Source: Candidatus Woesearchaeota archaeon (GTDB lineage: Archaea > Nanobdellota > Nanobdellia > Woesearchaeales > GW2011-AR9). From it: a stretch of DNA of 64,000 nucleotides. This document shows, in pieces, positions 1 to 64,000 of this stretch. How positions within the stretch are numbered: the stretch's first letter is position 1; each line of letters starts with the position of its first letter. The notes under the pieces were generated by a model. It did not search any database, was not told the DNA's origin, and worked only from the letters and a program-made list of their open reading frames with translations. The stretch is taken from the NCBI GenBank assembly GCA_018303445.1, contig JAGVYE010000003.1, forward strand, positions 2,366 to 66,365, read 5' to 3'. The position numbers were made by a program, and so were the translations under genes.

Positions 1-909
1 GCTAAACTTTGGATTAATGGAACGGATAATAATACTCATGTAAACATTTCCAGCATTAATATTGTCATGCAGGCTGAAGATGATTATCATGTGGGCATAG
101 GCCAAACTTTATCTAGAACCATTGCGGCGCAAAATGAGAATAAAGAGGTCCTCTTAACAACAACCTGGGATGTTCTGTTTAGAAGTTACAATCAACAAGC
201 AAATACGGCGACAATCCAAATAGGAAAACCATGTCCGCCTTTAACGTATAGCTGCACTGATTCTGATCAGGAACGTGATTATGCGGTGCGAGGACAAGTT
301 AGTGCTTTCGGCGTCACGTATCAAGATCGTTGCGTCGGGAATAATGTACTGGAAGGAGTTTGCGTTGGAAAGAGAGTTGGTTTTGAGTCGTATGCTTGTT
401 CAAATGGATGCGGCAATGGGGTTTGTGTAACGATGTCTGGATGCAGCTCTTCCAATAAAGCCGCTTGTAATGCCGCAAATTGCGCCACTCTCGGTCAAGG
501 TGTCTGGGATACAACAGAAGCCATACCCTTATGCAGGGAAGGACGATGTAAAGGGACAGTTTCACAACATGCAGAGTTATGTCCAGGAGATAGGCAAAGT
601 TTGACCGTCGATACTCCGAGAACTGTCGTCGAACGTTGTCGTGGATTTGGAAGTTGCCTATATGTTTGCAGTTCAGGATTTACGTTGCGCAATGGTGATT
701 GCGTCGCTAATGAAGCCTGCGCTGATGGAGAAGATAATGATGATGATGGGCAGATTGATTGCCTGGATGCTGATTGCGCGGGACTAGATGGACCGAGCGG
801 AACGTTATGTTGCCAGCAAACTGCAGATTGCAGAACGGGAGAAACCTGCCGCGGTTCACAATATACTATCACGGGATCTAATGTCACGATAACTCATTTA
901 CCACGATGA
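1..909 (+). CDS. Cys-rich secreted surface protein, 5'-partial (reading frame is open from base 1; ORF-track start at 67 is probably internal)
   Basis: No stop in frame from position 1. Very Cys-rich. Shares the C-N-x-x-N-C-x-T-L-G-Q-G-V-W module and the D-N-D-D-D-G-Q-I-D-C..CCQ..DCR module with the 13860..16331 paralog. Stop overlaps the next start (ATGA). Confidence 0.6.
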   Translation, partial: AKLWINGTDNNTHVNISSINIVMQAEDDYHVGIGQTLSRTIAAQNENKEVLLTTTWDVLFRSYNQQANTATIQIGKPCPPLTYSCTDSDQERDYAVRGQVSAFGVTYQDRCVGNNVLEGVCVGKRVGFESYACSNGCGNGVCVTMSGCSSSNKAACNAANCATLGQGVWDTTEAIPLCREGRCKGTVSQHAELCPGDRQSLTVDTPRTVVERCRGFGSCLYVCSSGFTLRNGDCVANEACADGEDNDDDGQIDCLDADCAGLDGPSGTLCCQQTADCRTGETCRGSQYTITGSNVTITHLPR

Positions 910-2138
910 TGAAAAAAACATTTTACATATTAGTACTGATGCTTTTAATGTCGGCGGTACTGGGCGAGCTTACCTTAACACTTGACAAAAGCCCGCCCCT
1001 TTATGATCGTGGCAGCAACAATAGGGTGGAAGTCAGCGTGAGCTGCGCGGTGGGAAACAGCAGTACCGTGCATATTCGCAATGCGGAAAATCCTTCGCGG
1101 TTAGTGTATATTGCCGTCGGAAATGGAACTTGGATAGTGAATTATAACACCTTCTCAGATTTAAGCGACGGGAGATATGTGCTTGAAGCTTTTTGCCAAG
1201 AAGGTTCAAATGCGACGGCAAACTTTTGCGTTAATGCAAATAATTGTTTGAATATACAAGGGCCGCCGGATCTTCCTCCCACGTGCAGCGATGGAATCAA
1301 GAATGGAAATGAAGGTTGCGATGATGGTGATACAAGCAATGGTGATGGCTGTTCTGCAACGTGTACAGTCGAATCGGGCTGGAGATGTACGGAAAATGCA
1401 GGCGGGCTTTCAACTTGTACTAGAGTAGGTGGCGGAAGAGGCGACGGAAGCGACGGTGGTGGAGACGGAGGCGGCGGTGATACTGGCAGAGATTCATCTT
1501 CTTCTGGATCTGGAAGCGGCCGCCGCAGGTGCACATCTTCCTGGAGTTGCGATGCCTGGGGATTATGCAATGCTACTTTAAAACAGTCGCGCACCTGCAC
1601 TGACGAAAATCAATGTGATCGAAAACCTCGAGTCGAGGCAAGATCTTGCACCAGCTGTCAAGAGTCGTGGGTATGTTCCCTGTGGAGCGAATGCCGTTCC
1701 GGTTCTCAGTATAGAACCTGTGATGATGAGTATAAATGCGGGACTTTTGTTCAAAGGCCGGAGACAGAGAAACGATGCGATGCGCCTACAGTAGGATTCA
1801 CTCCCCGCAAAATTTCAGAACCAGTGGCAGCGCCTCCTTCAACTTTTCCCCCTTTCGGACAAGAACCAGTCACACGACGGCCGCCAGCAGTTCCTCCAAG
1901 TTTCTTAAGCAAATATCAAAAATTTGCAGTTAGGGGCGGCATTGCTCTGGGAATATTAATTATTCTCGTCGTCATTATTGTTTTGTTTATCAAAAGGAAA
2001 GGTAAAGTAAATTCAGAACTCGCGGCTTGGATAGGACAGGCGCGTAGCGGAGGCAAATCCGATACGTATATTCGAAATGCGTTAGTGGATGAGGGATGGA
2101 CAGAAAAAGAGATTGAAAAGGCGTTGCGAAGGAATTAA
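906..2138 (+). CDS. Cys-rich surface protein: signal peptide, one Myxococcus-type CDDGN..DGCS repeat, Gly/Asp-rich linker, 2x W-x-C-x2-W-S-x-C 6-Cys module, Pro-rich stalk, C-terminal TM helix and conserved cytoplasmic tail
   Basis: N-terminal hydrophobic signal (MMKKTFYILVLMLLMSAVLG). Motif GCDDGDTSNGDGCSATC. Two copies of the SW.C..WS.C...Q.R.C.D...CG module. C-terminal hydrophobic stretch GIALGILIILVVIIVLFI, then tail ..SDTYIRNALVDEGWTEKEIEKAL. Confidence 0.75.
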   Translation: MMKKTFYILVLMLLMSAVLGELTLTLDKSPPLYDRGSNNRVEVSVSCAVGNSSTVHIRNAENPSRLVYIAVGNGTWIVNYNTFSDLSDGRYVLEAFCQEGSNATANFCVNANNCLNIQGPPDLPPTCSDGIKNGNEGCDDGDTSNGDGCSATCTVESGWRCTENAGGLSTCTRVGGGRGDGSDGGGDGGGGDTGRDSSSSGSGSGRRRCTSSWSCDAWGLCNATLKQSRTCTDENQCDRKPRVEARSCTSCQESWVCSLWSECRSGSQYRTCDDEYKCGTFVQRPETEKRCDAPTVGFTPRKISEPVAAPPSTFPPFGQEPVTRRPPAVPPSFLSKYQKFAVRGGIALGILIILVVIIVLFIKRKGKVNSELAAWIGQARSGGKSDTYIRNALVDEGWTEKEIEKALRRN

Positions 2139-2212
2139 TTTCTATCTTGCTGAAAAGAGTGCGTATTAAATCACCGCAAGATTTATATATTGTTGTATGA
2201 TTAATCATACAT

Positions 2213-2803
2213 ATGTATGGAAAAATTAAAATGACGGAAAACACCTTGCAGGTGTTATCTCTATTCACAAACGATTTTAAGAGAGAGTATTATATTCGGG
2301 AAGTTGAAAAATTGTTAAAAATAAGCCCGAGAACCGCCCAGCTTATTCTTGAAGATTTAGAGAATAAAGGAATAGTAGAATCAAAAACAAAAGGAAAAAT
2401 TAAAGCCTATAAGATCAATCCCAGCGAATTTACTAAAAAGTATCTTGTTTTTGCAGAGCAATATAAATCAATTGCATTTTTACAAAACAGGCTTTTAATT
2501 AAAGAGATTATAGACAAGATCACTCCGCAGGTTAAAGGAATGGGAATTATTTTTGGGAGTTATGTTAAAGGGCTGGAACAAGAAGGTTCTGATCTAGATG
2601 TGTTTGTTGCTGGAAATTATAACAAAGACGAGATAAAAGCAGTTTCCAGAAATTTAGGTGTAGAAATAAGTATCAAATGTTATCCCCTAAAAACATTTGA
2701 GAAAAATTTGGCTAAAGATATTCTCCTGAAGGAGATATTAAAAAATCATGTTGTTTTTATTAATGCAGAGCAATTTATACAAAAGGTATTCAAAAATGGA
2801 TAA
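2213..2803 (+). CDS. Nucleotidyltransferase (MNT/MntA-like) with N-terminal winged HTH; antitoxin-type partner of the downstream HEPN gene
   Basis: GSYVKG....SDLDVFV matches the GS-x9-DxD minimal nucleotidyltransferase motif. N-terminal HTH-like region. 8-nt overlap with the following HEPN ORF. Confidence 0.7.
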   Translation: MYGKIKMTENTLQVLSLFTNDFKREYYIREVEKLLKISPRTAQLILEDLENKGIVESKTKGKIKAYKINPSEFTKKYLVFAEQYKSIAFLQNRLLIKEIIDKITPQVKGMGIIFGSYVKGLEQEGSDLDVFVAGNYNKDEIKAVSRNLGVEISIKCYPLKTFEKNLAKDILLKEILKNHVVFINAEQFIQKVFKNG

Positions 2804-3275
2804 AATAAAATGGTGTGCTGGAAAGAAAGAAGGATTAAGTTTAATTGAGCCAAATTCAGATCTTACCAACGCTTACATTAAGAAAGCTGAAGAAGCTTTG
2901 GAATCTATGAGAGTGAATATTATCAAAGATTGGAAAATTTCAACGGCATACTATACAATTTACTTTTCGCTTTATGCCCTTCTTACAAAAATAGGGGTAA
3001 AATGTGAAATTCACTCTTGCACTATTGAATTCGCAAAAAAATTCCTTAAAGATTATTTTGAAGAGTCTGAGTTAAATTTTACTGAAGATTCCTTAAAAGC
3101 AAGAATTGATTCTCAATATTATATTGATAGAACCGTTCCAGATGAGCAATACCATAAGATGATGCGAAAAACTCCGGAATTCTTGGTTAAGTGCAAATCG
3201 ATTCTTATTAAATTGAATGAGAAGAAGATTAACGAGATAAGAGGCAAATTTCAAATAGCGAGTAACAGAAAATGA
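2796..3275 (+). CDS. HEPN-domain protein (HepT-like toxin partner of the MNT). Start moved to the internal ATG at 2796 (MDKIKW...), which overlaps the MNT stop
   Basis: All-alpha ~160 aa protein directly coupled to the MNT gene (ATGGATAA overlap). R-x(4-8)-H-like stretch (DRTVPDEQYH) near the C-terminus. Classic MNT-HEPN gene order. Confidence 0.55.
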   Translation: MDKIKWCAGKKEGLSLIEPNSDLTNAYIKKAEEALESMRVNIIKDWKISTAYYTIYFSLYALLTKIGVKCEIHSCTIEFAKKFLKDYFEESELNFTEDSLKARIDSQYYIDRTVPDEQYHKMMRKTPEFLVKCKSILIKLNEKKINEIRGKFQIASNRK

Positions 3276-3298
3276 AACGAAAGATGCTTTTCTCTTTA

Positions 3299-3451
3299 GC
3301 GAATGAATGACGGCGGGCCGTTCGCTCAGTGGTTTTCTGGCGGTAATCTCAATATAAAAATAAAATTTTTTATCAGAAGAAAACCAACTGTCAACAGATG
3401 CATAGCAATAGCAGTTCCTCGCAAGCATCTTGGCCTTGCCGTCATTCATGG
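3299..3451. repeat. Intergenic element flanked by a 12-bp perfect inverted repeat (atgaatgacggc / gccgtcattcat) with a nested imperfect IR (cagtggttttctgg / cagaagaaaaccaactg). Rod-like ~150-nt structure
   Basis: Direct reading of the sequence at 3301-3314 vs 3438-3451, and 3328-3341 vs 3375-3391. No ORF inside. Confidence 0.5.
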
Positions 3452-3721
3452 AGTTGAATAGTATCAGATTTAAGAGGTTGTTGCGAAACTCTTCATTAGT
3501 GCTGGTGAGAGGCTTGTTCCGCCTCTCAACTTCGCTCCGCTCAAGTCGAATTGCTGAACTCTACAAGGTTAGCTTCATTGGCAAATTATACCCCAGCACA
3601 GACTTTCGCAACAACCTCTAAATTTGGCATTATTGAAAAGTTCTCGTTTCACTTGTGGAGCACCAGCTACGACCTAGACTATTTCTTTGAAGGCTGACGT
3701 TCCCCGGATGGGGTAACCCCC

Positions 3722-3789
3722 CTTGTCAGCTTTATTTCATACTTCAAGTGGTCTCCGCAAGTGGTGCTCCAAACACTTTTCAATAACGC
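3722..3789 (+). repeat. 68-bp conserved intergenic element, copy A. 64/68 identical to copy B at 55765..55832. Ends 50 nt upstream of a + strand start codon
   Basis: cttgtcagctttatttcatacttcaagtggtctccgcaagtggtgctccaaacacttttcaataacgc. Contains a TTTATTT TATA-like box. A partial inverted partner lies at 3630-3667. Confidence 0.6.
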
Positions 3790-3838
3790 CCTAAATTTAG
3801 GAAAAATATATAAAGATTATTTTCTTGCTATCGTAGTG

Positions 3839-6724
3839 ATGTTTAAAAAAAGAGCGTGGATCATGGCGATTGTTTTAATTTTATTAAATTCAACTTTCTT
3901 GCTGGCTGATCATCAGTTAACAATTGGCTCTGTCGGCTGTCCAATTGGCGCTTCCAATCATTGCGTGGAAAATGCTTATTGTCCTTCTTCCGATTTTTAT
4001 GATGGCACAACTCGAATTGCCAGGCAAACGGTATGCACCGAAAAATTGATTAATTACCGACGTTGTAATGCAGATGAGCCTGCTGATCGGAGAGATCAAC
4101 AGTGCTTAGGAATTCTTAGAAATCCTAATCTTCCATTCTCAGCAACAACCAATCCTGTTGATCTGCAAAGCAGATGCCTGCCGGCGGAAACTGATCAGCG
4201 AGGAAATAACCCTCAATTAATTGCAGGACAATATTATTGCCTTCCTATCTATCGCGGACCTACACTTTTTCCTAGTTATGATGGCCAGCAGTGTTACAAC
4301 CAAGAACAATGTTCTAATGGCATTTGCGATCGCAAGGCTGATTTTGAAGATAAAAAAATTTGCCAGCGGGCCTTGATTTCGTCAGCCAACCATTTGGGAG
4401 GGGTCGCTCCTGACGTAACCATTCGCGGCGCCTGTTTTTTTGACCGCCAATGTTTTGGCTACGATCCTCAGAGTAATGCTGATGCCTGCGCTGGAGAAGA
4501 TCGCGCTGTCGTGCCTTACAGTCCGGGAGTTTGCCGTTTGCGGCAAGGACAACCCCAAATCGGGTTTACCATTCGTTCTGACCTTTGGGGAAATATTGAC
4601 GGGACGCCAGCAGCAGCTGATGCTACTAGAATTAGTGTTTATCGGGGAGAAACAATTGAATTAAACTGGAATGTTATGGCGGATACCGTCAACAGCGGTC
4701 CAGTTTCCTGCACGGGAATTAGCAATCCTCCAGGCCTCTGGACGTATTCTCTGCAAAACTGGGAGGACCGTTCCTTTGCGCCCTATCCTTTGCTATGGAG
4801 ACCAGAAACTCCTATTTCTCAGAGAATAGGGCCAATTACTCAGGATACGTCGTTTACCTTTTCTTGCACTAATAGGGAAAGTAGCACTCCCATTTCCAAG
4901 ACCGTACAGGTTACTTTGCGTCCAGTTTCTCCTCCCGCTTGCTCTGGGAATGAAAATAACTGTCTTTTAGCTCATTTGGATTTTGAACGGCCAGAAATAA
5001 ATGGTGAATCAGCTGGGAGACAAATATTTCCCGGCGGTCCTGAAAGCTCTTGCCGTTTTCCTCAAGTTTGCACGAGAAACAGGCTGGGAGAATATTTGCC
5101 CGGCAGATTGCAAGGAAATCCAACTCTAATACCTTCAATAGATTCAAACCAACCTGGACCTAGATTCTACCAATTGGATGGTGTTGATGATGTTGTTTCT
5201 CTTCCTTTAGATATCCGCGACCCGGTTTTTTCTAATGGAGTTACCGTTTCATTTTGGGTTAAGCCGGGAAGTAATAGAAATGAGGACTTATTGGTTTGGG
5301 CTGATTCTGTAGGCGGAAGAATTTTGAATATCCTTTTAAATCCTTCTTCAGGTGGCCAAATTATGACTGTGAGTGCAGGCGGTTTAGGCGGTATAATATT
5401 ATCCCCGTTTTATGGTTCACGATGGAATCAGGTTGTTTTCTCCATCCAGCCGCAGTCAAATCAGCAAACTCTAACTTATCGTGTTTATATCAATGGTCAT
5501 TTAAAGTTTGAAGGGACCCAATCAAATATTCTTTTTCAAACCGGAAAAATGCTTTTGTTTGGTGGGGTTCGTGATTTTTTAAATATCCCACCTTTCACTG
5601 GCAGCATAGATGAAATAAAAATATTTCGTGAAGCGCTGCCAATGAGGCAAATAGCTAATTTATATCGTACAGATGCACTTCAAAATCATAATTACTGGAG
5701 AGGATGTTTGGGAAAAGTGCCAAGTTCCCAGCTTTGTACTATCGAAGTTAATGGTGCAAACTTAGATGATCGTATTGTTACCAATTTGCTAGACAACCAA
5801 GGCCAGTGTCCAGCTACAGTTGGAAGTCGTAATCTTTGCCATGCTTACTGCCTGCCAGGTTATGTCGTCCAGCCAGGCAATAGTATCGGAGAATCCCGCT
5901 GTGTTCCGGAAGGGCAGCAGGATTTGGCTCCTCCAACAATTACCAGTCAACAAGCAACGGATATAACCTCTACTTCTGCTACCTTGCGAGTAATTACCAA
6001 TGAACCAGCAACTTGCAGATATGATCGTATTGATGGCGGTTCTTATAATTCGCTGATCAATCCATTTGCCACGACAGGAGGCACGAGCCATTCTTCTGTT
6101 ATTAACGGTTTAGAACCGCAGGGATACATTTATTTTTTTAATTGCCGGGATAATTTTGGCAATGTGCGCGCCCAAAATTATCAAATCTCATTTGTAATCC
6201 CAGTTGAAACCACTCCGATGCTCTATTATTGTTCCAGCGACCGTAATGAGCCTAATCAGGCCAACAATCCTCCTGCCGGAGGCGTAGGTTTGAGATATTC
6301 GGGATATAATACTCAAATTAGGGGCACTTCGAACATGGTTGATGGTATCTCCCAAACAGACGTTTGCGAATCAGCAACAGCCTTGCGTGAATTTTATTGC
6401 TGGTCAGCGAATGGACGATATATTAACCCAGATAGCGCCGCTGCTGGTTTATTACGATCGGAAGTAGTTAACTGCAATTGTCTTGAGGGCGCCTGCGTCA
6501 GCGCTCCGCCTCCAGCCGCGGCTTGCGGCGATATTGACGCCAATGGCATAATAAATATTGCTGATATTAACCGCCTGATTGCTCATGTAGTGAATCGACA
6601 ACCGCTTACTGCCGATGAACGGCTTAGGGCTAATGTTGACGGGGCTGGAGAGATTACTTTTGGAGATATTTTCCGGTTAATTGATAAGGTGATTAATCCA
6701 TTAACATCTTTGGTCTGCTCATAA
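3839..6724 (+). CDS. Large secreted protein: N-terminal signal/TM, Cys-rich region, LamG/ConA-like lectin domain, C-terminal dockerin (two Ca-binding repeats)
   Basis: Start set at MFKKRAWIMAIVLILL (the ORF-track start at 3761 lies inside the conserved 68-bp element). LamG-like stretch: VTVSFWVKPGS...WNQVVFS...YINGHL...GSIDEIKIF. Dockerin: GDIDANGIINIADINRLIAHV + ANVDGAGEITFGDIFRLIDKV. Confidence 0.75.
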   Translation: MFKKRAWIMAIVLILLNSTFLLADHQLTIGSVGCPIGASNHCVENAYCPSSDFYDGTTRIARQTVCTEKLINYRRCNADEPADRRDQQCLGILRNPNLPFSATTNPVDLQSRCLPAETDQRGNNPQLIAGQYYCLPIYRGPTLFPSYDGQQCYNQEQCSNGICDRKADFEDKKICQRALISSANHLGGVAPDVTIRGACFFDRQCFGYDPQSNADACAGEDRAVVPYSPGVCRLRQGQPQIGFTIRSDLWGNIDGTPAAADATRISVYRGETIELNWNVMADTVNSGPVSCTGISNPPGLWTYSLQNWEDRSFAPYPLLWRPETPISQRIGPITQDTSFTFSCTNRESSTPISKTVQVTLRPVSPPACSGNENNCLLAHLDFERPEINGESAGRQIFPGGPESSCRFPQVCTRNRLGEYLPGRLQGNPTLIPSIDSNQPGPRFYQLDGVDDVVSLPLDIRDPVFSNGVTVSFWVKPGSNRNEDLLVWADSVGGRILNILLNPSSGGQIMTVSAGGLGGIILSPFYGSRWNQVVFSIQPQSNQQTLTYRVYINGHLKFEGTQSNILFQTGKMLLFGGVRDFLNIPPFTGSIDEIKIFREALPMRQIANLYRTDALQNHNYWRGCLGKVPSSQLCTIEVNGANLDDRIVTNLLDNQGQCPATVGSRNLCHAYCLPGYVVQPGNSIGESRCVPEGQQDLAPPTITSQQATDITSTSATLRVITNEPATCRYDRIDGGSYNSLINPFATTGGTSHSSVINGLEPQGYIYFFNCRDNFGNVRAQNYQISFVIPVETTPMLYYCSSDRNEPNQANNPPAGGVGLRYSGYNTQIRGTSNMVDGISQTDVCESATALREFYCWSANGRYINPDSAAAGLLRSEVVNCNCLEGACVSAPPPAAACGDIDANGIINIADINRLIAHVVNRQPLTADERLRANVDGAGEITFGDIFRLIDKVINPLTSLVCS

Positions 6725-7132
6725 AAAGGTATGTATTAAGTCTGGGGCTTTAACATCAACCCGTGGGCCTTCTCGCCAATTAAGATCCAGCAAAAAGGGA
6801 ATTCATGAAATGTGAAAAATATCACATTTCAGTACTGAAAATAAATCTCTGTTTATTTTCATGTTCCAAAAGGAATTTTTGCCTTTGAGTTGCAACATCG
6901 CGTTCTCTAGGTTCGTGAAAATTGCTAAAATATCAAAAATCACTCAGAAAGTGAAATGTGCCCACATAGTTTACGACAAAAATAAATTATAAAGCAAGGT
7001 TATAAACTCTCGTTAAGGATTAATTCAGTTTCAACCAATAATCCATAGCTTATTTATGTCGCCAATTAACAAAAGAAAAAGTATATAAATGGCAAGATTT
7101 TCTCTTAAAGTTGAAAAAAAAGGATGAATTAG

Positions 7133-8572
7133 ATGAAGTTAAATGAGGTTAGTGCAAGTAAGAGTAAACTATCTCGCTCTGTTATTTCTGGCTCTCAGAT
7201 TTCTTCTTTCAAGAAAACAGGGCTGATAGTAATGATAGCAGTTGTGATTTTAGCCATAGGGTTCTCGTTTCTGTTTCCAGCTTCTAAGAAGGGACTGGCA
7301 GGGCGGGCATTCGGGGAAACTGTTGGTGGACCATCAATACCACTCACAAGTTGTGGTCTAATCACTGCGCCAGGAGTCTATACTCTTAACACTGTTCTTT
7401 CTGTCGCTGATTCCGCGTTATCAAATAATGCCTGCGTGACAATTACAGTTGATAACGTCGGCATTCGCTGCACTGCTGGAGGAGGATTTACGTTCACAGG
7501 AAGCAATCCGCTAGCAAAAGGAGTGCGTATCATGAATGTGAATGGTGTGGAAGGTGTTAAGGTGACAGGATGTCAGTTTCTTAGTTTTCCACAGCGCAGC
7601 ATAGAAGTTGAAGGCAGCAGCGGCATTGTTCTTAATGATAATGTCATTATACAATCGGGAAGTATGGGGCAGGGTATTTCTCTTTCAGCTTCACAACGTT
7701 TGTTAGTTGATAAAAATAAAATTTCTGCTCCTATAGGTCTGGCGATGGATAGTACCACGGAAAGTGTTGTCAGCAGGAACATTATTCGCGCGGCACAGAC
7801 AGGAATCTCCGTTGGGCAAGGAAGCAGCATGAATTCTTTTTTTGAGAACACTGTTTCTGGCAGGCAAGCAGGAATAACCGTTGCGGCAACGGATAAAAAT
7901 GATTTTTATCTTAATGTTATCTCCGGAAGCCCGGTAGGGATATCTTTTAGCGGCTCGACAAATACTGGTTTCGGCCAGAATACTTTATGCGGGAATTTTC
8001 AAAATGGGGTGGCCTGCACAAGTACTCCTCCAACTACCTTTAGCGGCGGCAGTGGTAATTTTCTGACGGGAAATAGTTGTTCTAGTTTAGTAGGGGCTTC
8101 TTTTAGTGATTGTCCCAATCCTGCGGTTACTCTTTGCGGCAATAGTTGGGTTGATAATGGCGAACAATGTGATGATGGAAATACTGTCGGAAATGACGGC
8201 TGTTCAAGCACGTGTCAGAATGAACAACCTTCCTTCTCTTGCGCCACTCCTGCCCCAAATAATTCTGATCCTTGCGCTAATCGCGCTAATCCAACTACTG
8301 CCAACACTCCCAATGTTCTGTTTGCTACTTGCCCAACAACTAATGTTCCTGCTTGCAGTTATAGTTGCCGAAGTAATTTTCGATTAAATGCAGGAGTGTG
8401 TGAAGCTGTTCCCGCAGGTTTACCGGCTTGCCATGTACTTAAACAGAGGTGTGATACAAATGAAAAAATTATTATTGATGTTGGCATTATTGCTCCTTCC
8501 TTTTGCTTTAGCAGATATTTCCATAACTTGTTCTCCATCCTCAGTTCAACCAGGCGAAGCTGTGAATTGTAA
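7133..8572 (+). CDS. Membrane-anchored surface protein with a right-handed parallel beta-helix (PbH1-type repeats) and one Myxococcus-type Cys-rich repeat
   Basis: N-terminal TM (LIVMIAVVILAIGFSFLF). Repeating G-x-x-V/I-x-x-N-x-I/V units (NVIIQSG.., NIIRAAQTGISV.., NVISGSPVGISF..). CDDGNTVGNDGCSSTCQ motif. The 3' end overlaps the next gene by ~110 nt in another frame. Confidence 0.65.
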   Translation: MKLNEVSASKSKLSRSVISGSQISSFKKTGLIVMIAVVILAIGFSFLFPASKKGLAGRAFGETVGGPSIPLTSCGLITAPGVYTLNTVLSVADSALSNNACVTITVDNVGIRCTAGGGFTFTGSNPLAKGVRIMNVNGVEGVKVTGCQFLSFPQRSIEVEGSSGIVLNDNVIIQSGSMGQGISLSASQRLLVDKNKISAPIGLAMDSTTESVVSRNIIRAAQTGISVGQGSSMNSFFENTVSGRQAGITVAATDKNDFYLNVISGSPVGISFSGSTNTGFGQNTLCGNFQNGVACTSTPPTTFSGGSGNFLTGNSCSSLVGASFSDCPNPAVTLCGNSWVDNGEQCDDGNTVGNDGCSSTCQNEQPSFSCATPAPNNSDPCANRANPTTANTPNVLFATCPTTNVPACSYSCRSNFRLNAGVCEAVPAGLPACHVLKQRCDTNEKIIIDVGIIAPSFCFSRYFHNLFSILSSTRRSCEL

Positions 8573-9947
8573 CGCAGCTACTACGACTACGTTAAATAAT
8601 GTTGGCAGGTTAAGCTTTACAGTTAATCCCGGAACCTTATTTGAGATTACTAGCACATCTGGCCTTGCAGGAGTGACTTTTAATCCCGCTAATGGCATTG
8701 GAACCTATACCAATGCTCAAGGCATTAATTTTAATGCTAATGCGGTATTATTTACAATTAATTTACGCGCTAAAACTGGAGTTCAAGGCAGCGAATCGAT
8801 TTCATTTAGCCGATTTATCGTAAGAGATCTTACTCCCGCAGATATTAACTTTGGCACTGTAAGAAATTCGAATATGATCACTGTTGGTTCTGCTGACCGT
8901 GCTTGTTCAGAAGCAGATTGGTGTGGTCCATGGGGCACTTGTCCTGCTGGAACTCAAACTAGAACTTGTAACACGCCTGCAGGTGCAGCTTGTACTAGCG
9001 GTGTGACTGCTGAACCAGCAGAAACGCAATCTTGCACTCCAAGTTGCGCTGGAGTTGCGGATGGCGCAGCTTGTACTTTAAGCGGCGCTGCCGGCACTTG
9101 TCAAAGTGGTGGTTGTCAGACAGTACCTGGAACTTGTACTGCTCGCGCCACAACTTGTAATGTAGCTGGTGTTGATTGTCCTAATGGTCCAACTGGAACT
9201 CCTGTTCGTGTTAACCGAATAATTTGCCCTAGCGAAACTCCTTGTAATCCGACAACTGGATTATGTCAAGCAGTTGCATGTACTGCTCGCGCCACAACTT
9301 GTATTCAGGCAGGTGTTAGTTGCCCCTCTGGTTCATCTGGTGCTGCTGTTACAGTAGCTCAAGTAGTTTGCAGTGATGCAACTCCTGTTTGTAATACTAT
9401 AACTGGTTTATGTGAAGCCGCTCCTGCCTGTATTGACGCAGATAATGATAGGTATTACCCTGGAGAGTTTAGTACTCAATGCTTTATAACTGGCCAACCT
9501 TTGGGTTTTGGAGATTGCAATGATAATAATCCTCTCATTCATCCTAGCGATAATGAATTGATTTGTAATGATGGATTAGATAATGATTGCAATGGTTTCA
9601 CTGATTGCGCAGATGTCTTGGCTTGCGTTCGTTTAGCTTGTGTAACCGGCGGAGTTGCCGGAACTTGCCAAAATAATGGTATTTGTCAACCGCCTGCTGG
9701 TCGTGGAGCAACAAGTTGCACTGAAGGTCAATCCATAACTGGAACACCGTCTTGTAATTGTGATGCAAAAGTTATTTCCGGAGCAACTTATCAGCGTCAT
9801 GAAATTGGCGGACAATGCACCCTTCTGCTGGGCAAAATTAAAGCCGAATTTGAATCATCGCGTAATGCTTTGCAAAAAATGGTGAATATGGCGCGGTTGC
9901 TGCGTTGTTACATTTCCAGTACCAGAGCAACTTGCATGGAACAATAA
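8460..9947 (+). CDS. Secreted Cys-rich protein: signal peptide, N-terminal Ig-like (possibly cohesin-like) domain, W-C-W module, 2x A-T-C-x-x-A-G-V-x-C-P...V-C-S..T-P-x-C-N-x-x-T-G-L-C-E repeats, conserved GQCTLLL..IK C-terminus
   Basis: Start moved to MKKLLLMLALLLLPFALA (signal peptide). Paralogous in its N- and C-terminal segments to 12269..13822. Confidence 0.65.
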   Translation: MKKLLLMLALLLLPFALADISITCSPSSVQPGEAVNCNAATTTTLNNVGRLSFTVNPGTLFEITSTSGLAGVTFNPANGIGTYTNAQGINFNANAVLFTINLRAKTGVQGSESISFSRFIVRDLTPADINFGTVRNSNMITVGSADRACSEADWCGPWGTCPAGTQTRTCNTPAGAACTSGVTAEPAETQSCTPSCAGVADGAACTLSGAAGTCQSGGCQTVPGTCTARATTCNVAGVDCPNGPTGTPVRVNRIICPSETPCNPTTGLCQAVACTARATTCIQAGVSCPSGSSGAAVTVAQVVCSDATPVCNTITGLCEAAPACIDADNDRYYPGEFSTQCFITGQPLGFGDCNDNNPLIHPSDNELICNDGLDNDCNGFTDCADVLACVRLACVTGGVAGTCQNNGICQPPAGRGATSCTEGQSITGTPSCNCDAKVISGATYQRHEIGGQCTLLLGKIKAEFESSRNALQKMVNMARLLRCYISSTRATCMEQ

Positions 9948-9951
9948 GATC

Positions 9952-12240
9952 ATGAAAACTACTGCTGAAGATAATCTGGACCATTCTAAAATAAAGAATG
10001 AAAAGAAAGGGCAGGCAAATCAGAAATTAGTAGTAATCAGTATCTTTGCAGTAGTATTATTAGGAGCGCTGATAGTGTTATATTTCTTTACGGACACTTT
10101 TGTGGGAAGAGCGTTTCAAACTGGAATTAGGAATTCTGCCGGATTGGATTTCAGCGGCGGAATAGAAAATCTGCCTTTAAATGACGAGGGAACTTATCCT
10201 CTTAAAGCTAATGTTGATCAAGCCGTGAGAATCAATGCGATTAATTTTGTGATGAAGTATGATTCTGCCAAGTTATCAGTTAATAATTGCCAGCAGCGAG
10301 TTCAGCAAACTTTAGATAGTTATTTTAATTATAATCTCATTAATGATTTATCCTTAATACGAGAAGTTTCCTGTGATCCAGCAGGAAAAATAACGGTTAA
10401 TTATGTTTTTGCCTGTGATCCAACCAACAATTGCAATAATTTACCGGCTCCTGCTGCCTCCGGAGATATTTTCTTGGCAATATTTCTTTTTACTGGCATT
10501 GCGGCAGGAACTGCGGACGTTTATTTTGAATCATTAGACATTTATGATGTTAATTCACTGCCTGGAACTACGGCAGTTTCATTAAATTCTCCGACGAGAA
10601 CTAGCCCGGATAGAATTACTGTACGTCAGACTACGGAAACTGTTGATCAATCACTAGCTTGCACTAGTTCTAATGACTGTTCGACAGGACAAACATGCAG
10701 CGGCGGTATTTGTATTTCACCCCGTTGCGGCAATGGCGTACTTGAAGTAATAGAACAGTGCGATGATGGAAATACTGCTGGAGATGACGGCTGTTCTTCA
10801 ACCTGTCAAATTTATGAAGCAGGATGGCTATGTAATACACCCGGTCAGCTCTGCCAAAAATTATGCGGCAATGGGGTTGTTGAAGTTGCAGCTAGTGAAT
10901 GGTGTGATGATGGAAATAATGCCAATGGCGATGGCTGCACTCGTACTTGTCAAATGGAGAACGGATATGTTTGTCCAAGAAGAGGCGGAGTATGTATTTT
11001 AAGTACACAGGCTTGCGGCGACGGAGTAGTGCAAGTTGGTGAATATTGCGATGATGGAAATGCCGCTTCAAGTGATGGCTGCGCAGCTTGTCAAATTGAA
11101 AATGGATATACTTGCAGTGGCAGCCCTTCTGCTTGTGTTCGTATGGGGGAGACCACTTATATAAATTTTTGTGGCGATGGAATAATCCAAGACAATGGCG
11201 GGAATGGAATTGCCGGAGATATCGATGATGAACAATGTGATGACGGCAATCGAAATGATAATGATGCTTGCACTAATATTTGCCGCACTGCCTTTTGCGG
11301 TGATGGAGTTGTCAGAGCTGGAACAGAACAATGCGATGACGGCAATCGAAATGATAATGACGCTTGCACTAATATTTGCCGCACTGCCTTTTGCGGCGAT
11401 GGAGTTGTCAGAGCTGGAACAGAACAATGTGATGACGGCAATATGGTAAATACTGATGGCTGCACCACTCAATGTCGTACAAATGTTTGCGGTGATGGAA
11501 TTGTTTGGATAAGAACAGAATATTGCGATGATGGCAATCTAGTGAATGACGATGGTTGTTCAAGTACCTGTCAAATTGAGTTAATAGGCCGCTGCGGTGA
11601 TGGAACAGTTAACCCTAATGAACAATGTGACGATGGGAATCAAAATGATAATGACGCTTGCACTAATATTTGTCGCACTGCCTTTTGCGGCGATGGAGTT
11701 GTCAGAGCTGGAACAGAACAATGTGATGACAGCAATCCTGCAAATTATGATGATTGTACCAATGAATGTCGTATTGCCGTTTGCGGTGATGGAATTACCA
11801 GAGCTGGAACAGAACAATGTGATGATAGGAATACTATTACTGAAATATGTGCTTATGGTCAACGATCGTGTACTGTCTGTAATAATCAATGTCAATCTGT
11901 TGCTGGCGCAGCGACGTATTGTGGTGACGGAATTATACAAACGGGTGAACAGTGCGATGATGGAAATGCAGTTCTTGGTGATGGATGTTCAGCAACGTGC
12001 AGCGTAGAATCTAGTGGTGCTGGGTTATTGGGCGATGTAAATGGCGATGAGGTTGTAGATTTAGCTGATGCTATTGATGTTGCCAGATTTGATTTAGGTA
12101 TTTCGACTAGTCTAACATTCAATGCAGCGCGGGGAGATGTGACCTGTAATAATGGAGCAGTAGACATTGCTGATGCTATACTTATTGCCAGGGTTGATTT
12201 AGGAATTCCTGGATTTAATATCCCTAATTCCTGTTCATGA
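9952..12240 (+). CDS. Scaffoldin-like surface protein: N-terminal TM anchor, Ig/cohesin-like domain, ~14 Myxococcus-type Cys-rich repeats (C-x-DGN-x6-C-x3-C), C-terminal dockerin
   Basis: TM: VVISIFAVVLLGALIVLYFF. Repeats: CDDGNxxxxDxC(T/S)xxC..CGDG. C-terminal dockerin: GDVNGDEVVDLADAIDVARFDLG + GDVTCNNGAVDIADAILIARVDLG. Confidence 0.75.
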   Translation: MKTTAEDNLDHSKIKNEKKGQANQKLVVISIFAVVLLGALIVLYFFTDTFVGRAFQTGIRNSAGLDFSGGIENLPLNDEGTYPLKANVDQAVRINAINFVMKYDSAKLSVNNCQQRVQQTLDSYFNYNLINDLSLIREVSCDPAGKITVNYVFACDPTNNCNNLPAPAASGDIFLAIFLFTGIAAGTADVYFESLDIYDVNSLPGTTAVSLNSPTRTSPDRITVRQTTETVDQSLACTSSNDCSTGQTCSGGICISPRCGNGVLEVIEQCDDGNTAGDDGCSSTCQIYEAGWLCNTPGQLCQKLCGNGVVEVAASEWCDDGNNANGDGCTRTCQMENGYVCPRRGGVCILSTQACGDGVVQVGEYCDDGNAASSDGCAACQIENGYTCSGSPSACVRMGETTYINFCGDGIIQDNGGNGIAGDIDDEQCDDGNRNDNDACTNICRTAFCGDGVVRAGTEQCDDGNRNDNDACTNICRTAFCGDGVVRAGTEQCDDGNMVNTDGCTTQCRTNVCGDGIVWIRTEYCDDGNLVNDDGCSSTCQIELIGRCGDGTVNPNEQCDDGNQNDNDACTNICRTAFCGDGVVRAGTEQCDDSNPANYDDCTNECRIAVCGDGITRAGTEQCDDRNTITEICAYGQRSCTVCNNQCQSVAGAATYCGDGIIQTGEQCDDGNAVLGDGCSATCSVESSGAGLLGDVNGDEVVDLADAIDVARFDLGISTSLTFNAARGDVTCNNGAVDIADAILIARVDLGIPGFNIPNSCS
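11233..11814 (+). repeat. Tandem 96-bp (32-codon) repeats inside 9952..12240. Three copies are almost identical at DNA level (11233-11328, 11329-11424, 11623-11718) and others are diverged
   Basis: Repeat unit caatgtgatgacggcaatcgaaatgataatga(t/c)gcttgcactaatatttgccgcactgccttttgcgg(t/c)gatggagttgtcagagctggaacagaa. Confidence 0.85.
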
Positions 12241-12268
12241 AAAGGTGTTCATGAAAAGGTGAAATAAA

Positions 12269-13822
12269 ATGGTGCAAAGAAAATTTAAATCTTGGATGAT
12301 CATTGGTTTATTCATTTTAATGCTTCCCATAGCGGCCGCGGTTAATTTTAATGTAAATTGTCCTGCTTCATCTCTTTCTGGTCAAAGTTTTACCTGTCAA
12401 GTAAATATGCCGACGCCTCTGGCATCAGGTCTTTCATCATTGAGTTTTACTGCTAATGCTGGCGGAGCAACTATTGCCGTAACTTTTCCCCAAGGCACCA
12501 CGGTCAGCAGTGGCGGCACGTATGGTTTTTTTACTCCTACGCCAGTAACTAATTCTAATCCTTTAGCCTCCGTGCAAATAACTCCTATTACTGGCCAAAC
12601 CTCTGTAACATTACAATTGACTGGTGTGCGAGGACGATTGGGAGATAATACTTTACTTCTTCCTGCAAATCCAGCGCCAAATAATATTGCATTTAATAGT
12701 CCAACAGTAACTATTGGCTCTACTTGTACGTCAACAGGAAATGCAGAAACTAGTTGTAATGGAATAGATGATGATTGTGATGGCAGTGTTGATGAAAATT
12801 TCGTTGGAACGTCTACCACTTGCGGAGTAGGAGTCTGCGTTGCAACTGGATTGACAACCTGTCCGAGAGCTTCAGGTCAAACAACTGTAGGCAATAGCTG
12901 TACTCCTAGAACTCCAATAGCTGAAGTTTGCACTGACAGTTTAGATAATGATTGCGATGGAACGGTTAATGAGGGTTGTACTGTTTGTGTTCCTCGTGAT
13001 CCCACTGCCTGCACAACTGGTGTTGAATGTCCAAGCGGGAATAGTCTTCCAGCTTTAGGCTGTTCTAATGGTCAAAGTTGTCAGGGAAGTCCGGCTAGTT
13101 GTCAACCAACAGCAGCAGGAAATAATCTGCCGGTAGCAGAAGATGATACTTTTACCGTTGTTTTAGGAGCTGGTGCTGGCAGTCTAGAAACTACTTTTAA
13201 TGTTTTAACTAATGATCGAGATCCAGATAATGATGCTTTACGTATTACCAGCACCACTCAACCGGCTAATGGTTTAGTTTCTTTGCCATCAAACCGAAGA
13301 ATTTCTTATCGCAGCAACGCTGGATTTACAGGGACAGATTCATTTACTTACACTATCAGCGATGGCCGCGGCGGAACAGCTACGGCTACGGTAACGGTGA
13401 CAGTGAGTTCTTCTTTAACTTGCACTTTTCGCGCCGCAACTTGCAGTCAAGCAGGTGTTAATTGTCCTGATGGCTCTGGCGGCGAACCTGTTAGTATTGA
13501 CCGGGTAGTTTGCAGCGGTGTAACTCCTTTTTGTAATACTAAAACTGGCTTATGTGAAACTGGCTGTGCGGAAGGAACCTTGTTAGCAGATCCACCTGTG
13601 TGTACTTGTGTTGCTCCTTTGCAGAATGTTGATGGTGTTTGTAAATGTCCTCCTTCAGCAGGAAGGGCTCAGCATCTGGTGAGAGGGCAATGCACACTTT
13701 TACTTACAGAAATTAAAGATTCTTTAGAAAACGATCAGCAATATAGCGGAATAATGCAGAAAGTTTCCCGTATCGCTGAAGCGTTGAAGAATTTCCTGAG
13801 GGCAGTTCATTTAATTAATTAA
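12269..13822 (+). CDS. Secreted Cys-rich protein, paralog of 8460..9947: signal peptide, Ig/cohesin-like N-domain, Cys-rich region, C-terminal conserved GQCTLLLTEIK helix
   Basis: Signal: WMIIGLFILMLPIAAA. N-terminus NVNCPASSLSGQSFTCQVN parallels SITCSPSSVQPGEAVNC in the paralog. Shares the CTFRAATCSQAGVNCPDG...VVCSGVTPFCNTKTGLCE module. Confidence 0.65.
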   Translation: MVQRKFKSWMIIGLFILMLPIAAAVNFNVNCPASSLSGQSFTCQVNMPTPLASGLSSLSFTANAGGATIAVTFPQGTTVSSGGTYGFFTPTPVTNSNPLASVQITPITGQTSVTLQLTGVRGRLGDNTLLLPANPAPNNIAFNSPTVTIGSTCTSTGNAETSCNGIDDDCDGSVDENFVGTSTTCGVGVCVATGLTTCPRASGQTTVGNSCTPRTPIAEVCTDSLDNDCDGTVNEGCTVCVPRDPTACTTGVECPSGNSLPALGCSNGQSCQGSPASCQPTAAGNNLPVAEDDTFTVVLGAGAGSLETTFNVLTNDRDPDNDALRITSTTQPANGLVSLPSNRRISYRSNAGFTGTDSFTYTISDGRGGTATATVTVTVSSSLTCTFRAATCSQAGVNCPDGSGGEPVSIDRVVCSGVTPFCNTKTGLCETGCAEGTLLADPPVCTCVAPLQNVDGVCKCPPSAGRAQHLVRGQCTLLLTEIKDSLENDQQYSGIMQKVSRIAEALKNFLRAVHLIN

Positions 13823-13859
13823 TGGGGTTAGTTTATGAGGGTGAAGATGAGGTTAGTTT

Positions 13860-16331
13860 ATGAAAGTGAAGAGAATAAAAAAAGGCAAGCATAGTGTTTT
13901 ACGGTACAAGTCATTGCCTCCTCACACCAATGAAGCAGTTCCTGTTACACATCTGGGAGAAGTAAGCAAACCTTTTATTATTGTTGCCATTACTATTGCT
14001 GCTATTGTTTTGTTAGCGGTATTCTTAATGTTTAAAGATCAGATTGTTGGAAAAGCGTTTTTTGTGGCTGGTGTAGTAGATACAGCAGGCATCGCAAATC
14101 CTGGTTCAGTTTTGGAGAATACGCCTTTTTCTTTGCTGGTTAGAGCTAACATTGGAACGAAAGAAACAACAGGCATAGAATTTGAATTTCCTTTGCCTAC
14201 AGGATTACGTTGCCGAGTGGCAAATCCAATTGAGAATTTGTTGGGATGGAATGCCCAAAATGGGGCGCTGCTAGAGGAAGCAACGTGCGTGAATAACGTG
14301 GTGCATTTCCGTTATCTTACCGTGAATGGGCAAGAAGCGAAGAGAGGAGAGTTTGATATTGCACGAATTCATGTTGAAGGCGCAGCGGCAGGAACATACA
14401 CTTCAACTTTCCGTCTTTTTAATATTATTAATCTTGCTACTCCTCAAGGCGATATCATTAGCAATGGGTTGGTTGATCCTCTCGTTGTACGACAAGTGGG
14501 ATTCTGTCAGGATAATAGCCAATGCCAGCAAGGAGTATGTAATACGCAAACGAATCGATGTGCGCAATGTGTTGCTGATGCGCAATGCAGTGGAACTACG
14601 CCGATTTGTAATACCCAAACTAACCTGTGTGAAGCTCGTGCGCCTGCCTGTGGCAATCAGCAAATTGATGTAACAGAACAATGCGATGATGGTAATACTG
14701 CAAATGGAGATGGTTGTTCAAGCACTTGTCAAAGAGAAGCACCTCCAGAAATAACTTATCGCGTCAATTGTCCTCAAGATAATATTTCTATAGGTCAAAC
14801 AACAACGTGTGAAATTATTTTAAATCAGGCCGTAACGGAAACATACGGAGAACAATTTACGATTTCCGCTCCTGGATTTACGGCAGCAACTCCATTTATT
14901 GAAGGTGTTACAGGTATTACTGCATCTTCGGCAGGAATTGGAGGAACAACCCTTCTCGTTGAAAGTGATCACTTAACGAGCCGAGGTCAAGCGGCAGGTG
15001 TCGTGGCTCGGTTTACACTTCGCGCGGGAAATGCGGGAGGAATATACACAGTCTCTTTGAGCAACTTAGTCTTGGGAAGTTCTGCTACTTCTGATATGAT
15101 AACAATTTTAGCAGCGGAAAGAGAATGCAGCGCAACTAATAAAGCAGCATGCCAAGATCGAACATCATGCGAAGCTACACTTGTCGGCGGATATTGGTAT
15201 AATAATCAATGCAATACCCAACCGGAATGCCGCGTCAATAATTTAGCTGGCTGTCGAACACAAGCACAGTGTGAAGCGACAGCTATTGGCGGCCGATGGA
15301 ATGCGGCAACAAGCACCTGCAGTGCAGCGCCAACATGCAGCCCAACTAATCTGGCTGTGTGCACACAAACAAACTGTGTTACTGTTGGTCAAGGAGTTTG
15401 GAATACAACGGCAAGCAGCTGTGATACAGCAGTTGAAATTTGTAATGATGGACAAGATAATGATCAAGATACTCAAGTAGATTGCGTCGATACGGAATGC
15501 AGAGGAAGAGCCGGTGCCAATGGCGCTCTCTGTTGCCAAGCAGTAGCTGATTGTCGAGAAGGACAAGAGTGTCAAGCAAATCAGTGTAGAACGGTAACAA
15601 TCCAAACAACAACAACTTCTTCGTCTGGCGGAGGCGGTGGCGGAGGAGGCGGAGGCGGTGGTTGCGTTTCCAATTGGCAATGTGATCTTTGGAGTTACTG
15701 TAACTCTACTTTGCAGAAATCGCGAACTTGCATAGATTTGCGAAAATGTATCCAAAAGCCAAAATTAGAAGTTCAATCCTGTCCTGCTTGTGAAGAATCA
15801 TGGTTGTGTACGTCGTGGAGTCAATGTTTTGGCAGTACAAAAACGAGAACGTGTACTGATGAGCATAAATGTGGAACGTTGCGGCTAAAACCATCAGAGC
15901 AGCAGCAATGCACACTTCCAAGTTCGCAATTGCCTGTGCAACAGGTACAGCAGCCTCAACAGTTTTATGTGCCTCCCCCTTCAGTTCCATATCAAGCTCC
16001 ACAAGTACAAAAGCCAAGCGTCTTTAGGCAATATCAAACGTGGTTTATCAGTGGGGCTTCTCTCTTACTTTTAGTTATAATCTTAGGCCTGGTCTGGCGT
16101 TTAACTCATCGTCCTCAGCAACTGGGTTATAATATCGGTGAATTGAAAGAATGGATTAAACAAGAACAAGCAATGGGAACTTCAAACGAAGACATTAAAG
16201 AAATCCTCTCTGATAAAACGGGATGGACAAAAGAAGAAATTGAAAAGGCCTTTGAAAGTTTAGGAAGCGCGCTCACAGAAGAACAACTTCAATCTTCAGA
16301 AGAACAAATCATGGAAATAGGGGGGAAATAA
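13860..16331 (+). CDS. Giant membrane-anchored surface protein: N-terminal signal anchor, Ig-like domain, Myxococcus-type Cys-rich repeats, poly-Gly linker, 2x W-C-W 6-Cys module, Gln/Pro-rich stalk, C-terminal TM and conserved cytoplasmic tail
   Basis: TM1: FIIVAITIAAIVLLAVFLMF. Motif CDDGNTANGDGCSSTCQ. Linker SSSGGGGGGGGGGGG. Modules CVSNWQCDLWSYC.. and CEESWLCTSWSQC... TM2: ISGASLLLLVIILGLVW. Tail: NEDIKEILSDKTGWTKEEIEKAFESLG. Confidence 0.75.
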   Translation: MKVKRIKKGKHSVLRYKSLPPHTNEAVPVTHLGEVSKPFIIVAITIAAIVLLAVFLMFKDQIVGKAFFVAGVVDTAGIANPGSVLENTPFSLLVRANIGTKETTGIEFEFPLPTGLRCRVANPIENLLGWNAQNGALLEEATCVNNVVHFRYLTVNGQEAKRGEFDIARIHVEGAAAGTYTSTFRLFNIINLATPQGDIISNGLVDPLVVRQVGFCQDNSQCQQGVCNTQTNRCAQCVADAQCSGTTPICNTQTNLCEARAPACGNQQIDVTEQCDDGNTANGDGCSSTCQREAPPEITYRVNCPQDNISIGQTTTCEIILNQAVTETYGEQFTISAPGFTAATPFIEGVTGITASSAGIGGTTLLVESDHLTSRGQAAGVVARFTLRAGNAGGIYTVSLSNLVLGSSATSDMITILAAERECSATNKAACQDRTSCEATLVGGYWYNNQCNTQPECRVNNLAGCRTQAQCEATAIGGRWNAATSTCSAAPTCSPTNLAVCTQTNCVTVGQGVWNTTASSCDTAVEICNDGQDNDQDTQVDCVDTECRGRAGANGALCCQAVADCREGQECQANQCRTVTIQTTTTSSSGGGGGGGGGGGGCVSNWQCDLWSYCNSTLQKSRTCIDLRKCIQKPKLEVQSCPACEESWLCTSWSQCFGSTKTRTCTDEHKCGTLRLKPSEQQQCTLPSSQLPVQQVQQPQQFYVPPPSVPYQAPQVQKPSVFRQYQTWFISGASLLLLVIILGLVWRLTHRPQQLGYNIGELKEWIKQEQAMGTSNEDIKEILSDKTGWTKEEIEKAFESLGSALTEEQLQSSEEQIMEIGGK

Positions 16332-16559
16332 AATAGATCTTTCTTTTTGTACAGTTTCCTCATTTTTTGGCAATCTCTAATTTTTCTATTTCTTGCACTA
16401 GCTGGTAGCTCACTTTTACCAGCCATCGCTTGAATGGTTCTACTTTAGTTCAGAATTTAAGCCCCCCTAAAAGTTTGGTGTCGTATCTGGATAGTTGTGA
16501 ATAACCAAAAGATTTAAATACTAGTTAAGATATATTGACTATTATAAGGAGGTAACAAA

Positions 16560-16997
16560 ATGAGCATAATGAACAAAATCCAATCATATGCCCTTGCTTT
16601 AGGAATAGGAGTCTCAGCTTTGACTGGATGTGCAACTATCCCAAGAGATAATAAGCCTGCACCGCAAACCACACAAAAAGAAATGCAACTTGAAGAAGCT
16701 ATGAAAGTATTGGATGTAAGAAGTCTAAGCATGATTCAAATGAATCTTCCAGCGGGCTATAAAACATCAAGATTTGAAGATGGAATTTTGAGGACTCTTG
16801 CTGGAATATATGCAGGAACTGTTGGAGTAAAAAGAACAGAAGAAGGATATGTTGCAAAAGGCTATTATAGCCAATTACAGCAACCTGATGCAATGCGAAG
16901 AGTATTAAGAGAAGCTGATACAAACGACGATAAAATTATCACAAGACAAGAAGCAAGGGATTTGGCAGTTAGATTGTATGAAGAAAACGCAAAATAA
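16560..16997 (+). CDS. Small secreted or lipobox-type protein with a C-terminal EF-hand-like Ca-binding loop
   Basis: Signal peptide ending in LTGC (lipobox-like). DTNDDKIITRQE fits the D-x-N-x-D-x-x-I-x-x-x-E EF-hand loop. Confidence 0.5.
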   Translation: MSIMNKIQSYALALGIGVSALTGCATIPRDNKPAPQTTQKEMQLEEAMKVLDVRSLSMIQMNLPAGYKTSRFEDGILRTLAGIYAGTVGVKRTEEGYVAKGYYSQLQQPDAMRRVLREADTNDDKIITRQEARDLAVRLYEENAK

Positions 16998-17021
16998 TTT
17001 TTTTCATATTTTTTCAAATTT

Positions 17022-17366
17022 TTACTTCTTAATAATTTTACTGGCAATAACTTCTTTCTTTCCTTTATACTCTTCTACAGTGCCGCTAATTTCGACATAG
17101 TCTCCTTCCCGCAGATAGGGAGTTTCTTCCGTAAAAACTACCACGTCTATGGTAACTATTTGTTCTCCTTCAATCTGAAGAAAAAGAGTGGTATCTTGAA
17201 ATGAGAGGCGTTTCACAATTCCCTGAATGTTAACTTTTTCTTCTGGTCTAATTGTTTCCAGATTCTGGATAGTGGCGAAATCATATTCTTCTACGTAGAA
17301 AAAGAGAAAAATAAGTCCGATGATAATTACGATGAGAGAGAAGCGTAAGATGGTTTTTTCTTGCAT
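17022..17366 (-). CDS. Membrane-anchored OB-fold-like hypothetical protein
   Basis: N-terminal TM (FSLIVIIIGLIFLFFY) followed by a beta-rich ~80-aa region. No recognisable catalytic motif. Confidence 0.4.
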   Translation of the reverse strand: MQEKTILRFSLIVIIIGLIFLFFYVEEYDFATIQNLETIRPEEKVNIQGIVKRLSFQDTTLFLQIEGEQIVTIDVVVFTEETPYLREGDYVEISGTVEEYKGKKEVIASKIIKK

Positions 17367-17400
17367 GGTTTTTACTAAAATCAGCTCTTTTTCTTAAAAA

Positions 17401-17649
17401 TTGCCCAAATATTTATATAGTCTCTTTTTTGCTGATCGTACTATGTCTCCAGATGAGATTATTAATATACGAGAACAGCTATTTCAACTAGAACGACGTA
17501 TAAAACCTTTAGAATGGGACTCCAGCAGGAATCAGATCAATGAGTTTAAGAAACTAGAATTAGGGAAGTTACAAGCAGAGCATCTTTCTTTATCAAAAAA
17601 GCTGCAAGAGTTACAGGAGGAGAGGAAGAAGGGAGAGCAGAAAGAATAA
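17401..17649 (+). CDS. Small coiled-coil hypothetical protein
   Basis: 82-aa ORF in an otherwise empty gap, with a heptad-like K/E/L-rich C-terminal half. Weak support. Confidence 0.3.
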   Translation: MPKYLYSLFFADRTMSPDEIINIREQLFQLERRIKPLEWDSSRNQINEFKKLELGKLQAEHLSLSKKLQELQEERKKGEQKE

Positions 17650-17789
17650 AGGATATTTTTCTTCTCAAAAATTCTTTTATCACAATCTTTATAAAGAACG
17701 ATCTAAAAATAATCTTAAACTGCTGAGATACCTCGCGAGAGGGAGAGCTGATAAGTTCTTTGGTCTCGGAATCAAAGGTGATGTAAAGA

Positions 17790-18212
17790 ATGGTTGAATT
17801 TAAAGTTGTCATAGGAACAAAATCAGGAAAAACTTACCAGAAAGAAATTAAGAGTCCAGAAGCGGATAATTTGTTGAAGAAGCGTATTGGCGAAACTATT
17901 TCTGGAGATCTGTTGGGCTTTTCCGGGTATGAATTTGAAATGACAGGTGGTTCCGATAAAGCAGGATTTCCCATGCGAAAGGGAATTCAACAGCCTCGGA
18001 AAAAAGTTCTTATTGGGAAAAGCGTTGGCTTTATTGGAAAAAAACGTCGTTTACGGAAAAAGCCAAAACGGAAAAAGCAGCAAGGTTTATTGCGAAGAAG
18101 AACGGTCTGCGGTGAAATGATTACAAAGATTATTCATCAAGTGAATCTGAAAGTGCTGAAAGAAGGTGCGCAACCGTTAGCTGAAGCACCAGTACAAGAA
18201 AATAAAGCTTAA
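17790..18212 (+). CDS. rps6e: 30S ribosomal protein S6e (eS6)
   Basis: MVEFKVVIGTKSGKTYQKEI...GDLLGFSGYEFEMTGGSDKAGFPMRKG is the typical eS6 N-terminal signature. Basic C-terminus. Confidence 0.85.
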   Translation: MVEFKVVIGTKSGKTYQKEIKSPEADNLLKKRIGETISGDLLGFSGYEFEMTGGSDKAGFPMRKGIQQPRKKVLIGKSVGFIGKKRRLRKKPKRKKQQGLLRRRTVCGEMITKIIHQVNLKVLKEGAQPLAEAPVQENKA

Positions 18213-18275
18213 ATTTTCTCTGAAGGATTCTTTTTTTAATCTTTTTTTTTGAGTTGAGATTACTCTTCCTGCATT

Positions 18276-18383
18276 AGCGTACGTATTAAGTTTGCTCTTT
18301 TGTGGACAGTGCCGACTCGCCAAAAGCCGTGTTCGGCTTGCGGTATGCAGCTCACGGTCCGCCCACAGACTTAAATACGTACT
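18276..18383. repeat. Intergenic element flanked by a ~14-bp inverted repeat (agcgtacgtattaagt / acttaaatacgtact) enclosing ~77 nt of GC-rich sequence with internal hairpins. Candidate structured sRNA
   Basis: Direct reading of the sequence. gccgtgttcggc hairpin inside. No ORF. Confidence 0.35.
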
Positions 18384-18431
18384 GGCAAAAGTAATATAAA
18401 GAATACCTCTCTTCCTTCTGGAAGAAAAGAG

Positions 18432-20009
18432 ATGAGAAATGTCAATAAAGAAAAAGTATTGGTAGCTCTAGCTATTATTATTCTTATCGCAGCTTTTCTA
18501 CTAACTTACATCCCTAAAGGGCCGTTGTTTGGCAAGGCCGTAAGTACAGGAATGACGCATGCCATCTCCATCCAAAATTTTGCTTTCTCACAACTGGAAG
18601 TTACTATTAATGTTGGGGACACAGTCACGTGGACAAATAATGACCAAGCTACACATATGGTAGTTTCGAGAGGAAGCGGACCTTTAGATTCTGGTACGAT
18701 GGTAAACGGGCAAAGTTATAGTTATACTTTTGTTGCTTCTGGCACCTATGAATTCTTTTGTTCCCTTCATCCATTTATTATGATCCCTGGAAGGGTTATA
18801 GTTATTAATGCCACCCCTGCCATTCCGCCGACTCCGCCTTCGCCTCCGCTAGACTCGCTGCCTCCCCAACCTTCGCCACCCCCTCCTCCGCCAGCGGCAA
18901 CGCCGCCTGTGATAGAGATGCCTTCATTAAACATAACTCTTGTCACTCCTTCTCACTCAGGTGCAGTTCAGAATGGAACAGTGAATTTCACGTACCTTTT
19001 TCAGGGAATAACTCCCAGCCAATGTATGTTATATGGAAATTTTAGCGGCACGTGGCAGCCAGGTCTTGCTCAAACAGTAGCTGTTAATGGGAGTTATACA
19101 TTTACTTCTAATCTTTTGAATGGAAGTTACCTTTGGAATGTTCTCTGCAGCAGCAGTTCAACGCAAGGGCTGGTAAGTAAATGGGGAAGCAGGAATTACA
19201 CTTTAACTGTGGCTGTACCAGCAAGTTCTCTTTCCGTCCCTAATATTTCTCAACAAAATCAAATCATGGTTGCTCTTCTTACTCCTGCTGATCGTGCCGC
19301 GTTGCAAAATGAAAGCGTTTCTTTCTCTTTTTCTTTTACAGGACCAACTCAAGGAAGTTGTCAGCTTTATGGCGATTTTAATGGCAGTTGGAGTATGAAT
19401 ACCAGCCTGGCTTCTCTTAATAATGGAACCTCTCGTCTCACTTTTAATGTTGGTAATGGACGTTATCTCTGGAACGTACATTGTGTTGATAGTGCTAATC
19501 TTTCTAATGAAGATTGGAGTGATTATAACTGGAGTGTTAGTGTTTCCCAATTGTCTGTGAATGTCTCGAGTCAAACAAATGCCACAAATATAACTTCTTG
19601 TTTAGAAGCCTGGAGTTGTACAGGGTGGTCTTTATGTGAATTTGGCAGGCAAACACGAATATGCACTGACCAAAATAATTGTGGAACCTTTTTACAAAGA
19701 CCGCCTCAGACCCAAGTTTGTGTTCAGCAGCAGGCAGCAGCAACAACAACTTCTCCAGCAAGTGGAAGTAATTTTCCTTCTACGAACACTGCAGCACAAC
19801 CAACACGGGCTCCTCCTTCCTTTCCTGCTCCTTCTCTTTCAGATACTGAAAAGAAACCTTTGGTGCAGCAGCCAAAAGAAACAACACAGAAAAAAAGTAC
19901 TCTTCTCTTCCTTATCCTTGGCACAACTGTTGCTTTGGTGGGTTTCATCCTCTACCGTAGGCACGTTGAAGTCATATGTGGCAAAAGACAGGATGAGAGG
20001 AGTCAATGA
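18432..20009 (+). CDS. Membrane-anchored surface protein with N-terminal type-1 copper cupredoxin domain, Pro-rich linker, 2x Ig-like N-glycosylated repeats, W-C-W module, C-terminal TM. Apparent +1 frameshift before the conserved cytoplasmic tail, which continues in frame +1 to 20082
   Basis: Cupredoxin ligands: H in ATHMVV, then C..H..M in FFCSLHPFIM. PPTPPSPPLDSLPPQPSPPPPPP linker. Repeated NGSYLWNVLC / NGRYLWNVHC. CLEAWSCTGWSLC module. TM LLFLILGTTVALVGFILY. Tail homolog (VNDTAIRQNLAQAGWNKNDIDEAMKK) is encoded in the other frame (ORF 19636..20082). Confidence 0.7.
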   Translation: MRNVNKEKVLVALAIIILIAAFLLTYIPKGPLFGKAVSTGMTHAISIQNFAFSQLEVTINVGDTVTWTNNDQATHMVVSRGSGPLDSGTMVNGQSYSYTFVASGTYEFFCSLHPFIMIPGRVIVINATPAIPPTPPSPPLDSLPPQPSPPPPPPAATPPVIEMPSLNITLVTPSHSGAVQNGTVNFTYLFQGITPSQCMLYGNFSGTWQPGLAQTVAVNGSYTFTSNLLNGSYLWNVLCSSSSTQGLVSKWGSRNYTLTVAVPASSLSVPNISQQNQIMVALLTPADRAALQNESVSFSFSFTGPTQGSCQLYGDFNGSWSMNTSLASLNNGTSRLTFNVGNGRYLWNVHCVDSANLSNEDWSDYNWSVSVSQLSVNVSSQTNATNITSCLEAWSCTGWSLCEFGRQTRICTDQNNCGTFLQRPPQTQVCVQQQAAATTTSPASGSNFPSTNTAAQPTRAPPSFPAPSLSDTEKKPLVQQPKETTQKKSTLLFLILGTTVALVGFILYRRHVEVICGKRQDERSQ

Positions 20010-20145
20010 TACTGCCATTCGCCAAAATTTGGCACAGGCAGGATGGAATAAGAATGATATTGATGAAGCGATGAAAAAATAGATTTAAGTTTTCTTGTTG
20101 TAGGTGACGTTACTTTATCAGTATCAAAAAAAGCTCTATAGAAAA

Positions 20146-20262
20146 AGTCGCTGCCTAGGCCAATAAGTAACCTGAGAACTGCCATTCGTAAGACCAGTTG
20201 GTAGGCGCCGCCACTCAAAATAAGATCTTAAAGCGGCACGAAGGTTACGGCCAAGGCGACTT
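20146..20262. repeat. Intergenic inverted-repeat-flanked element (aaaaagtcgc..ggcc / ggcc..gcgacttttt), ~115 bp
   Basis: IR arms at 20146-20165 and 20243-20262. Confidence 0.35.
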
Positions 20263-20546
20263 TTTCGAGATTTTCTACAGGGACCCAAAATAAGTAACCT
20301 TTTTATACCTTCGTTATATCCTTGAGAGCATGAGTTTAATGGAGCAGCTTACTGAATTTCCTGGAAAGATTAATTCTTTCTTTACATTTATTGGAAATCA
20401 TCTGACACATTTCGGTACCCTAAGTAGGGGAGAACAAGTAGCATACCCTTCCATCGGGTTAGGTCTTATCTTAATCATTGTAGGTGTTGTATTATTAATA
20501 TTATAATAGTATTTTCCGCTTATCTTAACAAAAAACGGTGTAAGAA

Positions 20547-20936
20547 ATGAAAGCTATCAAAATATTTGCTTTTTCCCTGGGTTTGATCTTTCTTTTCCTT
20601 GCCGGATGCCATGAAAATTTCGTGTCTTTAATTGGATATGCTGTTGCTCCTCTTCCTCCACAAAAAGGTACGTTTCCTCAAGTTTTTGTTTCTTGCCCAA
20701 GCTCATTTACAAATCAAGGCTGTATTTGGGGAAATGAAGCTATAATTAATTTTCGTCCCTTATTCCAAGTATGGTCCGTACCGGAAAATGAACTTGTTGG
20801 AGCTAGGATGATCTTTGGCAAACCAGAATGCATCTATCAAAAGAAAGGAGGAACGAATGTTTATCGTTTGCAAGGAAAGGTTATACAAGGCGGTAATTGT
20901 GTAGCCCAAGAGAGGGGATTTTGGTGTGAACGATAG
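20547..20936 (+). CDS. Small secreted or lipobox-type Cys-containing hypothetical protein
   Basis: Signal peptide ending in FLAGC (lipobox-like). 129 aa, with several Cys. Confidence 0.45.
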   Translation: MKAIKIFAFSLGLIFLFLAGCHENFVSLIGYAVAPLPPQKGTFPQVFVSCPSSFTNQGCIWGNEAIINFRPLFQVWSVPENELVGARMIFGKPECIYQKKGGTNVYRLQGKVIQGGNCVAQERGFWCER

Positions 20937-20983
20937 TACTTACTTTAATACTTTCTTTTCTCCAGAATACAGTCCCATTTTGG

Positions 20984-21661
20984 TCATTTGTTCATATCAG
21001 CGGCTACGTTGGAAGAAATGGTTTTATGTAATTTGATAGCTGAATTATCTGGATCTTTAAACACGGACCTTAAAACAGGATCTGAACGTATGGACTCTGT
21101 GATTTCATTTGTTAATTTAAGACTGGTATTTTTGAATAGGTCTCCATAGATGTTAAATCTGAGTAATTGGCCGCATCTTTTACACTCTATCTCCTGTAGT
21201 TTATAATCGGAGGAGCAACCATGACACTCAAGAATACTTTTATTTCGTATATTGGCTAATAAACTTCTTGTTTGTTCTAGTGGTTCAATTTTTACTTCCA
21301 ATTTGGCCCCTTTTATGGAAAGTAGCCCAATTCCTTGGTGTTTAAGAAATTCAAAGTGTTCTTCAGACAGCTCGTTTTCCTCATCATAGTCTCGTTCTAC
21401 TGCAAGGTACAAGTATAGATGGTCGCTCCAGCATAGTTTTCTCATAAGTTGTTTATACAATAAAATCTGTCCAAATCCCGCCCTTATTTCATTTAGATTC
21501 TTTTTAATTTCTACAAGGTGCAACTCTGTCTCTATTAAATGTCCAAATTTTGAATCTTCGTTTCTTGGTCCAATTCTAAATTTTCCACCAATAATATCGG
21601 CGCGGAACTTACCAAGAGATACTTGTGATGAGACGTCACTACATTTTTTGGTAGTGCACAT
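20984..21661 (-). CDS. Putative PD-(D/E)xK-family nuclease (NucS/RecB-nuclease-like core) with Zn-ribbon-like Cys pairs
   Basis: D..(21 aa)..ELHLVEIKKN...GFGQILLYKQ resembles the D-(E)xK + Q-x-x-x-Y restriction-endonuclease-fold signature. CxxxxC at the N-terminus and CHGC...CKRC later. Confidence 0.4.
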   Translation of the reverse strand: MCTTKKCSDVSSQVSLGKFRADIIGGKFRIGPRNEDSKFGHLIETELHLVEIKKNLNEIRAGFGQILLYKQLMRKLCWSDHLYLYLAVERDYDEENELSEEHFEFLKHQGIGLLSIKGAKLEVKIEPLEQTRSLLANIRNKSILECHGCSSDYKLQEIECKRCGQLLRFNIYGDLFKNTSLKLTNEITESIRSDPVLRSVFKDPDNSAIKLHKTISSNVAADMNK

Positions 21662-21719
21662 ATTTGACTGATGGATTATTGCTTTTTATGCAAGAATTAG
21701 TTTAGCGTATCAGTCATTT

Positions 21720-21920
21720 CTACACACTACTCATTTTTTTTTCCATTAATAAGAATGATTCTACTAATTTATATGCTTTTGAGGTAGATTTGTTTTGTAG
21801 GAAAAAATTAAGTAATTCTCCATATGATTTGAACGATGGATTTTCTTCTAAAAGTTCTTTTAGTAGATTTTTAGTCTTAGAATTTATCCTTATCAAAACA
21901 GATTTACTTCCGTCCTCCAT
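21720..21920 (-). CDS. Ribbon-helix-helix (CopG/Arc-like) small DNA-binding protein
   Basis: 66 aa. N-terminal beta-strand SVLIRINSKT followed by two helices (NLLKELLEENP, SYGELLNFFL). Located immediately upstream and co-oriented with the nuclease-like gene. Confidence 0.5.
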   Translation of the reverse strand: MEDGSKSVLIRINSKTKNLLKELLEENPSFKSYGELLNFFLQNKSTSKAYKLVESFLLMEKKMSSV

Positions 21921-22039
21921 GGCGTATACTTTATGTAAACATTTAAATTATTTTCGCTACTGCTGTCTACTTGTTGTAAACAAAAGTAAAACGTTAACTA
22001 TAAATATTCTAGATCTTTCCTTCCTATACTGAAGAAAAA

Positions 22040-22720
22040 ATGGGTGATATTATAGAGTTAATCAAATCACGAAGAACAATTAAACATTTTCTCCCTAAAT
22101 TTGTCTCTTGGGAGAATATTTCTAAAATAATTGATGCGGCACGGCATGCGCCTAGTTGTGGGAATTTACAGAATTGGAAATTCCTCGTTGTGCTTGATTC
22201 CAATCTTAAACAGGCCGTGGCAGAGGCGGCTCATGAGCAATATGAAATTGCGATTGCCGGAGCACTTATTATTGTTTTGGGAGAGCCAGAAAAAGCAGAG
22301 AGGTATTATAGTTTACGAGGAGAAAGGCTCTATACTGTGCAAAATTGCGCTGCTGCGATGGAAAATATGCTGCTGGAAGCTCATTCTTTAGGCTTAGGAA
22401 CCTGTTGGATAGGGGCTTTTGATGAAGAAGCAATTCGCATGATGTTTAAAATTCCAGAAAATATACGGCCTCAAGCTATCGTCGCCGTCGGATATCCCAA
22501 AGAAATTCCACCTAAGCCACCAAAATATCCTCTCGAGGCCGTAATTTATTTCCATAAATGGCGTAATAAAGTGCGGGATCCGGCAAAGTACATGAATGAT
22601 ATTGCAGTCATTTTAGCACGGCGTACGGAAAAAATCAAAGAAGCGGTGCAGAAGGGAACTCAATTTATCGTTGATAAAGCAAAGGAAACGATAAAAGAAA
22701 GGGAAGAAAGAGAGAACTAA
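22040..22720 (+). CDS. Nitroreductase-family flavin oxidoreductase
   Basis: N-terminal RRTIKHF, conserved P-S-x-G-N-x-Q and the C-W-I-G..D pattern typical of the nitroreductase/NADH-oxidase family. Confidence 0.7.
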   Translation: MGDIIELIKSRRTIKHFLPKFVSWENISKIIDAARHAPSCGNLQNWKFLVVLDSNLKQAVAEAAHEQYEIAIAGALIIVLGEPEKAERYYSLRGERLYTVQNCAAAMENMLLEAHSLGLGTCWIGAFDEEAIRMMFKIPENIRPQAIVAVGYPKEIPPKPPKYPLEAVIYFHKWRNKVRDPAKYMNDIAVILARRTEKIKEAVQKGTQFIVDKAKETIKEREEREN

Positions 22721-23049
22721 TGCTTTTTTTCCCATTATTTTCAATATTTATCTTTTTAAGAATAGAAATACTTAAATACTAAGACTATATTCTTTACAGA
22801 AGTTTTGGTGGTTTGGGTAATAAACGGCTGGTAACCGTTTGTGTCCACAATTAAGTTTGAACTGATAGATGCTAAATTTTGGTTTCTCGGTTTTGGTTAG
22901 TTAATATTACTTGATCGAAGTTGGTTAAGCTTCTGGAGAAAGGAAAGGTCATACTCCTATATATTATTTTGCGTTATGCAAAATATATATCCGGGGAGCT
23001 AAAGCTCCTTGTGGGGGTTAAATATTAAGTTAAAGAGAGGTGGGTATAT

Positions 23050-24117
23050 ATGGAATTTATCGTCGAAAAAGCGCTGGACAATGTTTCAGCATACGATGGA
23101 CTTGACATGAGTCAAGCAAATATTAAAGTAATAGGTGTGGGTGGAGCCGGAAATAATATGGTTGGTTGGCTCTATAAAAAAGGAATAAAAGGAGCGGAGA
23201 TCATTGCAACAAACACTGATCACCAGCATCTTAACATTACTGGTGCGGATCGTAAGTTTCTTATCGGGAAAGACTGCACACGTGGTTTAGGTTGCGGCGG
23301 ATTTCCAAATAAAGGAGCCGAAGCAGCACAAGAATCTCTTATGCAGATTAAGGAAGCGTTGAAAAGCTCTGACATGGTGTTTGTTTGCGCTGGGATGGGC
23401 GGTGGTACGGGAACTGGAGCAGCTCCTGTTGTCGCTCAAGTAGCAAAAGATACAGGGGCCATTGTTATTGGAACAGTGACGATGCCTTTTAACATCGAAA
23501 GAGCACGCTGTGACAAAGCTGAATTTGGTTTGCAGCAACTCCGACAAGTCTCAGATACAGTTATTGTCATTGATAATAACCGTTTGGTGCAAATTGCCGG
23601 AAACTTGCCAATACAGCAAGCCTTTGCTGTTGCTAATGAACTTATTGCCACAATGATTAAAGGAATTGTGGAAACCATTGCCGTGCCTTCCTTAGTCAAT
23701 CTTGACTACGCTGACGTTAAAGCGATTATGACTAATGGCGGTGTAGCAGCTATCGGCGTAGGAAGTTCAGACACTAATAACCGGGTGGAAGAAGCGGTGA
23801 AAGGGGCTCTCTCTAATCCTCTCCTTGATATTAATTATGAAGGAGCTACCGGAGCTTTGATTCACATTACGGGAGGACCGGACATGACTTTGGATGAAGT
23901 TTCCCGAATTGGCGAATTAGTAACAGAATCGCTGGATGATGATGCTAATGTAATTTGGGGAGCAAGAGTAAGCGATGACATGAAAGGGAAATTAACCGTG
24001 ATGACGATTATTACAGGAGTCAATTCCCCTTGGATCTTAGGGAAAGTAGATCAGAAACGGGCTTCAGAGAGTCGAGCGCATACCTTAAGCAGGGAATTAG
24101 GGATTGAACTCGTATAA
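23050..24117 (+). CDS. ftsZ: Cell division GTPase FtsZ (paralog 1)
   Basis: GVGGAGNN and tubulin signature GMGGGTGTGAAP. NTD and T7-loop present. Confidence 0.9.
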   Translation: MEFIVEKALDNVSAYDGLDMSQANIKVIGVGGAGNNMVGWLYKKGIKGAEIIATNTDHQHLNITGADRKFLIGKDCTRGLGCGGFPNKGAEAAQESLMQIKEALKSSDMVFVCAGMGGGTGTGAAPVVAQVAKDTGAIVIGTVTMPFNIERARCDKAEFGLQQLRQVSDTVIVIDNNRLVQIAGNLPIQQAFAVANELIATMIKGIVETIAVPSLVNLDYADVKAIMTNGGVAAIGVGSSDTNNRVEEAVKGALSNPLLDINYEGATGALIHITGGPDMTLDEVSRIGELVTESLDDDANVIWGARVSDDMKGKLTVMTIITGVNSPWILGKVDQKRASESRAHTLSRELGIELV

Positions 24118-24157
24118 GAGAGTGGCGCTCCCACCTCTTAATCGTACTATTCAGAAA

Positions 24158-24227
24158 TCCTGCCCTTTCCCTTCTTCTTGCACCACCCCCGTGCAGCTGG
24201 AAGGACAGGATTTTTTTTCTTTTTTTT
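24158..24227 (+). terminator. Stem-loop followed by a long oligo-T tract downstream of ftsZ1
   Basis: tcctgccctt...aaggacagga stem with an internal gcac/gtgc sub-stem, then ttttttttcttttttttg. Confidence 0.5.
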
Positions 24228-24311
24228 GAAAAATGTTTAGGGTCAAGGTTTATTTTTGTGTATTTTTCAGTAAAGATATATTTATAATGAAATTCTTTAA
24301 TTTTATATAAA

Positions 24312-24626
24312 ATGATTTGGTCTGAGAAGATTTACGTCGGTATTATGGGCGTTGTTCTGGCAGGACTTGCTGCCCTCACCTTAAAGGCAGGGTATGATGT
24401 AGAAAAAGCTGAGCGAGAATACGAAAAAACTCGCTGTTCTGCAATTATTCGAAAATACCGGCCTTCTTCCCAAGAGACAAATTTGGCAGACTTTTGTAAT
24501 GACCCTTGTTATGCTCGTGAAGTTGTATCTTTAGTTGACAGGGCGAGAGAGAAGTTCAAAAATGCAGATGATCTTTCCAGTGCTGCACAAGAGCGCTGTA
24601 ATGTGTTTGTACCTCTGCCGATGTGA
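24312..24626 (+). CDS. Small membrane-anchored hypothetical protein
   Basis: N-terminal TM (VGIMGVVLAGLAALTL). No recognisable domain. Confidence 0.4.
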   Translation: MIWSEKIYVGIMGVVLAGLAALTLKAGYDVEKAEREYEKTRCSAIIRKYRPSSQETNLADFCNDPCYAREVVSLVDRAREKFKNADDLSSAAQERCNVFVPLPM

Positions 24627-24734
24627 TTTGAATTTGTTGGCAATACAAGTAAAGTCTTGATAGAAAGAGTGGGGTCTTTTTTCTTGGTGAGAGCATACAA
24701 ATCTTTATAAAATACTCCTTTCTTCTAATCACCT

Positions 24735-26183
24735 ATGCTATCTCAGGATACAAAAGGACTTACGGCGAGGAAGTCGGATGATTTCTCAGAATGGTACACG
24801 CAGCTTATTCAAAAAGCGGAGCTTATCGAATATAGCCCAGTCTCTGGCTGTTACATTCTAAGGCCGAGCGCGTATCACATCTGGGAAAAAGTGCAGGAAT
24901 ATTTTGATGCTTTGATAAAAAAAGACGGTGTTAAAAATGTTTATTTTCCGTTGTTTATTCCTGAATCCTTGCTGACGAAGGAAAAAGAACATGTGGAAGG
25001 ATTTGCTCCTGAAGTAGCCTGGGTGGAAACCGGGGGCAGCAGTAAATTACAAGAAAGGTTAGCGGTGCGGCCAACTTCAGAAACAATTATGTATGATGCT
25101 TTTGCAAAATGGATTCGTTCTCATAAGGATCTGCCTTTACGCTTAAATCAGTGGTGCAACATTGTCCGTTGGGAGTTTAAACATTGCATGCCTTTCTTAC
25201 GCAGCCGGGAATTTCTCTGGCAGGAAGGACATACAGCCTTTGCGGCAAAAAAAGAAGCCGTTGCTGAGGCAGAGAAAATGTTGGATTTTTATGAACAAGT
25301 TTTTAGAGATTTGTATGCTATACCGGTGTTGAAAGGAAGAAAATCGGAAAGTGAGAAATTCGCCGGAGCTGAATTTACTCTTTCTGTGGAAATTCTTCTG
25401 CCTCAAGGAAAGGCTATTCAGGGCGCTACTTCTCATCATCTCGGCCAGCATTTTTCCCATGCTTTTGAAATCACGTTCTTAGATCAAAATCAAAAAAAAC
25501 AATATGCTTGGCAGAATTCATGGGGAATATCTACTCGTTCTATTGGCATTATGATTATGGCGCATTCCGATGATAAAGGGTTAGTGCTTCCTCCCAGAGT
25601 TGCGCAAATTCAAGTCGTGATTGTGCCGATTTTGTTTGATAAGTCTAAAGAAAGAGTGCTGGAAGTTGTAAAACAAGTTGAGAAAAGTTTACATGCCAAA
25701 CATCTTCGTGTTCATGTTGATGACCGGGAAGATTATTCTCCAGGCTGGAAGTTTAATGAATGGGAATTGAAAGGAGTTCCCATTCGTCTGGAGATTGGTC
25801 CTAAAGACATAGAGAAAAATCAAGTGACGGTTGTGCAGCGTGATCTTGGCCAGAAGGAATTTGTTCCTGTTGATGATGTAGGGTCGGAAATCGTGTTGTT
25901 GCTGGATCAAATGCAGGCCCGCCTTTTTGAAAAAGCTACTAAAGTGTTAGAAGAATCAGTCATTGAAGTTTCCACGCTGAAGGAAGCAGTGAAAGAGTTA
26001 GAGAAAGGGAAGATTATTTTTGCTCCGTGGTGTGAGTCTTTGGAATCAGAAGAGTTGCTTAAAGAAAAAACAGGAGCAAAATCATTAAACGCCCCCTTAA
26101 AGCAGCCTGCGGTGAAGGGAAAGAAATGTTTCATTACCGGAAAACCAGCTACGCAGTGGTATTATTTTGCAAAAAGTTATTGA
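24735..26183 (+). CDS. proS: Prolyl-tRNA synthetase, archaeal/eukaryotic type (class II)
   Basis: Class II motifs. LRPSAYHIWEKVQ, FRDLY..., the archaeal-type C-terminal domain and anticodon-binding region. Confidence 0.85.
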   Translation: MLSQDTKGLTARKSDDFSEWYTQLIQKAELIEYSPVSGCYILRPSAYHIWEKVQEYFDALIKKDGVKNVYFPLFIPESLLTKEKEHVEGFAPEVAWVETGGSSKLQERLAVRPTSETIMYDAFAKWIRSHKDLPLRLNQWCNIVRWEFKHCMPFLRSREFLWQEGHTAFAAKKEAVAEAEKMLDFYEQVFRDLYAIPVLKGRKSESEKFAGAEFTLSVEILLPQGKAIQGATSHHLGQHFSHAFEITFLDQNQKKQYAWQNSWGISTRSIGIMIMAHSDDKGLVLPPRVAQIQVVIVPILFDKSKERVLEVVKQVEKSLHAKHLRVHVDDREDYSPGWKFNEWELKGVPIRLEIGPKDIEKNQVTVVQRDLGQKEFVPVDDVGSEIVLLLDQMQARLFEKATKVLEESVIEVSTLKEAVKELEKGKIIFAPWCESLESEELLKEKTGAKSLNAPLKQPAVKGKKCFITGKPATQWYYFAKSY

Positions 26184-26210
26184 TACTATTCCTCGCTGTC
26201 CTATTCAAAT

Positions 26211-26615
26211 ATGACTATTCCAAAAGTTATCAGTTTAGAGCATCTGAAAAAAGTTAGAGGCGTTAGTTTTGAAGATGTCGTGTCCATTCTTTCTCAAGGA
26301 AACATAGAATCTGCTATTTGTCAAGAACCGCAGGTAACAGATAAACAATATACTAATGTTCTGTACTTTCGTGATTCCAGAATCGTGATATTTCAAGGCG
26401 ACGCTTATAAAGTATGCTCTTTGCTTCCACGATTTGAAACTATTCGGGGAAACCGTTTTTCGTTCAAAACTTGGTATGAACTGGGGCCGGAATTTGATAT
26501 ACGACAATTAGATGGGCCAATAGTTTTTAGAGAGGGATTTCTCGTGGAAAGAGTTACAGTTCACGAAGAATCGACAAGAGAAAGTGTTCTCCGCTATAAT
26601 TTCAAATATCAATGA
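26211..26615 (+). CDS. Hypothetical protein
   Basis: 134-aa ORF with coding-like composition. No motif recognised. Confidence 0.35.
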   Translation: MTIPKVISLEHLKKVRGVSFEDVVSILSQGNIESAICQEPQVTDKQYTNVLYFRDSRIVIFQGDAYKVCSLLPRFETIRGNRFSFKTWYELGPEFDIRQLDGPIVFREGFLVERVTVHEESTRESVLRYNFKYQ

Positions 26616-26795
26616 CTCTGAGACATTGTTTGTAAGTAATATGTCTTCTTTTGTCTTTAGCATCGGTTCGGCTTATTATTCTGCAAAGCAAGTGAATTTT
26701 TCTCTCTGGAACCCCGAAAAATCCTTGCAGTGGAATCAGAAAAGCCTCACTTATTGATGCTAAAGACCCAGACATATTACTTACCATTATTTCTT

Positions 26796-27341
26796 TTAAT
26801 TCTCTTTCAAATAGCCTTTGTATTCATACTTCTTCGTCTGCAAGTCAAGGTGTTGTTTAATGAGGTTGTGGAGGTTAAGAACGCGATAGGTTAACGTATC
26901 CCAGTGGATGGAAGAAAGGTCTTTTTCTAATCCTCTAATGAGTATTTTTCCGAGCCATTTCCGGAAAGGGCTTCCTTTAAATACGCTCTGCCAATCCCAA
27001 TGGACTCGGCCTTCAATTCTGAACGAAATGCGGCCGTTAATAAGGGCTTTTTTCTTTCCATTATAATCAATGGTGACTTCTTTCATTTCATAGATGTGAA
27101 CCCAAATTAGAATTTCATACTTGTAATAATGTGTCGCGTTTTTGCTTAATACCCACTCTAATTCCTGTTCTGCTCCTAAGGCAGAAGGAACTTTATGTTT
27201 GTAGGTTCTTTCATGCCACATGAAACCATAATTCTTCGCCCAATCAACAACGGCGGTATATAAACTGTCAAAATCGAAAAGTCCTGAATAGTGGATACGT
27301 TGCATTCCCGCAGAAGTGTTTACATACCCTTGCGCTTCCAT
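26796..27341 (-). CDS. Hypothetical protein
   Basis: 181-aa ORF rich in W/Y/H. No motif recognised. Confidence 0.35.
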   Translation of the reverse strand: MEAQGYVNTSAGMQRIHYSGLFDFDSLYTAVVDWAKNYGFMWHERTYKHKVPSALGAEQELEWVLSKNATHYYKYEILIWVHIYEMKEVTIDYNGKKKALINGRISFRIEGRVHWDWQSVFKGSPFRKWLGKILIRGLEKDLSSIHWDTLTYRVLNLHNLIKQHLDLQTKKYEYKGYLKEN

Positions 27342-27441
27342 AGAATTATCTGGATATTAGAAGGTAATATAAAGATTTCTCTCAAGGTCATGCTATTGAA
27401 GAAAAAAGAATATAAAGGCTTTCATCATTTCCGGTAGTAAG

Positions 27442-28416
27442 ATGAGTTTAGAGCAGATTAAAAAATCTTTAGATTTTAGAGACAATTATGAAGCTAGGGT
27501 AGCCAGAGCTGCAGATTATGTGAAAGACAGATTAGGAAATCATAAGCCTGTTTTTGGAATTGTTCTAGGAACTGGGCTTGGTGATTTAGCAGATTCGATT
27601 AAAAGAGCAACAGTAATTCCATATCTGGAGATCCCTGATTTTCCTATAACAACAGTTCCTGGGCACCAAGGAAAAATGTTAATTGGAGAAATCGAAGGCG
27701 TTCATGTAATTGGATTAAAGGGGAGAAAACATTATTATGAAGTTGCTGATGAGCCATTTAATAATGGAGTTTTGTAAGCAGTTTTTCCTGTTCATGTTCT
27801 GGCAGAGCTCGGAGTGCAAAATTATTTTGTAACTAATGCGGTGGGTGGTTTAAATTCACTGTATCAAGTTGGAGATCTTATGGCCATTACGTCACATATA
27901 AACTGTATTCGTAATCCTTTGTTGGGTAGGCATCATACTTTTGCAAGAGTTGATAACGGAGAACGGATAGAACGTTTTCAACCCATGAATAATGCTTATA
28001 ATGCGGAGTTACGGAAATTACTTTTACAAGCTGGAGGGAGGAAAGCGGTTTGTGGCATTAAAAAAACGTTGAGTAATATTCTATTTTCTTTAGGACTTAC
28101 AAAAAGATCTCTTCATGAAGGAATATATCTTGCTGTAACAGGACCTTCCTATGAAACAGAAGGGGAGTGTATTGCTTTTCGAGACGGGCTGAAAGCAGAT
28201 GCTGTTGGTATGTCTACTGCTCCAGAAGTTATCGCGGCTCGAAATAGAGGCATGACTGTTGTAGGAATGTCGTGCATTACGAATGTTATTAAAGCTGATG
28301 GTACAAATGCAACAAACCATGAGGAAGTAAAAGCTATCTTGGAATCTAAAGAAGTTAAGGACCGTTTATCCTCAACAGTAAAGGAGTTCTTTAAGTTATA
28401 TCAAAGAAATATCTAA
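27442..28416 (+). pseudogene. Purine nucleoside phosphorylase family (PNP-I/MTAP-like) gene interrupted by one in-frame TAA at 27775-27777
   Basis: Both ORFs (27442..27777 and 27814..28416) are in the same frame. N-part: GIVLGTGLGDLAD...TVPGHQGKM...GRKHYYE. C-part: VTNAVGGLN...HIN (PNP signature). Read-through gives ...NNGVL*AVFPVHVLAELGVQNYFVTNAVGGLN. Confidence 0.7.
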
Positions 28417-28430
28417 GAGAACAAGAGAGA

Positions 28431-31280
28431 TTAGATTACTTCTAGCGCGATCTGCACCAGTACGTCATTCACCATCACTTCCTTTTTCTTCACTTTGCTC
28501 GGAATGGCAAACTCAACTTGGTCTGCTTGTACACCTTCGGCAATCTCAGGCTGAAATTTTTCAATGCTTTGGTTAATCGTGGAGTCTTTCACCATCACGT
28601 ACAAAATAATTCTGTCTTCAATGGTGAGCCCTAATTCTTTGCGGTAACTGTTGATAAGTCGTATTAAAGTGCGGGAGATTCCTTCTTTGATGAGTTCTGG
28701 TGTAAGCTCAGTATTCAGATCGACAGAGAGAACGTCATCTTCTTTAAAGATGATTTTCTTTACATTCACTTCATCACCAATGAGGTCTTGGTACCCTTGT
28801 TCCAAGGTTACGCCACGAATGGTAAGAACAGAAAGCGCTTGTCGTATGGGGATTTTGCTCTTTTCTCTTTGATCAAGAGCTTTCCTGACAATGTCTCTGG
28901 TGATGTCCATCGTCTGGTGAAGTTCTTCATTAATGAGTTGTTGATCAGGGCGCGGCCAAAAGTCAAGATGCACTGATTCTGGGAGAGTTTTATTTTTATT
29001 CCGCAGCATCTGGTAAATTTCTTCAGCGATAAAAGGCATAATTGGAGCTATGACCTTAGAAAAGTTTACAAGCACATAGGCTAAAGTGTGGATGGCCTTC
29101 TCTCTCTCTTTGCTGTTCTCTTCCTTAAAGCGATCTCTGCTGCGTCGAATATACCATGTAGAAAGCTCATTGATAAAAGAAGAGATTTCTGTACAGGCGG
29201 TGAGAGGATCGTATTTTTCTAAGGCATTTGTTGTAGCACGGATAAGAAAGTGTAGTTTGCTGATGATCCAGCGGTCAAGAAGATGTGTGGAAGAGGCATC
29301 TGTAACAACTTTGTTGTCCTTGGCGAAAAGCTCGTAAAAGTTTTTGATATTACTTAAAATGATCATAATTTTGCGGTATACTTCCAGAAGATTTTCTTCT
29401 TTGAAGTTAAGGTCCTCTGCTTTCATCAAAGAAGAAGACATGAGATAAAAACGAAGTGCATCAGCTCCATATTTGTCAAGAACATAGCTCGGATCAGGGT
29501 AATTTTTTTTCGATTTTGACATTTTTGACCCATCAGCAGCTAAAACATTCCCGCTGACTTTGATGTTGCGGAAAGGAGCGTGCTCAAAAAGAAGAACACC
29601 CATGACGTGCATATAATAAAACCAAGCCCGAACCTGGCCGATGTATTCTGAAACAAAATCGCAGGGAAAATTGTTGGCGAACCATTCTTTATTTTCAAAA
29701 GGGTAATGTTTTGCGGCATAAGGCATAGATCCAGATTCAAACCAACAATCAATAACTTCCGGCACTCGGTTCATCGTTCCTTTACATTTTCGGCATTTCA
29801 GGTGGATATTATCCAGGATGTGCTTGTGAAGGTCAACATGGTTAGAAATAGTCTCGATAGCTTGTTCTTGCAATTCTTTTATACTGCCGATAACTGTCAA
29901 TTCTTTACATTTTTCATTGGTGCATTTCCATACCGGAATGGTCGTAGCCCAATATCTATTTCGGGAGATGCTCCAGTCTGGAGCAGTTTCCAGGATATTC
30001 TTAAAGCGTCCTTGTTTTAGATGAGAAGGATGCCAGTTAATTTCTTCGTTTTTGTCAAGAAGTTTTGATTTTATTTTCTGTATGTCAATAAACCAAGAGT
30101 CAACGGCATTATAAAAAAGAGGCGTTTCACAACGGTAACAGAATGGATAAGGGTGAGTGTAATCTTCTGCTTTATAGAGAAGATTTCTTTGCTCTAAATC
30201 TTCTAAAACGTGTTTATCCGCTTTTTTAAACCAGACATTAAGCCATGATTGAGGTCCGGCAATAAGCTTGCCGTGTTTTCCCACATGCTGAATGAAAGGA
30301 AGATCATATTTTTTAATCATCTGATAGTCAAATTCTCCGTATGCTGCCATGTGCACAAGACCAGTTCCTTCTTCAGCGGAAACTTCATCGCCGCCATTAA
30401 TGACATAATGTCCTTTCTTTTCTGAAGGGATGGGGTACAATGGTTCGTATTCTTTGTGAAGAAGAGCTTTTCCTTTACATTCGCTGATAACTTTGTAGTT
30501 ACCTCTTATTTCTTGCAATCGATCTTTGGCGACGATCAGATTTTCCTTTCCTTGTTTTATTTTAACATAGGTGAACTGTTCATTGACGGCAATGGCCACG
30601 TTTCCAATAAGCGTCCAAGGCGTCGTCGTCCAGGCCAGAAGATAGGTATCGGGTTCTTTTTTAAGCTTGAATTTTGCCGTGGCGGATTTCTCAGTTACCG
30701 TTTTGTAACTGTTGTCCATGGAAATTTCGGCATTGGCAAGGGGCGTTTCACAATGGGGGCAGAAGAGGAGAACTTTCTTCCCTTCATAAATGGAGCCTTT
30801 CTGCCATAACGTTTTAAAGATGTACCACACCGTTTCCATATAACTATTGTCCATCGTTTTGTAGGAGTTGTTAAATTCCATCCAAATGCCGATTCTGTCG
30901 ACCGTTTTTTTCCATTCCTCTGCAAAAAAGAGAACTTTCGATCGGCAAAATTCGTTGAATTTTCCTACTCCCATGGTTTCGATCTCTTTTTTTTCTTTTA
31001 TGCCGAGTTCCTTTTCGGCAAGGTTTTCAATGGGAAGACCATGGCAATCCCAGCCCCAGCGGCGTTCGGAACGATAGCCGCGCATCGTCCAGAAACGAGG
31101 GAAAAGATCTTTACATGTCAATCCTTGAATGTGGCCATAGTGCGGCAGCCCCGTGGCAAAGGGCGGGCCATCATAGAAGATGAACGTTTTGTTGGTTGGC
31201 CGTTGTTCTACTGATTTATTAAAGATATTCTTTTCTTTCCAAAATCGGACAATCTTTTCTTCGTTTTCTTTGCAACTCAT
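28431..31280 (-). CDS. ileS: Isoleucyl-tRNA synthetase
   Basis: HIGH-region (PHYGHI), KMSKS motif (GSKMSKSKKN), CP1 editing domain. 949 aa. Confidence 0.9.
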   Translation of the reverse strand: MSCKENEEKIVRFWKEKNIFNKSVEQRPTNKTFIFYDGPPFATGLPHYGHIQGLTCKDLFPRFWTMRGYRSERRWGWDCHGLPIENLAEKELGIKEKKEIETMGVGKFNEFCRSKVLFFAEEWKKTVDRIGIWMEFNNSYKTMDNSYMETVWYIFKTLWQKGSIYEGKKVLLFCPHCETPLANAEISMDNSYKTVTEKSATAKFKLKKEPDTYLLAWTTTPWTLIGNVAIAVNEQFTYVKIKQGKENLIVAKDRLQEIRGNYKVISECKGKALLHKEYEPLYPIPSEKKGHYVINGGDEVSAEEGTGLVHMAAYGEFDYQMIKKYDLPFIQHVGKHGKLIAGPQSWLNVWFKKADKHVLEDLEQRNLLYKAEDYTHPYPFCYRCETPLFYNAVDSWFIDIQKIKSKLLDKNEEINWHPSHLKQGRFKNILETAPDWSISRNRYWATTIPVWKCTNEKCKELTVIGSIKELQEQAIETISNHVDLHKHILDNIHLKCRKCKGTMNRVPEVIDCWFESGSMPYAAKHYPFENKEWFANNFPCDFVSEYIGQVRAWFYYMHVMGVLLFEHAPFRNIKVSGNVLAADGSKMSKSKKNYPDPSYVLDKYGADALRFYLMSSSLMKAEDLNFKEENLLEVYRKIMIILSNIKNFYELFAKDNKVVTDASSTHLLDRWIISKLHFLIRATTNALEKYDPLTACTEISSFINELSTWYIRRSRDRFKEENSKEREKAIHTLAYVLVNFSKVIAPIMPFIAEEIYQMLRNKNKTLPESVHLDFWPRPDQQLINEELHQTMDITRDIVRKALDQREKSKIPIRQALSVLTIRGVTLEQGYQDLIGDEVNVKKIIFKEDDVLSVDLNTELTPELIKEGISRTLIRLINSYRKELGLTIEDRIILYVMVKDSTINQSIEKFQPEIAEGVQADQVEFAIPSKVKKKEVMVNDVLVQIALEVI

Positions 31281-31307
31281 GGGTAAACGCCAGAAGTGAG
31301 AAGCACT

Positions 31308-31670
31308 TTAAAAATATTGTTGCTTGTTCTCTACAGGGAGAAATGTATTGCAGATATCCTTGGGTATTCTTTTTGCTGCTGCTGTTGAAGATGAAAAGAC
31401 AAGGAAATGAGAGTCGTCTGCTATAACTTCAAGAGGGATTTCTGTACATCCTTGAATTTGATTTCTCTTTATGCAATTTGCCGTGTAATCTAATATGGCC
31501 GCAAAAGAAGTATCGCCGCTTCCATAGCATACCATTTCTTGTTGGAACTCCTCGGCGAGAGTTTTTTTGGTCCCATAATGAGAGATTTCTGGCATAGCAC
31601 TGGCGAGGGCTATTCCTACGGCAGCAATAATCCCTCCTCTCGTTACAACATAGCTCACAAGTGATTTCAT
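31308..31670 (-). CDS. Hypothetical protein
   Basis: 120-aa ORF directly downstream of ileS on the same strand. Confidence 0.35.
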   Translation of the reverse strand: MKSLVSYVVTRGGIIAAVGIALASAMPEISHYGTKKTLAEEFQQEMVCYGSGDTSFAAILDYTANCIKRNQIQGCTEIPLEVIADDSHFLVFSSSTAAAKRIPKDICNTFLPVENKQQYF

Positions 31671-31760
31671 AGGTTGTTAATTCTTTTATTTTTCCTCAAG
31701 ACCTTTGTTCTTTTTATATAATTTCTGACTTATTTCTCACGGATCCTTAAGGTTCGGAGG

Positions 31761-32504
31761 TTACTTTTCTAGTTTCAGCAGCAGAACATTCCCCCTTCCT
31801 TTCTTAACTTTTTCAATTTTCCCTTTATGTTCTAATTCGGTCAGAATGAGGCTAATTTTTGCCTCTGAAAGATGGAGCATTTCCCGGCGGATTTCTTTTT
31901 GGGTTATCCTTCCGTCATTCTTTTTAATGAGCTCGAGAACTTGTTCTAAGTATCCTGGTTCGTTGGCAAGATCTTCTTTGTGTTGCTCAAGAGTTTTCTG
32001 TTGTTCTGCTTTTACTTTTTTTCGGAACAGAGACAAGAGGCCATACTTACGGCGCACTTTGATGAAGCGAATGATGGCGAAAATGAAAACAACTCCTAGC
32101 AGGACATAGCTGATGATTTCCCGTATACTTCCCTTTCCCAACTCTTTTGTTTCTACATCGAGAATAAGTTCTTCTTCCGTTTGCTGCCAGAGTTGTTCTT
32201 CGTCATCGAGATTGGGGATGAGAAAAATATCCCGAATAAATGCGCCTTCTTTCACAATATTTATTTCTTCTTCTACAACTAAAGAATTTTTCTGTGCGGA
32301 GAGAGTAAATTTTCCCAAGGGCACTTCAAAAGCATAGGTGCCGTTTTTTGCCAGAAGTTTCTGTGAAGGAGCGGTACCCATTTCCACGAGAACATTTTTT
32401 TCGATCTGCAAGTTGGAATTATACACCGAACCGCTAAGGGTTGCTCCCAAGATGAAAGGAAAAATGAATACTAAGGCAAGAATGACCGCAAGCGGAAATT
32501 TCAT
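31761..32504 (-). CDS. Membrane-anchored putative transcription regulator: signal peptide + carboxypeptidase-regulatory-like beta domain outside, single TM, cytoplasmic C-terminal winged-HTH
   Basis: Signal: MKFPLAVILALVFIFPFILGA. Beta-rich SGSVYN...GTYAFEVPLGKFTL. TM: IISYVLLGVVFIFAII. C-terminal ITQKEIRREMLHLSEAKISLILTELEHKGKIEKVKKGRGNVLLL (wHTH-like). Confidence 0.5.
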   Translation of the reverse strand: MKFPLAVILALVFIFPFILGATLSGSVYNSNLQIEKNVLVEMGTAPSQKLLAKNGTYAFEVPLGKFTLSAQKNSLVVEEEINIVKEGAFIRDIFLIPNLDDEEQLWQQTEEELILDVETKELGKGSIREIISYVLLGVVFIFAIIRFIKVRRKYGLLSLFRKKVKAEQQKTLEQHKEDLANEPGYLEQVLELIKKNDGRITQKEIRREMLHLSEAKISLILTELEHKGKIEKVKKGRGNVLLLKLEK

Positions 32505-32954
32505 AAGAGAAAGTGGGGGAAATGCTGACTATAAAAAGATTTGCTTACTGTTAATCCAATTTTCTAACTATACTCCCTGCTTGGTAAAGCCTTGGGGGGG
32601 TTGCCATCGACTCACTTTTTTACTTTTAGAATAGGTAGTGCGAGTCTCTCCCGGATAGGGCGACCCCTTACCCACAATAGACTTGTTTTTTGATACGATC
32701 GTTCGTGTATTGATGGCAGCCTTCCTTTACTAAGTCGATACTTAAGAACTTTACTTAACGTATGCGATCGCTGTTATGCTCTCTGACTGAAAGAAAGACG
32801 AAATTTTAGTGCAACGATGCCGAAGGCAAAAATTTCGAGTTGAGAAAATGGCGTCTTCAAGTGCGAAGCACCATTAATTTGGATTTTTAGGGCTTTGGAT
32901 TTTATCATATTAACTATGTAGTAGTTACAAACCGAAAGGTTTATAAACCTGTTA

Positions 32955-33317
32955 GTGTTATCTTATTGTATGTTCGGTGCACAAGATTATTATCAAACAG
33001 CAAGAAAAAATGAAGAAGTATTTAGGAATGTATTAAGAGACTTACGAGATAATAGAGGAAAAAGACCTATGGGAATATATATTCCAGAAGATTTGAAAAC
33101 AGAAGTAAGTCTCGATGAAATCTTCCAGCAATATTCAGAAGGACAAAGAATGGGAAGATTTACAATTACTTCATTTTCTAGACCAGAAAAAACAAGAGCA
33201 ACAATTGGATTTAGAGATGTTGCTCCGCTTTCAGGAGGAGGAGCCGAACTGGAATATTTGGTAAATGATGATAACTCTGTAAAGTATGAAAAACCTGGTT
33301 TTACAATGATGAGTTAA
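32955..33317 (+). CDS. Hypothetical protein
   Basis: 120-aa ORF flanked on both sides by aaacc-gaaa-ggttt hairpins. Confidence 0.35.
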   Translation: MLSYCMFGAQDYYQTARKNEEVFRNVLRDLRDNRGKRPMGIYIPEDLKTEVSLDEIFQQYSEGQRMGRFTITSFSRPEKTRATIGFRDVAPLSGGGAELEYLVNDDNSVKYEKPGFTMMS

Positions 33318-33506
33318 AGTCCAAAGCCCTTTCTCTAAAATAGCCGTTTTCTCAATTGAATATAACACCTACTATACTCTTTCTTTTATTCACTACTTTA
33401 AAATACTGAAATCACCGAAAGGTTTATATAGAAGTCCCCTCTTAACTTTTCCAAACATCTATCACCTCTTTTTCCCCGGCCAGCTGCTTCGGTGGTTGGC
33501 AGGGGT

Positions 33507-35342
33507 TTATATTCCTAAAAGTTCGCTTTTCCGTGCCCCTTTGGGTTTTCCTTTTTTCTTCATAATTAAATACATGCTTCCTAATCCTAGGGCAAGCCCC
33601 ATACCAAAGTACCACCATTCTTTCCGTATCTTCATTCCCCCTATCCTTTCCAGAAATTTCTTTTCTTCCGGGAAATAAATCCCCAGATCACTCATCTCTA
33701 AGGCATATTCTAAATATACTAACGTGGCAGAAGAGGTTTCATTTCTTAATGAATTGGCATATTGATAATAAGAGTAGCCGAGAATAGGAAAGATTCCTTC
33801 GACACTATTTTCGGCAATAAGGCGTTCCACGGCGGTTTGTTTGCTGTTCAGAAAATCTTCAAAGGCCTCGTCTTGAACGCCAATAGAACTCAAAATGGCA
33901 TTCGCTTCTGCTTTGGCCTGTGCTGCGGTAATAAGGCAGAGGGCAAATTCTCCATTAGCGAAAGATCCTTTGGCATCGTCAATCTTTTCTTTAATGTGAA
34001 TGATATTTACTGGACCAATAAATAAAGTTACATATTGATGGCGTTCTTCACTTTCGGCAATTTTTTGCTCACAGGACTTTTGCAATAGTGTCCCCTCAAA
34101 ATGGTATTTTTTTCCTTCCATGTTAAAAAATTGCATCCAGGAAATAGCAGAAAAGTATCGTTCTTCGGTATAAGCTAATAAGCCGTACAGCTCTTCTAGA
34201 GGCTCTTCTTTTTTGCTCTCTTCAAATTTTTTGAGCTGTTGTTTCACGTCGTTGAGGCGTTCTTTAACGACCATGAAAGCTTGTAAGTCTGAAATAGTCT
34301 CAATTTTTTCTAAATCTACTTTTTTTTCTAAAGCATAGTTCTTTTTTTCGATCTTGGCAAAATTTTTGGTTATTTCAGCCCGGTTTAGTTTTTGCAATTT
34401 AAATAAAGCGTTTTTAAGACCGATATTTGCTCCAAAACAAAAACTGGCGGCAGAATAAAAGTCATCTTCCGCGGTAGCATTTTCTGCCCGGCTTTTTTTC
34501 TTTTCCACGGTGGAGAAAGTTTCATTATCCAGAATAAACTTTTCTTTCTGAAATTCCTTTTCAATTTCTGCGGTTCTGGTGCAGAGTTCTTCCTGAAGTT
34601 GTCGCATAATTTCCCGATAGGCCTTGTTTTCTTCTATACTAACATTCTTATGGTTCAGGTCCACGCCAGTGAAATGAAAAATGACTTCATCAAGATCGAC
34701 AACTTCAATAATTTCCAGGCTGAGGTTCTCTTTTCCATATTGTATGAGGTTAAGATGTTCTTCTGTAGTGTTATTTTTAGTAGTATTGGTGATGTTCTCC
34801 GGCAGGATTGGTTTATGAAGGGCCGTCCCTTTGGGGATCAGAACTTTTTGGAGGCCATTTCTTGCGGCAGCTTCCATCTTCTCTTTTACGCCGCCCACAG
34901 GACCAATAATACCTCCAGAATTAATCGTTCCGGTAATGGCTATTTTGTCATCGTATTTTAGATTGAGGATGCCGATTGTGGTTAGAGCGGCAATGGCTGC
35001 TCCGGCGGAAGGACCGCCAATGATATTTGTTTTGGCTTTAATAGTGTAAATAAAATCGTGTTGATTACAATTCAGTTTAAAATGGTTGCAGGCAATGTCT
35101 TTAGCGAAGCGTGTTGAGATCTGAGTGTCAAATTTTGTCAGAGGGAAAGTTTCTAAGAAGACACGGCCAGATCCTTCTTTTATTTCGAGAAATAAATCCG
35201 CGTCGCTTCCCTCGTATTCTTTTCCATCATCCTGCACAGCAAGAAGCTTGAGGTGATATTGTTTATTCTCTTGAGCGTTTACTAAAGAGAGGCTAAAAAT
35301 AAGGATTATTATACAGAAAAATATCGCGGCTCCTTTTTGCAT
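33507..35342 (-). CDS. Secreted, membrane-tethered Lon-like S16 peptidase domain protein lacking an AAA+ module
   Basis: Signal peptide. GGPSAGAAIAALTTIG...GGVKEKMEAAARNG matches the Lon Ser-Lys dyad proteolytic domain. Long alpha-helical region. C-terminal TM FGMGLALGLGSMYLIM. Confidence 0.7.
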   Translation of the reverse strand: MQKGAAIFFCIIILIFSLSLVNAQENKQYHLKLLAVQDDGKEYEGSDADLFLEIKEGSGRVFLETFPLTKFDTQISTRFAKDIACNHFKLNCNQHDFIYTIKAKTNIIGGPSAGAAIAALTTIGILNLKYDDKIAITGTINSGGIIGPVGGVKEKMEAAARNGLQKVLIPKGTALHKPILPENITNTTKNNTTEEHLNLIQYGKENLSLEIIEVVDLDEVIFHFTGVDLNHKNVSIEENKAYREIMRQLQEELCTRTAEIEKEFQKEKFILDNETFSTVEKKKSRAENATAEDDFYSAASFCFGANIGLKNALFKLQKLNRAEITKNFAKIEKKNYALEKKVDLEKIETISDLQAFMVVKERLNDVKQQLKKFEESKKEEPLEELYGLLAYTEERYFSAISWMQFFNMEGKKYHFEGTLLQKSCEQKIAESEERHQYVTLFIGPVNIIHIKEKIDDAKGSFANGEFALCLITAAQAKAEANAILSSIGVQDEAFEDFLNSKQTAVERLIAENSVEGIFPILGYSYYQYANSLRNETSSATLVYLEYALEMSDLGIYFPEEKKFLERIGGMKIRKEWWYFGMGLALGLGSMYLIMKKKGKPKGARKSELLGI

Positions 35343-35452
35343 CGTTTTAGAAAGGTGAGGAAGGATTATAAAGGTTGCTGTCGATATGGAGATTGTATTC
35401 TAAAGACATTTGTCATCTCCTTTAAATAAGCTTCTTTTCGCTGAATTATGCT

Positions 35453-35854
35453 TTAGGCGTGATTTATCCAAAAAACACTATAATCGACCAAAGAATGGCA
35501 ATTATAATCAATACAATATGCCACCATTTCCATTTTCGTGGTTGGTAATTTTTCTCTGTTTGAGCTAAGTAATAGTTCATCGCCTTCAAAGGGGCCAATA
35601 AGGGTACAAATGTAAATAGACCTATAAAAAAACCAAGATACGGCACTGCCGACAGAAAACTCATTATTATCCAAAAAAAAAGTTCTCCAACCGGAAGTAT
35701 ATTCTTTTTTGTATCCTTCTTTTTTGGCGTATTCCAACATTTTTTTGAAAAGGGAATTTATGAAGAACATGGCAAAAAATGCTCTCAAGAAAGGAGAGAG
35801 GTCTAATTTTTCTTTTTCTCTAAAAAATTTCCAACTTCGATAAAACCATACCAT
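35453..35854 (-). CDS. Small integral membrane protein
   Basis: Multiple hydrophobic segments. 133 aa. Confidence 0.4.
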   Translation of the reverse strand: MVWFYRSWKFFREKEKLDLSPFLRAFFAMFFINSLFKKMLEYAKKEGYKKEYTSGWRTFFLDNNEFSVGSAVSWFFYRSIYICTLIGPFEGDELLLSSNREKLPTTKMEMVAYCIDYNCHSLVDYSVFWINHA

Positions 35855-36112
35855 TTCATAAATTCCAAAAGAAATAATAGACAGAAAAATAAAATTGCCG
35901 ACTGAAATTTGATTAGAATATTTTGGGGTTTTGTTTTTCTCTGACAGGTAGATAAAAAGACGATTGAACTTTATAAAAGTTTAGACTCCATTTTTGCAAT
36001 AAAAAAGTGAGGTTTATGTAAATGTAAAATTTCGAGATCTCAAAACAATGATATTCTTCAGCACAGAAAACTTTATTAAATGTTTCTTTTTGCTTACTGT
36101 TAAGGTGACATC

Positions 36113-36979
36113 ATGTTAAAAGATAATGTGAAATTAGAAGTAGTATACCAGGGAAGCAGAGATAGCTTGTCTAAAGGTATTGACGAAGCTGTTGATGGGG
36201 CTTTATTGCAGAGAACCGGGCTAATGCCTGCTGAAGTCTCTTTTGTAGGCGTACGATATAAAGTTACTCTTTTCGCTGCAGCTGCACAACCAGTAGCGCG
36301 ACAAGAAGGAGAAAGCTTGCCAGTTTCCGAAGAACAGACTTATTTGGGAACAAGCACAAGAAATCTTGACGAAGCTATACAGAGTGCGGGACAAAATTTC
36401 CAAGATGCCGCGCGAGAGGCACCTGGTAAATTTGATGAAGCGCGGATTACAGTTGAAGTAACTCAAATCGCAGAAGTTCCTTATTTTGTTCTGCCAGTGG
36501 TAGTGCGATCTATTGATAAAGAAAAATTAGTTGGCTATCATGCGGAAGGAGTTAAGCAATTGGCTGCCACTTATGGCAATCGTTTAAATCAGTCTCCCGA
36601 TGCGGTAGGGTATATGGTGCTTCATACTAAAAAAGATTACCGAAATGATACCTGTTTACCTCGAGAAGGAATAAAAAAAGAGGATATTAAAGCATTTGGT
36701 GTTAGTAGTAAATCACTTGATGATGCCATTAAAAGAGCTGGTAAAAAGCCGCGGAAATCCAAGAGGACGGTGTATGAACAACGTTCAGAGATGATAGTAT
36801 ATGGTTATCCTTGGCGCCAGGAAGTAGTTGAGAAGATTCAAGAAGTAACGATTAATACTAGAGAAGTAGCTGCACCCATGGTTGTTGCCGGGAGTAAGTC
36901 TGGAAGAATGTTCCCACGAGGGGCTCCTCCCGCGGGAAAGGAACCGGTAGCTCTTTCTAGCTTGGCAGAGTTAATGTAA
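36113..36979 (+). CDS. Hypothetical protein with three G-x-S-x3-(A/G)-I-x-x-A-G beta-alpha repeats (dodecin-like?)
   Basis: Repeats GSRDSLSKGIDEAVDGAL, GTSTRNLDEAIQSAGQNF, GVSSKSLDDAIKRAGKK. Converges with and overlaps the 3' end of 36957..38657. Confidence 0.4.
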   Translation: MLKDNVKLEVVYQGSRDSLSKGIDEAVDGALLQRTGLMPAEVSFVGVRYKVTLFAAAAQPVARQEGESLPVSEEQTYLGTSTRNLDEAIQSAGQNFQDAAREAPGKFDEARITVEVTQIAEVPYFVLPVVVRSIDKEKLVGYHAEGVKQLAATYGNRLNQSPDAVGYMVLHTKKDYRNDTCLPREGIKKEDIKAFGVSSKSLDDAIKRAGKKPRKSKRTVYEQRSEMIVYGYPWRQEVVEKIQEVTINTREVAAPMVVAGSKSGRMFPRGAPPAGKEPVALSSLAELM

Positions 36980-38657
36980 TTTTATTAATTATTTTTTTTT
37001 TATATTCTTCTAAGCATAATTCTGATAGTGTTACGGCAAAATGCCCTAAGAACTCAGCAAAAATTCTTGCATACCCGGCAAAAAGGGCGGTTGAATAATC
37101 TGTTCTAAACACGGTTCTGGCGATGCTTTCAATTTGACATTCTTTCCCTTTTATTTTTCGATTGTAAAAAACTAACCTGTCAATAGCATCAAGCATGTAC
37201 GTTGGTTTGTGGTTAAGAATGTGTTCTAATCGTTCGTGTTCGCTTTCAAGAGCAAGAAAACGGACAATTCTGTGATCTTCTATTTGATCAGGACGTAATA
37301 AAAGTGATCTTTCATGGGCTGTAAGTCTTGGTTTTCCTTTTAATCCCTGTCTCTCTAAAGCTTTACTATAACGCTTGAATCTTTCTGCCTCTTTGACATA
37401 AAAAGCGAACAGCGGATCAACATTTTTCAATTTCTCTGTTTCTTTGTCTCTCTCTCCTGGTGTTAGGTAACTTTCTCTTGGTCCTTTTTCATGTTGGTAT
37501 AATGCTTCTGCCGTGGCCATGGCGACTATTACGGCTCCGTGTTCTGATTGCTGTACTCTTTCAAATGATTGATGTGCAGCCAGGATACGATGGCGCTGTA
37601 TATCTGAAGGAGAAGCGCTTTGTTTCATAAGCTCCAGTTCAAATTTTGCTCGTTCTGGAAGAGGAATTTCTTTTAAGCCTTCTAATAGAGGAAGAATGTC
37701 TTCGAGAGGAAGATCTACCATCGGTCTTGGATTCGTGAACTCAGACCAAACCATCCCCGTGCAGTAATAGCCAAGAACTCTTTCTTCTTTCACTCGATGA
37801 TCTGTTCCTAATGTAATTTTATACTCTAATCCTCGGCTTTTAATTCCCGGCCTGTCGATAAGTATACGAGATACAATATCTCCACGACTATTCTCTGATT
37901 TATCGGGAATGAATTTTAAGTACCAGCAAGCTTCAAGAAGCTCTTCGGTCTGCCAAGAGTCAATAAAAGGAATGGCAATGCGTTGCCCTTGATAAAGAAC
38001 AACTTCAGGGTGTGATCTTAAAGCTTTTATATTGGCAACAATTTCGTCTTCATGGTTGTCAATTCTGGCAACAAATTCAAATTTTTGGATCTTATAATCC
38101 CGGCGATGGGTCTTTCCCTGTCTTGCGCTAAAATCTTCGACAGTTACAGTATTGTTTCCAAACCTGATCAGTCCATACATACGCTGAGCTTGGTCAATGG
38201 TCCATAATTCTGGTTTACCTTCTTCTCCGACATCAACAACCACAAGAGCGTGGCCAGCACGTTGTGCGTCGCCTTCTTTCAACAAGCCGCTGAATTCAAC
38301 AAGAACAGGGTTTAAACCGCAAGTTTTGGCAACAACATAATTAGCAATGGCTTGTCCGTAACAATTAGTCATGGAACTTTCATCTGGCCAGGGAGTCCAG
38401 TTATCTGTCTCTAACGCTTCCCGAAACCCGTATCTAAACCGGAGATTTTCAAATAATCTCGTGGCGAGGTCAGCTTTTGTCGCTGTACCATGAGAAAGAG
38501 TTTCTAAAACTCCTGTTTCTTTTAAAAAATTATCTCGAAATTCCTTTTGGAGTGAAGAAGAAAAGTTTATTTTGGCTGGTTGAGGATTTCTAAAAGAAGA
38601 GAAGAGCCGATCTTTAATTTCCTCAGCCCAAGTAATGGTGTGATCAGGAAATGGCAT
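36957..38657 (-). CDS. Transglutaminase-like cysteine protease-fold protein with a large uncharacterised C-terminal region
   Basis: TGL core: NCYGQAIANYVVAKTCG (Cys) ... AGHALVVVDVGE (His) ... D. 566 aa. Confidence 0.6.
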   Translation of the reverse strand: MPFPDHTITWAEEIKDRLFSSFRNPQPAKINFSSSLQKEFRDNFLKETGVLETLSHGTATKADLATRLFENLRFRYGFREALETDNWTPWPDESSMTNCYGQAIANYVVAKTCGLNPVLVEFSGLLKEGDAQRAGHALVVVDVGEEGKPELWTIDQAQRMYGLIRFGNNTVTVEDFSARQGKTHRRDYKIQKFEFVARIDNHEDEIVANIKALRSHPEVVLYQGQRIAIPFIDSWQTEELLEACWYLKFIPDKSENSRGDIVSRILIDRPGIKSRGLEYKITLGTDHRVKEERVLGYYCTGMVWSEFTNPRPMVDLPLEDILPLLEGLKEIPLPERAKFELELMKQSASPSDIQRHRILAAHQSFERVQQSEHGAVIVAMATAEALYQHEKGPRESYLTPGERDKETEKLKNVDPLFAFYVKEAERFKRYSKALERQGLKGKPRLTAHERSLLLRPDQIEDHRIVRFLALESEHERLEHILNHKPTYMLDAIDRLVFYNRKIKGKECQIESIARTVFRTDYSTALFAGYARIFAEFLGHFAVTLSELCLEEYKKKIINKITLTLPS

Positions 38658-38658
38658 T

Positions 38659-40179
38659 TTACATGAGTTTTTCTGAAAGGAGTGTTCTAGGTTTAGCAGG
38701 CTCCATAGGTTGGTTTATTTTTTGATATTGTAAAGGAACATTGCTGGCTATCCTTAGTCTCCATTTTTCATGTTCTCGTTCTAATACTTTTTCGACGACG
38801 ATAGAAAGAATCCGATAATCTGAATGTAACTCTGTAACTTTTCTCACCACATCTCTTGATGCGAATCGCGTTACGCCAAATTCTTCAATAGCTTCTTCCA
38901 CACATTCGATTTGCCGTGCTGTGGGAATGATTTCTTTAAATCTGTAAACAGTAGATTTTGATCTTTCAGGAGAGATTTCTTCTACTCCTGCTGTTGTTCT
39001 TAAGTTTCTCGCAACGTAAATGTTACTTACAGGCAATCCTTGATTTTCGGCAATGCGGTTAAGATGCTCTTTTGTGAATCCTTCATATGCCGGCGGCTGT
39101 TCCCGCAATAAAGCCAAAGCTTTTTTGAAGTAAAAGTCGTTAACTTCCGCTAGATCGGGTGTTTGTAAATGTTTAATCATATAGTCTATGAAACTTTTTT
39201 TGTCTAATCTTTGGCCTGTTTCTCGTCTCATAAAAACTCTGGCTCCAGCCCGCTCTACTTTCTGTAAACAAAAAACTGTCATCTCATATTCTAAATAGTT
39301 AGCGAGTCCTTTTGTCCCTATTACTTCTATGCCTAATTTCTCTTTTACATAAGCAGGACTGATGGCCGTTCCTGAAGTTAGTTTTGTAATATGTTCATAA
39401 ATCAGATATAATTCCTCTAATAGCTTAGGCAGAGTTTCTAAATTCAGATCTCTTTGCTTGTCATTTGGCAGAAGGCTCGGAGGCGCACTAGTTCGTGAAA
39501 ATAGGTTTGTTATTGCCGCTTTTCTGGAGACGATGAAAGGATCAAAATCAGGGCCGTTATAAGCGTCATTTCCCAGTCTTTTTGAAATTTCCTCCGCGGA
39601 AGGAATACGGTAATGGACAGCTTCAATCCCACTTTCGATAAGAGTTCTCAAAGTCGTCTCTACTTTAGATACACTGGCAATAGAACGATGAAGCTGTTCT
39701 CTTTCTCGTTGAGTTTCATCAAGTTGAGAAATTTTTCTTTTTAGGGCTACAACTTTGGTAAGTTCCTCTTCATTCATTTCAATTACGGTTTTTTTTCCTA
39801 ATTTTGTTAAATAATCTCTGTCTGCTTGTCCCTTAGCTAGTTCTTTATCATATTCTTCAAGCAGTCCTTTTTGGGTTTTAATTTCTTCATTTACATTTTT
39901 AATAACTTGTTTTGCATACCTTTGCTGCAGCGTAACCCATTGTTCGGTAATTGCTTCTAAGCGGCTATCTCCAGCTATTGCCGCTACAGTTGCGAATGCG
40001 GCTATTTGTTGCCTTAATTTGAGGTACTCATCATGTTTAATAGGCATTGAAGCTTCCGGAATTCTGATTTGGGGCAGTCCATTAAGAAGTTCTGTTAAAT
40101 TTTTTTTTGCTGGTTCTGTTATTACTGCTGAAATTTCATCAGCCCCGATACATGAAATAATGCGTTGTAATTCGGTCAT
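38659..40179 (-). CDS. Large cytoplasmic hypothetical protein, translationally coupled to the downstream transglutaminase-like gene
   Basis: 506-aa ORF ending 1 nt before the TGL gene start. No motif recognised. Confidence 0.45.
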   Translation of the reverse strand: MTELQRIISCIGADEISAVITEPAKKNLTELLNGLPQIRIPEASMPIKHDEYLKLRQQIAAFATVAAIAGDSRLEAITEQWVTLQQRYAKQVIKNVNEEIKTQKGLLEEYDKELAKGQADRDYLTKLGKKTVIEMNEEELTKVVALKRKISQLDETQREREQLHRSIASVSKVETTLRTLIESGIEAVHYRIPSAEEISKRLGNDAYNGPDFDPFIVSRKAAITNLFSRTSAPPSLLPNDKQRDLNLETLPKLLEELYLIYEHITKLTSGTAISPAYVKEKLGIEVIGTKGLANYLEYEMTVFCLQKVERAGARVFMRRETGQRLDKKSFIDYMIKHLQTPDLAEVNDFYFKKALALLREQPPAYEGFTKEHLNRIAENQGLPVSNIYVARNLRTTAGVEEISPERSKSTVYRFKEIIPTARQIECVEEAIEEFGVTRFASRDVVRKVTELHSDYRILSIVVEKVLEREHEKWRLRIASNVPLQYQKINQPMEPAKPRTLLSEKLM

Positions 40180-40262
40180 TTTACTACTTGAGAATAAAAA
40201 TCTGGCTGGTTTTAAAAGGATTTTGGTTCATTAATCTAATTTTATTAAATGTTAAGTAAACA

Positions 40263-40868
40263 TTAAAACAGAACCGTTTTCCGATACTCTCCAATCTCTT
40301 GTACCGAAATGAGAAGTATGTTCTGTTTTTCGGCGAAATTTTTCAACTCTTTCCCCCGCATCATCGTGCCATCTTTGTTCATGAGTTCGCAAATAACAGC
40401 TACAGGCGGAAGTTTACTCAAGTTGAGTAAATCAATGCTTCCTTCAGTATGTCCCTGCCGCTCTAAAAGCCCCTTCTCTCTCGCTGCTAAAGGGAAGACA
40501 TGACCTGGTCGGGCTAAATCGTTCATCTTTCCGCAGAGCAGTGTTTTAATCGTCGCTGTTCTATCAAAAGCACTTACTCCTCCGTCTCTAATGTTTTTGG
40601 CATCCACAGAAATAGTGAAGGGAGTTTGAAATTTGTCTGAATTCTTTTCTACCATTCTGGGAAGGCCTAATTCCTGCAGGCGTTTCTTAGTCATGGGAAC
40701 GCAAATCACACCAGAACAATGATTAATCATAAACGCGATTTTTTCTGGCGTAACATGTTCTGCGGCCATCATGAGATCAGCTTCATTTTCTCTTTCTGGA
40801 GAATCGAGAATAATGACAAAGTTGCCTTTTCGTAATGATTCTTGAGCTAAAATGATTTTTTCGCGCAT
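40263..40868 (-). CDS. ribB: 3,4-dihydroxy-2-butanone 4-phosphate synthase
   Basis: RENEADLMMAAE, HCSGVICVPM and the GHTEGS family motifs. ~200 aa, typical length. Confidence 0.8.
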   Translation of the reverse strand: MREKIILAQESLRKGNFVIILDSPERENEADLMMAAEHVTPEKIAFMINHCSGVICVPMTKKRLQELGLPRMVEKNSDKFQTPFTISVDAKNIRDGGVSAFDRTATIKTLLCGKMNDLARPGHVFPLAAREKGLLERQGHTEGSIDLLNLSKLPPVAVICELMNKDGTMMRGKELKNFAEKQNILLISVQEIGEYRKTVLF

Positions 40869-40924
40869 GATAAGGTTATAGAAAGAGATTTGTATTTATG
40901 TGTTATGAAAGTTTTATGTTCTTC

Positions 40925-41374
40925 TTATATAATTCTAATTTTCTCCAGGTCTCGCCATTTTACCCTTTCTTTCTTTCCACCATTTCTCTGGTGTAAGAAA
41001 ATTTCTGTTCCTCTATTTATGACCATATACTCCTCTCCTTTGTAGAAAACCAAATCTCCTTTCTTGAATGATGCTTGTCTAAAAAGGACCGTTCCTCGAT
41101 ACAGTTCTTTACCTTTTTTTTGCGTATGCAGGGTTGCGGTATTAATGATCTGCCCACCAAAGGTTTCCTGAAGTTTCTTCCCCAGAGCTTTTGTAAAAGA
41201 GTTGTCTGTAAGGTAGTAATCATAGCCATTCTGTACTTTCTTAATTTTGGCGATGGGGAGGTGTCCTTTAGTAATTTGCTGTTCAGTAAAAGCAAGTACT
41301 TCTGGAGTGACTTCCCGCAGTTGAAGTATCGCTTCAAAATAGTTGGCGTGTTTTCCTTCCAAAGAACGGACCAT
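40925..41374 (-). CDS. Hypothetical protein, possibly a short NMD3-family homolog
   Basis: YFEAILQLR motif reminiscent of NMD3. Lacks the Zn-binding N-terminus. Low confidence. Confidence 0.3.
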   Translation of the reverse strand: MVRSLEGKHANYFEAILQLREVTPEVLAFTEQQITKGHLPIAKIKKVQNGYDYYLTDNSFTKALGKKLQETFGGQIINTATLHTQKKGKELYRGTVLFRQASFKKGDLVFYKGEEYMVINRGTEIFLHQRNGGKKERVKWRDLEKIRII

Positions 41375-41412
41375 AGTACTAAGAAGAGGTTCAGGTTATT
41401 TAAATCTGTTTG

Positions 41413-41715
41413 TCAGTTAACAGATCTTGGTTCTAGTAGAAAATAAAGCTGTAGGTATTCATTTCCAGGAGTGCTATACACCTTTCTTCCTGGACCAAGC
41501 TCCTGAACTTTTACAATTTCTGCCGTTGTTAACGTTGCTCCGTATCCGAGAGGAATAGTTACTCTTTTTCCTTTCATGTCAAGATCTTTTTGTGCTATGG
41601 CTTCAAGGGCCTGGAAAGCGGAGGAGGGCAATTCTGCTTCGTTGACACAAACACAATAGACGATATTGGGAGTTGCAGAAGAAATAGGAATGTTGTCTTT
41701 TATTACTTTCCCCAT
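41413..41715 (-). CDS. Hypothetical protein
   Basis: 100-aa ORF. No motif recognised. Confidence 0.3.
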   Translation of the reverse strand: MGKVIKDNIPISSATPNIVYCVCVNEAELPSSAFQALEAIAQKDLDMKGKRVTIPLGYGATLTTAEIVKVQELGPGRKVYSTPGNEYLQLYFLLEPRSVN

Positions 41716-41846
41716 TGTTCACCTCCCTTTGCTTCTCATAAGAGCTCGTGGTCTTTAAAACTCTTATCTGTTGAATTTCACGAAAAATGCAATATCTGCT
41801 TAATTTTCTGAAACTAGGCAAATTTTTATAAATATTCTTTTTTAAA

Positions 41847-42194
41847 CTAGTTTTTATACTTTAGTAAAATTTTGTCGAGATCTTTAATAAGCCTTTTTCT
41901 CCAATCATGTTCTAGTTGGGTTCTTATAAATTTAATTAAAAACTTCTCCTCTTTGTTTAGTTTTAATTTTTCGAGCCGTTTGACTTTTGATAAAATTTTA
42001 TAATCTTCATCAATGGACATAACATATTTCTTTTTCTCTGTTTTTGTCAGCAAGATTTTTTTAGTCAATTTCTGTTTTCTTTCTTTGAGAAGCTTTTGAT
42101 AGTCTTTATCTTCAGACAAAATTTTGCGGAACTCCTCTCCTTTGTAACCCTGGCTTATGTAGAAATCTCCAATTTTTTGTAAAGATTTTGTCAT
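41847..42194 (-). CDS. Lys-rich hypothetical protein
   Basis: 115-aa highly basic ORF. Confidence 0.3.
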   Translation of the reverse strand: MTKSLQKIGDFYISQGYKGEEFRKILSEDKDYQKLLKERKQKLTKKILLTKTEKKKYVMSIDEDYKILSKVKRLEKLKLNKEEKFLIKFIRTQLEHDWRKRLIKDLDKILLKYKN

Positions 42195-42324
42195 ACTAAA
42201 GAATATTATCTCAGTAGTTATAAATTTTGCTTTTCATTGAATTTTGAGCCCCAAAGTTGATCTGACTTAACTCCTTCTTTTCTCGCTCGCAAGCTTTTTA
42301 AAAAAGGTCTCTTTTTTTTTAATT

Positions 42325-43476
42325 ATGATGTTAACTCCAGCAGCGAAGGCAGAATTGGAAAAACAGCAATATCGTATCATTGGCAGTCATAGCGCGGTTA
42401 AAACCTGCGGCTGGACAAAGAATATGATTAAAGGAGAAGGCGGTTGCTACAAATTGAAGTTCTATGGCATTATGAGCAACCAATGTATGCAGATGACTAC
42501 GTCTATTAGTTGCGCGAATCGCTGCACATTCTGCTGGAGGGGATATAAAGCGCCCGTAAGCAAAGAATGGAAGTGGGATGTCGATGAGCCAGAGATAATT
42601 CTGGAAGGAAGTTTAAAATCACATCATGATTTGTTAGTGGGTTTTAATGGAAATCAGAACGCAAATAAAACCGCGTATCAGAAATCAAAAGAAGTATGTC
42701 ACGTTGCTTTATCTCTTACCGGTGAGCCAATTATTTATCCACGAATTAATGAGCTGCTGGATCTGTTTAATAAAAATCATATTTCTACATTCTTAGTCAC
42801 AAATGCGCAATATCCTGAACAAATACGTGATCTTAATCCTGTAACGCAACTGTATGCTAGTTTGGATGCGCCAGAACAACAGATGTTGAAAGAAGTTGAT
42901 AAACCTCTTTTTGCTGACTTTTGGGAGCGTCTGAATCAGAGTTTGGAATATTTAAGTAAAAAAAAACTGAGGACTTGTATCAGATTGACGATGGTAAAAG
43001 GGGTTAATGATCGGATGTTTGATAAATATGCGGAAATGATTCAGAAAGGGAGTCCTGATTTTGTTGAAGTCAAAGCTTATATGCATGTGGGCCCTTCTCG
43101 GGAGCGTCTGAATAATGAGAATATGCCTCTTCATGAAGAAGTTGTAAAGTATTCTCAAGAATTAGTGAAACATTTGCCAGAACATGAGATTGTTTCAGAG
43201 CACATTCCTTCCAGAGTAGTGATGTTTGCGAAAAAAAAATATAAAATTGATGGTGTCTGGCATACCTGGATTGATTTTGAAAAGTGGTATGAGTTACTTA
43301 ATTCAGGGAAGGAGTTTACGTCTATGGACTATATGAAGAAGACGCCGCAAGTAGGATTAAGCGGTAAAGGGACGATTGATTACATGCCAGATGAGGTGCG
43401 GGAAAGATATTTGAAAGAACATCCAGAATATACTTTTGTTGATGAGAAGACGAATGAATTGAGCTTTTATGAATAG
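42325..43476 (+). CDS. taw1: tRNA 4-demethylwyosine synthase (TYW1/Taw1), radical SAM
   Basis: CANRCTFCW radical-SAM cluster motif. Second N-terminal Cys cluster. Family-typical C-terminal region. Confidence 0.8.
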   Translation: MMLTPAAKAELEKQQYRIIGSHSAVKTCGWTKNMIKGEGGCYKLKFYGIMSNQCMQMTTSISCANRCTFCWRGYKAPVSKEWKWDVDEPEIILEGSLKSHHDLLVGFNGNQNANKTAYQKSKEVCHVALSLTGEPIIYPRINELLDLFNKNHISTFLVTNAQYPEQIRDLNPVTQLYASLDAPEQQMLKEVDKPLFADFWERLNQSLEYLSKKKLRTCIRLTMVKGVNDRMFDKYAEMIQKGSPDFVEVKAYMHVGPSRERLNNENMPLHEEVVKYSQELVKHLPEHEIVSEHIPSRVVMFAKKKYKIDGVWHTWIDFEKWYELLNSGKEFTSMDYMKKTPQVGLSGKGTIDYMPDEVRERYLKEHPEYTFVDEKTNELSFYE

Positions 43477-43588
43477 TCTTATTGCTATAAAGTACGGCCG
43501 CATTCGTTTTTAGAGAGAGCCAGCTAGGTCGTATTACTATTGTAAAGACAATAAAATCTTAAAAAGGTTATTATTTTTTCTCGTATAG

Positions 43589-44845
43589 ATGGTCCAGGAG
43601 AGGAATGTTCATGAACGTGCAGGGTGCTTGGAAAGGCTAAGAAGTGTCGTCTTACTGGAAAATTTTCTTTATGATCAACAGCATTTGCAGCAGAAAATCC
43701 AGGAAAGAGCACGTAAAGAATTTCCTTCATCTACTCCCGCTGAATCAGATCAATTAGAACATCTGCTCGAAAAGTGTTTAAAATTTGCTCCTCGTGAAGT
43801 AAAACGGTTTAAGAATTCTGAAAGTTTTGTAAAAGTGTTAACAAATGTGCGTGAAAAGGATGTCCACTTGTTCTATAAATTTAAGTTGCCGGAAGATCCT
43901 TTAGCCGCCGAAAATTCAGAGTCTTCCCTCGTTGATAGTTATCTTCTGCAATTATGTGTAACCTTAGATGGTTTGATGCGATCTGGCGTTAATTCCATTA
44001 CTGTGTATGTCCCTTTTCTTCCTTATTTACGCCAAGACAAGAAAGACGATGGCCGAGTGCCGATAAGTGCCAAGTTAGTTTTTAATCTTCTAGAAAGCGC
44101 CGCGGCAGGAAAACTTAAACGTATTTGCACATTTGATATGCATGCCCAGCAGGAACAAGGTTTTTGGGATGGTCCTGTTGATGACCTTCCTGCCGGACCG
44201 GAATTTGCGGCTTATTATCGCGGTTTGTTTAGTAGTGAAGAAGGTTTTGATGTTCATAAAATGGGCGAGTCTGTTGAAGTTATGGCCGCTGATGCAGGAG
44301 GGGTAAAGAGAACGGATAAAATGGCGCAAATGCTCAAATGCCGCTGGGATGTTTTCACGAAGCTAAGAACAGCTCATAGTGAAGCTGATACAAGGCTTGA
44401 TTTAACACAAAGTTTACAGGGTAAAAAAGTTATTATTGCTGAAGACATGATTGATACCTGCGGTTCAATAGCCGGTGAAAAAGAGAAAGGGAAAGAAGGG
44501 CCGATTCCTTATCTAATAAGAAAAGGAGCTCAAGTTTATGTTTGTGCCACTCATGCTGTTTTCAGCGCTAAGAATGGAATTTCAGCTGAAAGGAGGTTAA
44601 GAGAAAGTGGAGGAAAGATTGTAGTTACGGACTCTTTACAGCGGCGACGCTCGGATTATTATCAAGAACATAAAGATTGGTTGACAGTTATTTCCTTAGA
44701 TTATGTTTTAGCGAAAGCCTTTTTCTGTAACCAAGCCGGCGATTCTATAAGTGATTTTCTGAGAAATAGAGAAGAGGGGATTAAAGCAGAAAAAGTTGAT
44801 TTTAAAGTAACCGCTTCCGGTTCTAAATATACTGTCGAAGGCTAA
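43589..44845 (+). CDS. prs: Ribose-phosphate pyrophosphokinase (PRPP synthetase) with N- and C-terminal extensions
   Basis: EVKRF..., ITVYVPFLPYLRQDKK, PISAKLVFNLLESAAAGKLKRICTFDMHAQQEQGFWDGPVDDL, and the PRPP-binding loop VIIAEDMIDTCGS. Confidence 0.75.
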   Translation: MVQERNVHERAGCLERLRSVVLLENFLYDQQHLQQKIQERARKEFPSSTPAESDQLEHLLEKCLKFAPREVKRFKNSESFVKVLTNVREKDVHLFYKFKLPEDPLAAENSESSLVDSYLLQLCVTLDGLMRSGVNSITVYVPFLPYLRQDKKDDGRVPISAKLVFNLLESAAAGKLKRICTFDMHAQQEQGFWDGPVDDLPAGPEFAAYYRGLFSSEEGFDVHKMGESVEVMAADAGGVKRTDKMAQMLKCRWDVFTKLRTAHSEADTRLDLTQSLQGKKVIIAEDMIDTCGSIAGEKEKGKEGPIPYLIRKGAQVYVCATHAVFSAKNGISAERRLRESGGKIVVTDSLQRRRSDYYQEHKDWLTVISLDYVLAKAFFCNQAGDSISDFLRNREEGIKAEKVDFKVTASGSKYTVEG

Positions 44846-44907
44846 AAAGCAGCGGTTGTTCTTTTTACCAAAACTCTTATAAAAACCATTCTAAAACAGA
44901 GAATCAT

Positions 44908-45312
44908 ATGACCCCTGAAGAAGGCTTACAGGAAAAATTTGCCCAGTTTAAGATGCTGCAAGAGCATATTGAGAAACTTTCAGAACAATTGCAGCAAATA
45001 CACTTACATGTAGAGGAAATAACTTTTTCTCAGGATTCCATTAAAGAACTGAAGGAAGCTCCTCTTTCTTCAGAAGTTCTCTGTCCTATCGCCAATGGAA
45101 TTTTTATCAAAGCGCTCTTAAACGAGAAAAAAAGTCTGATTGTCAATGTTGGAGCCGACACGATGGTGGAGAAAACCTTTGACCGGGTTGTAGAAATGCT
45201 CGAACAACAGAAAAATGAGTTTCATGATAAAATGAAAGAAGGGGAAGCGATGCTGCAACAGATGCATATTCAAGCCATGAAAATCTATCAAGAATTAGAG
45301 AAATTGGAATAA
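44908..45312 (+). CDS. pfdA: Prefoldin alpha subunit
   Basis: Coiled coil-beta hairpin-coiled coil architecture. LCPIANGIFIKALL...SLIVNVGADTMVEK. The conserved archaeal pfdA-ftsY neighbourhood. Confidence 0.7.
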   Translation: MTPEEGLQEKFAQFKMLQEHIEKLSEQLQQIHLHVEEITFSQDSIKELKEAPLSSEVLCPIANGIFIKALLNEKKSLIVNVGADTMVEKTFDRVVEMLEQQKNEFHDKMKEGEAMLQQMHIQAMKIYQELEKLE

Positions 45313-45317
45313 GTCCC

Positions 45318-46712
45318 ATGTTTAACAAACTAAAAGAAAAACTCAAAAGTGCCTTAAGTATTTTTTCTAAGAAGGCGGAAGAAGCAGCAGTGCCTCTGGA
45401 AAAAGCGCAGGAAGAGGAGGAAAAAATTTCTGAAAAAGCTACGATTTCTCCAAAAGAAGAGGTCGCATCTAAAAAAGAAGCAGGAAAGAAAAAAAAGATT
45501 GAAGAAAAGAAGGACTTTTCTCCAGAAAATCTAACGGAAAAAGTTTCAAAAAAGAAAGAAGAGGCAAAAGAAAAGAAGAAAATAGAAAAAGAGAGGGAAA
45601 AAGTTGGCTTACCAGAAGCCTCGCAACAGAAGAAAGAGGTTCTAGAGGAAAAATCTGTAGAAGTTAAATTAGCCCAAACAGTTCTAGATGAAGAAAAGGA
45701 ATCTCCTTCATTCTTGGAGCGAATTAAAGAAAAGTTTAGAGGAAAGAAGAAGGAAGAAATCACAGAAGAAAAAAAAGATTTTAGAGAAAATGAAATACCT
45801 GCAGAAGAAAATTTTCCAGAGAAAAAAACAGATCAGGAAAAAACCTCTTTTTTTGGAAAAGTAAAACAAACCTTAACGACGAAGACTATTTCTGAAGAAA
45901 AATTTGAAGGATTATTCTGGGAATTAGAACTTGGGTTATTGGAAAACAATGTTTCCGTCAACGTCATTGAAAAAATTAAGGTTGATCTTAAAGAAGAATT
46001 GGTGGAGAAACCCCTGCCTTGGAATGTGGAAAGAAAAATTGAAGAGACGCTGCGCGCAACTCTTAGTACCATTTTATCACAGGAGCCAATAGATCTTTTG
46101 AATAAAATAAACGGCAAAAAGCCTTACATCATTGCTTTCTTTGGTGTCAATGGGGCGGGAAAGACCACGTCGATGGCTAAACTTGCTTATTATTTGCAGC
46201 AACATCATCATTCCGTGGTGTTGGCAGCAGGCGACACTTTTAGGGCCGCGGCGATTCAACAATTACAGGAGCATGCCGATCGTTTAAGTGTTCCCCTTAT
46301 TAAACAGAATTATGGAGCAGATGCAGCGGCTGTCGCTTACGACGCAGTGAGGTATGCGGAGAAAAATAAACTGGATGTTGTTCTCATTGATACGGCAGGG
46401 CGTCTTCATTCCAATACTAATTTAATGGCGGAGTTAGAGAAAATTATTCGTGTGGCAAAACCAGACCTTAAAATTTTTGTTGGCGAAAGCATCACTGGAA
46501 ATGACTGCATTGAACAAGCTGAGAAATTTAACCAACTTGTAGAAATGGATGGGGTAATTTTAACAAAAGCCGATGTTGACGAGAAAGGGGGAGCGCCATT
46601 ATCTATTTCTTATGTGATCAAGAAACCAATTCTTTTCTTAGGGGTCGGACAGCGATATAAAGACTTTGAACAATTTGACAAAGAAAAAATGTTAGAAAGG
46701 TTGGGAATTTAA
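45318..46712 (+). CDS. ftsY: Signal recognition particle receptor FtsY with long K/E-rich N-terminal domain
   Basis: SRP-GTPase NG domain: GVNGAGKTT, DTFRAAA, DTAGR, TKAD. Confidence 0.9.
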   Translation: MFNKLKEKLKSALSIFSKKAEEAAVPLEKAQEEEEKISEKATISPKEEVASKKEAGKKKKIEEKKDFSPENLTEKVSKKKEEAKEKKKIEKEREKVGLPEASQQKKEVLEEKSVEVKLAQTVLDEEKESPSFLERIKEKFRGKKKEEITEEKKDFRENEIPAEENFPEKKTDQEKTSFFGKVKQTLTTKTISEEKFEGLFWELELGLLENNVSVNVIEKIKVDLKEELVEKPLPWNVERKIEETLRATLSTILSQEPIDLLNKINGKKPYIIAFFGVNGAGKTTSMAKLAYYLQQHHHSVVLAAGDTFRAAAIQQLQEHADRLSVPLIKQNYGADAAAVAYDAVRYAEKNKLDVVLIDTAGRLHSNTNLMAELEKIIRVAKPDLKIFVGESITGNDCIEQAEKFNQLVEMDGVILTKADVDEKGGAPLSISYVIKKPILFLGVGQRYKDFEQFDKEKMLERLGI

Positions 46713-48229
46713 AGGAGGTTGTGTCTGGCTTTCTGATGATCATAAGTGAGGTTGGAGATTTTTCGAATAAGATCTCCGCGCGACTTAATCCAGGCACCAT
46801 AGTTCGAAGTTCTTGTTTTCTTTTCAACGATCCCAATTAAAGTATAAGCATGACGTCGTCCGTCCCTGCCTCTGGCATAGAGAATACTCATATCTCCACA
46901 TAGTCTTGCCGTGCTTCCTGTTTTGTTGTACACCAATGTTCCAGTGGGAACTCTCTCTGCTCCGGTATAAACTCTATCCCTTCCAGGAAGGGCCATTAAT
47001 CTTCGCATTTCTCTTGCTTGAGGAAGATCATCATTCCATAAAGCGTATAGGAAACGACTGTAGTCATGTGCTGAGGCTTTATTTCTGTAGGTTTGTCCTC
47101 CGCTAGGGATGTATTCTACTATAGATATATCTTTAAAGATATTTCCATAATGTTCAGTTAAAATTCTTTTCATGGCTTGAGGTCCGCCAACTTGCCGCAT
47201 TACCCAGTTTGTGGAAGCATTGTTACTTTTTTGAATCATTTTTTTCATATGCTTTTTAGCTTCTGCGTTGTATTGACGTTTTCCTTGTTGCACTAAATGA
47301 AAATAGGCGAGGGCAGCAAATGGTTTCATCATACTCGCACTCTGTCTTGGAGCGTCTTCGTTTATAGAAACAATTTTCTCTCCGGTTGTAAAGTCATATA
47401 CTGACCAAGAAGTTTGTTCATCAGCAGTGCGATGATTTTGTACATACTTTTCAATTTTTCTTTCCAGACTGTCGGGAGCAACTGGTCTCCTTGGTTCAGA
47501 AAATTTTCTGGGAGGTTTAATGGGAGGTTCTGTTTCGTCTAAGTAACTTGATTCTCCGTATTCAACTTGATTATTATTTTCCAGAATCGTGGAAGGGTTG
47601 AAACCTTTTTCTTGCAGTAATGTTTTATGCCGCTCTGCTATATTTCTCGTTGAATTCTCATCTCCACGTCGTCTCCAGACGAGAGCATATTTTCCATTTA
47701 CTCTTTCAATAACAAGGTTTTTTCCTACTTCTGGACCTAAAGTTCTATAAACTGTTTCGAAACTTCTTTTTAGAGCGTTAACACTTGTTCCTTTCTTATA
47801 TTCTACATTGAACAAGTCATGATAACCTTCATCTTTGATGATGACTGCTCTGTCAAGTTCCGCTTGCTGAAGAAGTTTGTGATGGTGTTGTGCTGTTTTT
47901 TCCGCATCAGTTTTGGACGCATTTCGGTCATAAATAAGACCAAATCTACCGGAAGTTCCTTGGACAATATGAAGTTCTCGTGCTACATCTGGACCTAATA
48001 TTCGAGCTACATCTTCTTGATAATCCAAGACGGCTTCAATATCTGGATGCCAAAGATAGGAGACATCATATTTTTCTGCTTGCGCCTGAGCCGTTGCAGG
48101 ATGGCTTGCGAGTGTTGACAAAAATGCGGCTATGCCAGCACCTAAAGCGGTATCTCTTGCCAACTGTCTTCTCGTTCTGGGACTTTCCTTCCCAATGCTG
48201 AATAATACCTCTTCTAGTAATTGTAACAT
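46709..48229 (-). CDS. Class A beta-lactamase/D-Ala-D-Ala-carboxypeptidase-like serine hydrolase with Tat-type signal and two SPOR-like repeats
   Basis: TRRQLARDTALGAGIAAF (twin-Arg). Repeats ..GRFGLIYDRNASKTDAEKTAQ.. and ..GKYALVWRRRGDENSTRNIAERH... S-x-x-K (SMMK), S-T-N, K-T-G (NKTGS) motifs. Confidence 0.65.
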   Translation of the reverse strand: MLQLLEEVLFSIGKESPRTRRQLARDTALGAGIAAFLSTLASHPATAQAQAEKYDVSYLWHPDIEAVLDYQEDVARILGPDVARELHIVQGTSGRFGLIYDRNASKTDAEKTAQHHHKLLQQAELDRAVIIKDEGYHDLFNVEYKKGTSVNALKRSFETVYRTLGPEVGKNLVIERVNGKYALVWRRRGDENSTRNIAERHKTLLQEKGFNPSTILENNNQVEYGESSYLDETEPPIKPPRKFSEPRRPVAPDSLERKIEKYVQNHRTADEQTSWSVYDFTTGEKIVSINEDAPRQSASMMKPFAALAYFHLVQQGKRQYNAEAKKHMKKMIQKSNNASTNWVMRQVGGPQAMKRILTEHYGNIFKDISIVEYIPSGGQTYRNKASAHDYSRFLYALWNDDLPQAREMRRLMALPGRDRVYTGAERVPTGTLVYNKTGSTARLCGDMSILYARGRDGRRHAYTLIGIVEKKTRTSNYGAWIKSRGDLIRKISNLTYDHQKARHNLL

Positions 48230-48360
48230 TGTAATTCTTAGTTATTCCTCTAGCTTTTTTTCTGGCGTTATGCTTACTCTAGTTGATCGAGTTTCTTGGT
48301 TCTTCAAAAGAGGTTTTTCTTTATAAATCTTTCTGATTTTTAACCACTTACAAATAACAA

Positions 48361-48549
48361 CTAACTCTGCATTCTTCTTCGCCAGCCTTCTTCACTGATA
48401 GAAGTGTCAATACCTATGCCACTGGAAGGATTCACAGAAGTAATTTTAATAGAAAGGCCTTCTTCTACTTTAGCCGTCTCTTGATTTTTGGCAATCATTT
48501 CGCAACAGGCTTTTTTCAAACGTGGTAAATTTAAGTCAGGTTCGATCAT
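48361..48549 (-). CDS. Small hypothetical protein (TusA-like fold?)
   Basis: 62 aa. LNLPRLKKACCEMIAK resembles the TusA L-x-L-x-G-L-x-C-P motif but with CC. Weak. Confidence 0.25.
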   Translation of the reverse strand: MIEPDLNLPRLKKACCEMIAKNQETAKVEEGLSIKITSVNPSSGIGIDTSISEEGWRRRMQS

Positions 48550-48610
48550 AATCGTTTCTTAAATCTTTTTTTCTATTTAAATCTTTCGGTATTTTGTTAC
48601 TAATAAATGG

Positions 48611-50041
48611 TTAATTTTCAATGAACTGGTTATAAAGAGCATTAACTGCGGTGCGGCCTTGCGATTGAGGGATAACATAAATCAAGCATCGTCTTTTTAC
48701 GCCCTTCGACTCAGCAATAATTTCTATTTTATTTTCTGCTAAGGTGCTTAGGATTAGTGCTTCAAGGTGGTGATCACGGGCAATTCCCTTTCCCGCCATG
48801 ACAACTATTCCTAAATTATCCGTAAATTCCACATCTTTTTTTCTTCTTTCGGTATTGGGAGGAATGACGGTGTCAGCCAGCTCTTGTTTAATTTCACTCA
48901 CCTTTGCGGCAATTTGATCTTGTTCAAGAATTACAGAAATGTCGTCAATGCCACAAGGAGGAAATTCGACGGGGATCTCTCTTCTGGCAAATACGTCCAG
49001 CATCTCATGGAGAAGGCCGATTCTTTCATTGACACCTGATTCTTCAATGCTGAAAGCACAGAAACCGGGTTTATAGGCAATGCCAATAATTGGTTTTTGT
49101 GGATCACTTACTCTATCTTCTACTACTCGTGTCCCTTCTTCAGGGTAAGCGTCTGTACTCCTGATGTGTAAAGTGATAGGAGTTCCTTGAAGAGGTAGTA
49201 TGGCTTCTTGTTGTAGAATCTTAAATCCGGAATATGCAAGGTCACGTAATTCTTTTTGTGTCATTTCACGAATTGGTTTAGCCCCCGGCACGAGAGCTGG
49301 ATCAGCGGCCAAAACAGAGTAATCCGAAAAGTTTTCATAGATTTTAGCTCTTACACCAACAGCAACTTCTGATCCGGTTCTGTCCGATCCTCCTTCATTC
49401 AGAAGACCGATGAGGCCTTCTTCTGTGGCTCCATAAAATCCAGGAATAACTTTCTGCTTATAGGGATATTTTTTGGAAAGTGCCAAAAGCAAGTCATACG
49501 TGACAGGAAGCACTCGGGCGTTTCGCAATGATCCACTAACTTTTATGAATTTTGTTGGATCTATAAACTGTGCACTTATGTCTTCTGCGAGAAGAAATCC
49601 TTGCCAGTATTCTCCGGCCGCAAGAAGATTTGCCCAGTAGGCTTCATGATCTTTTATTTCCGAGGTAAAACGGTTACGAAGGTCAGAAGCAACAGTTTTT
49701 TTGGAACCAGGATAAATATTTTCATAGCGTTGGGCAATAGCATCTAGGAGTTGTGCTGCGGCATCAGTGAGTCTTCTCTCCATTCCCGCCAGATCCTTAA
49801 GAAGTTTTGTAACTTTTGGATAGATTACAGGATCGTGATCTTTTTTATATGAACCAGGTGCGGAAACAACAATATATTCCCTTTTCCCGTCATCGTTTAT
49901 GATTCTTTTAACGTGATCAACTTTCTCTCTCGTTGCGAGAGAGGTTCCTCCAAATTTGCAGACGATCGTTTCGCTCATGGGACAGTTAAAGAAAATTAAG
50001 TGAATTTTTTTACCTTCTGCTTGGAGAAACTTGAGGAGCAA
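48611..50041 (-). CDS. Amino-acid kinase family protein, aspartokinase-like with C-terminal regulatory (ACT-like) region
   Basis: N-terminal IVCKFGGTSL...YIVVSAPG. 476 aa. Confidence 0.6.
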   Translation of the reverse strand: MLLKFLQAEGKKIHLIFFNCPMSETIVCKFGGTSLATREKVDHVKRIINDDGKREYIVVSAPGSYKKDHDPVIYPKVTKLLKDLAGMERRLTDAAAQLLDAIAQRYENIYPGSKKTVASDLRNRFTSEIKDHEAYWANLLAAGEYWQGFLLAEDISAQFIDPTKFIKVSGSLRNARVLPVTYDLLLALSKKYPYKQKVIPGFYGATEEGLIGLLNEGGSDRTGSEVAVGVRAKIYENFSDYSVLAADPALVPGAKPIREMTQKELRDLAYSGFKILQQEAILPLQGTPITLHIRSTDAYPEEGTRVVEDRVSDPQKPIIGIAYKPGFCAFSIEESGVNERIGLLHEMLDVFARREIPVEFPPCGIDDISVILEQDQIAAKVSEIKQELADTVIPPNTERRKKDVEFTDNLGIVVMAGKGIARDHHLEALILSTLAENKIEIIAESKGVKRRCLIYVIPQSQGRTAVNALYNQFIEN

Positions 50042-50351
50042 CTTCTGGCGTTGATTTTAGTTCAATATTAATATTACAGGTTGCCCCGTACGTTATCCTG
50101 TCTCCTTCAAATTTGTATCCTTCTAATACTCTCCAAATTCCATTTTCTGGGTCGTATCCACATCTTTGGCTTTGAATGTCATAAATCTTTTTTGGATCCA
50201 AGTTTAATTGATAAAGATCAAATCTTCTTGTCCCTACTTGGATGTTATCAGAAAGAGCCCACTCTTGAAAGTGTCTGGCAGTGTACCCCGCGGCAGCTAT
50301 AACCAGAGCAGCTACTCCTATTCCGCCTCGTTTTATCCGTTGTGAAACCAT
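50010..50351 (-). CDS. Small secreted hypothetical protein
   Basis: N-terminal hydrophobic segment GIGVAALVIAAAGY. 113 aa. Confidence 0.3.
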   Translation of the reverse strand: MVSQRIKRGGIGVAALVIAAAGYTARHFQEWALSDNIQVGTRRFDLYQLNLDPKKIYDIQSQRCGYDPENGIWRVLEGYKFEGDRITYGATCNINIELKSTPEVAPQVSPSRR

Positions 50352-50475
50352 TTTTATAATTCCTCCTATGAACTATTTTTACTTTGTTGTAGTAACTATA
50401 TAAAAATCTTTTGTTTGTATCGGCTTCTATTTCCTTCGCCGTAATCTTTATATAATCCTCTTCTTCAAAATTTTT

Positions 50476-51747
50476 ATGACTTCCTTTTATATCCATACTT
50501 CTGGTTGTTCAGCAAATCAAGCTGATTCAGAGCAGATGGCGGGTTTGCTGCAGCAGGCTCAGTTCGAGTTAGCTTCTTCTATGGATGATGCGCATATCGT
50601 GATTTTTAATACTTGTACTGTTAAATCTCCTTCGGAAATGGATTTTTTTCATACTCTGGAACAATTTAGAAAGCAATATCCTCATAAAATAGTGGTCATA
50701 ACGGGGTGTATACCTCAAGCTGATCCACAAAAACTTAAAGAGTATTCTCTCATTGGCACGAAGCAGATTCACAACATCGTTCAAGTTGTAGAAGAAGCTC
50801 TTCATGATAATGTCTTGCAGATGTTGAATGACGACGAGATGCCGCCTTTAAATCTGCCCAGAGTGCGAAAAAATCCAATCGTTGAGATTCTTCCTATAAA
50901 CAGGGGCTGTTTAGGAGCATGCACGTTCTGCAAGACAAAGAAGGCGCGGGGAAGTTTAGTTTCTTATCCTCTCTCAGAAATAATTCCAGAAGTTACAACG
51001 GCTCTGCGTCAAGGAGTGAAGGAAATTTGGCTGACATCACAAGACACGTTTTGCTATGGTTTTGATATCGGTACGGATTTGCCGACACTTCTTCAACACC
51101 TGGTGGCCTTGCCGGGAGATTTCAAAATTCGTGTGGGAATGGGAAATCCGGATCATATGCTCAAAATTGGTGATCGTTTGATTGAGATGTACAAAAATCC
51201 GAAAATTTTCAAGTTTTCGCATCTTCCCCTGCAAGCGGGACATGATGATGTTTTAGAACATATGAGAAGGCATTATACTGTTAATGACTTTTGCTACACC
51301 GTGCGCAAGTTTCGTAAGGAGATACCAGAACTAAATTTAATGACGGACATTATTGTTGGGTATCCTATTGAAACAGAGGAACATTTCTGGGGAACGTTGG
51401 AAGTAGTGAGAAAAGTAACTCCTGATTCCATTAATATTTCCCGTTTCTGGCCACGACCAGGAACGCCGGCAGCAGAGTTGAATGAGTTGCCGGGAGACGT
51501 TGTTAAGCATCGCTCTCGGGTTCTTACCGATATTTTTCACAATATTTCTCTTTTGCAAAATGAGCGCTGGTTGGGATGGAAGGGGACGATTATAATCGAT
51601 GACCAAGGCATGGAGAAAAATCAATGGATAGGAAGGAATTATGCTTATAAACCAGTCCTTGTAGAAGGAAATTATAAACTAGGAGATATTATTTCTGTCC
51701 AGATAAAGAAGGCACAGAAGTTTGATTTAGTTGGAGAAGTAGTTTAG
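50476..51747 (+). CDS. MiaB-like tRNA methylthiotransferase (archaeal e-MtaB/CDKAL1-type), radical SAM
   Basis: N-terminal MTTase domain (IHTSGCSANQADSE). Radical-SAM CLGACTFC. C-terminal TRAM domain. Confidence 0.8.
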   Translation: MTSFYIHTSGCSANQADSEQMAGLLQQAQFELASSMDDAHIVIFNTCTVKSPSEMDFFHTLEQFRKQYPHKIVVITGCIPQADPQKLKEYSLIGTKQIHNIVQVVEEALHDNVLQMLNDDEMPPLNLPRVRKNPIVEILPINRGCLGACTFCKTKKARGSLVSYPLSEIIPEVTTALRQGVKEIWLTSQDTFCYGFDIGTDLPTLLQHLVALPGDFKIRVGMGNPDHMLKIGDRLIEMYKNPKIFKFSHLPLQAGHDDVLEHMRRHYTVNDFCYTVRKFRKEIPELNLMTDIIVGYPIETEEHFWGTLEVVRKVTPDSINISRFWPRPGTPAAELNELPGDVVKHRSRVLTDIFHNISLLQNERWLGWKGTIIIDDQGMEKNQWIGRNYAYKPVLVEGNYKLGDIISVQIKKAQKFDLVGEVV

Positions 51748-51815
51748 ATTTTTTTTCCTTGATATTTACTATTTAGTAGTAAAATTTTTAAATAAATGGA
51801 TTTATTTCAGGATTC

Positions 51816-52853
51816 ATGAATCATTTAGGTACAAAGATTATGGAAGCCCTTCAAGGGCTCGATAAAGTATATGCTCCGATAAAAGCTGAATTAGGCGCCT
51901 TGGAACATAAAATAACTGCAGGACGCCAGTCTGTGGAAGACTTACAACGTTACGGAGAACTTGACTTTGCCTGTAGGCCTTTTTTAGAAGTAGTTGAAGG
52001 GCTAATATTTGTACAAGAGCTCATGAAAGAAGCGGGTGATAAAGTATTCAACAGAGAACTTGTTTTAGAAGCAGAAAGATATTTAGCTAAAACTTCTGAC
52101 ATTCTCTTACAACACAGCTTCTCACAACCATATGATTCTCATAATGCTGTTTTAACTCTTGAGATTGGGCAAGGAAAAGGCGGTTTAGAAAGAGTTTTAC
52201 GAGATTTGATTGGGGCTTATGATAAATTTACTGCGAGAAAAGGCTTAAGTCTAGATGAGGTTGAAGTCGGTGATAGCTATGACCGAACAATTAGGGTTAT
52301 AGGAAGAAATTCTTATGGCCTCTTCAGAACAGAGCATGGTGTCCATCGTTTTATTTATTATGTTGCAGATGGAAAGAAACAAACAGGGTTCATAACTGTT
52401 ACAGTAGTACCTGAAATAGAAAATCCTGAAATCGTTCTGAATGAAAAGGATCTTAGGTATGAGTTCCTTAAAGCTACAGGGCCTGGCGGTCAACATAATC
52501 ATAAAAATGCGACTGCGGCACGTATTACACATCGTCCTTCGGGCTTATCTGCCATTGCTCGCTCACGTTCCCGTGCACAAAGTATCGCCAGTGCTAAAGC
52601 AGTCTTAACTTCGAGAGTTCAACAATTATCAACTTCTTCTCGAGACGGTCTTCTAGAAAGTTTTCCTCCTCGAATAGATCCAAGCTATGGAAGTTGTCGT
52701 ACACGAACATACGATTTTACAGGTAACTTTATTAGAGATGACCGATCGGAGGTTCTCTCTACAGATATAGATGCTTTTTTCAAAGGAATTATAGATCCTT
52801 TTATTTACGCTGCTCATGGTATTCCTTTTTCCGTAGGTTTGAACAGTTTGTAA
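51816..52853 (+). CDS. Bacterial-type class-I peptide chain release factor homolog (RF-1 domain with GGQ). No PxT/SPF decoding motif
   Basis: EFLKATGPGGQHNHKNATAARITHRPSG matches the bacterial RF1/RF2 GGQ region. RTRTYDFTG matches RNRTYNF. Domain-2 region reads YYVADGKKQTGFITV where RF1 has PAT and RF2 has SPF. Confidence 0.65.
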   Translation: MNHLGTKIMEALQGLDKVYAPIKAELGALEHKITAGRQSVEDLQRYGELDFACRPFLEVVEGLIFVQELMKEAGDKVFNRELVLEAERYLAKTSDILLQHSFSQPYDSHNAVLTLEIGQGKGGLERVLRDLIGAYDKFTARKGLSLDEVEVGDSYDRTIRVIGRNSYGLFRTEHGVHRFIYYVADGKKQTGFITVTVVPEIENPEIVLNEKDLRYEFLKATGPGGQHNHKNATAARITHRPSGLSAIARSRSRAQSIASAKAVLTSRVQQLSTSSRDGLLESFPPRIDPSYGSCRTRTYDFTGNFIRDDRSEVLSTDIDAFFKGIIDPFIYAAHGIPFSVGLNSL

Positions 52854-53090
52854 GACGGATGCTGTTCAAGGAACGAGTGATTTAAGCTGAAGTTCTCATT
52901 TTCTTAGTAAAAAAGAAGAGGGTGAGAGGCAACTATGAACCAACACACCCCCTTCTTTTTGAGAAAATAATCAAAAATCATTCACGGATTGAACAGCATC
53001 TTCTTTTTGGGGTTCTCTTCTAAAACCAGAAGTTTTTTATATCTCACAATTTTATTTCTTTAAAAAAAGTTAGGAATAAAAGGTGAAGAT

Positions 53091-55760
53091 GTGGGAAAAG
53101 TATTTTTACGTTCATTAGAAGGTAAGGAACCTTCATATCATGCTATTTCTGATAAAGAAGTTTTAAGTCTTCTCCATACGCATGAAAAAGGACTCCCAGA
53201 TCATGAAATTGAACAGCGTTTACATGATTTTGGGTTTAATGAATTACAAGCGGAAATTCCCGTAAGTGCGGTGAAAATCCTTTTAGATCAATTCACTTCT
53301 CCTTTAATCTGGATACTTATGGTGGCTTTGGCGATTTCTTTTTTCTTGGGAGAGCACATCGACGCGATTGTTATTCTAATTATCATTATTGTTAATGCTG
53401 GTTTAGGATTTCTTCAGGAATATAAAGCTGAAAAGTCTATCGAAGCGTTACAGAAGTTAGTTTCTCTTAAAGCGACAGTTATTCGCGATGGGAAAGAACA
53501 AAAAATTGACAGTAAACTTCTTGTTCCTGGTGATATTATTTTACTGGAAACGGGGGATAAAGTTCCTGCGGATGGGCGTCTTCTAGAAATTTATAGTATG
53601 CATACTCAAGAAGGGCCGCTTACTGGCGAATCACAACCAGTTACGAAAAAACTGGACCTTTTTCCAGAGAAAACTCCTCTTGCTGATCGGGAAAATATGG
53701 TTTATGCTTCCACTATTATAGCTAGTGGCCGGGGAAAAGCGGTTGTAACCACGACGGGAATGAGAACTCAAGTCGGAAAAATAGCTCGACTCATTCAAGA
53801 GTCACATGAAAAATTAACCCCCTTACAAAAGAAACTGCGTAGTTTAGGGAAATATCTTACCGTTATTGTTGTTATCGTTGCTGTGATTGTCTTTCTCGTT
53901 GGTGTTTTAACTGGACAGAATGCGACGGTGATGTTCTTAACGGCGATTGCCTTAGCGGTGGCGGCAATTCCTGAAGGATTGCCGGCGGTTATCACTATTT
54001 CGTTAGCTTTAGGTGTTCAAGCCATGATTAAAAAAAACGTCCTCATCCGTCGCTTGCCGTCAGTAGAAACTCTGGGCAGTGTGAGTGTTATTTGTACTGA
54101 TAAGACAGGAACACTTACCCATAATCAAATGACAGTAGTCAAAATTTGGGTAAATAATAGTATCTATGAAATTACTGGTTCTGGATACTGCCCTCATGGA
54201 ACTTTTTTAATAAATAAGAAGTTAGTAAATCCTGATCCATTGCAACAAATACTTAAGATTGGGATGCTTTGTAATGATGCCAAATTTCAAGGAAAGGAAG
54301 ATAATAGAGAAGTTATTGGTGATCCTACGGAAGCGGCTCTTATTGTCTCTGCAGAGAAAGCAAGCTTACTTTTATCAGAGATCTTAAAAGTTGAACCGCG
54401 TGTTGATGAAATTCCTTTTTCTTCAGAAAGAAAAATGATGACGACAATACATAAAGCTAAAAAAGGCCCCATTTCCTATACCAAAGGTTCTCCAGATGTC
54501 GTTTTGAAAAACTGTGACCGGATTCTTGTCAACGGACGTATTTTAAGGCTTAATAGGGAGTTTCTGAAAGAAATTGCGAAGCAAAATGAAATTTTTGCTC
54601 AGGAAGCTCTTAGAGTATTAGCGATGGCTTATAGTGATCAAATAGGGAAGAAAGAGGAAGTTGAGAAAAAAATGATTTTTGTCGGTTTACAAGCGATGAT
54701 CGACCCTCCCCGCGATGAAGTAAAAGGAGCGATTGCCAAATGCCACGAAGCGGGAATTCGTGTCATTATGATTACGGGGGATCAAATTACGACAGCAAAG
54801 GCGATAGCGACAGAACTAGGAATAAAAGGAAAAGCAGTACTTGGTGAAGAAATAGAAAAAATAGATTTGGAAAAAGAAATTAATAATATCGGCATTTTTG
54901 CTCGTGTCAATCCTGAACATAAGTTGCAAGTTGTCAAAGTTCTTAAAAAGCAAGAGCATGTCGTCGCTATGACTGGTGATGGAGTAAACGATGCCCCGGC
55001 CTTGAAAAAGGCTGATATTGGCGTTTCAATGGGTATTGCCGGAACAGATGTGGCAAAGGAAGCCTCAGATATGATTCTTACCGATGATAATTTTACTTCT
55101 ATTGTTAATGCCGTTGAGGAAGGGCGGGGAATTTTTGATAATATTCGTAAATTTGTTAATTATCTTTTATCTAGTAATTTAGGGGAAATTACAGCAATCT
55201 TATTAGCCTCGTTGTTTAAGCTGCCACTGCCTCTCACGGCAATCCAGCTGTTATGGGTGAATTTAGTTACTGATGGTCTGCCGGCAACGGCCTTAGGTTT
55301 AGATCCGCATGCGAAAGAGATTATGAAGCGAAAACCGCGCCCGGCCATGGAAAGTATTCTCTCTAAAGAATTGCGGCAGGATATCCTCATCTTTGGAGTA
55401 TTAGTTGGCATTGGAACAATCATCTTGTTCTGGCTTTATCAGGAATCTCCATTAATAAAAGCACAGACGATGGCCTTTACTTCACTTGTTACCTTTGAAA
55501 TCGTACGCTTATACACAATTCGTTCTTCCTATAAGATTGGTATTTTTAGTAACAAATGGCTTGTCCTCGCAGTTATAGTTTCCATTTTACTTCAATTAGC
55601 AACGATTTATACTCCGCTCAATGCCATTTTTAAAACCACCCCTTTAGAGTGGATGGATTGGGGCGTTATTGCTATCGTTTCTATAGTTCTGTTACTGCTT
55701 CATAAACTGTATAGAGTAATTCTTAATTGGGGAAAAAAAGAGGAAGTTCTTAGTAAGTGA
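53091..55760 (+). CDS. P-type cation-transporting ATPase (type IIA, Ca2+-ATPase-like)
   Basis: CTDKTGTLT phosphorylation motif, TGES, MITGD, GDGVNDAPALKKADIG, ~10 TM helices. Confidence 0.9.
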   Translation: MGKVFLRSLEGKEPSYHAISDKEVLSLLHTHEKGLPDHEIEQRLHDFGFNELQAEIPVSAVKILLDQFTSPLIWILMVALAISFFLGEHIDAIVILIIIIVNAGLGFLQEYKAEKSIEALQKLVSLKATVIRDGKEQKIDSKLLVPGDIILLETGDKVPADGRLLEIYSMHTQEGPLTGESQPVTKKLDLFPEKTPLADRENMVYASTIIASGRGKAVVTTTGMRTQVGKIARLIQESHEKLTPLQKKLRSLGKYLTVIVVIVAVIVFLVGVLTGQNATVMFLTAIALAVAAIPEGLPAVITISLALGVQAMIKKNVLIRRLPSVETLGSVSVICTDKTGTLTHNQMTVVKIWVNNSIYEITGSGYCPHGTFLINKKLVNPDPLQQILKIGMLCNDAKFQGKEDNREVIGDPTEAALIVSAEKASLLLSEILKVEPRVDEIPFSSERKMMTTIHKAKKGPISYTKGSPDVVLKNCDRILVNGRILRLNREFLKEIAKQNEIFAQEALRVLAMAYSDQIGKKEEVEKKMIFVGLQAMIDPPRDEVKGAIAKCHEAGIRVIMITGDQITTAKAIATELGIKGKAVLGEEIEKIDLEKEINNIGIFARVNPEHKLQVVKVLKKQEHVVAMTGDGVNDAPALKKADIGVSMGIAGTDVAKEASDMILTDDNFTSIVNAVEEGRGIFDNIRKFVNYLLSSNLGEITAILLASLFKLPLPLTAIQLLWVNLVTDGLPATALGLDPHAKEIMKRKPRPAMESILSKELRQDILIFGVLVGIGTIILFWLYQESPLIKAQTMAFTSLVTFEIVRLYTIRSSYKIGIFSNKWLVLAVIVSILLQLATIYTPLNAIFKTTPLEWMDWGVIAIVSIVLLLLHKLYRVILNWGKKEEVLSK

Positions 55761-55764
55761 TGAT

Positions 55765-55832
55765 CTTGTCAGCTTTATTTCATACTTCAAGTAGTCTCCG
55801 CAGTTGGTGCTCCCAACACTTTTCAATAACGC
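55765..55832 (+). repeat. 68-bp conserved intergenic element, copy B (see 3722..3789). Ends 47 nt upstream of the FKBP start codon
   Basis: cttgtcagctttatttcatacttcaagtagtctccgcagttggtgctcccaacacttttcaataacgc. Confidence 0.6.
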
Positions 55833-55878
55833 TTCGCAAAGAAAAGGCTTATAAAGTTTCCTAAAAAATCGAGCTTCT

Positions 55879-56559
55879 ATGGGAGAAATAGTGTATCATC
55901 ACGATTTTATTGAAATAGATTATACTGGAAAACTCTTAGATGGTATGGTATTTGACACTACTGATGAGAGTATCGCAAAAAAAAATAATCTTCATTCAGA
56001 AAAAGCAGTATATACGCCTTCCGCGATCTGTGTAGGAGAAAAACAAATTCTTCCTGGTTTGGATGAGCAGCTCGAAGGGAAAGAAATTGGAAAGCATTAT
56101 ACCGTTAAGTTACAGTCTGAAAAAGCTTTTGGCAAACGAGACATAAAAAAGATGCGTATCGTGTCCATGAGTACATTTAAAGAACATGATGTCCAACCTC
56201 AGTCGGGGTTACAAATTGATGTGGATGGAGAATTGGGAATTATTGCTCGAATTTCTGGAGGGCGGATCATTGTTAACTTTAATCACCCTCTTGCCGGGAA
56301 AGAAGTGACCTATGAATTTGTCATGAGAAGGAAAATTACAGAGACGGCAGAAAAAATAACGGCTTTCTTCCATACTTTGTTCAAAATTCCTCAAGAACAA
56401 ATTACGGTTGAAATTAAAGAAGGCCAGGCGGCGGTAAAAATACCAGTAGCTTTTCCTCATGAAATTGCTGAAGCAATTGGAAAAAAAGTCACAGAATTAG
56501 TGACAGAGGTGAAAAGCATCGAGATAAAAGCAGCCAAAGAAGAAAAAACTTCTTCATGA
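55879..56559 (+). CDS. FKBP-type peptidyl-prolyl cis-trans isomerase (archaeal long FKBP/SlyD-like with IF insert)
   Basis: DFIEIDYTGKLLDGMVFDTT, GLDEQLEGKEIG, NHPLAGKEVTYEF are FKBP-fold signatures. Confidence 0.8.
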   Translation: MGEIVYHHDFIEIDYTGKLLDGMVFDTTDESIAKKNNLHSEKAVYTPSAICVGEKQILPGLDEQLEGKEIGKHYTVKLQSEKAFGKRDIKKMRIVSMSTFKEHDVQPQSGLQIDVDGELGIIARISGGRIIVNFNHPLAGKEVTYEFVMRRKITETAEKITAFFHTLFKIPQEQITVEIKEGQAAVKIPVAFPHEIAEAIGKKVTELVTEVKSIEIKAAKEEKTSS

Positions 56560-56625
56560 TCACCACTGTTAGAGTTCAATAATCTTTATATATCCAATCT
56601 TCCCATCCCTTCTTAATAAAAAGGG

Positions 56626-57786
56626 TTGAAGGTTATGGATAATTATGCTCTTCAAAATAGTAATTCTCAAAATAGTAATTCTCAACACTATCCTATTATC
56701 ACTAATGCTCGGGAAGTATCTCCTTTAAAATCACATCGTGATATTGATGAAGAACTTCAACAGCTCATTGCTAGTCATAAAACACGTATTAAAGTAATTG
56801 GTTGTGGTGGAGCTGGAAATAACACCATCAACAGAATCTCTGAAGTTGGTATTAAAGGAATAGAAACTATTGCCATTAATACTGATGCCCAAGATTTATT
56901 GTATACTTCTGCGGATAAGAAAATTCTCATTGGGAAAGAGTTAACACAAGGGCTAGGTGCTGGTTCTAATCCCAAAATTGGTGAAGAATCAGCAAAAGAA
57001 AACGAACATGACATTAAAAAGTCACTTGAAGGATCAGACCTGATCTTTATCACCTGTGGTTTAGGAGGGGGAACAGGGACAGGAAGTGCTCCTTTTGTCG
57101 CTCAAGTGGCAAAAAAAATGGGAACAATGTCCGTAGCCATAGTTACGATGCCATTCGCCATGGAAGGAACACATCGCTTTGAAAACGCCATGATCGGGTT
57201 AGAGAAATTGGAACAAAGTGTGAACACTTTAATCGTTATCCCTAATGAAAAGCTCCTTGAACTTGCGCCTCATTTACCATTACAAACGGCCTTTAAGGTA
57301 GCTGATGAAATTCTTACCAATGCTGTAAAAGGCATTGCCGAACTCGTAACAAAAACAGGATTGGTAAACCTAGATTTTGCGGATGTTAAAGCGATTATGA
57401 GTGAAGGAGGAGTAGCCATGATTGGTGTCGGTGAATCTGACTCAGATAACAGGGCCGAAGAATCAGTGTTGAAAGCCTTAGAAAACCCTCTTATTGATGT
57501 TGACATTTCCAAAGCCACAGGCGCTCTCATAAACATTTCCGGCGGAGAGAATTTAACGTTAGACGAATCCAGAAAGATTGTCGAAAATGTTGCCGAGCGG
57601 CTTGATGGGCGGGCAAAAATTATCTGGGGAGCACAGATTTACAAAGATCTTGACAAGATCGTCCGCACTATGATCATCATTACAGGTGTGAAATCAGATC
57701 AAATTTTTGGCGAGCAACATCAACTGAAGATGGAACGGAAGAAAGTTATGAAATCTGAATTAGGCATTGATATTGTGGACGAATAA
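56626..57786 (+). CDS. ftsZ: Cell division GTPase FtsZ (paralog 2)
   Basis: GCGGAGNN, GLGGGTGTGSAP. Extended N-terminus. Confidence 0.9.
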   Translation: MKVMDNYALQNSNSQNSNSQHYPIITNAREVSPLKSHRDIDEELQQLIASHKTRIKVIGCGGAGNNTINRISEVGIKGIETIAINTDAQDLLYTSADKKILIGKELTQGLGAGSNPKIGEESAKENEHDIKKSLEGSDLIFITCGLGGGTGTGSAPFVAQVAKKMGTMSVAIVTMPFAMEGTHRFENAMIGLEKLEQSVNTLIVIPNEKLLELAPHLPLQTAFKVADEILTNAVKGIAELVTKTGLVNLDFADVKAIMSEGGVAMIGVGESDSDNRAEESVLKALENPLIDVDISKATGALINISGGENLTLDESRKIVENVAERLDGRAKIIWGAQIYKDLDKIVRTMIIITGVKSDQIFGEQHQLKMERKKVMKSELGIDIVDE

Positions 57787-57845
57787 CTACTTTTTAGTTA
57801 TTAATAAGAAAGATTTATATAAAAGGATTATTCTTTTGGTATTAA

Positions 57846-58819
57846 TGGCTGAAAGATCTTTAGAATATCTGGCTGGTGCGGCGGGAAAAGAACCGCCTCA
57901 GAGTATAAGTACTTCTCGAGTATTTCCTTTAAGAACCACTTTTGCATATAAAAGCATCACACCCTCAGAAAAACCTCCTTATCTTTCTATATCTGAAGGC
58001 CGATTGGAAGATTACATCGCCGGCATAATTGATTTCATGCAAGAACAGGGAAGAATGGATCTTCGTGAACAGATTAATACTTTGAGAACAGTGAATGGAT
58101 TTTCTGGATATGTAGTGGGAGTTAGACTTGAAACTCTTCCCACAGTTTTCAGCGATGATATTGTTGTACAGTATTATTTCCAAACTTTGGATAGATTTGC
58201 TGGATATAAACTAGGCCTTCGTGTTGGAATTCTCCGTGACTTCGGCTTAGCCTTACAAACTTCTGACGCTTCTGGTGACAGGGAAGTTGTTACGGAAGTC
58301 TTAAAGTATTTTCATGGAATGAAAGAAGGAGAAAAACCCACCTTGGAAGGCTATCGTGCCGCAAAGAAAGAAGGAGAAAGAAAAGAAGTAGCGAGACTTC
58401 TAACCAGGCAGCTAACTCCTATGGTCAGGGAACCAAAGAGTTTTTTCCAAAAAGATTATGACCATCTTGCCTCGGGGCCAAAAGATGATATTAGTGAAAA
58501 TCCGTTCCATTCAAAGGAGCAACGGAGGATCAGATTAGATTTAGAAAACTACAAAAGGCCCAGAGAACAAGAATTCATACTTACTAAAATAAGACAAGAG
58601 AAGCCTTTCTTTGACAAGTCTCCTCCTGAAATTTTGAAAAATAGAGACTTTGGATTTAAAGATGATCCATTAAAAGAATTTATTCCGCTAAGAGAATCTT
58701 CCCTGCAAAAGTGGATGGAAGAACAAGAGAGAGAAAGGCGAAGAAAAGAAGCTCCTCGGAATGAAGAGCCAGAAGAAGAAATAGCTCTCCTAGATTGGGA
58801 TAAGAAAAATAAAAAATGA
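57846..58819 (+). CDS. Hypothetical protein immediately downstream of ftsZ2 (start moved to MAERSLEY). Possible division-associated protein
   Basis: ORF overlaps the ftsZ2 stop. No motif recognised. Charged C-terminus. Confidence 0.35.
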
Positions 58820-58876
58820 TTCTAAACTAAAATTTCTTTTCTTCAAAAAAGTCAGACAAAAACTTACTATAACACT

Positions 58877-59083
58877 CTATCCCTTTTTCTTATATTCAGT
58901 ATACCCTGTCTTCCCGCACACTAATCTATCTTTATGATTAGCCATGAAATCTCCCGACGATTTGGGAGAAAAAGTATTCTTTCGTACTATTTTATCTCCT
59001 TGAATTTCATATAATTTCCACAATTTGGTTGTTTTCCCACTTTTTTTTCCTTGTTTTGAGGAAGTTTTTTTATCAGCTGCCAT
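58877..59083 (-). CDS. rps27ae: 30S ribosomal protein S27ae (eS31)-like
   Basis: Lys-rich 68-aa protein in the canonical position after S24e. Only a partial Cys motif (RLVCGKTGY). Confidence 0.5.
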   Translation of the reverse strand: MAADKKTSSKQGKKSGKTTKLWKLYEIQGDKIVRKNTFSPKSSGDFMANHKDRLVCGKTGYTEYKKKG

Positions 59084-59085
59084 TT

Positions 59086-59388
59086 TTACTTCTTCGCTCC
59101 TTCTTCTGCTTTCTTTGCTTCTTCTTGCTTCTTCCGCAAATGACTGGTTATCTGTTCAGTCTTGTCGCGCGCTTCTTTTGTTTCATAAACATAAGCCGCA
59201 AATTCTGCGTCTTGATGGCTGAAAAGAGTATGAATTCGTTTCATCACCACTTCACCGTTCACGTGCTTGGCAAGCTCCTCAGCAGTGTCTTTATTCGCTG
59301 GAGTTACTCCTTGAAACTGCACTTTCCCTTTTATTTCAAGGCGATGAAGCAATAGATTTTCTTTTTTTTCCGTGATGGTGAGCTGCAT
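59086..59388 (-). CDS. rps24e: 30S ribosomal protein S24e (eS24)
   Basis: MQLTITEKKENLLLHRLEIKGKVQFQGVTPANKD matches the eS24 N-terminal consensus. Confidence 0.8.
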   Translation of the reverse strand: MQLTITEKKENLLLHRLEIKGKVQFQGVTPANKDTAEELAKHVNGEVVMKRIHTLFSHQDAEFAAYVYETKEARDKTEQITSHLRKKQEEAKKAEEGAKK

Positions 59389-59390
59389 TT

Positions 59391-59585
59391 TTATCGCACC
59401 TTAATAGCATATTCGCCTTTTTCGGTAATACCCACTTTTTCGGCAATCATAGAATGTCCTGCGTCTGAAATATACAATCGACCTTGCCAACTAGTCGTGA
59501 AATCTGCTTTAGGAAGATTAAGCTCTTTAATTTCTGCTTCAGAGAGCAACCGTTTCGTTCTTTTTGAAGCGAGTTTTTTGGTCAT
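59391..59585 (-). CDS. Small protein between rpoE' and rps24e (the Spt4/RpoE'' position), but without a Zn-ribbon
   Basis: 64 aa, no Cys. Gene-order argument only. Confidence 0.3.
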   Translation of the reverse strand: MTKKLASKRTKRLLSEAEIKELNLPKADFTTSWQGRLYISDAGHSMIAEKVGITEKGEYAIKVR

Positions 59586-59594
59586 AATATTTTT

Positions 59595-60146
59595 TTATTT
59601 ACTCTCCGCAGTTTGCTGTTGTTGTTCCAACCATTCTAACTTGCCTAGTCCTTCCTGGCGCATCGTTAACCCAATCTTAGGGTTATTAACATCTTTATAA
59701 CTTATCGCAATAATCCTGGCTTTACATTTATCTCCAACTTTTATACTTTGACCACTTTTCTTGCCTTGTAACACTTTGTCTTTACTGAAGGAAACAAAAT
59801 CGTCCATGCTCTGAGAAATATGCACCATTCCTTCCACGCCGCCAATATCCATAAATGCGCCAAAATCAGTAATGTCGCGAATTTTTCCATAAGTTAACTC
59901 ATTTAATTCTGGTTTAAATGTTAGTAATTCAAACTCAGTTTCATAATATCCTGCACCATCACCGGGAATTATAACTCCTTCTTTAACGAAATAGACAGAG
60001 ACGACATTAAGAACAAAACCAAAATCAGGTGAGATATAATTTTCATAATTCATTTGGATATTTGTCAAGACCGCCTCTTGCTTTGAAAGATTAAACATTT
60101 TAGGAGGAACCCTAATGTAATCCTTCACTTTGACCAGATAAAACAT
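59595..60146 (-). CDS. rpoE: DNA-directed RNA polymerase subunit E' (Rpb7 homolog)
   Basis: Start set at MFYLVKVKDYIRVPP (typical RpoE' N-terminus). C-terminal S1 domain GKIRDITDFGAFMDIGGVEGMVHISQ. The ORF-track 276-aa ORF has an unsupported N-terminal extension. Confidence 0.8.
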   Translation of the reverse strand: MFYLVKVKDYIRVPPKMFNLSKQEAVLTNIQMNYENYISPDFGFVLNVVSVYFVKEGVIIPGDGAGYYETEFELLTFKPELNELTYGKIRDITDFGAFMDIGGVEGMVHISQSMDDFVSFSKDKVLQGKKSGQSIKVGDKCKARIIAISYKDVNNPKIGLTMRQEGLGKLEWLEQQQQTAESK

Positions 60147-60706
60147 CGTAAGAAATTGTTTTAGGGAGTTGTTTATAAAGATTGCGGAAAATTCAGGCTT
60201 TTTATTAAATATCAATGAAATATTGACCCGTATACAAAGATCTATGAAGCACAGAGGAAGGAGTTTAAAACACCGACAGATCTGCTCTACACTGTACGTG
60301 TTAATAGCTCTTCTTGCTACGTTATATCCATCATCTAATTTGGTCGTAGTTGGCGGCGTCCTCTCTAATTTTCTTTCTATTTCTAGGCGTGCTTCCAAAT
60401 GACTAATTGCATAAGTTCCGCACACCGTTTCACCATTTTCATAAGGTGTAAAAAATTTTATTCTCCCGATCTCAGGGTAATGAACTTCACATCATGAATT
60501 AGAAGAATCCCTATGCTCATAAAAATTTTGCCCAGAAGAATGATCAAAATATTTTCTTTGTGAACATAAATCCTTAACATTGTCTTTCCACATCTTCTTG
60601 ACGAAGCAGAAACAAATGGGTACTATAAGACTTTAATAATTTTTTCTATTCTGCCTAAAACTACTCACCGATACTTTTATATAGTCTTTACTTTCTTTTG
60701 GAGAAA

Positions 60707-60814
60707 ATGAAACGCAGTTCCCGTCGCTGGAAAAAGAAAGGACAAATGCGCTGGAAGTGGCAGCGTAAGAAAATCAAGAAATTGAAGCGTAGACGTAAGA
60801 TTGAAAGTGCTTAA
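60707..60814 (+). CDS. rpl41e: 50S ribosomal protein L41e (eL41)
   Basis: MKRSSRRWKKKGQMRWKWQRKKIKKLKRRRKIESA is the extreme R/K-rich 35-aa eL41 signature. Missed by the ORF track (<60 aa). TTTATATA box ~20 nt upstream. Confidence 0.7.
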   Translation: MKRSSRRWKKKGQMRWKWQRKKIKKLKRRRKIESA

Positions 60815-61187
60815 GAATTCTAAAATATTTGTGAAGGTAGAAGTTGCAACTTTAAGTGGAAATTTCTCGTTTTTATTATTATTATTATATAACTATTAGT
60901 AATTCTCTTGCAAAAAATTCTCATCGGAAAAGAAAGTTAGTTTTAGAAAATTTCTTGCTGCAAAATTCCCCCGTTTCAGATTTCTTGGAGTGATAACTGA
61001 AAATGAAAAAGCAAAGCAGGAATAAAATAAGTACCACTTTTTATGCGAAAAGGAAAATATTAACCAAATATATGTGTCCATTACAAGATTACATAAACTT
61101 CATTTTACAATCATTAACGTAGAAACCAAAAAATAATAGAAAGGAGAAATTTCTTCCTCGAAAACGAATTTCTAGATGATAGAAAGA

Positions 61188-61197
61188 TTTATAAATA
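61188..61197 (+). promoter_or_regulatory. Candidate TATA box (tttataaata) for the rRNA operon
   Basis: AT-rich TATA-like octamer ~140 nt upstream of the mature 16S 5' end. Confidence 0.3.
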
Positions 61198-61334
61198 AGC
61201 CACTTTCCTTTATTTATTCTCTACAAATGTGTGCTCAATTAATCTTGAGTGTGAATAGAGGTGATCCAAATTCCTGTTAGTTTAAGAAGTTGCGATTGTA
61301 CATGGGAAAAGGTCCATCATTTTGATTCAGAGTA

Positions 61335-62902
61335 ACTCCCGTTGATCCTGCGGGAGATTGCTGCTATGGGAGTTCGATTAAGCCATGCAAGTCAGAGGGC
61401 TGTCGCAAGACAGCACAGGCTGAATGCTCAGTAACACGTCAATAATCTGCCCTAAGGCTCAGGATAACCATGGGAAACTGTGGATAAAACTGGATAAGGG
61501 ATTGGTACTGGAATGTCCTTTCCTCTAAAGGTAACACCTTAGGATGAGTTGGCGGCCGATTAGCTTGTTGGTAGGGTAACGGCCTACCAAGGCAACGATC
61601 GGTACGGGCCGTGAGAGCGGTAGCCCGGAGAGGGGTACTGAGACACTGACCCCAGCCCTACGGGGTGCAGCAGGCGCGAAAACTTTACAATGTACGTAAG
61701 TGCGATAAGGGAACTCCCAGTGCTCATGCATAAGCATGGGCTTTTGCCAAGCGCAAATAACTTGGAGAATAAGTGGTGGGTAAGACGGGTGCCAGCCGCC
61801 GCGGTAACACCTGCGCCACGAGTGGCAATCGCTTTTATTGGGCCTAAAGCGTTCGTAGCCGGATGAGAAAGTCTTGAGTGAAATCGTTGCGCTTAACAAA
61901 ACGGCGCGCTTGAGATACTACTTATCTTGGGACCGGGAAGCGTTAGGGGTATTCCTGAGGGAGCGGTAAAATGCAATAATCTCAGAAGGACCACCTGTGG
62001 CGAAGGCGCCTAACGAGAACGGGTTCGACGGTGAGGAACGAAAGCTAGGGGAGCAAACCGGATTAGATTCTGGGTCTTTTTGTTGTTGTATAGGTTATTA
62101 TTTTGTCTGTTTGCGAAATTTACGATGATAAAATAAACTGATCAAAGGGCACCAGCTAATTACCCGAGTAGTCCTAGCTGTAAACGCTGTGTACTAGATG
62201 TTGCATATTCTTCGTGAATGTGCAGTGTCGGAGTGAAGACATTAAGTACACCGCCTGGGAAGTACGGTCGCAAGGCTGAAACTTAAAGGAATTGGCGGGA
62301 GAGCACCACAAGGGGTGCGGCGTGCGGTTTAATTTAACTCAACGCAGTGCATCTCACCAGTAGCGACGGCAGAATGATGGTCAGTCTGAAGGGCTTACCA
62401 AACGAGCCGAGAGGTAGTGCATGGCCGTCGTCAGCTCGTGCCGTGAGGTGTCCTCTTAAGTGAGGTAACGAGCGAGACCCATACCTATAATTGCCAGCGG
62501 GTGCTACGGCATGACCGGGCACATTATAGGGACTGCCTGGGAAACCAGGAGGAAGGTGTGGGCAACGGTAGGTCTGTACGCTCCGAATCTACTGGGCTAC
62601 ACGCGCGCAACAATGGCGAGAACAATGGGATGCAACACCGAAAGGTGAAGCTAAACCTCCAAATCTCGTCTTAGTCTAGATTGAGGGTTGTAACTCACCC
62701 TCATGACACCGGAATCCCTAGTAATCGGGCTTCAACATGGCCCGGTGAATATGTCCCTGCTCTTTGCACACACCGCCCGTCAAACCAACCGAGTTGGGTC
62801 TAGGTGAGATGTATCTTTGAGGTATATCGAATCTAGATTCGGTGAGGTGGGTTAAGTCGTCACAAGGTAGCCGTAGGGGAACCTACGGCTGGATCACCTC
62901 CT
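61335..62902 (+). rRNA. 16S rRNA (archaeal) with a ~93-nt insertion at 62069..62161
   Basis: 5' end TCCCGTTGATCCTGCGGGAG. Archaeal 515-region CAGCCGCCGCGGTAACACC. 3' end GGATCACCTCCT. GGATTAGAT|...|ACCCGAGTAGTCC is interrupted by an AT-rich insert. Confidence 0.9.
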
Positions 62903-62960
62903 TTTTTTATTTACTCTCAGAGTAAGTAAAAGTACTCAGTTAGAGTACATATATGTACCT

Positions 62961-63046
62961 GGGCCCGTAGCTCAGGGGTAGAGCGCCTGCCTTGCAGGTC
63001 AGTCCTAGAACGCAGGAGGCCTCGGGTTCAAATCCCGACGGGTCCA
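62961..63046 (+). tRNA. tRNA-Ala (TGC) in the 16S-23S spacer, with a 14-nt intron (62997..63010) at the canonical 37/38 position
   Basis: GGGCCCGTAGCTCAGGGGTAGAGCGCCTGC-CTTGCA[ggtcagtcctagaa]C-GCAGGAGGCCTCGGGTTCAAATCCCGACGGGTCCA. Cloverleaf intact once the intron is removed. No encoded CCA. Confidence 0.85.
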
Positions 63047-63206
63047 TTCCCTATGGGGAAAGAACGTTCCTGAAAATCCTTCTGGATTTCTGGGACACGA
63101 CGTTATCGACAACAACGTTGTTGGTAGCGATTGGTTGAGTTTGATGGAGCATGTATTCAACATGCGAGATAACATCATAATAATGAGCCATATGTAGATC
63201 AAAGTA

Positions 63207-64000
63207 CATCTAGGCATGCTGCTAGATGGATGACTCGGTTCAAAACGCCGATGAAGGACGTGACAAGCTGCGAAAAGTTCCGGCGAACTGAACGTAAGTG
63301 TTGAACCGGAAATTTCTGAATGGGACTTCCCATAACATACCCTTTGGGGTAAGGGAACGCAGGGAATTGAAGCGTCTTAGTACCTGCAGGAAGAGAAATC
63401 AATTGAGATGCCGTGAGTAAGAGCGACCGAAAGCGGTGTAGTCCAAACTGAATCCGTCATAGTAATGTGATGGAGATGTGGTGTTACGGACTTCCTTTTC
63501 CATCATTATTCTGACTTGAAGTTCTCTGGAAAGAGGCACGATACAGGGTGATAGTCCCGTAAAGGTAAGAATGATGATGTTGGAAGTATCCTGAGTATCA
63601 TACCTTGGAAATGGTGTGAGAAGATGGGGGGCATTAACCTCTAAGACTAAATACGTTTTGAGTCCGATAGAACATAGTACCGCGAGGGAACGTTGAAAAG
63701 AACCCCTGACCGGGTGTTAAAAGACTCTGAAATCTAGCAGCTATAGTATGGTAGGGCATTTCGGTGTTCTACCGTGCTCTTTGGATAAAGCGCCAGGGAG
63801 TGTGCTTCTGTGGCAAGGATAACCTGAAGAGGGGAATCCATAGGGAAACCAAGACTCCGCACGCAAGGAGGGAGGCGGTATGAAAGTGCCGTAAGTCACA
63901 GGGGCATGACCTGAAGCCGGGTGATCTACTCCTGGGTAAGGTGAAGCGGGGGTAAAACCTCGTGGAAGCCTGAAGAGGTTCTGCGAGCAAGCGTTCTTCT
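63207..64000 (+). rRNA. 23S rRNA, 5' partial (continues beyond the window)
   Basis: GGATGACTCGGTTC...CGATGAAGGACGTG...AAGCTGCGAAAAG and GTACCGCGAGGGAA are 23S domain-I signatures. Confidence 0.8.

Follow-up and report, generated by a model that had tools for sequence, protein, structure and literature searches.

A predicted cupredoxin head on a membrane-anchored surface glycoprotein of a Woesearchaeote

The Woesearchaeota, like the DPANN archaea in general, are believed to depend on partner cells for their living, and the published genomes lack electron transport chains of their own. A conserved and apparently functional blue-copper site predicted at the surface of such an organism is thus a small puzzle, and the question raised by the locus analyzed here is what a copper-binding fold might be doing there. 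The gene lies in a 64-kb stretch of Woesearchaeotal DNA (hereinafter the window), and its product, which is titled 'hypothetical protein J4421_00695, Candidatus Woesearchaeota archaeon' in NCBI, is most likely a surface glycoprotein that spans the membrane once (type I). In the order from the N-terminus to the C-terminus, the protein consists of a signal or anchor helix, a cupredoxin domain, a polyproline linker, two Ig-like domains, a module with six cysteines, a spacer rich in Ser, Thr and Pro, a transmembrane helix and, in the intact allele, a cytoplasmic tail of 38 amino acids. This order agrees with the first-pass annotation of the locus, in which the cupredoxin was described as a head followed by a poly-Pro linker and two repeats rich in sequons, and we are highly confident that the gene encodes a genuine surface protein headed by a cupredoxin. 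The features are the following.

18432..20009, + strand: open reading frame as found in the window, encoding 525 amino acids, identical to NCBI MBS3116092.1
18432..18539, + strand: N-terminal region, residues 1-36, with a modelled helix at residues 4-25 and a conserved G-K-A
18552..18809, + strand: cupredoxin (type-1 copper) domain, residues 41-126, from Pfam, PDB sequence match, model and Foldseek
18654..18656, + strand: His75, predicted N-terminal copper ligand, aligned with amicyanin His53 (HMMER), codon checked
18759..18782, + strand: ligand loop Cys110-Ser-Leu-His113-Pro-Phe-Ile-Met117, C-x2-H-x3-M, from alignments and model
18810..18917, + strand: Pro-rich linker, residues 127-162, 36 amino acids, 50% Pro, pLDDT below 50
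18918..19217, + strand: Ig-like repeat R1, residues 163-262, with 7 sequons and 2 conserved Cys
19254..19547, + strand: Ig-like repeat R2, residues 275-372, with 6 sequons and 2 conserved Cys, AF2 pLDDT 94.2
19596..19724, + strand: 6-Cys 'c' module, residues 389-431, C-x3-W-x-C-x2-W-S-x-C...R-x-C-x-D-x3-C-G...C
19725..19889, + strand: juxtamembrane spacer rich in S, T, P and Q, residues 432-486, pLDDT below 50
19890..19955, + strand: C-terminal transmembrane helix, shortened by a deletion in the window allele (compare P0209)
19941..19942, + strand: junction at which 59 nt of the common allele are deleted, from the DNA alignment with L012, L013 and L014
19942..20082, + strand: conserved cytoplasmic tail (…LKSYVAKDRMRGVNDTAIRQNLAQAGWNKNDIDEAMKK*), stranded in the +1 frame in the window

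The cupredoxin domain and its predicted copper ligands

The two motifs from which the cupredoxin was originally recognized, ATHMVV (residues 73-78) and FFCSLHPFIM (residues 108-117), are indeed present in the translation, and the interval given for them, 18550-18810, is the cupredoxin domain (residues ~40-126). The anticipated match to the Pfam Copper-bind profile (PF00127) was obtained for residues 44-124, which correspond to profile positions 6-98 of 99, with 36.6 bits where the gathering score is 21.2 (E=6.2e-9), and the cupredoxin match is far above chance. The best sequence match in the PDB is amicyanin (E=3e-11, ~33-35% identity), and plastocyanin and pseudoazurin are matched as well, both by sequence and by fold. 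The AF2 model of the head has pLDDT values of 90-98 across residues 41-130, including the ligand loop, and adopts the Greek-key beta-sandwich of cupredoxins, as indicated by Foldseek comparisons with PDB 5fc9, amicyanins and plastocyanins (probability 1.00, TMt 0.69-0.83, rmsd 1.4-3 A); the top fold match is the Nmar_1307 cupredoxin (5fc9; TMt 0.78, rmsd 1.9 A). Assignments to individual families were rejected, with 48.2 bits against a cut-off of 110.2 for the amicyanin equivalog TIGR02657, 37.1 against 93.8 for halocyanin (TIGR03102) and 33 against 87.85 for plastocyanin (TIGR02656).

The claim of a cupredoxin domain of the type-1 copper kind with all four types of ligand is supported by the Pfam and amicyanin matches, the alignment, the model and Foldseek. 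An upstream His is followed by Cys, His and Met in a loop between the last two strands, which the model places between strands 104-109 and 120-125; the codons of the loop ligands are 18759-18761 (Cys110), 18768-18770 (His113) and 18780-18782 (Met117). His75, Cys110 and His113 are invariant across 42 sequences aligned with MAFFT, and the head would be expected to bind copper through these residues and the Met. That the four ligands would come together at one metal position is supported indirectly by the confidence of the model and its small rmsd from holo-cupredoxins. The spacing, in contrast, had been miscounted in the first-pass annotation, which gave C-x2-H-x2-M; the actual loop is C-x2-H-x3-M. 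Both HMMER and MAFFT align the Met column of the family with Ile116, so that Met117 sits one residue later. Of the 83 related domains, 64 still have a loop of the form C-x2-H-x(2-4)-M, which indicates selection for metal binding, and the x3 spacing recurs in 2 of these 64. The shift of the Met by one residue, compared to its place in most relatives, counts against a redox reading of the site.

Comparison with amicyanin of Paracoccus (PDB 1aac, 2qdv and others) summarizes these features. The fold and the ligand types are shared, and both proteins have His-Pro-Phe after the Cys-x2 segment, so that this part of the hydrophobic patch of amicyanin is kept in the window protein; the amicyanin loop, however, is C-x2-H-x2-M compared to C-S-L-H-P-F-I-M here, and amicyanin is small, soluble and located in the periplasm, whereas here the cupredoxin heads a membrane glycoprotein of 569 amino acids in its intact form.

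Stalk, membrane anchor and the position of the head

The two repeats of the stalk, each of ~100 amino acids, were originally described as rich in N-x-S/T sequons, and the counts bear this out. Among the 18 sequons of the protein, 17 are located within residues 163-388, at a density of 7.5 per 100 amino acids compared to 0.5 per 100 amino acids in the window ORFs of at least 200 amino acids. The excess over shuffled sequences is seen in R1 (0 of 2000 shuffles reach the observed number), in R2 (p ~0.025) and also in the connector. The stalk is thus a candidate for N-glycosylation, judging from its sequons, and no STT3/AglB match was detected among the scanned window ORFs. The head itself contains no sequons, against the 17 of the stalk, which fits an exposed contact surface carried on a shielded stalk. 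The model of R2 matches Ig-like/E-set folds, and a relative's copy of this repeat matches Pfam Big_7 at 4.7e-7; a search of PDB sequences with the profile of the Ig-like repeat gave no matches. The 6-Cys module, most likely disulfide-knotted in the proposed architecture, has no family match in Pfam or NCBIfam; it is 74% and 56% identical in the orthologs. Matches were obtained in 2142 cluster representatives, and most of the best 150 of these carry the module in tandem arrays of up to 12 copies. The Ig-like and the 6-Cys module are both widespread among surface proteins of archaea, and neither is represented by a Pfam or NCBIfam model.

A stalk of repeated Ig-like domains that carries a head and is anchored in the envelope is an adhesin-like layout, with the head distal only if the N-terminal helix is cleaved. 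Membership in an 'adhesin family', as originally proposed, did not hold up: no Pfam or NCBIfam adhesin model matches either the protein or its isolated modules, and the repeats are generic Ig-like/E-set domains. The label could be applied only because paralogous surface proteins encoded in the same window offer an analogy.

The C-terminal part of the protein differs between alleles. The other allele, which is present on 17 other contigs, encodes 569 amino acids and has the conserved cytoplasmic tail. When aligned with L012, L013 and L014, the window DNA is the same apart from a 59-nt deletion in the window allele, which removes part of the transmembrane helix and shifts the reading frame, and therefore lacks the tail altogether; a 1-nt frameshift near 19965 was considered and rejected because the alignment places a 59-nt deletion at 19941/19942. 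The tail is in frame in P0209, P0002 and P0074, and a similar tail is found in two paralogs encoded in the window (906..2138 and 13860..16331). A single-pass protein with a 38-aa cytoplasmic tail, which the intact allele shares with the orthologs, might conceivably function as a redox sensor that signals the state of an extracellular copper site through the transmembrane helix. We consider this very improbable: the same tail is attached to paralogs with unrelated ectodomains and thus appears to be a generic anchoring or sorting element, it shows only weak three-helix-type similarities (E ~0.03 or higher) and matches no signalling domain, a conformational signal would not be transmissible through the long flexible linkers, and the window allele does without the tail.

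The position of the head depends on the N-terminal region. Residues 1-36 comprise a basic n-region, a hydrophobic helix of 18 amino acids and the conserved G-K-A, and could be either a Sec signal peptide with a putative cleavage site or an uncleaved signal anchor. The head would be outermost only if the helix is cut after G-K-A36; otherwise, the cupredoxin adjoins the membrane. The G34-K35-A36 motif obeys the -3/-1 rule, is invariant in the 3 orthologs even though the signal region around it is just 29-43% identical, and recurs as VGKA in the paralog at 13860..16331, the ectodomain of which is unrelated, all of which suggests a processing site. A separate proposal, that G-K-A is a general processing motif of the stalk-module class, was rejected given that, among 111 proteins that have stalk modules and begin with a hydrophobic segment, only 3 carry it, and these 3 are the orthologs.

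Retention of the helix would yield a doubly anchored protein, with the cupredoxin on the membrane surface and the stalk looping back to the second transmembrane helix, so that the head would not be outermost, an arrangement likened to sulfocyanin, CuA-type proteins and small N-anchored relatives. We regard this topology as possible but somewhat doubtful. The hydrophobic segment of 18 amino acids and the modelled helix at residues 4-25 are compatible with it, as is the putative cleavage site ~10 residues past the hydrophobic segment, which is long for a c-region. Furthermore, the closest small relatives, from a Micrarchaeota archaeon (L007), another archaeon (L008) and a CPR bacterium of Yonathbacteria (L010), are tethered N-terminally, which suggests an ancestral gene with an N-terminal anchor. 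These uncharacterized proteins of 127-203 amino acids, from similarly reduced, ETC-poor lineages, have a domain 41-45% identical to the window head that follows an N-terminal lipobox or transmembrane helix and a low-complexity, Pro/Thr-rich tether; all have C-x2-H-x2-M and none has Ig repeats, a 6-Cys module or a C-terminal anchor. Against double anchoring stand the rule-conforming G-K-A36 and the combination of Pro-rich linker, Ig domains and C-terminal transmembrane helix, which is the usual type I stalked layout.

Nmar_1307 of Nitrosopumilus, halocyanin and sulfocyanin are likewise archaeal, extracytoplasmic, single-domain and membrane-held, but have no Ig stalk and no C-terminal anchor. 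These are small proteins held by an N-terminal helix or lipid tether with a short linker, in organisms with respiratory chains.

Orthologs, relatives and genomic neighborhood

The full architecture is present in just three clusters at 50% identity, all at one syntenic locus. Neither a profile search with the three orthologs nor a scan of GTDB species genomes yielded full-architecture orthologs beyond P0002, and P0074 was found solely by the search of cluster representatives. S6e is found upstream in the window and at L001, and the contig of P0074 begins at the gene. The original description of this fusion as unusual accordingly stands for the exact architecture but not for extracellular multidomain proteins with cupredoxin modules in general, which are common in metagenomes. 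A search of the literature on cupredoxins, plastocyanins and blue copper proteins in DPANN, Woesearchaeota and Parcubacteria returned nothing on this architecture, with the one DPANN paper treating CuA/NosZ-like proteins.

Within the orthologs, the head is better conserved than the Ig stalk (62% identity to P0002 and 52% to P0074, compared to 46-53% and 29-33%, respectively, for the repeats), and it is duplicated in P0002, with full ligand sets in both copies. These patterns would favor selection on the head. In P0074, however, Cys110 is replaced by Asp and His113 is lost, yet the domain is otherwise well conserved, and the Cys-to-Asp, copper-less form is seen again in related proteins; the scaffold thus works without the type-1 site in some lineages, and copper is not essential to it.

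The copper-less ortholog is an argument for a different reading, namely that the cupredoxin fold is a rigid Ig-like recognition or attachment module, one of a variable-headed family of surface proteins, in which any bound copper is structural and no electrons are transferred. In the same vein, copper-less 'Y-x-D' versions recur, including the first domain in every multi-cupredoxin array examined (P0003-P0006). The paralogs at 906..2138 and 13860..16331 share the c-module, transmembrane helix and tail cassette with the cupredoxin protein, and domains of binding type (DUF4215, LamG, beta-helix, Big_9) are found both in these paralogs and in neighboring genes for surface proteins; a binding role would also suit Woesearchaeota, which are predicted to be ETC-less and partner-dependent. 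Nevertheless, we consider a pure binding head rather unlikely: the window protein, its 569-aa allele from the population and each of the two heads of P0002 keep the four ligand types, the ligand loop is retained in most relatives as noted above, and no adhesin or lectin HMM matches.

No redox partner, copper pump or chaperone was found within the window, and no methylamine dehydrogenase (mau) genes were detected among the scanned window ORFs. A P-type ATPase in the window was rejected as a copper pump because it is of type II, and matches of neighboring genes to 'NosD' and 'MopE' were rejected as copper metabolism because they reflect a beta-helix and a Cys-rich motif, respectively. A nitroreductase-family gene is located a few genes downstream at all three orthologous loci. 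Together with the intact site and the lack of a respiratory partner in the window, this conserved neighbor could point to copper or oxidant defence, with the head buffering or sequestering copper, or donating electrons that detoxify O2-, NO- or peroxide-type oxidants at the cell surface, outside energy metabolism; a link to tolerance of copper or oxidants has been made for cupredoxin-like proteins such as CopI and for lipid-modified azurin. Such a role appears unlikely, considering that one copper per 569-aa glycoprotein would be an inefficient buffer, that His/Met-rich copper-trapping tracts are absent, and that the nitroreductase is of a cytoplasmic type and belongs to a separate transcription unit (gaps >200 nt and intervening opposite-strand genes).

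Electron transfer and the significance of the head

The preferred reading, which we rate as evenly balanced between right and wrong, is that of a tethered one-electron copper module outside the cytoplasmic membrane, on a surface glycoprotein. The head would bind one copper ion and serve as a tethered one-electron carrier, cleavage of the signal peptide would leave it at the distal end of the stalk, and electrons might be exchanged where Leu112, Pro114, Phe115 and Ile116 form a hydrophobic patch surrounding His113, which is exposed. The partner, not being encoded nearby, could be a redox protein of a neighboring or host cell, or else a soluble oxidant or reductant. That electron transfer is the actual job of the head is put forward tentatively, slightly short of that balance, and both the redox activity and the partner are predicted from these considerations. 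The competence for electron transfer is suggested, by analogy, by relatives tethered on NirK and multicopper oxidases, and by the retained His-Pro-Phe of amicyanin. A stalk of two Ig domains would, on the other hand, be a poor design for returning electrons to the cell's own membrane.

Several known systems are relevant to this reading. In NirK and multicopper oxidases that have a cupredoxin fused at their C-terminus (PDB 6hbe, 9cck), a related domain is a covalently tethered electron-transfer module, and close relatives of the head are found in such fusions, including P0028 and P0042; the partner there is in the same polypeptide, whereas the window protein has no catalytic copper domain. The tandem multi-cupredoxins P0003-P0006, for which no description was found in the literature, belong to the same subfamily and share Pro-rich inter-domain linkers and a C-terminal transmembrane anchor with the window protein, but string together 6-7 heads, lack a stalk of Ig or 6-Cys modules, and in every case have no copper site in the first domain. 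The lipid-modified azurin (Laz) of Neisseria is, similarly to the window protein, a cupredoxin tethered to the membrane, in this case by a low-complexity Ala/Pro-rich linker, but is bacterial, of the azurin type and held by a lipoprotein anchor. Laz has been reported to be surface-exposed in N. meningitidis; in N. gonorrhoeae, it was shown neither to be exposed nor to donate electrons to AniA (PMC6277709). The gonococcal case thus calls for caution in inferring exposure and partners from architecture.

The boldest version of the electron-transfer reading, in which the stalk-held copper head is an electron-exchange contact of an ETC-less DPANN archaeon, either with its host or partner or with an oxidant outside the cell, is decidedly improbable at present. 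If true, it would be a copper-based counterpart of the multihaem-cytochrome conduits in interspecies electron transfer, and related proteins with 2-7 heads on Pro-rich linkers would be 'cupredoxin wires'. If, conversely, the head turns out to be a tethered cupredoxin of the ordinary sort, or a module for binding, all that is gained is a new domain architecture in a well-known family; in any case, it is a rare domain combination rather than a new kind of protein, with a stalk built of two abundant archaeal surface modules for which domain models are still missing from Pfam and NCBIfam. The head is a concrete, expressible target of 90 residues for testing its role. The surface copper site may be a sign that the cell interacts by redox chemistry with its surroundings or a host, or alternatively, as the copper-less ortholog suggests, a redox fold may have been recruited as a surface recognition module.

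Cupredoxin head and stalk modules

The product of ORF 18432..20009 (+), which is 525 aa long and identical to the NCBI entry 'hypothetical protein J4421_00695 [Candidatus Woesearchaeota archaeon]', is very probably a real cupredoxin-headed surface glycoprotein. The first-pass annotation placed a type-1 copper domain at 18550-18810 (residues 40-126, approximately), and the cupredoxin HMM match that it proposed as a check is indeed detected: Pfam Copper-bind (PF00127) covers residues 44-124 (E=6.2e-9) with 36.6 bits vs the gathering score of 21.2. The best phmmer match among PDB sequences is amicyanin (3e-11); a NirK-linked cupredoxin, plastocyanins and pseudoazurins rank next. The AlphaFold2 model of the full-length protein, built with 41 aligned relatives, has pLDDT 90-98 across residues 41-130 and places the ligand loop between the final two strands; Foldseek matches the head to the Nitrosopumilus cupredoxin 5fc9, amicyanins and plastocyanins (TMt 0.69-0.83, rmsd 1.4-3 A). 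The curated cut-offs for amicyanin (48 vs 110 bits), halocyanin (37 vs 94 bits) and plastocyanin (33 vs 88 bits) are all missed by the head.

Both strings in which copper ligands had been recognized are present, namely ATHMVV at residues 73-78 and FFCSLHPFIM at residues 108-117, and His75, Cys110 and His113 are invariant in the 42-sequence alignment; however, the loop C-S-L-H-P-F-I-M has the spacing C-x2-H-x3-M, not C-x2-H-x2-M as originally read. The Met of the family aligns with Ile116 in both HMMER and MAFFT alignments, and Met117 follows one residue later. Among 83 related domains, the His-Met spacing is x2 in 60, x3 in two and x4 in two. Azurin likewise has three residues between its His and Met ligands, which makes the spacing of the window protein plausible. 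By HMM, fold and ligand-residue tests alike, the head belongs to the cupredoxin superfamily.

Features of the stalk, in order from the head
36 aa after the cupredoxin: linker, 50% Pro
Residues 163-262 and 275-372: two repeats of about 100 aa each
Past the second repeat: sequon-rich connector, 43-aa six-Cys module, 55-aa S/T/P-rich spacer and hydrophobic C-terminal helix
Window 19596-19724: the six-Cys module, C-x3-W-x-C-x2-W-S-x-C…R-x-C-x-D-x3-C-G…C

The Pro-rich linker and two sequon-rich repeats thus agree with the original description. All but one of the 18 N-x-S/T sequons fall within residues 163-388 and none inside the cupredoxin; the density in this region (7.5 per 100 aa) is above that of shuffled sequences, the baseline for window ORFs of at least 200 aa being 0.5 per 100 aa. 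The second repeat, modeled on 35 homologous repeats, is predicted to form an Ig-like/E-set sandwich (pLDDT 94.2). No Pfam or NCBIfam model was found for the repeat or the six-Cys module of this protein; one relative's copy of the repeat matches Pfam Big_7. An exhaustive search with the stalk only matched 2142 cluster representatives; the Ig-like repeat reaches 18 copies in giant proteins (2-7 thousand residues), and as many as 12 copies of the six-Cys module occur in tandem. Being so widespread, both modules can be considered standard components of surface proteins in archaea. The six-Cys module, which predominates in the best 150 of the 2142 matches (with CARDB alongside in two proteins scanned), is an abundant, undescribed surface module of archaea.

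The truncated ORF and the genomic neighborhood

The C-termini of the orthologs share a tail, …Y[IV]xxDRARGVxDxAIxxxLLxxGWxxxDVxxAM[KR]K, which in the window is shifted to the +1 frame and reaches position 20082.

Window 19942-20082: cytoplasmic tail of about 38 aa (…G.s…I…L…GW….I..A…), 3' of the C-terminal TM helix

P0209, a common 569-aa allele that clusters with the window protein at 90% identity, is encoded on 17 contigs drawn from several samples of JGI and ENA; up to residue 501 the two proteins are the same, after which P0209 has a longer TM helix followed by the tail. DNA alignment reveals 59 nt missing in the window after 19941, the rest being identical; three contigs, from independent assemblies and identical elsewhere, contain these 59 nt (L012, 4449-4720; L013; L014). 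The loss at 19941/19942 shortens the TM helix and puts the conserved tail out of frame; thus, the 525-aa ORF is either a truncated allele or an artefact of assembly, and the normal product is 569 aa. No described domain matched the tail, similarities being limited to weak three-helix-type ones (E about 0.03 or higher).

The tail is common to three paralogous surface proteins with differing ectodomains: ORFs 906..2138 and 13860..16331 encode the same C-terminal cassette (six-Cys module or modules, TM helix, cytoplasmic tail). Both fall within 67-16331 (+), where about eight genes for large secreted or surface proteins form a run; among their domains and motifs are DUF4215 (as many as 10 repeats), LamG, a NosD-like beta-helix, Big_9/cadherin-like domains and MopE-type Cys motifs. 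These cassette-sharing ORFs and the secreted-protein run justify the label of a surface-protein family; the term 'adhesin' used in the first-pass annotation is an analogy, because none of the adhesin models searched matches anywhere in the window protein. Within the run, the 185-nt overlap of ORFs 7133..8572 and 8388..9947 may point to a second frameshifted gene.

The ribosomal protein S6e gene is located immediately upstream of the cupredoxin-headed gene, and the flanking gaps (220 nt upstream, >450 nt downstream) argue against operon membership. No oxidase, NirK, cytochrome, copper ATPase or chaperone was found within the 64-kb window. The window is archaeal, with a 16S rRNA gene at 61335-62902 and the start of a 23S rRNA gene; the spacer between them contains a tRNA (62960-63047 (+), 86-88 nt) without an ARAGORN assignment, apparently, judging from its sequence, tRNA-Ala(UGC) with a short intron 3' of the anticodon. 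The same archaeal genome encodes a bacterial-type class I release-factor-like protein (51816-52853 (+); Pfam PCRF 9e-9, RF-1 domain 2e-13) with a GGQ motif (…GPGGQH…); the usual release factor of Archaea is aRF1. Two FtsZ paralogues are encoded on this stretch as well (23050-24117 and 56626-57786 (+)).

Orthologs and copper-less relatives

The full architecture (cupredoxin, two repeats, six-Cys module, TM helix, tail) has three representatives among the best 150 stalk matches, namely the window protein, P0002, which has two cupredoxins, and P0074; neither a profile search nor a scan of 185,579 GTDB species genomes yielded further orthologs with this full architecture. The three genes occupy the same locus, with a nitroreductase gene downstream in all three and S6e upstream in the window and contig L001 (the contig of P0074 begins at the gene); L001 and L002 have, in addition, a downstream gene for an IclR-like HTH protein. 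The ORF next to the cupredoxin gene on its 3' side is the following:

Window 20547-20936 (+); L001 2930-3319: Cys-rich secreted protein of 129 aa

This protein, for which no family match was found, is conserved in the window, the P0209 contigs and the P0002 locus (47% identity) and has no annotation in the P0074 locus. The MAGs with the ortholog and related stalk proteins (GTDB genome records L003, L004, L006 and L011) are titled 'uncultured Methanosarcinales archaeon', a label that looks unreliable because their locus shares the gene order of the Woesearchaeota window (S6e - cupredoxin gene - 129-aa ORF - nitroreductase). At the level of sequence identity to the two orthologs, conservation is highest in the head (62% and 52%) and the six-Cys module (74% and 56%), and the Ig repeats have diverged more rapidly (46-53% and 29-33%).

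The head of P0074 retains the first His and a Met, with Cys110 replaced by Asp and the second His absent (…GYVDESRAGMSG…). The same Cys-to-Asp form is found in other related proteins, and a copper-less domain comes first in every multi-cupredoxin array examined. Some lineages therefore keep the fold without a type-1 site, so that a non-redox scaffold or binding role becomes a serious rival. A binding head, the main functional rival, is somewhat less probable than electron transfer: P0074 and other relatives fit it, but the complete C-x2-H-x(2-4)-M loop is kept in the window protein, its population allele, both P0002 heads and 64 of the 83 relatives, and the subfamily of the head also serves as a fused electron-transfer domain in NirK and multicopper oxidases. 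Outside the window, P0003-P0006 (700-900 aa) consist of 6-7 tandem cupredoxins with Pro-rich linkers and a C-terminal TM helix, the first domain of each lacking copper ligands (Cys to Asp); we know of no description of such arrays.

Topology, function and origin

The N-terminus combines a basic n-region, an 18-aa hydrophobic helix and G-K-A36, which fits the -3/-1 rule, is invariant across orthologs and is found again in one paralog, although it is not general across the wider stalk-module class. The signal peptide is probably cleaved, in which case the cupredoxin would be the free end of a type I stalked protein, distal to the membrane; without cleavage, it would be held at the membrane, with the stalk looping back. 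The case of Neisseria Laz shows that architecture alone does not reveal exposure or partners (PMC6277709).

The best-supported reading is that of a tethered one-electron module, loaded with copper and sited at the periphery of the cell, the electron partner of which would be encoded outside this locus and might even reside outside the cell. Electron transfer is proposed tentatively, at a little under an even chance. A role in copper or oxidant defence seems quite improbable, and redox sensing can be given hardly any credence because the cytoplasmic tail is common to paralogs with unrelated heads and is missing in the window allele.

The closest stand-alone relatives, from Micrarchaeota, another archaeon and a CPR bacterium, are 127-203-aa cupredoxins with an N-terminal tether, either a lipobox or a TM helix, and a low-complexity linker (Pro/Thr-rich in the archaeal ones). 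Such an N-tethered small cupredoxin is the likely ancestral form, the Woesearchaeal gene having likely originated by fusion to the stalk-anchor cassette. Tethered cupredoxins are nothing unusual in archaea or in Gram-positive-like envelopes, and cupredoxin modules of metagenomic proteins are often fused to PKD, CARDB, YHYH, FG-GAP, fn3 or beta-helix domains. No description of the present architecture was found in the library searched, and the novelty lies in this specific architecture within a DPANN lineage.

Follow-up and report, generated by a model that had tools for sequence, protein, structure and literature searches.

Several described systems resemble parts of the three-gene locus considered here. 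Vasohibin, a thiol peptidase of the transglutaminase-like type with a Cys-His-Leu(carbonyl) triad, works with a small dedicated partner, SVBP, to cut the final residue from the disordered tail of tubulin (PMC9108980), and CPR-C4 is a lineage-restricted orphan family found in ultra-small prokaryotes (PMC9108980). A cassette described from bacteria is defined by exactly the CP_ATPgrasp, Alpha-E and Bact_transglu_N domains (PMC3597751). In arylamine N-acetyltransferases (NATs; PDB 4dmo, 4nv7, 2ija) such as NhoA, the catalytic Cys begins a helix, while His and Asp lie on the strands that come next, and a triad of the same type is found in the transglutaminase-like peptidases and amidases (PeiP/PeiW, 3isr, PNGase and TglA, 9crn). 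PNGase, like Rad4, also acts with dedicated partner proteins.

The genomes of DPANN archaea are tiny, and a large proportion of their genes is without known function. The window, a 64,000-nt stretch of DNA from a Candidatus Woesearchaeota archaeon (GCA_018303445.1 JAGVYE010000003.1:2366-66365), contains at positions 36113-40179 a cluster of three such genes, and the original prediction that they encode uncharacterised soluble proteins of 506, 566 and 288 amino acids was confirmed, as were the positions of the ORFs. Gene A (38659..40179, minus strand; 506 aa) is followed on the same strand by gene B (36957..38657; 566 aa) after a gap of 1 nt between the stop codon of A and the start codon of B (ATG TAA a ATG), a spacing that recurs in 6/10 loci, and gene C (36113..36979, plus strand; 288 aa) is convergent with B, overlapping its 3′ end by 23 nt. 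A TATA-like element, TTTTAAAA (40210..40217, minus strand), is located 31-38 nt upstream of the ATG of A and is a putative promoter of an A-B transcription unit in which A is the first gene. Upstream of C, a second TATA-like element, TTTATTAAA (36072-36080, plus strand), and a Shine-Dalgarno-like GGTGA (36104-36108, plus strand) are candidate expression signals read from the sequence. The cytoplasmic location proposed earlier is consistent with the hydropathy of the three proteins, in which no 19-residue window is strongly hydrophobic (Kyte-Doolittle maximum 1.38).

Homologs of A, B and C that are 30-55% identical across their entire length are arranged alike in related loci wherever the flank suffices, and all three ORFs are therefore real genes. 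The A→B→ ←C order was detected in 10 distinct B-anchored loci, as well as in two diverged ones (L015 and L026), with A homologs (24-47% identity) directly upstream of B and C homologs (28-47% identity) convergent to B in all loci; a search anchored on C found B in 5/5 loci. The genes that flank the trio differ between loci while its own order is constant. These loci are phylogenetically related, and the counts, which include kin, therefore overstate the number of independent observations. The trio is confined to Woesearchaeota/Nanoarchaeota-type MAGs (6/185,579 species genomes), a lineage restriction within ultra-small prokaryotes like that of CPR-C4. It constitutes a strictly co-conserved, chromosomally encoded set of soluble proteins in a narrow DPANN group, and because it is co-conserved in other genomes, the objection raised alongside the original prediction, that the genes might not travel together elsewhere, fails. 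In a sister clade without A, the B-like genes again follow a gene for a small protein, one that carries dodecin-like motifs and whose Pro/Ala/Ser tail is hydrophobic at its end. PIN and MazE-type genes are found close to the trio in three loci (L003, L005 and L006), and a ThiF/E1-like gene in L015 only.

B has 17 close homologs and 151 representatives at E<=1e-3. The triad of the Cys-His-Asp transglutaminase-like core recognised in the original prediction is conserved and is placed as expected for that fold in the structure model (pLDDT 82.4, pTM 0.77). Cys99 (38361-38363), His136 (38250-38252) and Asp155 (38193-38195, all minus strand) are invariant in 17/17 close homologs and are also kept in diverse homologs of the domain (Cys 136/136, His 135/136, Asp 129/136). 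They belong to a catalytic domain (residues 58-235; 37953..38486, minus strand) in which Cys99 opens helix 99-112, strand 133-142 contains His136 and strand 151-155 has Asp155 as its last residue. This is the arrangement typical of the transglutaminase/papain-like superfold, where the nucleophilic Cys begins a helix and the other two residues lie on subsequent beta-strands. The best Foldseek matches were to arylamine N-acetyltransferases, TglA, PeiP/PeiW, 3isr, PNGase and Rad4; the top relevant matches in the PDB are all members of the superfold (probability 0.85-1.0, but E>=9e-3 and TM<=0.38), and a similar pattern was obtained with viral NAT and transglutaminase models in BFVD. Matches to the peptidases and amidases reached a probability of 1.0 over 100-180 columns, but with E-values of 0.03 or worse. 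The model and the fold matches point to the transglutaminase/NAT/papain-like fold class for the N-domain of B, with a conserved triad. No curated family was matched by B among Pfam, NCBIfam and PDB sequences, and none of ten distant relatives had a Pfam match; among 17 B members, Pfam NAT was not detected and the only Transglut_core-type match was Transglut_core3 (E 0.17, 1/17).

The remainder of B differs from the accessory domains of the peptidases and amidases, and B is twice as long as NATs and is always accompanied by two partner genes. A beta-rich middle domain includes the loop and strand RPGIKSRGLE (residues 269-278; 37824..37853, minus strand), which is located between model strands 259-267 and 274-283, is invariant in 17/17 close homologs, is kept as RP[GL][IM][KQ]xRGL[ED] in the L026 and L015 trios and is missing from the sister clade without A. 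It is followed by an all-helical C-terminal domain of about 250 aa (residues 318-566; 36960..37706, minus strand), assigned from the model and conservation, for which no fold or sequence match was obtained when it was searched alone. Its conserved VEALYQ, DAIDR and EFLGH motifs persist only in trio-bearing lineages.

No catalytic signature was recognised in A, which is likely to be a non-enzymatic partner or scaffold. Its AlphaFold model (m6ea618c33344) contains a long antiparallel coiled-coil hairpin (residues 74-187; 39619..39960, minus strand) made of helices 74-128 and 137-187 (pLDDT about 80-90), followed by three winged-helix-like units (residues 252-487; 38719..39426, minus strand; boundaries about 252-318, 327-414 and 421-487), each with an H-H-H-E-E pattern. 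The Foldseek matches were to tandem winged-helix or helical scaffolds and were all weak, including a Pol III subunit (8iue_P), ESCRT-II, the JetA kleisin and PadR (4esf; probability 1.0 over 68 columns), as well as cullin-type scaffolds (TM about 0.13). A GntR-type wHTH was detected by Pfam in 2/10 A members (E 0.04); otherwise A had no match among Pfam, NCBIfam and PDB sequences apart from weak coiled-coil-type matches in Pfam and PADLOC.

This architecture bears on the proposal, also part of the original prediction, that the locus resembles the peptide-modification cassette of circularly permuted ATP-grasp, alpha-E and transglutaminase proteins. Neither CP_ATPgrasp nor Alpha-E was detected in any of 10 A members (Pfam, E<=1), Foldseek returned no ATP-grasp folds for A, and the proposal thus falls on the very comparison by which it was to be judged. 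At E<=0.01, CP_ATPgrasp (PF04174/PF14403) likewise matched none of the three proteins, Alpha-E (PF04168) matched no member of their families, and neither Bact_transglu_N nor Transglut_core was matched in B, so that none of the three defining domains was found. The cassette is bacterial, whereas the trio is archaeal (DPANN), and the A model consists of coiled coil and winged helices. Assignment to the cassette, which has in its favour only that one gene of a small cluster encodes a protein of the transglutaminase fold, is almost certainly wrong.

C, in which no catalytic signature was recognised, is also a candidate partner of B. Dodecins consist of one domain of about 68 aa and assemble into dodecamers that bind flavin; in contrast, C is 288 aa long and, compared with dodecin (PF07311) by sequence, has a long tail and a conserved PYF...RS core in addition to its two or three units. 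The three dodecin-like repeats reported earlier were recovered in part, since the G-x-S-x-x-S-L-D-[DE]-A motif occurs as two clear copies, GTSTRNLDEA (copy 2, residues 79-88; 36347..36376, plus strand) and GVSSKSLDDA (copy 3, residues 196-205; 36698..36727, plus strand), while the first unit is weaker. Pfam Dodecin scored 18.9 bits over residues 193-218, under its cut-off of 22.5, and the NCBIfam dodecin model 17.9 against 75. Sub-threshold Dodecin matches recur in 5/7 C-family members, falling on copy 2 in the C protein of L015, and the internal repeats had weak support in hhalign (P 6e-5 over 14 columns for repeat 2 against 3, and 7e-4 over 33 columns). C therefore appears to carry recurrent dodecin-like motifs at a sub-threshold level.

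The feature that is new here is an ending common to A and C, consisting of a flexible linker and a hydrophobic-Met-COOH terminus. The tail of A (residues 488-506; 38662..38718, minus strand) is disordered (pLDDT <50 for 492-506) and ends in SEKLM-COOH, and a terminal [LIF]-M is found in 9/10 core-clade A proteins. The flexible tail of C (residues 264-288; 36902..36976, plus strand), aligned as R-G-A-[SP]-P-A-G-x-x-P-V-x-L-S-S-x-x-x-L-M-COOH, comprises a low-complexity linker of variable length and a semi-conserved end, with [LFM]-M at the terminus of 11/11 core-clade C proteins and M288 invariant. Among about 160 crude gene calls from 10 loci, 19 end in [LIVFM]-M and all belong to the A or C family, such that in these neighbourhoods the tail is both conserved and specific to the two proteins. 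The motif is unaffected in A by the length of the A-B gap and in C by the B/C overlap. The exceptions are the A proteins of L005 (RLV) and L015 (ALA) and the trio of L026, in which both tails have shifted together, to Leu-Val and Leu-Leu. Neither tail contains a conserved Gly-Gly, Gln or Lys.

We tentatively favour a reading, held to be somewhat short of probable, in which the three proteins form a soluble system and B docks or processes the tails of A and C. B would be an enzyme with the triad Cys99-His136-Asp155 in a transglutaminase/NAT/papain-type fold; given such a triad in such a fold, a thioester (acyl-enzyme) intermediate is expected, after which B would hydrolyse or transfer an acyl or peptidyl group. 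A and C would be its dedicated partners, each presenting the hydrophobic-Met-COOH end as a handle on a flexible low-complexity linker, and B would recognise both through this handle, either docking onto it or trimming it, and the basic, invariant RPGIKSRGLE loop might be what binds the terminal carboxylate. The physical interaction of A, B and C, the role of the tail as ligand or substrate of B and the chemistry of B are all predicted from these features. Retention of the beta-domain loop and of the C-terminal-domain motifs of B tracks the presence of A and C, and the small protein of the sister clade has a hydrophobic-ended Pro/Ala/Ser tail; both observations were counted in favour of the tail-directed proposal, as were the constant gene order and close A-B spacing, the conserved triad, the restriction of the tail motif to A and C regardless of gene overlap, the joint change of both tails in L026 and the precedent of tail-directed peptidases (PMC9108980). 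Counted against it were the weak Foldseek values, the identity of the best fold matches, which are acetyltransferases rather than peptidases, the lack of vasohibins among those matches, the departures from the tail motif in L005, L015 and L026, and the kinship of the loci. The tails could equally dock onto a cellular hub encoded at an unlinked locus. A more specific form is quite improbable: in it, B thioesterifies, trims or transfers the tails of A and C as part of a hitherto unknown archaeal processing or conjugation system, a post-translational switch or tagging device unique to DPANN for which a novel transglutaminase-superfold branch and two novel families of proteins were recruited.

The fold matches of B could instead reflect a NAT-like acyl-CoA-dependent acyltransferase acting on a small molecule or a protein amine, with A and C as regulators or substrates and their tails used otherwise. 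NATs are the top matches in both the PDB and the viral models over about 300 columns, the Cys-x37-His-x18-Asp spacing and local context of B (C99/H136/D155) align with those of E. coli NhoA (C69/H107/D122), and the invariant Arg/Lys loop could bind CoA phosphates. However, the hhalign comparison of the N-domain profile with NhoA, although it places the triads in register, has a probability of 7% (P 0.005), the TM values and the absence of Pfam NAT from the 17 members argue against membership, the NAT 'RGGxC' context is replaced by xxNCYGQ and the common tails are left unexplained; we consider this reading unlikely, albeit with an appreciable chance. The architecture of A suggests a different alternative, a nucleic-acid-associated complex in which A binds DNA or RNA via its winged helices and dimerises via its coiled coil, the tails bind an external hub and the targets of B are chromatin or nucleoprotein, in the manner of Rad4/XPC or of PNGase with partner proteins. 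The three winged-helix-like units and the coiled coil, the matches of A to a Pol III subunit, PadR, the JetA kleisin and ESCRT-II, the GntR-type matches in two members, and the presence of Rad4 and PNGase among the matches of B are all compatible with such a complex. Yet winged-helix domains bind protein as often as DNA, the net charge of A is only +2, its fold matches are all weak, the triad of B is intact, unlike that of Rad4, and no DNA-metabolism genes are conserved neighbours of the trio in the loci compared, making this explanation rather improbable.

Thiol acyl-enzyme chemistry would also suit a transpeptidase or ligase, and the flexible, conserved tail of C recalls ubiquitin-like and Pup-like tags, so the trio might be a protein-tagging system in which B attaches C or its tail covalently to targets with A as scaffold. 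Cullin-type scaffolds recur among the weak matches of A, and a ThiF/E1-like gene lies near the L015 trio, but the latter is limited to that locus and the former have a TM of only about 0.13. In addition, no Gly-Gly, Gln or Lys is conserved in the tails, C does not belong to the beta-grasp proteins and the presence of such a tail on A too would be odd for a scaffold; tagging is therefore very unlikely. The narrow distribution and the nearby PIN/MazE-type genes would fit a trio that is carried by a virus, a plasmid or a defence island instead of belonging to the core of the cell. Such carriage is, however, exceedingly unlikely, as no relatives were detected among 2.9 million viral contigs, no PHROG or PADLOC family was matched beyond coiled-coil noise, the trio is flanked by housekeeping genes (ribB, TYW1, aminoacyl-tRNA synthetases and ribosomal proteins), its GC content is that of its surroundings and integrases and repeats are lacking at its borders.

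The tail-directed proposal would bring the trio close to vasohibin-SVBP in what it does, although the triad of B is Cys-His-Asp. No vasohibins were present among the 50 best fold matches of B, and the parallel would consequently be one of functional analogy rather than homology. As a tightly packed, co-conserved 4-kb module in tiny genomes, the trio is likely to be needed by the cells that carry it, and the cluster now has testable parts in an active-site Cys, two candidate partners and a 2-residue C-terminal handle. If B does not act on tails, the trio would be one of many conserved hypothetical clusters; if it does, the locus would represent a prokaryotic counterpart of vasohibin-like tail-directed enzymes, comprising three new protein families.

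The original prediction placed three ORFs at 36113-40179, and they lie exactly there: A (38659-40179, 506 aa) and B (36957-38657, 566 aa) are located on the reverse strand, with 1 nt between the A stop and the B start, and C (36113-36979, 288 aa) is located on the forward strand, overlapping the 3′ end of B by 23 nt. TATA-like AT-rich elements are found ∼30-40 nt 5′ of the start codons of A and C and, in conjunction with the gene spacing and overlap, suggest that the cluster is organized as two convergent transcription units. A hydrophobic segment of membrane-helix strength is absent from A, B, and C.

The window is archaeal, since it contains a 16S-tRNA-23S operon (61335-64000), and its GC content is ∼39% throughout. 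The 88-nt spacer tRNA of this operon (62960-63047, forward strand) was called by ARAGORN without an anticodon (tRNA-???) and scored 62.9 bits with the Rfam tRNA model, and is possibly intron-containing or otherwise atypical. On the reverse strand, a 149-aa protein (40925-41374) matches the NMD3 family profile only in its C-terminal part (positions 141-240 of 243), so it is a truncated or minimal NMD3-like protein, and a 611-aa protein (33507-35342) carries, near its N-terminus, a Lon protease C-terminal (S16) domain (residues 110-193) as its sole domain, with no AAA+ module detected and the other ∼400 residues unannotated. A series of large, probable surface proteins is encoded on the forward strand at 3761-16331, including a Laminin_G_3 protein (987 aa), a protein with nine DUF4215 repeats (762 aa), a Big_9/cadherin-like protein (517 aa), and a further DUF4215 protein (823 aa); such runs are typical of DPANN cell-surface arsenals.

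The transglutaminase-like Cys-His-Asp core that had been proposed for B is borne out by its AlphaFold model, which is confident (pLDDT 82.4, pTM 0.77) and consists of a disordered stretch (residues 22-57), an alpha/beta domain (residues ∼58-235), a beta-rich domain with an invariant RPGIKSRGLE motif (residues 225-317), and a helical domain (residues 318-566). Cys99 is the first residue of a helix in this model, with His136 and Asp155 on the following strands, and all three are invariant among close homologs. Exhaustive searching with HMMER recovered 151 representatives of B, and across diverse copies of the domain (n = 136) the Cys is retained in all 136, the His in 135, and the Asp in 129. 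The relevant Foldseek matches, although statistically weak (E ≥ 9e-3, TM ≤ 0.38), all belong to the Cys-His-Asp transglutaminase/NAT superfold, namely arylamine N-acetyltransferases, TglA, PeiP/PeiW, 3isr, PNGase, and Rad4, and BFVD likewise yielded nothing beyond generic models of NATs and transglutaminases. B was placed in no curated sequence family when Pfam, NCBIfam, PADLOC, PHROGs, and PDB sequences were searched with single sequences and with profiles, and a deep profile built from 32 sequences and confined to the catalytic domain also gave no match; annotation via distant relatives failed, a Pfam domain being absent from ten distant homologs. The superfold matches, the retained triad, and the lack of a curated family point to B as a new family inside a known superfold, and the predicted thiol enzyme is very probably catalytically active.

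The suspicion that the cluster is a peptide-modification cassette of circularly permuted ATP-grasp, alpha-E, and transglutaminase proteins, as described elsewhere (PMC3597751), did not survive, as the trio differs from that system in every domain test. Pfam searches of 10 members of the A family gave no CP_ATPgrasp or Alpha-E match even at E ≤ 1 and, together with the model and the fold search, rule out A as an ATP-grasp or alpha-E protein. The model of A, built from only five sequences (pLDDT 76, pTM 0.43; a profile search for further homologs recovered the same five), instead predicts a helical N-terminus that leads into a long antiparallel coiled-coil hairpin (residues 74-187) and, beyond a disordered linker, three units with the helix-helix-helix-hairpin pattern that winged helices typically show (residues 252-487), followed by a disordered tail. 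Its fold matches are weak, and all are tandem winged-helix or helical scaffold proteins. The second 506-aa ORF of the window (46709-48229), which encodes a beta-lactamase-fold protein, was rejected as a paralog of A.

Three dodecin-like repeats had been predicted in C, two of which stand as clear G-x-S-x-x-S-L-D-[DE]-A motifs; the first unit is weaker, and the Pfam Dodecin match falls below threshold, yet recurs in five of seven members and in the C protein of the diverged trio L015. The dodecin-like motifs of C resemble those of flavin binders, and ribB, encoding DHBP synthase of the riboflavin pathway, is located directly upstream of A (40263-40868, reverse strand). A flavin link on these grounds is probably a coincidence, because ribB is missing from all other trio loci.

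Only 17 close homologs of B were found among 5.8 billion clustered proteins, those with a named source deriving from Nanoarchaeota/Woesearchaeota MAGs, and the B protein of the window falls in a cluster with a Candidatus Woesearchaeota protein; a relative is encoded in only six of 185,579 species-representative genomes. At every B-anchored locus with sufficient flank (10 distinct contigs, analyzed by tblastn and ORF analysis) A is positioned directly upstream and C convergently downstream, and the gene order is unchanged in two further, diverged trios (L026 and L015; ∼24-31% identity). Five loci anchored on C, which mostly re-sample lineages found already, all contain B, and A as well wherever the contig reaches. 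The flanking housekeeping genes vary from locus to locus, the three genes are co-conserved elsewhere, and the conserved unit is the trio itself.

Two trio loci have in common an upstream block that is absent from the window (L005:1770-5930 and L006:1833-6116), which encodes a PIN_9 protein and a MazE-like protein (∼320 aa) as well as two others, of 276-282 aa and 432-443 aa, the longer of which has 33% identity between the two loci. At L015 only, the diverged trio is closely preceded by a gene for ThiF (E1-like) and by an unannotated gene encoding 432 aa (L015:1105-3810).

A sister clade of B-like genes lacking A (L016:3969-9845, L018:5580-9513, and L019:145-6711) shares ∼25% identity with B in the N-domain only. 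Directly upstream of each B-like gene is one for a small, 125-137 aa protein that combines dodecin-like motifs with a Pro/Ala/Ser tail terminating in hydrophobic residues, and downstream is a different, convergent pair comprising a 529-aa protein (weak AAA_5 match; 47% identity between loci) and a protein of ∼670-707 aa, a neighborhood that may represent a second, related module. No homology of A with the 529-aa or ∼700-aa proteins was found. Comparison of C with the small upstream proteins gave a colinear, weak match (P 0.002, probability 13%), which is only suggestive of homology. A further locus encodes a very acidic 889-aa B-like protein (L017:5596-8670) that resembles two others of 850-913 aa (P0093 and P0157), and such proteins are possibly from halophilic DPANN; its gene is preceded by one for an acidic 125-aa protein, with a GrpE-DnaK-DnaJ cluster directly before.

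A and C share a distinctive C-terminal tail, in which a variable low-complexity linker precedes a hydrophobic residue and a terminal Met. This ending is present in nine of 10 A and all 11 C proteins of the core clade and is absent from B; among ∼160 crude gene calls at 10 loci, the 19 proteins ending in [LIVFM]-M all belong to the A or C family. The terminal Leu-Met is kept even where A and B are separated by as much as 92 nt and B and C by as much as 109 nt, so a DNA-level artifact of gene overlap or stop-start coupling was rejected, and the feature acts at the protein level. Both tails are altered in the diverged trio L026, to Leu-Val and Leu-Leu, and at L015 C retains Leu-Met and A ends in Leu-Ala. 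The RPGIKSRGLE-type loop and the C-terminal-domain motifs of B are kept in all trio-bearing lineages and are absent from the A-less sister clade.

The best-supported reading, in which function is inferred, is a soluble three-protein system in which A and C would be the dedicated partners of B, a presumed thiol acyl-enzyme catalyst, and would be recognized via their common C-terminal handle, which B would dock or trim. A parallel is provided by vasohibin-SVBP, a transglutaminase-like peptidase that requires a small partner and targets a disordered tail at its extreme C-terminus, and which has a prokaryotic relative, CPR-C4, confined to CPR (PMC9108980). This is strictly an analogy, because the vasohibin triad is unlike that of B and no vasohibin is among the fold matches of B.

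Rival readings differ in the role given to B or to the trio as a whole. B could be an NAT-like acyltransferase, as its fold matches include arylamine N-acetyltransferases, and in an hhalign comparison with E. coli NhoA, a genuine NAT, the triads are in register, although with a probability of just 7%. Alternatively, the winged helices predicted in A could organize a nucleic-acid-associated complex, or the trio could constitute a tagging system. Carriage as mobile-element cargo was rejected: no relatives on viral contigs and no PHROG matches were found, and the BFVD matches are generic. Docking or trimming of the partner tails by B is favored over these.

The superfold of the catalytic domain is known, and A, B, and C all represent unannotated families; conserved hypothetical clusters of this kind are frequent in DPANN genomes. 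In the literature searched, there was no earlier description of this module or of TglA, nor any described counterpart to a module of this architecture, in which the tails of the partners match. The common tail and the invariant triad make the cluster unusually tractable for testing.

Follow-up and report, generated by a model that had tools for sequence, protein, structure and literature searches.

What does an apparently exported serine hydrolase with the motifs of a PBP do in a tiny archaeon of the symbiotic type? A life on other cells is generally assumed for DPANN archaea, and the partner of most Woesearchaeota is not known. That some of them have bacterial partners is suggested by few genomic clues, among them enzymes that are sensible only against murein. 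In the 64,000-nucleotide stretch of woesearchaeal DNA that we analyzed (the window), such a candidate is encoded by a complete ORF at exactly the position originally predicted (46709..48229, minus strand, as are all features given below; 506 aa plus stop). Its product is identical in sequence to NCBI MBS3116122.1, which is labeled "serine hydrolase [Candidatus Woesearchaeota archaeon]".

Catalytic domain and the beta-lactamase question

We found residues 255-506 (46712..47467) to form a catalytic domain that a Pfam profile, structure comparison and a PDB profile search all assign to the class-A beta-lactamase / PBP-A fold. Pfam Beta-lactamase2 (PF13354), one of the profiles by which the original prediction was to be checked, matched with 68.2 bits against a gathering cut-off of 22 bits (E=8.5e-19), and the same domain is present in all 120 homologues among the matches listed (precomputed). 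The AF2 model of the full-length protein (pLDDT 90.8, pTM 0.82) has a two-lobed alpha/beta plus all-alpha fold, whose top Foldseek matches, at E of about 1e-12, were PBP-A (2j8y/2j7v), LRA-5 (8eo6), BlaB (2wuq) and TEM-1, with target-normalized TM scores of 0.70-0.78 to PBP-A, LRA-5 and TEM. The profile search of the PDB returned PBP-A (E=5e-11) and LRA-5 (E=4e-8), and PBP-A came first in both searches, by small margins over LRA-5 and TEM.

The three sequence motifs on which the original prediction was built were upheld in a family alignment of 68 sequences. The SxxK motif (S299-M-M-K302; 47324..47335) aligned to those of PBP-A and TEM and would supply the serine nucleophile and the lysine general base, the SxN motif (S335-N-N337; 47219..47227) is the equivalent of class-A S130-D-N132, and the KTG motif (K436-T-G438; 46916..46924) is located on the beta3 strand. 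K302, N337 and K436/T437/G438 are kept in 68 of 68 sequences and S299 and S335 in 67, so that the catalytic Ser-Lys, the loss of which would have spoken against the prediction, is intact. The alignment and the model hence support the assignment of the protein as a class-A beta-lactamase/PBP-like serine hydrolase. The family additionally shares a strongly conserved Arg-rich segment, RRLMxLPGRDR, in which R410 and R419 are invariant.

An omega-like loop (E372-Y-I374-P375; 47105..47116), with E372 and I374 invariant (68/68), bears on whether the protein might be a true beta-lactamase that is exported, hydrolyzes beta-lactam antibiotics with Glu372 activating the deacylating water in the manner of class-A Glu166, and either shields a bacterial host or partner that the archaeon needs or represents a retained bacterial resistance gene. 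The invariant Glu372 could serve as a deacylation base of the Glu166 type: counting from the conserved glycine that follows the preceding helix, it lies at G362+10, the spacing of G156 to E166 in TEM, to V166 in LRA-5 and to L158 in PBP-A, and HMMER placed it opposite the Glu engineered into LRA-5 (V166E). Together with the three class-A motifs and the class-A beta-lactamases among the top structural matches, this would agree with a true beta-lactamase as well. In the best profile alignments to natural proteins, by contrast, it is I374, not E372, that lies opposite PBP-A L158 and LRA-5 V166, while alignments to TEM put E372 at positions 170/171, and no Asn that could be the equivalent of Asn170 occurs four residues after E372. 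The conserved 165-residue accessory module described below is absent from classical beta-lactamases, and there are no PBPs in an archaeon that would need protection. Furthermore, the NCBIfam class-A equivalog NF033103 scored 36.6 bits, below its cut-off of 200 bits, and neither of the two closest structures, PBP-A and LRA-5, is that of a functional beta-lactamase (PMC11189452; PMC12777564). We hence consider a genuine beta-lactamase quite improbable.

N-terminal repeats, linker and leader

The catalytic domain is preceded by two repeats (residues 54-135, 47825..48070, and residues 136-219, 47573..47824) and by a Pro/Lys/Glu-rich linker (residues 220-254; 47468..47572) delimited from the alignment and the structure model. 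The repeats resemble each other in sequence (BLASTP E=1e-12, 25% identity), and both were modeled with a pLDDT of 95 as beta-alpha-beta-beta-alpha-beta ferredoxin-like units, a fold that is common to ACT, RRM and many other domains. The linker is weakly conserved, varies in length across the family, and has the lowest pLDDT outside the leader.

The original prediction had described the repeats as SPOR-like and had read them as a sign of peptidoglycan binding. While the repeats themselves and their shared fold were confirmed, every sequence test for SPOR failed. Pfam SPOR (PF05036) gave no match at E<=1 for the whole protein and none at E<=10 in the repeat regions of 21 family members; compared with the SPOR domains of E. 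coli FtsN, DamX, DedD and RlpA, hhalign returned a probability of 0.2% and hmmsearch with the repeat HMM yielded negative scores. Neither repeat contains a Q-x-G as in the SPOR beta1 signature VQxG with its glycan-binding Gln, beta1 reading YDVSYLW in repeat 1, FNVEYKK in repeat 2 and YNVSYG in the family consensus. A profile search of the PDB with the repeat pair gave no sequence match, and no sequence relationship of the repeats to any Pfam or PDB entry was detectable. The resemblance is one of fold: the best single-domain Foldseek matches were the SPOR domains of RlpA (6i09; TM 0.68) and phage Bam35c (rmsd 2.7 A), with a probability of 0.99, rmsd values of 2.7-3.6 A over about 85 columns and E-values of 0.07-0.13, which are not significant, and the top ranks for the repeat pair went to generic tandem ACT/ferredoxin folds. 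By DSSP of the models, the repeats fit the SPOR-type RNP-like fold of about 75 residues, which is not specific to SPOR. Among 1.84 billion representative proteins, moreover, the module was seen only in fusion with the catalytic domain of this serine hydrolase, in contrast to the varied fusion partners of SPOR. With the sequence tests negative and a single catalytic partner, it is the fold that still hints at peptidoglycan binding, and as the module was never found joined to another wall-active domain, a wall-binding role is conjecture.

Judged by sequence comparison, the repeats are a previously undescribed, family-specific small domain of about 80 residues. We propose that the variation in copy number (1 to 4 within the family) and the SPOR-like single-domain fold matches may reflect the behavior of a binding module. 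Alternatively, the repeats could act as a pro-domain, intramolecular chaperone or inhibitor that is removed or displaced after export, an explanation that concerns the N-terminal half only and fits any catalytic reading. Ferredoxin-like pro-peptides of subtilisins and carboxypeptidases are known to have the same fold, the module is exclusive to one catalytic domain, the weakly conserved, low-pLDDT linker could be a cleavage site, and the pTM of the full-length model suggests a fixed packing of the modules. A range of one to four copies is, however, what one expects of binding modules and seldom sees in pro-domains, the aromatic and polar strand residues Y58, W60, Y100, D101, N141 and Y144 are strongly conserved, and the best single-domain structural matches are SPOR domains, all of which makes a pro-domain improbable.

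At its N terminus, the protein carries a predicted Tat signal peptide (residues 1-51; 48077..48229), which we called by inspection of the sequence, a Kyte-Doolittle scan and comparison with relatives that bear an RR pair. A long n-region leads to T19-R20-R21-Q-L-A-R, a match to the (S/T)-R-R-x-F-L-K-like motif expected at the n/h boundary, followed by a mildly hydrophobic h-region (TALGAGIAAFLSTLA) and a c-region, SHPATAQA/QA, with AxA cleavage motifs (AQA / AQA) after A49 or A51. By inspection, the leader thus has the weak h-region hydrophobicity, AxA site and length of a Tat leader. RR-bearing relatives, which include some Desulfobulbales sequences with a probably coincidental RR, show the consensus [N/S/D]-R-R-[E/x]-F-L-K, that is, the canonical RR-x-F-L-K. 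Leaders of the RR type have on average 46.5 residues before the first conserved motif and a lower hydrophobicity maximum than the Sec-type leaders of bacterial homologues (2.29 versus 2.82). Pfam scans and a motif scan found no Tat machinery gene in the 64-kb window. Overall, the twin-arginine leader that had been predicted appears plausible.

Locus, family spread and age of the gene

We found the gene to be well embedded in its archaeal surroundings. It is flanked by archaeal ftsY-prefoldin on one side and an aspartate kinase on the other, on a contig that carries archaeal 16S and 23S rRNA and has archaeal core genes on either side of it. A BRE/TATA-like promoter motif, GAAAGATTTATAAA (48320..48333), lies 91 nt upstream of the ATG; it is an exact copy of the genome's motif, with the same letters as the copy upstream of the 16S rRNA gene, and the motif has 12 matches, where 1.5 would be expected, the majority of which immediately precede an ORF. 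Composition is likewise typical, with a GC content of 0.404 against a mean of 0.408, an unremarkable GC3, and a codon-usage distance of 0.169 against a mean of 0.210. The archaeal loci L083 and L084 share the gene's synteny with ftsY, prefoldin, NMD3, Tyw1 and a MiaB-like gene, and L073 shares that with ftsY alone; at these syntenic loci the serine hydrolase is 49-52% identical, compared with 30-75% for its neighbors. The place beside ftsY-prefoldin is hence kept across Woesearchaeota lineages with orthologues about 50% identical. The same position recurs in independent Woesearchaeota assemblies from different samples, and the exact protein is present on 12 contigs.

The family as a whole is mostly bacterial, with a deep set of Woesearchaeota. 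It comprises >2,255 sequence clusters (about 149 at 50% identity) and has matches in 555 GTDB species, the best 80 of which are mainly Desulfobulbales. In bacteria there is a link to peptidoglycan: the homologues have signal peptides, and a VanY-type D-Ala-D-Ala carboxypeptidase is the divergently transcribed neighbor in 15 Desulfobulbales loci. At the archaeal loci of the family, no conserved peptidoglycan-related neighbor was found. The nearest relatives of the window protein are archaeal, which goes halfway toward an outcome that would have counted against the original prediction, namely best homologues that are archaeal and lack a peptidoglycan-related role; these relatives are without known function either.

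These data bear directly on the earlier suggestion that the gene may be bacterial-derived by horizontal transfer. Its mainly bacterial family agrees with that suggestion, whereas a recent or simple transfer is contradicted by the synteny, the native promoter motif and the typical GC and codon usage. That most family members are bacterial, and that the catalytic fold is a bacterial invention, could also be taken to indicate a bacterial contaminant, an assembly chimera or a very recent transfer without an archaeal role. The archaeal contig, the position shared by independent assemblies, the 12 contigs, the compositional fit and the promoter motif refute this, leaving it with a vanishingly small probability. 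The gene is not a recent import into archaea. A donor lineage, which phylogeny had been expected to identify, could not be named because the backbone of the family tree has <50% bootstrap support.

Proposed function and comparison with known systems

Our best reading, to which we assign as a whole a probability of about 0.5, is that the gene came from bacteria, or was shared with them, in the distant past, has since been vertically inherited in one Woesearchaeota clade, and encodes an exported PBP-like low-molecular-weight acyl-serine hydrolase that would act as a DD-peptidase on bacterial peptidoglycan. The protein joins its predicted twin-arginine leader, two tandem ferredoxin-like repeats and a flexible linker to a class-A-fold domain with intact motifs. 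Expressed from its native archaeal promoter, it would be exported by Tat as a folded protein, upon which Ser299 would attack the stems of bacterial peptidoglycan at the D-Ala-D-Ala or cross-link peptide bond, resulting in DD-carboxypeptidase and/or DD-endopeptidase activity, while the repeat module might keep the enzyme bound to the sacculus or to muropeptides. Murein synthesis is not known from Woesearchaeota, so that a bacterial host, prey or neighbor would have to provide the substrate, either as intact wall or as fragments of it, and the enzyme could loosen the wall at a contact site or scavenge wall peptides. For pseudomurein-like polymers, which had been suggested as another target, we found no support. 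There are precedents in that murein lytic transglycosylases are encoded by both Woesearchaeota and Pacearchaeota (PMC9723730, PMC8204110) and that bacteria are killed by peptidoglycan hydrolases of archaea (PMC12352652).

Instead, the class-A/PBP fold may have been turned to other D-amino-acid peptides, esters or amides, cleaved to scavenge nutrients, or to the processing of surface proteins of the archaeon itself, with the repeats binding that substrate. The repeat module occurs in this family only and shows no relationship in sequence to any wall-binding domain, the Arg-rich segment has no described counterpart in PBP-A, and conserved wall-related neighbors are missing from the archaeal loci. 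In addition, the gene has been retained vertically for a long time in wall-less archaeal genomes, at least one of which is apparently about 1 Mb, indicating a benefit to the archaeon itself. On the other hand, VanY adjoins the gene in bacterial loci, and by their leaders the bacterial and archaeal proteins alike should be located outside the cytoplasm, where peptidoglycan is. It is also established that the characterized class-A-like members with SxxK, SxN and KTG all use D-Ala-D-Ala peptides or their beta-lactam mimics (PMC11189452). We therefore regard a substrate other than peptidoglycan as possible but unlikely.

In a bolder form of the DD-peptidase reading, the Woesearchaeota clade would have kept, throughout the divergence of its housekeeping genes, a Tat-exported PBP-type enzyme with a wall-binding module of its own that converged on the SPOR fold, and would use it to edit the peptide cross-links in the sacculus of a bacterial host at the contact site, which we put forward as a doubtful, speculative extension. 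In a more radical variant, these archaea would build a murein-like layer themselves. Genomic clues to bacterial partners have so far been glycan-cutting lytic transglycosylases, and to these an export-tagged peptidase of the PBP type, conserved by vertical descent, would add the half of a wall-opening toolkit that cuts peptides. If the bolder reading is true, Archaea would have in this protein their first murein enzyme of the PBP type, directed at the peptide stem; the DPANN clade would be expected to have bacterial hosts, not archaeal ones, and the host lineage would be suggested by the presence of the family in Desulfobulbales as well. As the window protein is compact and easily expressed, the idea is testable on it. 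In any case, the analysis defines an uncharacterized family, widespread in Desulfobulbales, with an undescribed 80-residue repeat found only there, and as the family sits at the PBP/beta-lactamase boundary with PBP-A and LRA-5, it bears on how beta-lactamases arose.

Among known systems, PBP-A (Tll2115 of Thermosynechococcus elongatus; PDB 2J7V, 2J8Y), by experiment a DD-carboxypeptidase/endopeptidase (PMC11189452), is the nearest characterized relative (Foldseek E=1.9e-12, PBP-A-normalized TM 0.70-0.77; profile E=5e-11). SxxK, SxN and KTG align, a HMMER alignment gives both a hydrophobic residue at the Glu166 position, and both are soluble, single-catalytic-domain and exported proteins (as predicted for the window protein). 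Yet the two are no more than about 15-17% identical, PBP-A lacks an N-terminal repeat module, and the window protein has an archaeal host; its family, known from sequences and models, differs by an invariant Glu two positions earlier in the loop, an omega region 3-4 residues longer, and the invariant Arg-rich RRLMxLPGRDR. LRA-5 (PDB 8EO5-8EO7), a metagenomic class-A beta-lactamase 'precursor' without Glu166, was the best single-sequence PDB match (E=6.9e-5) and a top-3 structural match (19-22% identity) with the same three motifs; it has an atypical omega loop with Val at 166 and negligible beta-lactamase activity (PMC12777564), and differs in being a single domain of about 290 aa without a repeat module. 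The class-A beta-lactamases themselves (TEM-1, SHV-1; NF033103) share the fold and the S70xxK, S130xN and K234TG triad, whereas the window protein has a SxxK-SxN segment 24 residues shorter (36 versus 60), an extra 200-residue N-terminal region, and no Asn170.

SPOR domains (PF05036; FtsN, DamX, DedD, RlpA, CwlC) bind denuded glycan strands of septal peptidoglycan. The window repeats have the same topology and size (about 75-85 aa) and likewise vary in copy number on an exported enzyme of the wall type, but the VQxG beta1 signature common to the four E. coli SPOR domains is replaced by YDVSYxW or YNVSYG, and SPOR is promiscuous in its fusion partners while the window module accompanies one catalytic domain only. 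Finally, the GH23 murein lytic-transglycosylase proteins of Woesearchaeota and Pacearchaeota, of which none was found in the window, are functional analogues rather than homologues: bacterial-type wall-active enzymes of DPANN archaea without murein, read as tools with which to attach to bacteria or attack them (PMC8204110, PMC9723730). They differ in fold and chemistry, as GH23 cuts the glycan strand and not the peptide stem, and they are large extracellular proteins of up to 3,000 aa, compared with the compact 506 aa of the window protein.

Gene, leader and genomic setting

We found the open reading frame of the original prediction exactly at 46709-48229 on the minus strand, where it encodes a protein of 506 aa that is identical to MBS3116122.1 ("serine hydrolase [Candidatus Woesearchaeota archaeon]" at NCBI; source contig 68 kb) and whose exact sequence is recorded on 12 contigs. 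The protein comprises a leader (residues 1-51), two repeats (residues 54-135 and 136-219) that match each other at E=1e-12 with 25% identity, a Pro/Lys/Glu-rich and poorly conserved linker (residues 220-254), and a catalytic domain (residues 255-506). Using AlphaFold2 with a 68-sequence alignment, the full-length protein was modeled at a pLDDT of 90.8 and a pTM of 0.82, and the repeat pair modeled alone reached a pLDDT of 95.2.

The leader reads as the predicted Tat signal: a long n-region is followed by T-R20-R21-Q-L-A-R, a weakly hydrophobic h-region (TALGAGIAAFLSTLA) and AQA/AQA cleavage motifs. Two adjacent arginines occur in 53 of the 121 family sequences examined, a set that takes in some Desulfobulbales sequences where the pair is probably coincidental, and the consensus around them is [N/S/D]-R-R-[E/x]-F-L-K. 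Most Desulfobulbales homologs have Sec-type leaders, and compared with these the RR leaders are longer and their h-region is less hydrophobic. Because many divergent bacterial members carry RR leaders too, the putative Tat signal is a family trait and not an archaeal addition. Neither tatA nor tatC was found within the 64-kb window.

The DNA of the window is archaeal, and an archaeal 16S-tRNA-23S operon lies at its end. Archaeal housekeeping genes flank the hydrolase gene, on one side by Tyw1, PRPP synthase, prefoldin and ftsY, the last of which is convergent with it and overlaps it at its end by 4 bp, and on the other side by aspartate kinase and a MiaB/MtaB-like radical-SAM enzyme; farther away lie S6e, NMD3, an Rpb7-like gene, ProRS, IleRS and two FtsZ genes. 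The FtsZ paralogs (23050-24117 and 56626-57786, both plus strand, each with Tubulin and FtsZ_C domains) are the FtsZ1/FtsZ2 pair usual for archaea; no genes for murein synthesis were found near them. In composition, the hydrolase gene (GC 0.404, GC3 0.292) and its codon usage fall squarely inside the genome's range. The genome's BRE/TATA-like motif, GAAAGATTTATAAA, is present in exact form 91 nt upstream of the gene's ATG, and the 16S rRNA gene is preceded by an identical copy. Across the window there are 12 occurrences of the motif RAAAGATTTAWAWA against 1.5 expected, mostly some tens of bases ahead of an ORF (starts include 2176, 16507, 32934, 33417, 41397, 48320, 48574, 50399, 57808 and 61182), and it is probably the organism's BRE/TATA promoter consensus. 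Another exact copy (48574-48587) lies 25 nt upstream of the ATG of a 62-aa candidate ORF (48361-48549, minus strand), which sits within the 381 bp that separate the hydrolase gene from aspartate kinase.

Several other features of the window deserve mention. Six large ORFs in a run (479-987 aa; 3761-16331, plus strand) have a secreted or surface look, with Laminin_G_3/ConA-like, NosD/right-handed beta-helix and Big_9/cadherin-like domains, eight DUF4215 copies and MopE-type metal-binding motifs; such a set is typical of the proteins that DPANN archaea deploy at the cell surface or for attachment, and it may bear on a host-contact lifestyle. A 525-aa protein (18432-20009, plus strand) carries an N-terminal plastocyanin/azurin-type cupredoxin domain, which is unusual for a presumably fermentative, reduced-genome organism. 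Pfam recognises no domain (E<=0.001) in two adjacent large minus-strand ORFs, 36957-38657 (566 aa) and 38659-40179 (506 aa); the latter clusters outside the hydrolase family, and its equal length is a coincidence. The 88-nt tRNA of the 16S-23S spacer (62960-63047, plus strand), left unassigned by ARAGORN, looks from its sequence like a tRNA-Ala(UGC) with an archaeal-type intron inserted directly after the anticodon loop. A bacterial-type release-factor homolog (51816-52853, plus strand), named just 'PCRF domain-containing protein' by NCBI, has PCRF and RF-1 domains, a GPGGQH (GGQ) motif and the lowest GC3 (0.24) among 30 CDS examined. As Archaea normally use aRF1 as their release factor, it looks like another bacterial-type gene of this genome.

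Distribution and history of the family

At 90% identity the family splits into more than 2,255 clusters, and relatives were confirmed in at least 555 stretches of GTDB species-representative genomes. Among the best 80 of these at least 555 relatives, most belong to Desulfobulbales, including the cultured Desulfogranum, Desulfopila, Desulforhopalus and Desulfosediminicola, and the others include an 'Eisenbacteria'-labelled clade and three Woesearchaeota. Further archaeal carriers were recognised by gene context. The gene for family protein P0006 lies on a contig of ~1 Mb and adjoins archaeal RNA polymerase genes, while those for P0014 and P0002 again adjoin ftsY-prefoldin, with an NMD3, Tyw1 or MiaB-like gene close by. 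On a 3-kb contig binned as 'Methanosarcinales' (locus L073, CAYTOG010000078.1), ftsY and the family gene are immediate neighbors, just as they are in the window, and a locus binned as 'Poribacteria' (L015, WJIO01000073.1) has DnaJ, DnaK and a third small neighbor, possibly GrpE, in common with locus L001 of Woesearchaeota; both contigs have the look of Woesearchaeota-type DNA placed in the wrong bin. Between archaeal lineages that have the ftsY-prefoldin synteny, the enzyme is 49-52% identical, alongside 30-40% for prefoldin, 48-58% for the NMD3, Tyw1 or MiaB-like proteins and 70-75% for the ftsY GTPase domain.

Given this synteny across diverged lineages, the native composition and the native promoter motif, the gene is a long-term, vertically inherited resident of its Woesearchaeota clade. 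The same three lines of evidence exclude contamination and recent transfer as explanations for a bacterial-looking enzyme in an archaeal assembly. The suggestion that the gene may be bacterial-derived thus loses its recent form, and we infer a bacterial origin from the bacterial nature of the fold and its substrates, not from a tree. We computed a neighbor-joining tree of 106 sequences and a bootstrapped tree of the catalytic domain, the latter rooted with TEM-1 and SHV-1, whose identity of about 16% makes them a weak root. Archaeal and bacterial sequences were almost equidistant, and backbone support stayed below 50%, the only supported clades being those of Desulfobulbales (72-86%), the 'Eisenbacteria'-labelled clade (97%) and a three-repeat clade (97%). 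Accordingly, the trees name neither a donor lineage nor a direction of transfer. Overall, the enzyme is an ancient resident of a Woesearchaeota clade and also occurs in Desulfobulbales and other bacteria.

A family-specific repeat module

Each repeat is predicted to be a beta-alpha-beta-beta-alpha-beta unit. For the whole pair, the best Foldseek matches were tandem ACT or designed ferredoxin folds (E about 3e-4, TM only 0.25-0.3), while the best single-domain matches at Foldseek's top probability (0.99), in both libraries, were SPOR domains: that of RlpA (6I09; TM 0.68, rmsd 3.6 A over 86 columns) and that of a phage Bam35c protein (rmsd 2.7 A over 85 columns), with E values in the non-significant range of 0.07-0.13 for both. 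By sequence, every test for SPOR membership came out negative. Pfam gave no SPOR match in the protein or in 21 repeat regions, the repeat-pair profile found none among PDB sequences, the repeat HMM was negative against E. coli FtsN, DamX, DedD and RlpA, and hhalign against an alignment of the SPOR domains of these four proteins returned a probability of 0.2%. Unlike the E. coli SPOR domains, the repeats lack the beta1 'VQxG' signature. Of the 'SPOR-like repeats' originally described, the two repeats and the SPOR-type fold therefore stand, but 'SPOR-like' is defensible for the fold and not for membership.

Searching 1.84 billion representative proteins with the repeat-pair profile yielded only 149 matches, mostly of full-family length or fragments. 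Ten matches of unusual length were checked by Pfam, and eight contained Beta-lactamase2 and were one-repeat forms of the same enzyme; of the others, P0254 had no Pfam domain and P0241 was a spurious coiled-coil adhesin. No other fusion partner appeared among the matches checked, and guilt by association hence offers no clue to repeat function. Copy number ranges from one (P0197, P0212, P0248 and others) through three (P0012, P0034, P0035, P0046, P0057, P0061, P0068, P0070 and P0115) to four (P0002 and P0004), and in most three-repeat proteins an apparent N-terminal membrane anchor (RRYHLVGALLALVLVAIIVIGIY) replaces the cleavable leader. On this evidence, the module is an accessory domain specific to the family, with a SPOR/ACT/RRM fold and no Pfam entry. 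A role as a pro-domain, which would concern the N-terminal half only, would be consistent with a module never seen with another catalytic domain; its copy number varies like that of a binding module, and we consider the pro-domain role improbable. As a binding module, the repeats may attach to peptidoglycan.

Catalytic domain, proposed substrate and the Glu166 position

Pfam Beta-lactamase2 matches the protein at E=8.5e-19. Foldseek against the PDB ranked PBP-A of Thermosynechococcus first (2J8Y/2J7V; E about 2e-12, TM 0.70-0.77), followed by metagenomic LRA-5, BlaB of Streptomyces cacaoi and TEM-type class-A beta-lactamases, and the family profile ranked PDB sequences in the same way (PBP-A 5e-11, LRA-5 4e-8, TEM about 5e-5). 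As predicted, the SxxK, S(T)N and KTG motifs are intact: S299xxK302, S335xN337 and K436TG438 line up with their canonical counterparts and are invariant or present in 67 of 68 aligned sequences, so the catalytic Ser-Lys does not fail in the alignment. These motifs and the leader describe an exported-type, catalytically intact serine hydrolase with a class-A, PBP-A-like fold and a novel tandem accessory module.

Clues to function come from gene neighborhoods. In 15 loci of Desulfobulbales (L020, L024, L026, L029, L034, L036-L039, L042, L044, L046-L048 and L060), several of which are labelled Desulfocapsaceae or Desulfofustis, the family gene has a VanY-type (M15) D-Ala-D-Ala carboxypeptidase as its divergent upstream neighbor; this is the sole wall-related conserved neighbor found at any locus examined. 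The remaining bacterial neighbors are unrelated (recognised by eye as MTH1187-like and GDPD-like, and by Pfam as SHMT and a sigma factor), and the archaeal loci examined showed housekeeping synteny only, with no wall-related conserved neighbor. Murein lytic transglycosylases of Woesearchaeota and Pacearchaeota have been interpreted as tools directed at the walls of bacteria (PMC8204110, PMC9723730), and archaeal peptidoglycan hydrolases are reported to kill bacteria (PMC12352652; its main text mentions neither beta-lactamase, carboxypeptidase nor PF13354). Our literature search on this family, archaeal class-A or PBP-type enzymes and DPANN beta-lactamases returned nothing specific. We give a probability of about 0.5 to the reading that the hydrolase would act as a DD-peptidase on the peptide stems of bacterial peptidoglycan, with the repeats serving as its binding module. 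A serine hydrolase with a substrate other than peptidoglycan would fit the purely housekeeping neighbors in archaea, and the VanY neighbors and the PBP-A ranking point toward the wall; we regard such a substrate as unlikely. The family, with its proposed DD-peptidase activity, is a worthwhile and cheaply testable lead for DPANN-bacteria interactions and the PBP/beta-lactamase boundary, not a categorical surprise.

In the omega-like loop, E372-Y-I374-P is invariant, and sequence comparisons disagree on which residue sits at Ambler position 166, the Glu166 of class-A beta-lactamases. Counted from the conserved Gly that follows the preceding helix, E372 stands at G+10, the Glu166 spacing also seen in TEM, LRA-5 and PBP-A; in HMMER profile alignments, I374 faces Leu158 of PBP-A and Val166 of LRA-5, the two closest natural proteins, and in alignments to TEM, E372 falls at positions 170/171. 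A true beta-lactamase, with which the spacing of E372 would agree, seems to us quite improbable: by the NCBI equivalog model for class-A beta-lactamases, the protein is rejected, scoring 36.6 bits where 200 are required. PBP-A acts as a DD-carboxypeptidase/endopeptidase with specificity for amidated muropeptides (PMC11189452), and LRA-5 gained activity only with Y69Q/V166E (PMC12777564). Both of these closest relatives lack Glu166, and neither is an effective beta-lactamase.

Follow-up and report, generated by a model that had tools for sequence, protein, structure and literature searches.

A divergent family of bacterial-type class-I release factors lacking the stop-codon tripeptide in Woesearchaeota

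Results

A gene of bacterial type in an archaeal chromosome

Analysis of a 64-kb stretch of DNA of Candidatus Woesearchaeota (hereafter, the window) disclosed an archaeal, tripeptide-less clade of the bacterial class-I release factor (RF) superfamily, apparently undescribed so far. Its representative in the window is a resident chromosomal gene of this small-celled DPANN archaeon. The encoded protein is homologous to the bacterial factors RF1 and RF2, lacks their stop-codon tripeptide, and is folded, in its predicted model, as a four-domain class-I RF. The family to which it belongs evolves under selection that is purifying but relaxed. We give a probability of roughly one half to the proposal that these proteins are accessory peptidyl-tRNA hydrolases which either do without a stop codon or have an altered specificity, and which act on archaeal ribosomes that are stalled or abnormal.

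The coding sequence occupies positions 51816..52853 of the plus strand, exactly as first noted in the preliminary description of this DNA. It is complete, starts with ATG, and encodes 345 amino acids (aa) followed by a stop codon. The protein is identical to the NCBI entry MBS3116127.1, a “PCRF domain-containing protein” of Candidatus Woesearchaeota archaeon. The entire coding sequence was assigned to a divergent bacterial-type class-I RF paralogue by combining Pfam and NCBIfam models, a phmmer search of PDB sequences, an AlphaFold2 (AF2) model, Foldseek comparisons and the NCBI identity.

Membership in the superfamily was determined with the Pfam models PCRF (PF03462) and RF-1 (PF00472) at their gathering cut-offs, a check suggested already in the preliminary description. 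Both domains score above the cut-off, PCRF with 35.8 bits (cut-off 24) and RF-1, at aa 204-276, with 50.6 bits (cut-off 35). Curated NCBIfam models of particular subfamilies also matched, but none of them reached its cut-off. The prfB model (RF2, TIGR00020) gave 135.4 bits versus 370, and the two prfA models (RF1, TIGR00019 and NF001859) gave 99.1 and 107.2 bits versus 423 and 400, respectively. The prfH model (TIGR03072) gave 48.3 bits versus 166.65, aligning with aa 184-276 only, and the ArfB model (ArfB/ICT1, NF006718) gave 21.5 bits versus 100. The window protein is thus homologous to RF1, RF2, PrfH and ArfB, and is a member of none of these subfamilies.

In the phmmer search against PDB, RF2 of T. 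thermophilus matched aa 66-332 of the window protein (E=1.9e-29), while the alignment with the prfA HMM spans aa 7-332. The AF2 model, built from the family alignment of 27 sequences, has a pLDDT of 86.2 and a pTM of 0.80. Its top Foldseek matches in PDB are free forms of RF2 (2ihr and 1gqe) and RF1 (1rq0), aligned in full length; the alignment with RF2 2ihr comprises 341 columns (E=1e-20). The structural matches also include mtRF1. Pfam domains, RF2 alignment and the archaeal contig, taken together, bear out the claim from which this work departed, that an archaeal genome carries a GGQ/RF-1-domain homologue of bacterial class-I RFs without PxT or SPF.

Domain organization and sequence motifs

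The protein had been described as aligning with domains 2-4 of RF1/RF2. All three are present, and the description turned out to be incomplete, as the match to the prfA HMM that begins at aa 7, the AF2 model and Foldseek reveal domain 1 as well. Domain 1 (aa 1-101; 51816..52118, plus strand) is a three-helix N-terminal bundle, with AF2 helices at aa 2-34, 40-73 and 80-101 (pLDDT ~90). Its presence follows from the three helices and from the full-length Foldseek alignment to RF2 and RF1, and the span of the prfA HMM alignment is in agreement. Domain 1 of bacterial RFs is the part oriented towards the L11 stalk and RF3.

Domain 2, the codon-recognition domain (aa 107-203; 52134..52424, plus strand), was delimited by Pfam, RF2 alignment and conservation. 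Framework residues of the RF1/RF2 decoding domain are retained in it, namely D107, G163, E173, G175, H177, R/K178 and P199. Its recognition loop YYVADGKKQTGF (aa 181-192; 52356..52391, plus strand) is shortened, according to both the RF2 and the family alignments. In the phmmer alignment to PDB, the RF2 segment “RPSPFDASGRRHTSF” is paired with “YYV---ADGKKQTGF”, in which a deletion of 3 residues takes out SPF; PxT is absent from the loop as well. Arg, universal in front of the RF tripeptide, is replaced by Tyr181 in the window protein. The third stop-codon base is read in RF1/RF2 by a conserved Thr, and its equivalent is kept as Thr190, with the Ser that follows this Thr lost or changed.

The GxGGxE motif at the alpha5 tip of RF1/RF2 reads U1, although it is also described as reading the first two stop-codon bases. 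An alignment-independent motif scan detected a possible intact copy, GKGGLE, at aa 120-125 of the window protein (52173..52190, plus strand). In the same kind of scan, the pattern GxGGx[ED] was found in 1 of 29 family members, i.e. exclusively in the window protein, versus 91 of 98 other RFs. In alignments, GKGGLE is displaced by two residues from the alpha5-tip position. Retention of this GxGGxE-like motif is a counterpoint to a codon-independent reading of the window protein.

Domain 3, the peptidyl-tRNA hydrolase (RF-1) domain (aa 204-290; 52425..52685, plus strand), was defined by the Pfam RF-1 match at aa 204-276 and by conservation. The catalytic GGQ (G224, G225 and Q226; 52485..52493, plus strand) is evident in the sequence and in the family alignment. 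Residues N229, R236, H239, P241, T242, R251, S252, A260 and L264 of the hydrolase domain are largely kept. Domain 4 (aa 291-335; 52686..52820, plus strand), outlined by RF2 alignment and conservation, comprises RTRTYDF and IRDDRS. These segments match “IRTYNF...DHR” of RFs, with conserved R297, Y299, D308 and R310. All strings quoted in the preliminary description were located in the protein, GPGGQHNHKNATAARITHRPSG at aa 222-243, YYVADGKKQTGF in the recognition loop, and RTRTYDF at aa 295-301. The C-terminus (…AAHGIPFSVGLNSL) is not basic.

The gene is a single ORF, without a +1 frameshift site. A TATA-box-like element, TTTTTAAATAA, was read by eye at 51785..51795 of the plus strand, about 26 nt upstream of the ATG; such an element suggests, and would fit, an archaeal promoter and a leaderless mRNA. 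A sigma-70 scan around the gene gave no promoter-like site upstream of it, and the single match, located inside the ORF, was below chance expectation. No intrinsic terminator was found in a scan of the same surroundings.

Family size, relationships and distribution

An exhaustive phmmer search through 1.84 billion cluster representatives (clusters formed at 50% identity) retrieved ~30 representatives at E-values from 1e-63 to 1e-31, while thousands of ordinary RFs begin at ~1e-25. The window protein is therefore not a one-off, but one of a family of ~30 clusters. A contig scan using an 8-sequence alignment and a strict pattern recovered four family loci, and a metagenome scan provided two new loci only. 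No additions came from a profile search with the family alignment in a database of 5.8 billion proteins, in which ordinary bacterial RFs dominated.

Neighbour-joining (NJ) analysis of 26 family members, 16 RF1 and 25 RF2 sequences over 327 columns grouped the family as monophyletic in 99 of 100 bootstraps. The mean distance inside the family (1.67) exceeds the distance between RF1 and RF2 in this set (1.46). Distances to RF2 (2.07) and RF1 (2.25) place the family slightly nearer to the former, and each of the 27 members tested had prfB as its top curated model. With the family HMM, members score 176-407 bits, more than 190 bits over the bacterial-RF HMM, save for the divergent L016, a borderline member with 176 bits on the family HMM and 110 bits on the bacterial one (+66). 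Ordinary full-length RFs favour the bacterial model by more than 100 bits, while short GGQ-domain fragments are not separated by this pair of HMMs.

Members of the family are all devoid of PxT/SPF, owing to a deletion of 3-4 residues. A new motif, GEHGVHRxxY..GKxQTG, is conserved in its place throughout the family. The GG of the catalytic loop is invariant. Gln follows it in 19 of 26 representatives (73%), while the remaining seven carry Ser (4), Thr, Gly or Arg.

Every member with a known genomic context or source name is archaeal, and most of them come from Woesearchaeota/Nanoarchaeota. As an illustration, members were found on Candidatus Woesearchaeota MAG contigs of 234, 339 and 81.5 kb, and one on a 240-kb contig that also encodes an archaeal histone and includes an operon of ribosomal proteins. 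Further member contigs hold S8e, DUF655, archaeal-type ProRS and TrmB, and Cdc6/Orc1 was observed on contigs of other members. Source names in NCBI are “Candidatus Woesearchaeota archaeon”, with the longest contig of 843 kb, on which MBT3406997.1 is encoded, and “Nanoarchaeota archaeon”. One divergent member is located on a contig binned as Methanosarcinales.

Genomic residence

An archaeal SSU rRNA (1417 bits) is encoded on the strand of the gene, within positions 61335-64000 of the window, together with a tRNA-Ala that contains an intron and with the beginning of an archaeal LSU rRNA. This rRNA operon is located 8.5 kb downstream of the RF gene, on the same contig. The 16S decoding nucleotides contacted by RFs (530 loop, A1492 and A1493) are canonical in the window rRNA. 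The gene is surrounded by housekeeping genes. Genes for RpoE/Rpb7, FKBP26, Taw1, an archaeal-type ProRS and two FtsZ proteins are likewise found in the window.

The composition of the gene is typical of its surroundings. GC consistency, listed for checking in the preliminary description, is in line with the window (0.394 versus 0.410 +/- 0.027), and so is codon usage (0.196 versus 0.202 +/- 0.031). Furthermore, three contigs from independent assemblies of different samples are at least 99.9% identical to positions 46039-57104 of the window and collinear with it, including both gene junctions. An assembly chimera or a bacterial contaminant is ruled out by the collinear assemblies, GC content and codon usage, and the rRNA operon on the contig. 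The option of a contig chimera, raised at the outset, was for this reason abandoned, also in view of homologues residing on further contigs of archaea, as long as 843 kb, and of the identical NCBI protein, which comes from a Candidatus Woesearchaeota MAG.

Selection, gene neighbourhood and genetic code

In one closely related pair of members that carry GGS (P0002/P0003), dN/dS is 0.30 over the gene and 0.21 in domain 3. The adjacent ProRS gene of the same two genomes has a dN/dS of 0.048. Comparison of the two genes indicates that selection on the RF gene is purifying, but falls far short of the constraint on a core translation gene.

The neighbourhood was explored in nine distinct loci by all-vs-all BLASTP of ORFs of at least 60 aa located within ±7 kb, and no recurrent partner was revealed. 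Sharing was limited to the L004/L005 synteny and to a TrmB-type regulator in two loci only. A conserved operon partner, such as RtcB, an ArfA-like adaptor or PrmC, was rejected as absent from the nine loci in this BLASTP search. Conserved neighbours that could lend contextual support to a function are thus lacking in these loci. Toxin-antitoxin or reverse-transcriptase genes occur near some of the family loci. Membership in a defence system was also considered and discarded, as no PADLOC match was obtained.

Long ORFs in the window terminate with TAA (24), TGA (9) and TAG (3). Use of all three stop codons gives no sign of a recoded genome in need of a special factor, and a recoded genetic code was accordingly dismissed. 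A motif scan for aRF1 in the 64-kb window and in fragments of other genomes (up to 20 kb) found none, these regions being too small to be informative.

Discussion

Origin of the family

Proteins that terminate translation are unrelated in bacteria (RF1/RF2) and in archaea and eukaryotes (aRF1/eRF1). Judged from the sequences, the best and the most economical reading of the family's origin would be that the Woesearchaeota lineage received an RF2-type gene by ancient horizontal transfer. A horizontal origin is favoured by the best scores on prfB, obtained for each of the 27 tested members, and by the restriction of the family to one DPANN group. After the transfer, the gene would have lost canonical stop-codon reading, with the A-site-binding body and the GGQ loop kept.

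The preliminary description had listed an ArfB/PrfH-like rescue factor derived by horizontal transfer among its options. The transfer is supported by the same two observations, but the ArfB/PrfH-like label does not suit a protein with domain 1 and the whole codon-recognition domain, without a basic tail or RtcB, and with scores far below the cut-offs of both models.

Comparison with known release factors and their paralogues

The closest likeness of the family in terms of architecture is to RF2 (prfB) and RF1 (prfA). They have in common the four domains and their fold, the GGQ catalytic loop, the decoding framework (E.GVHR, Thr190 and P199), and the RxY...D.R segment of domain 4. The family differs from them in being without SPF/PxT, in the alpha5 tip that is not conserved and, in the window protein, in Tyr instead of the universal Arg. 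It is also archaeal and much faster evolving, and the window gene is without the +1 frameshift site.

PrfH (RFH), a bacterial RtcB2-associated RF paralogue, is ~200 aa long and without domain 1, and RtcB is its constant partner, while the window protein of 345 aa has the three-helix domain 1 and no RtcB. Common to both are a retained GGQ and the absence of the stop-codon tripeptide (PMC9304027; PMC1586002). PrfH represents an RF paralogue without codon-reading elements, in which peptide release takes place only on a special state of the ribosome (PMC9304027).

With ArfB/YaeJ, ICT1 and C12orf65, which hydrolyse peptidyl-tRNA without a stop codon, the window protein shares the GGQ domain. Those proteins are stand-alone GGQ domains that probe the empty mRNA channel with a basic C-terminal tail, whereas the window protein has a full codon-recognition domain and a C-terminus that is not basic. 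More similar in extent is mtRF1, a full-length paralogue of the RF1/RF2 type with remodelled codon-recognition motifs and retained GGQ. In mtRF1, insertions in the tripeptide loop and in the alpha5 tip are present, and the remodelled motifs read non-standard stops. The archaeal family has a deletion instead, and belongs to another lineage and to another host ribosome.

Plant PrfB3 is an RF2 derivative that lost both the tripeptide motif and GGQ and stabilises an mRNA. The family is comparable to it as an RF2 derivative without the tripeptide motif, which in the case of PrfB3 acquired a new role; in contrast to PrfB3, most archaeal members kept GGQ. Finally, baeRF-1 proteins are archaeal-type RF1 homologues in bacteria (Burroughs & Aravind 2019, PMC6514570). 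They form a conceptual mirror image of the family described here, in that an RF moved across domains of life and became an accessory paralogue that never displaced the native factor, although that transfer went the other way and involved an unrelated fold.

Proposed function and its alternatives

For the family, we infer ribosome binding, hydrolysis, stop-codon independence and a rescue role. Proteins with an intact four-domain body should still dock in the ribosomal A site, so that the GGQ loop would reach the peptidyl-transferase centre. Having lost the tripeptide “anticodon” and, family-wide, also the alpha5-tip motif, they would release nascent chains from archaeal ribosomes in the absence of a canonical stop codon, e.g. 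from those that are stalled or otherwise abnormal. They would do this as non-essential factors working beside the normal archaeal aRF1 and not replacing it. Relaxed constraint, patchy loss of Gln and the lack of any sign of recoding point to an accessory factor and not to the main termination factor, and together with the precedent of PrfH (PMC9304027), they favour an accessory hydrolase.

Absence of the catalytic Gln in ~27% of cluster representatives weakens a uniform role in hydrolysis. Mutants of RFs in which Gln is changed to Ser or Ala keep hydrolytic activity in vitro. We know of no demonstration that a bacterial-type RF is compatible with the archaeal ribosome. The newly conserved GKxQTG loop with Thr190 may serve to read a specific ligand or codon, and not “nothing”. 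The broader proposition, that Woesearchaeota/DPANN domesticated a bacterial-type class-I RF for stop-codon-independent or newly specified peptide release or rescue on archaeal ribosomes, is put forward somewhat more tentatively than the accessory hydrolase.

Among alternatives, a dedicated termination factor with altered codon specificity, comparable to mtRF1, could complement or replace aRF1 at a particular stop or quasi-stop signal. It would be in accordance with retention of all four domains, including domain 1, with the newly conserved loop motif and the preserved third-base Thr, with GKGGLE in the window protein, and with mtRF1 among the structural matches. We nevertheless find it improbable. 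Core termination factors evolve slowly, whereas dN/dS is 0.30 here versus 0.05 for ProRS, and distances within the family surpass that between RF1 and RF2. Moreover, the family as a whole does not conserve the alpha5-tip motif, Gln is absent from ~27% of representatives, each of TAA, TGA and TAG is used to terminate ORFs in the window, and the loop was altered by a deletion and not by insertions as in mtRF1. Equally improbable is a PrfH-like damage sensor shaped by biological conflict, which would recognise a decoding centre cut by ribotoxin or modified, and would release the peptide to allow ribosome repair. Loss of codon-reading elements with GGQ kept, as in PrfH (PMC9304027), fast evolution of a small and patchy family, and toxin-antitoxin or reverse-transcriptase genes near some loci would be in keeping with such a system. 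Against it are the prfH HMM score of 48 bits versus 166.65, confined to the GGQ domain, the presence of domain 1 that PrfH does not have, nine loci without RtcB or any other recurrent neighbour, the lack of a PADLOC match, and the position of the window gene among housekeeping genes.

In 7 of 26 representatives, S, T, G or R stands in place of Gln, which opens the question whether the family could be made up of RF-derived regulators that bind ribosomes or RNA without catalytic activity, like plant PrfB3. The GGS pair is indeed under purifying selection in domain 3 (dN/dS 0.21), which implies that something other than Gln is conserved there. This alternative appears even less probable than the former two, given that GG is invariant, that N229, R236, H239, P241, R251 and S252 are largely kept, and that GGQ is perfect in the window protein. 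The least credible is an artefact or a relic, i.e. a chimera, a bacterial contaminant or a functionless decaying remnant of a recent transfer. It could be prompted by the nearest characterised relatives, which are bacterial, and by fast evolution, but is effectively refuted by three independent assemblies that match at 99.9% or more and are collinear at both junctions, by the archaeal rRNA operon on the contig, by GC content and codon usage typical of the window, by intact ORFs in ~30 diverged lineages that are archaeal wherever the context is known, and by a dN/dS of 0.30, below 1.

Novelty and significance

A bacterial-type RF domesticated in this way, if confirmed, would be the first known case of such a factor at work on a ribosome of archaeal type. 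With it, archaea would have a direct-hydrolysis route of rescue, as a mirror image of the archaeal-type baeRF-1 of bacteria. Ribosome rescue is poorly understood in archaea, and genomes of DPANN are highly reduced. To our knowledge, archaea lack a rescue route by direct hydrolysis, and accessory RF paralogues that crossed domains of life are known in one direction only, or into organelles.

The broadest survey of RF evolution covers RF1, RF2, ArfB, PrfH, organellar forms and archaeal-type RFs in bacteria (PMC6514570), and an archaeal clade of bacterial-type RFs is not described in its text. Nothing on such a family was found in two papers on gene transfer in DPANN (PMC8204110 and PMC7414124), or in keyword searches of the literature. 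A 2026 preprint on Nanobdellota mentions prfB merely in passing and does not describe the family.

A family with a rebuilt decoding head would show that the bacterial RF scaffold fits the archaeal ribosome, and would represent a natural experiment on what an RF body does without its tripeptide “anticodon”. Archaea may, in this respect, possess an unrecognised route of ribosome rescue or quality control. There is also a practical consequence for annotation, because members of the family now carry generic RF2 or PCRF labels, being listed in databases as “peptide chain release factor 2” or “PCRF domain-containing protein”.

Genomic neighbourhood of the family genes

Genes of the translation apparatus lie close to several members of the archaeal family of diverged bacterial-type class-I release factors that lack the PxT/SPF tripeptide. 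In two related genomes (loci L004 and L005), an archaeal-type prolyl-tRNA synthetase (ProRS) gene, located on the opposite strand, adjoins the family gene or is one gene off; the corresponding stretch in the window is 24735-26183. At other loci, MetRS, SerRS or a tRNA methylthiotransferase is found a few kb from the family gene. BLAST clustering of neighbours within ±7 kb disclosed no recurring family except in the L004/L005 pair. In these small, translation-rich genomes, the proximity of translation genes to the family genes is probably due to chance.

Release-factor-like proteins at the edge of the family

Among weaker matches in the phmmer search of cluster representatives with the window protein, P0096, P0101, P0103 and P0147 are release-factor-like, with a short or aberrant recognition loop and without PxT/SPF. 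They are not members of the tripeptide-less archaeal family as delimited here. A divergent family member of 398 aa is encoded at 4862-6058 of L016, a contig assigned by binning to 'uncultured Methanosarcinales archaeon'. It is characterized by an N-terminal extension and by a recognition loop without QT, and its gene adjoins a topoisomerase-like gene and SMC. This points either to a range of the family beyond DPANN or to mis-binning of the contig.

Indels in near-identical contigs

Contigs L001 and L003, which derive from other samples and are nearly identical to the window, differ from it by indels at 51473/51474 and 54409-55305. Comparison of the window with these contigs revealed a 51-bp insertion in a MiaB-like radical-SAM gene (440 aa versus 423 aa), and the P-type ATPase is broken into two ORFs by small indels in both L001 and L003. 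These differences represent either strain variation accompanied by pseudogenisation or assembly errors.

Ribosomal RNA locus

The 16S rRNA gene (61335-62902) is 1568 nt long. Because the archaeal model has 1478 positions, about 90 nt of insertions reside somewhere in the gene; none occurs in the alignment to the model up to approximately model position 724. In the 3' region (62853-62869), the near-universal AAGTCGTAACAAGGTA is replaced by AAGTCGTCACAAGGTA, with the altered base at ~62861. This corresponds to a change of A1499 (E. coli numbering) to C, while A1492 and A1493 are unchanged. The change is close to the decoding/P-site region, and the 'universal' 1492R primer site is mismatched at this base.

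For the 16S-23S spacer tRNA (62960-63047), ARAGORN gave an unknown anticodon. Inspection by eye identifies it as tRNA-Ala(TGC) with an intron of ~15 nt directly 3' of the anticodon.

Other genes in the window

Two FtsZ paralogues (23050-24117 and 56626-57786) are located within 35 kb. A minimal nucleotidyltransferase ORF (NTP_transf_2/Polbeta) and an overlapping 175-aa ORF without any Pfam match (together 2213-3275) may constitute a toxin-antitoxin-like pair. At 3761-16331, six genes in a row encode large proteins of 479-987 aa that are predicted to be surface-located or secreted, comprising LamG, NosD/beta-helix, DUF4215 repeat, MopE-like and cadherin-like/Big_9 domains; such a series is characteristic of the cell-surface arsenals of DPANN.
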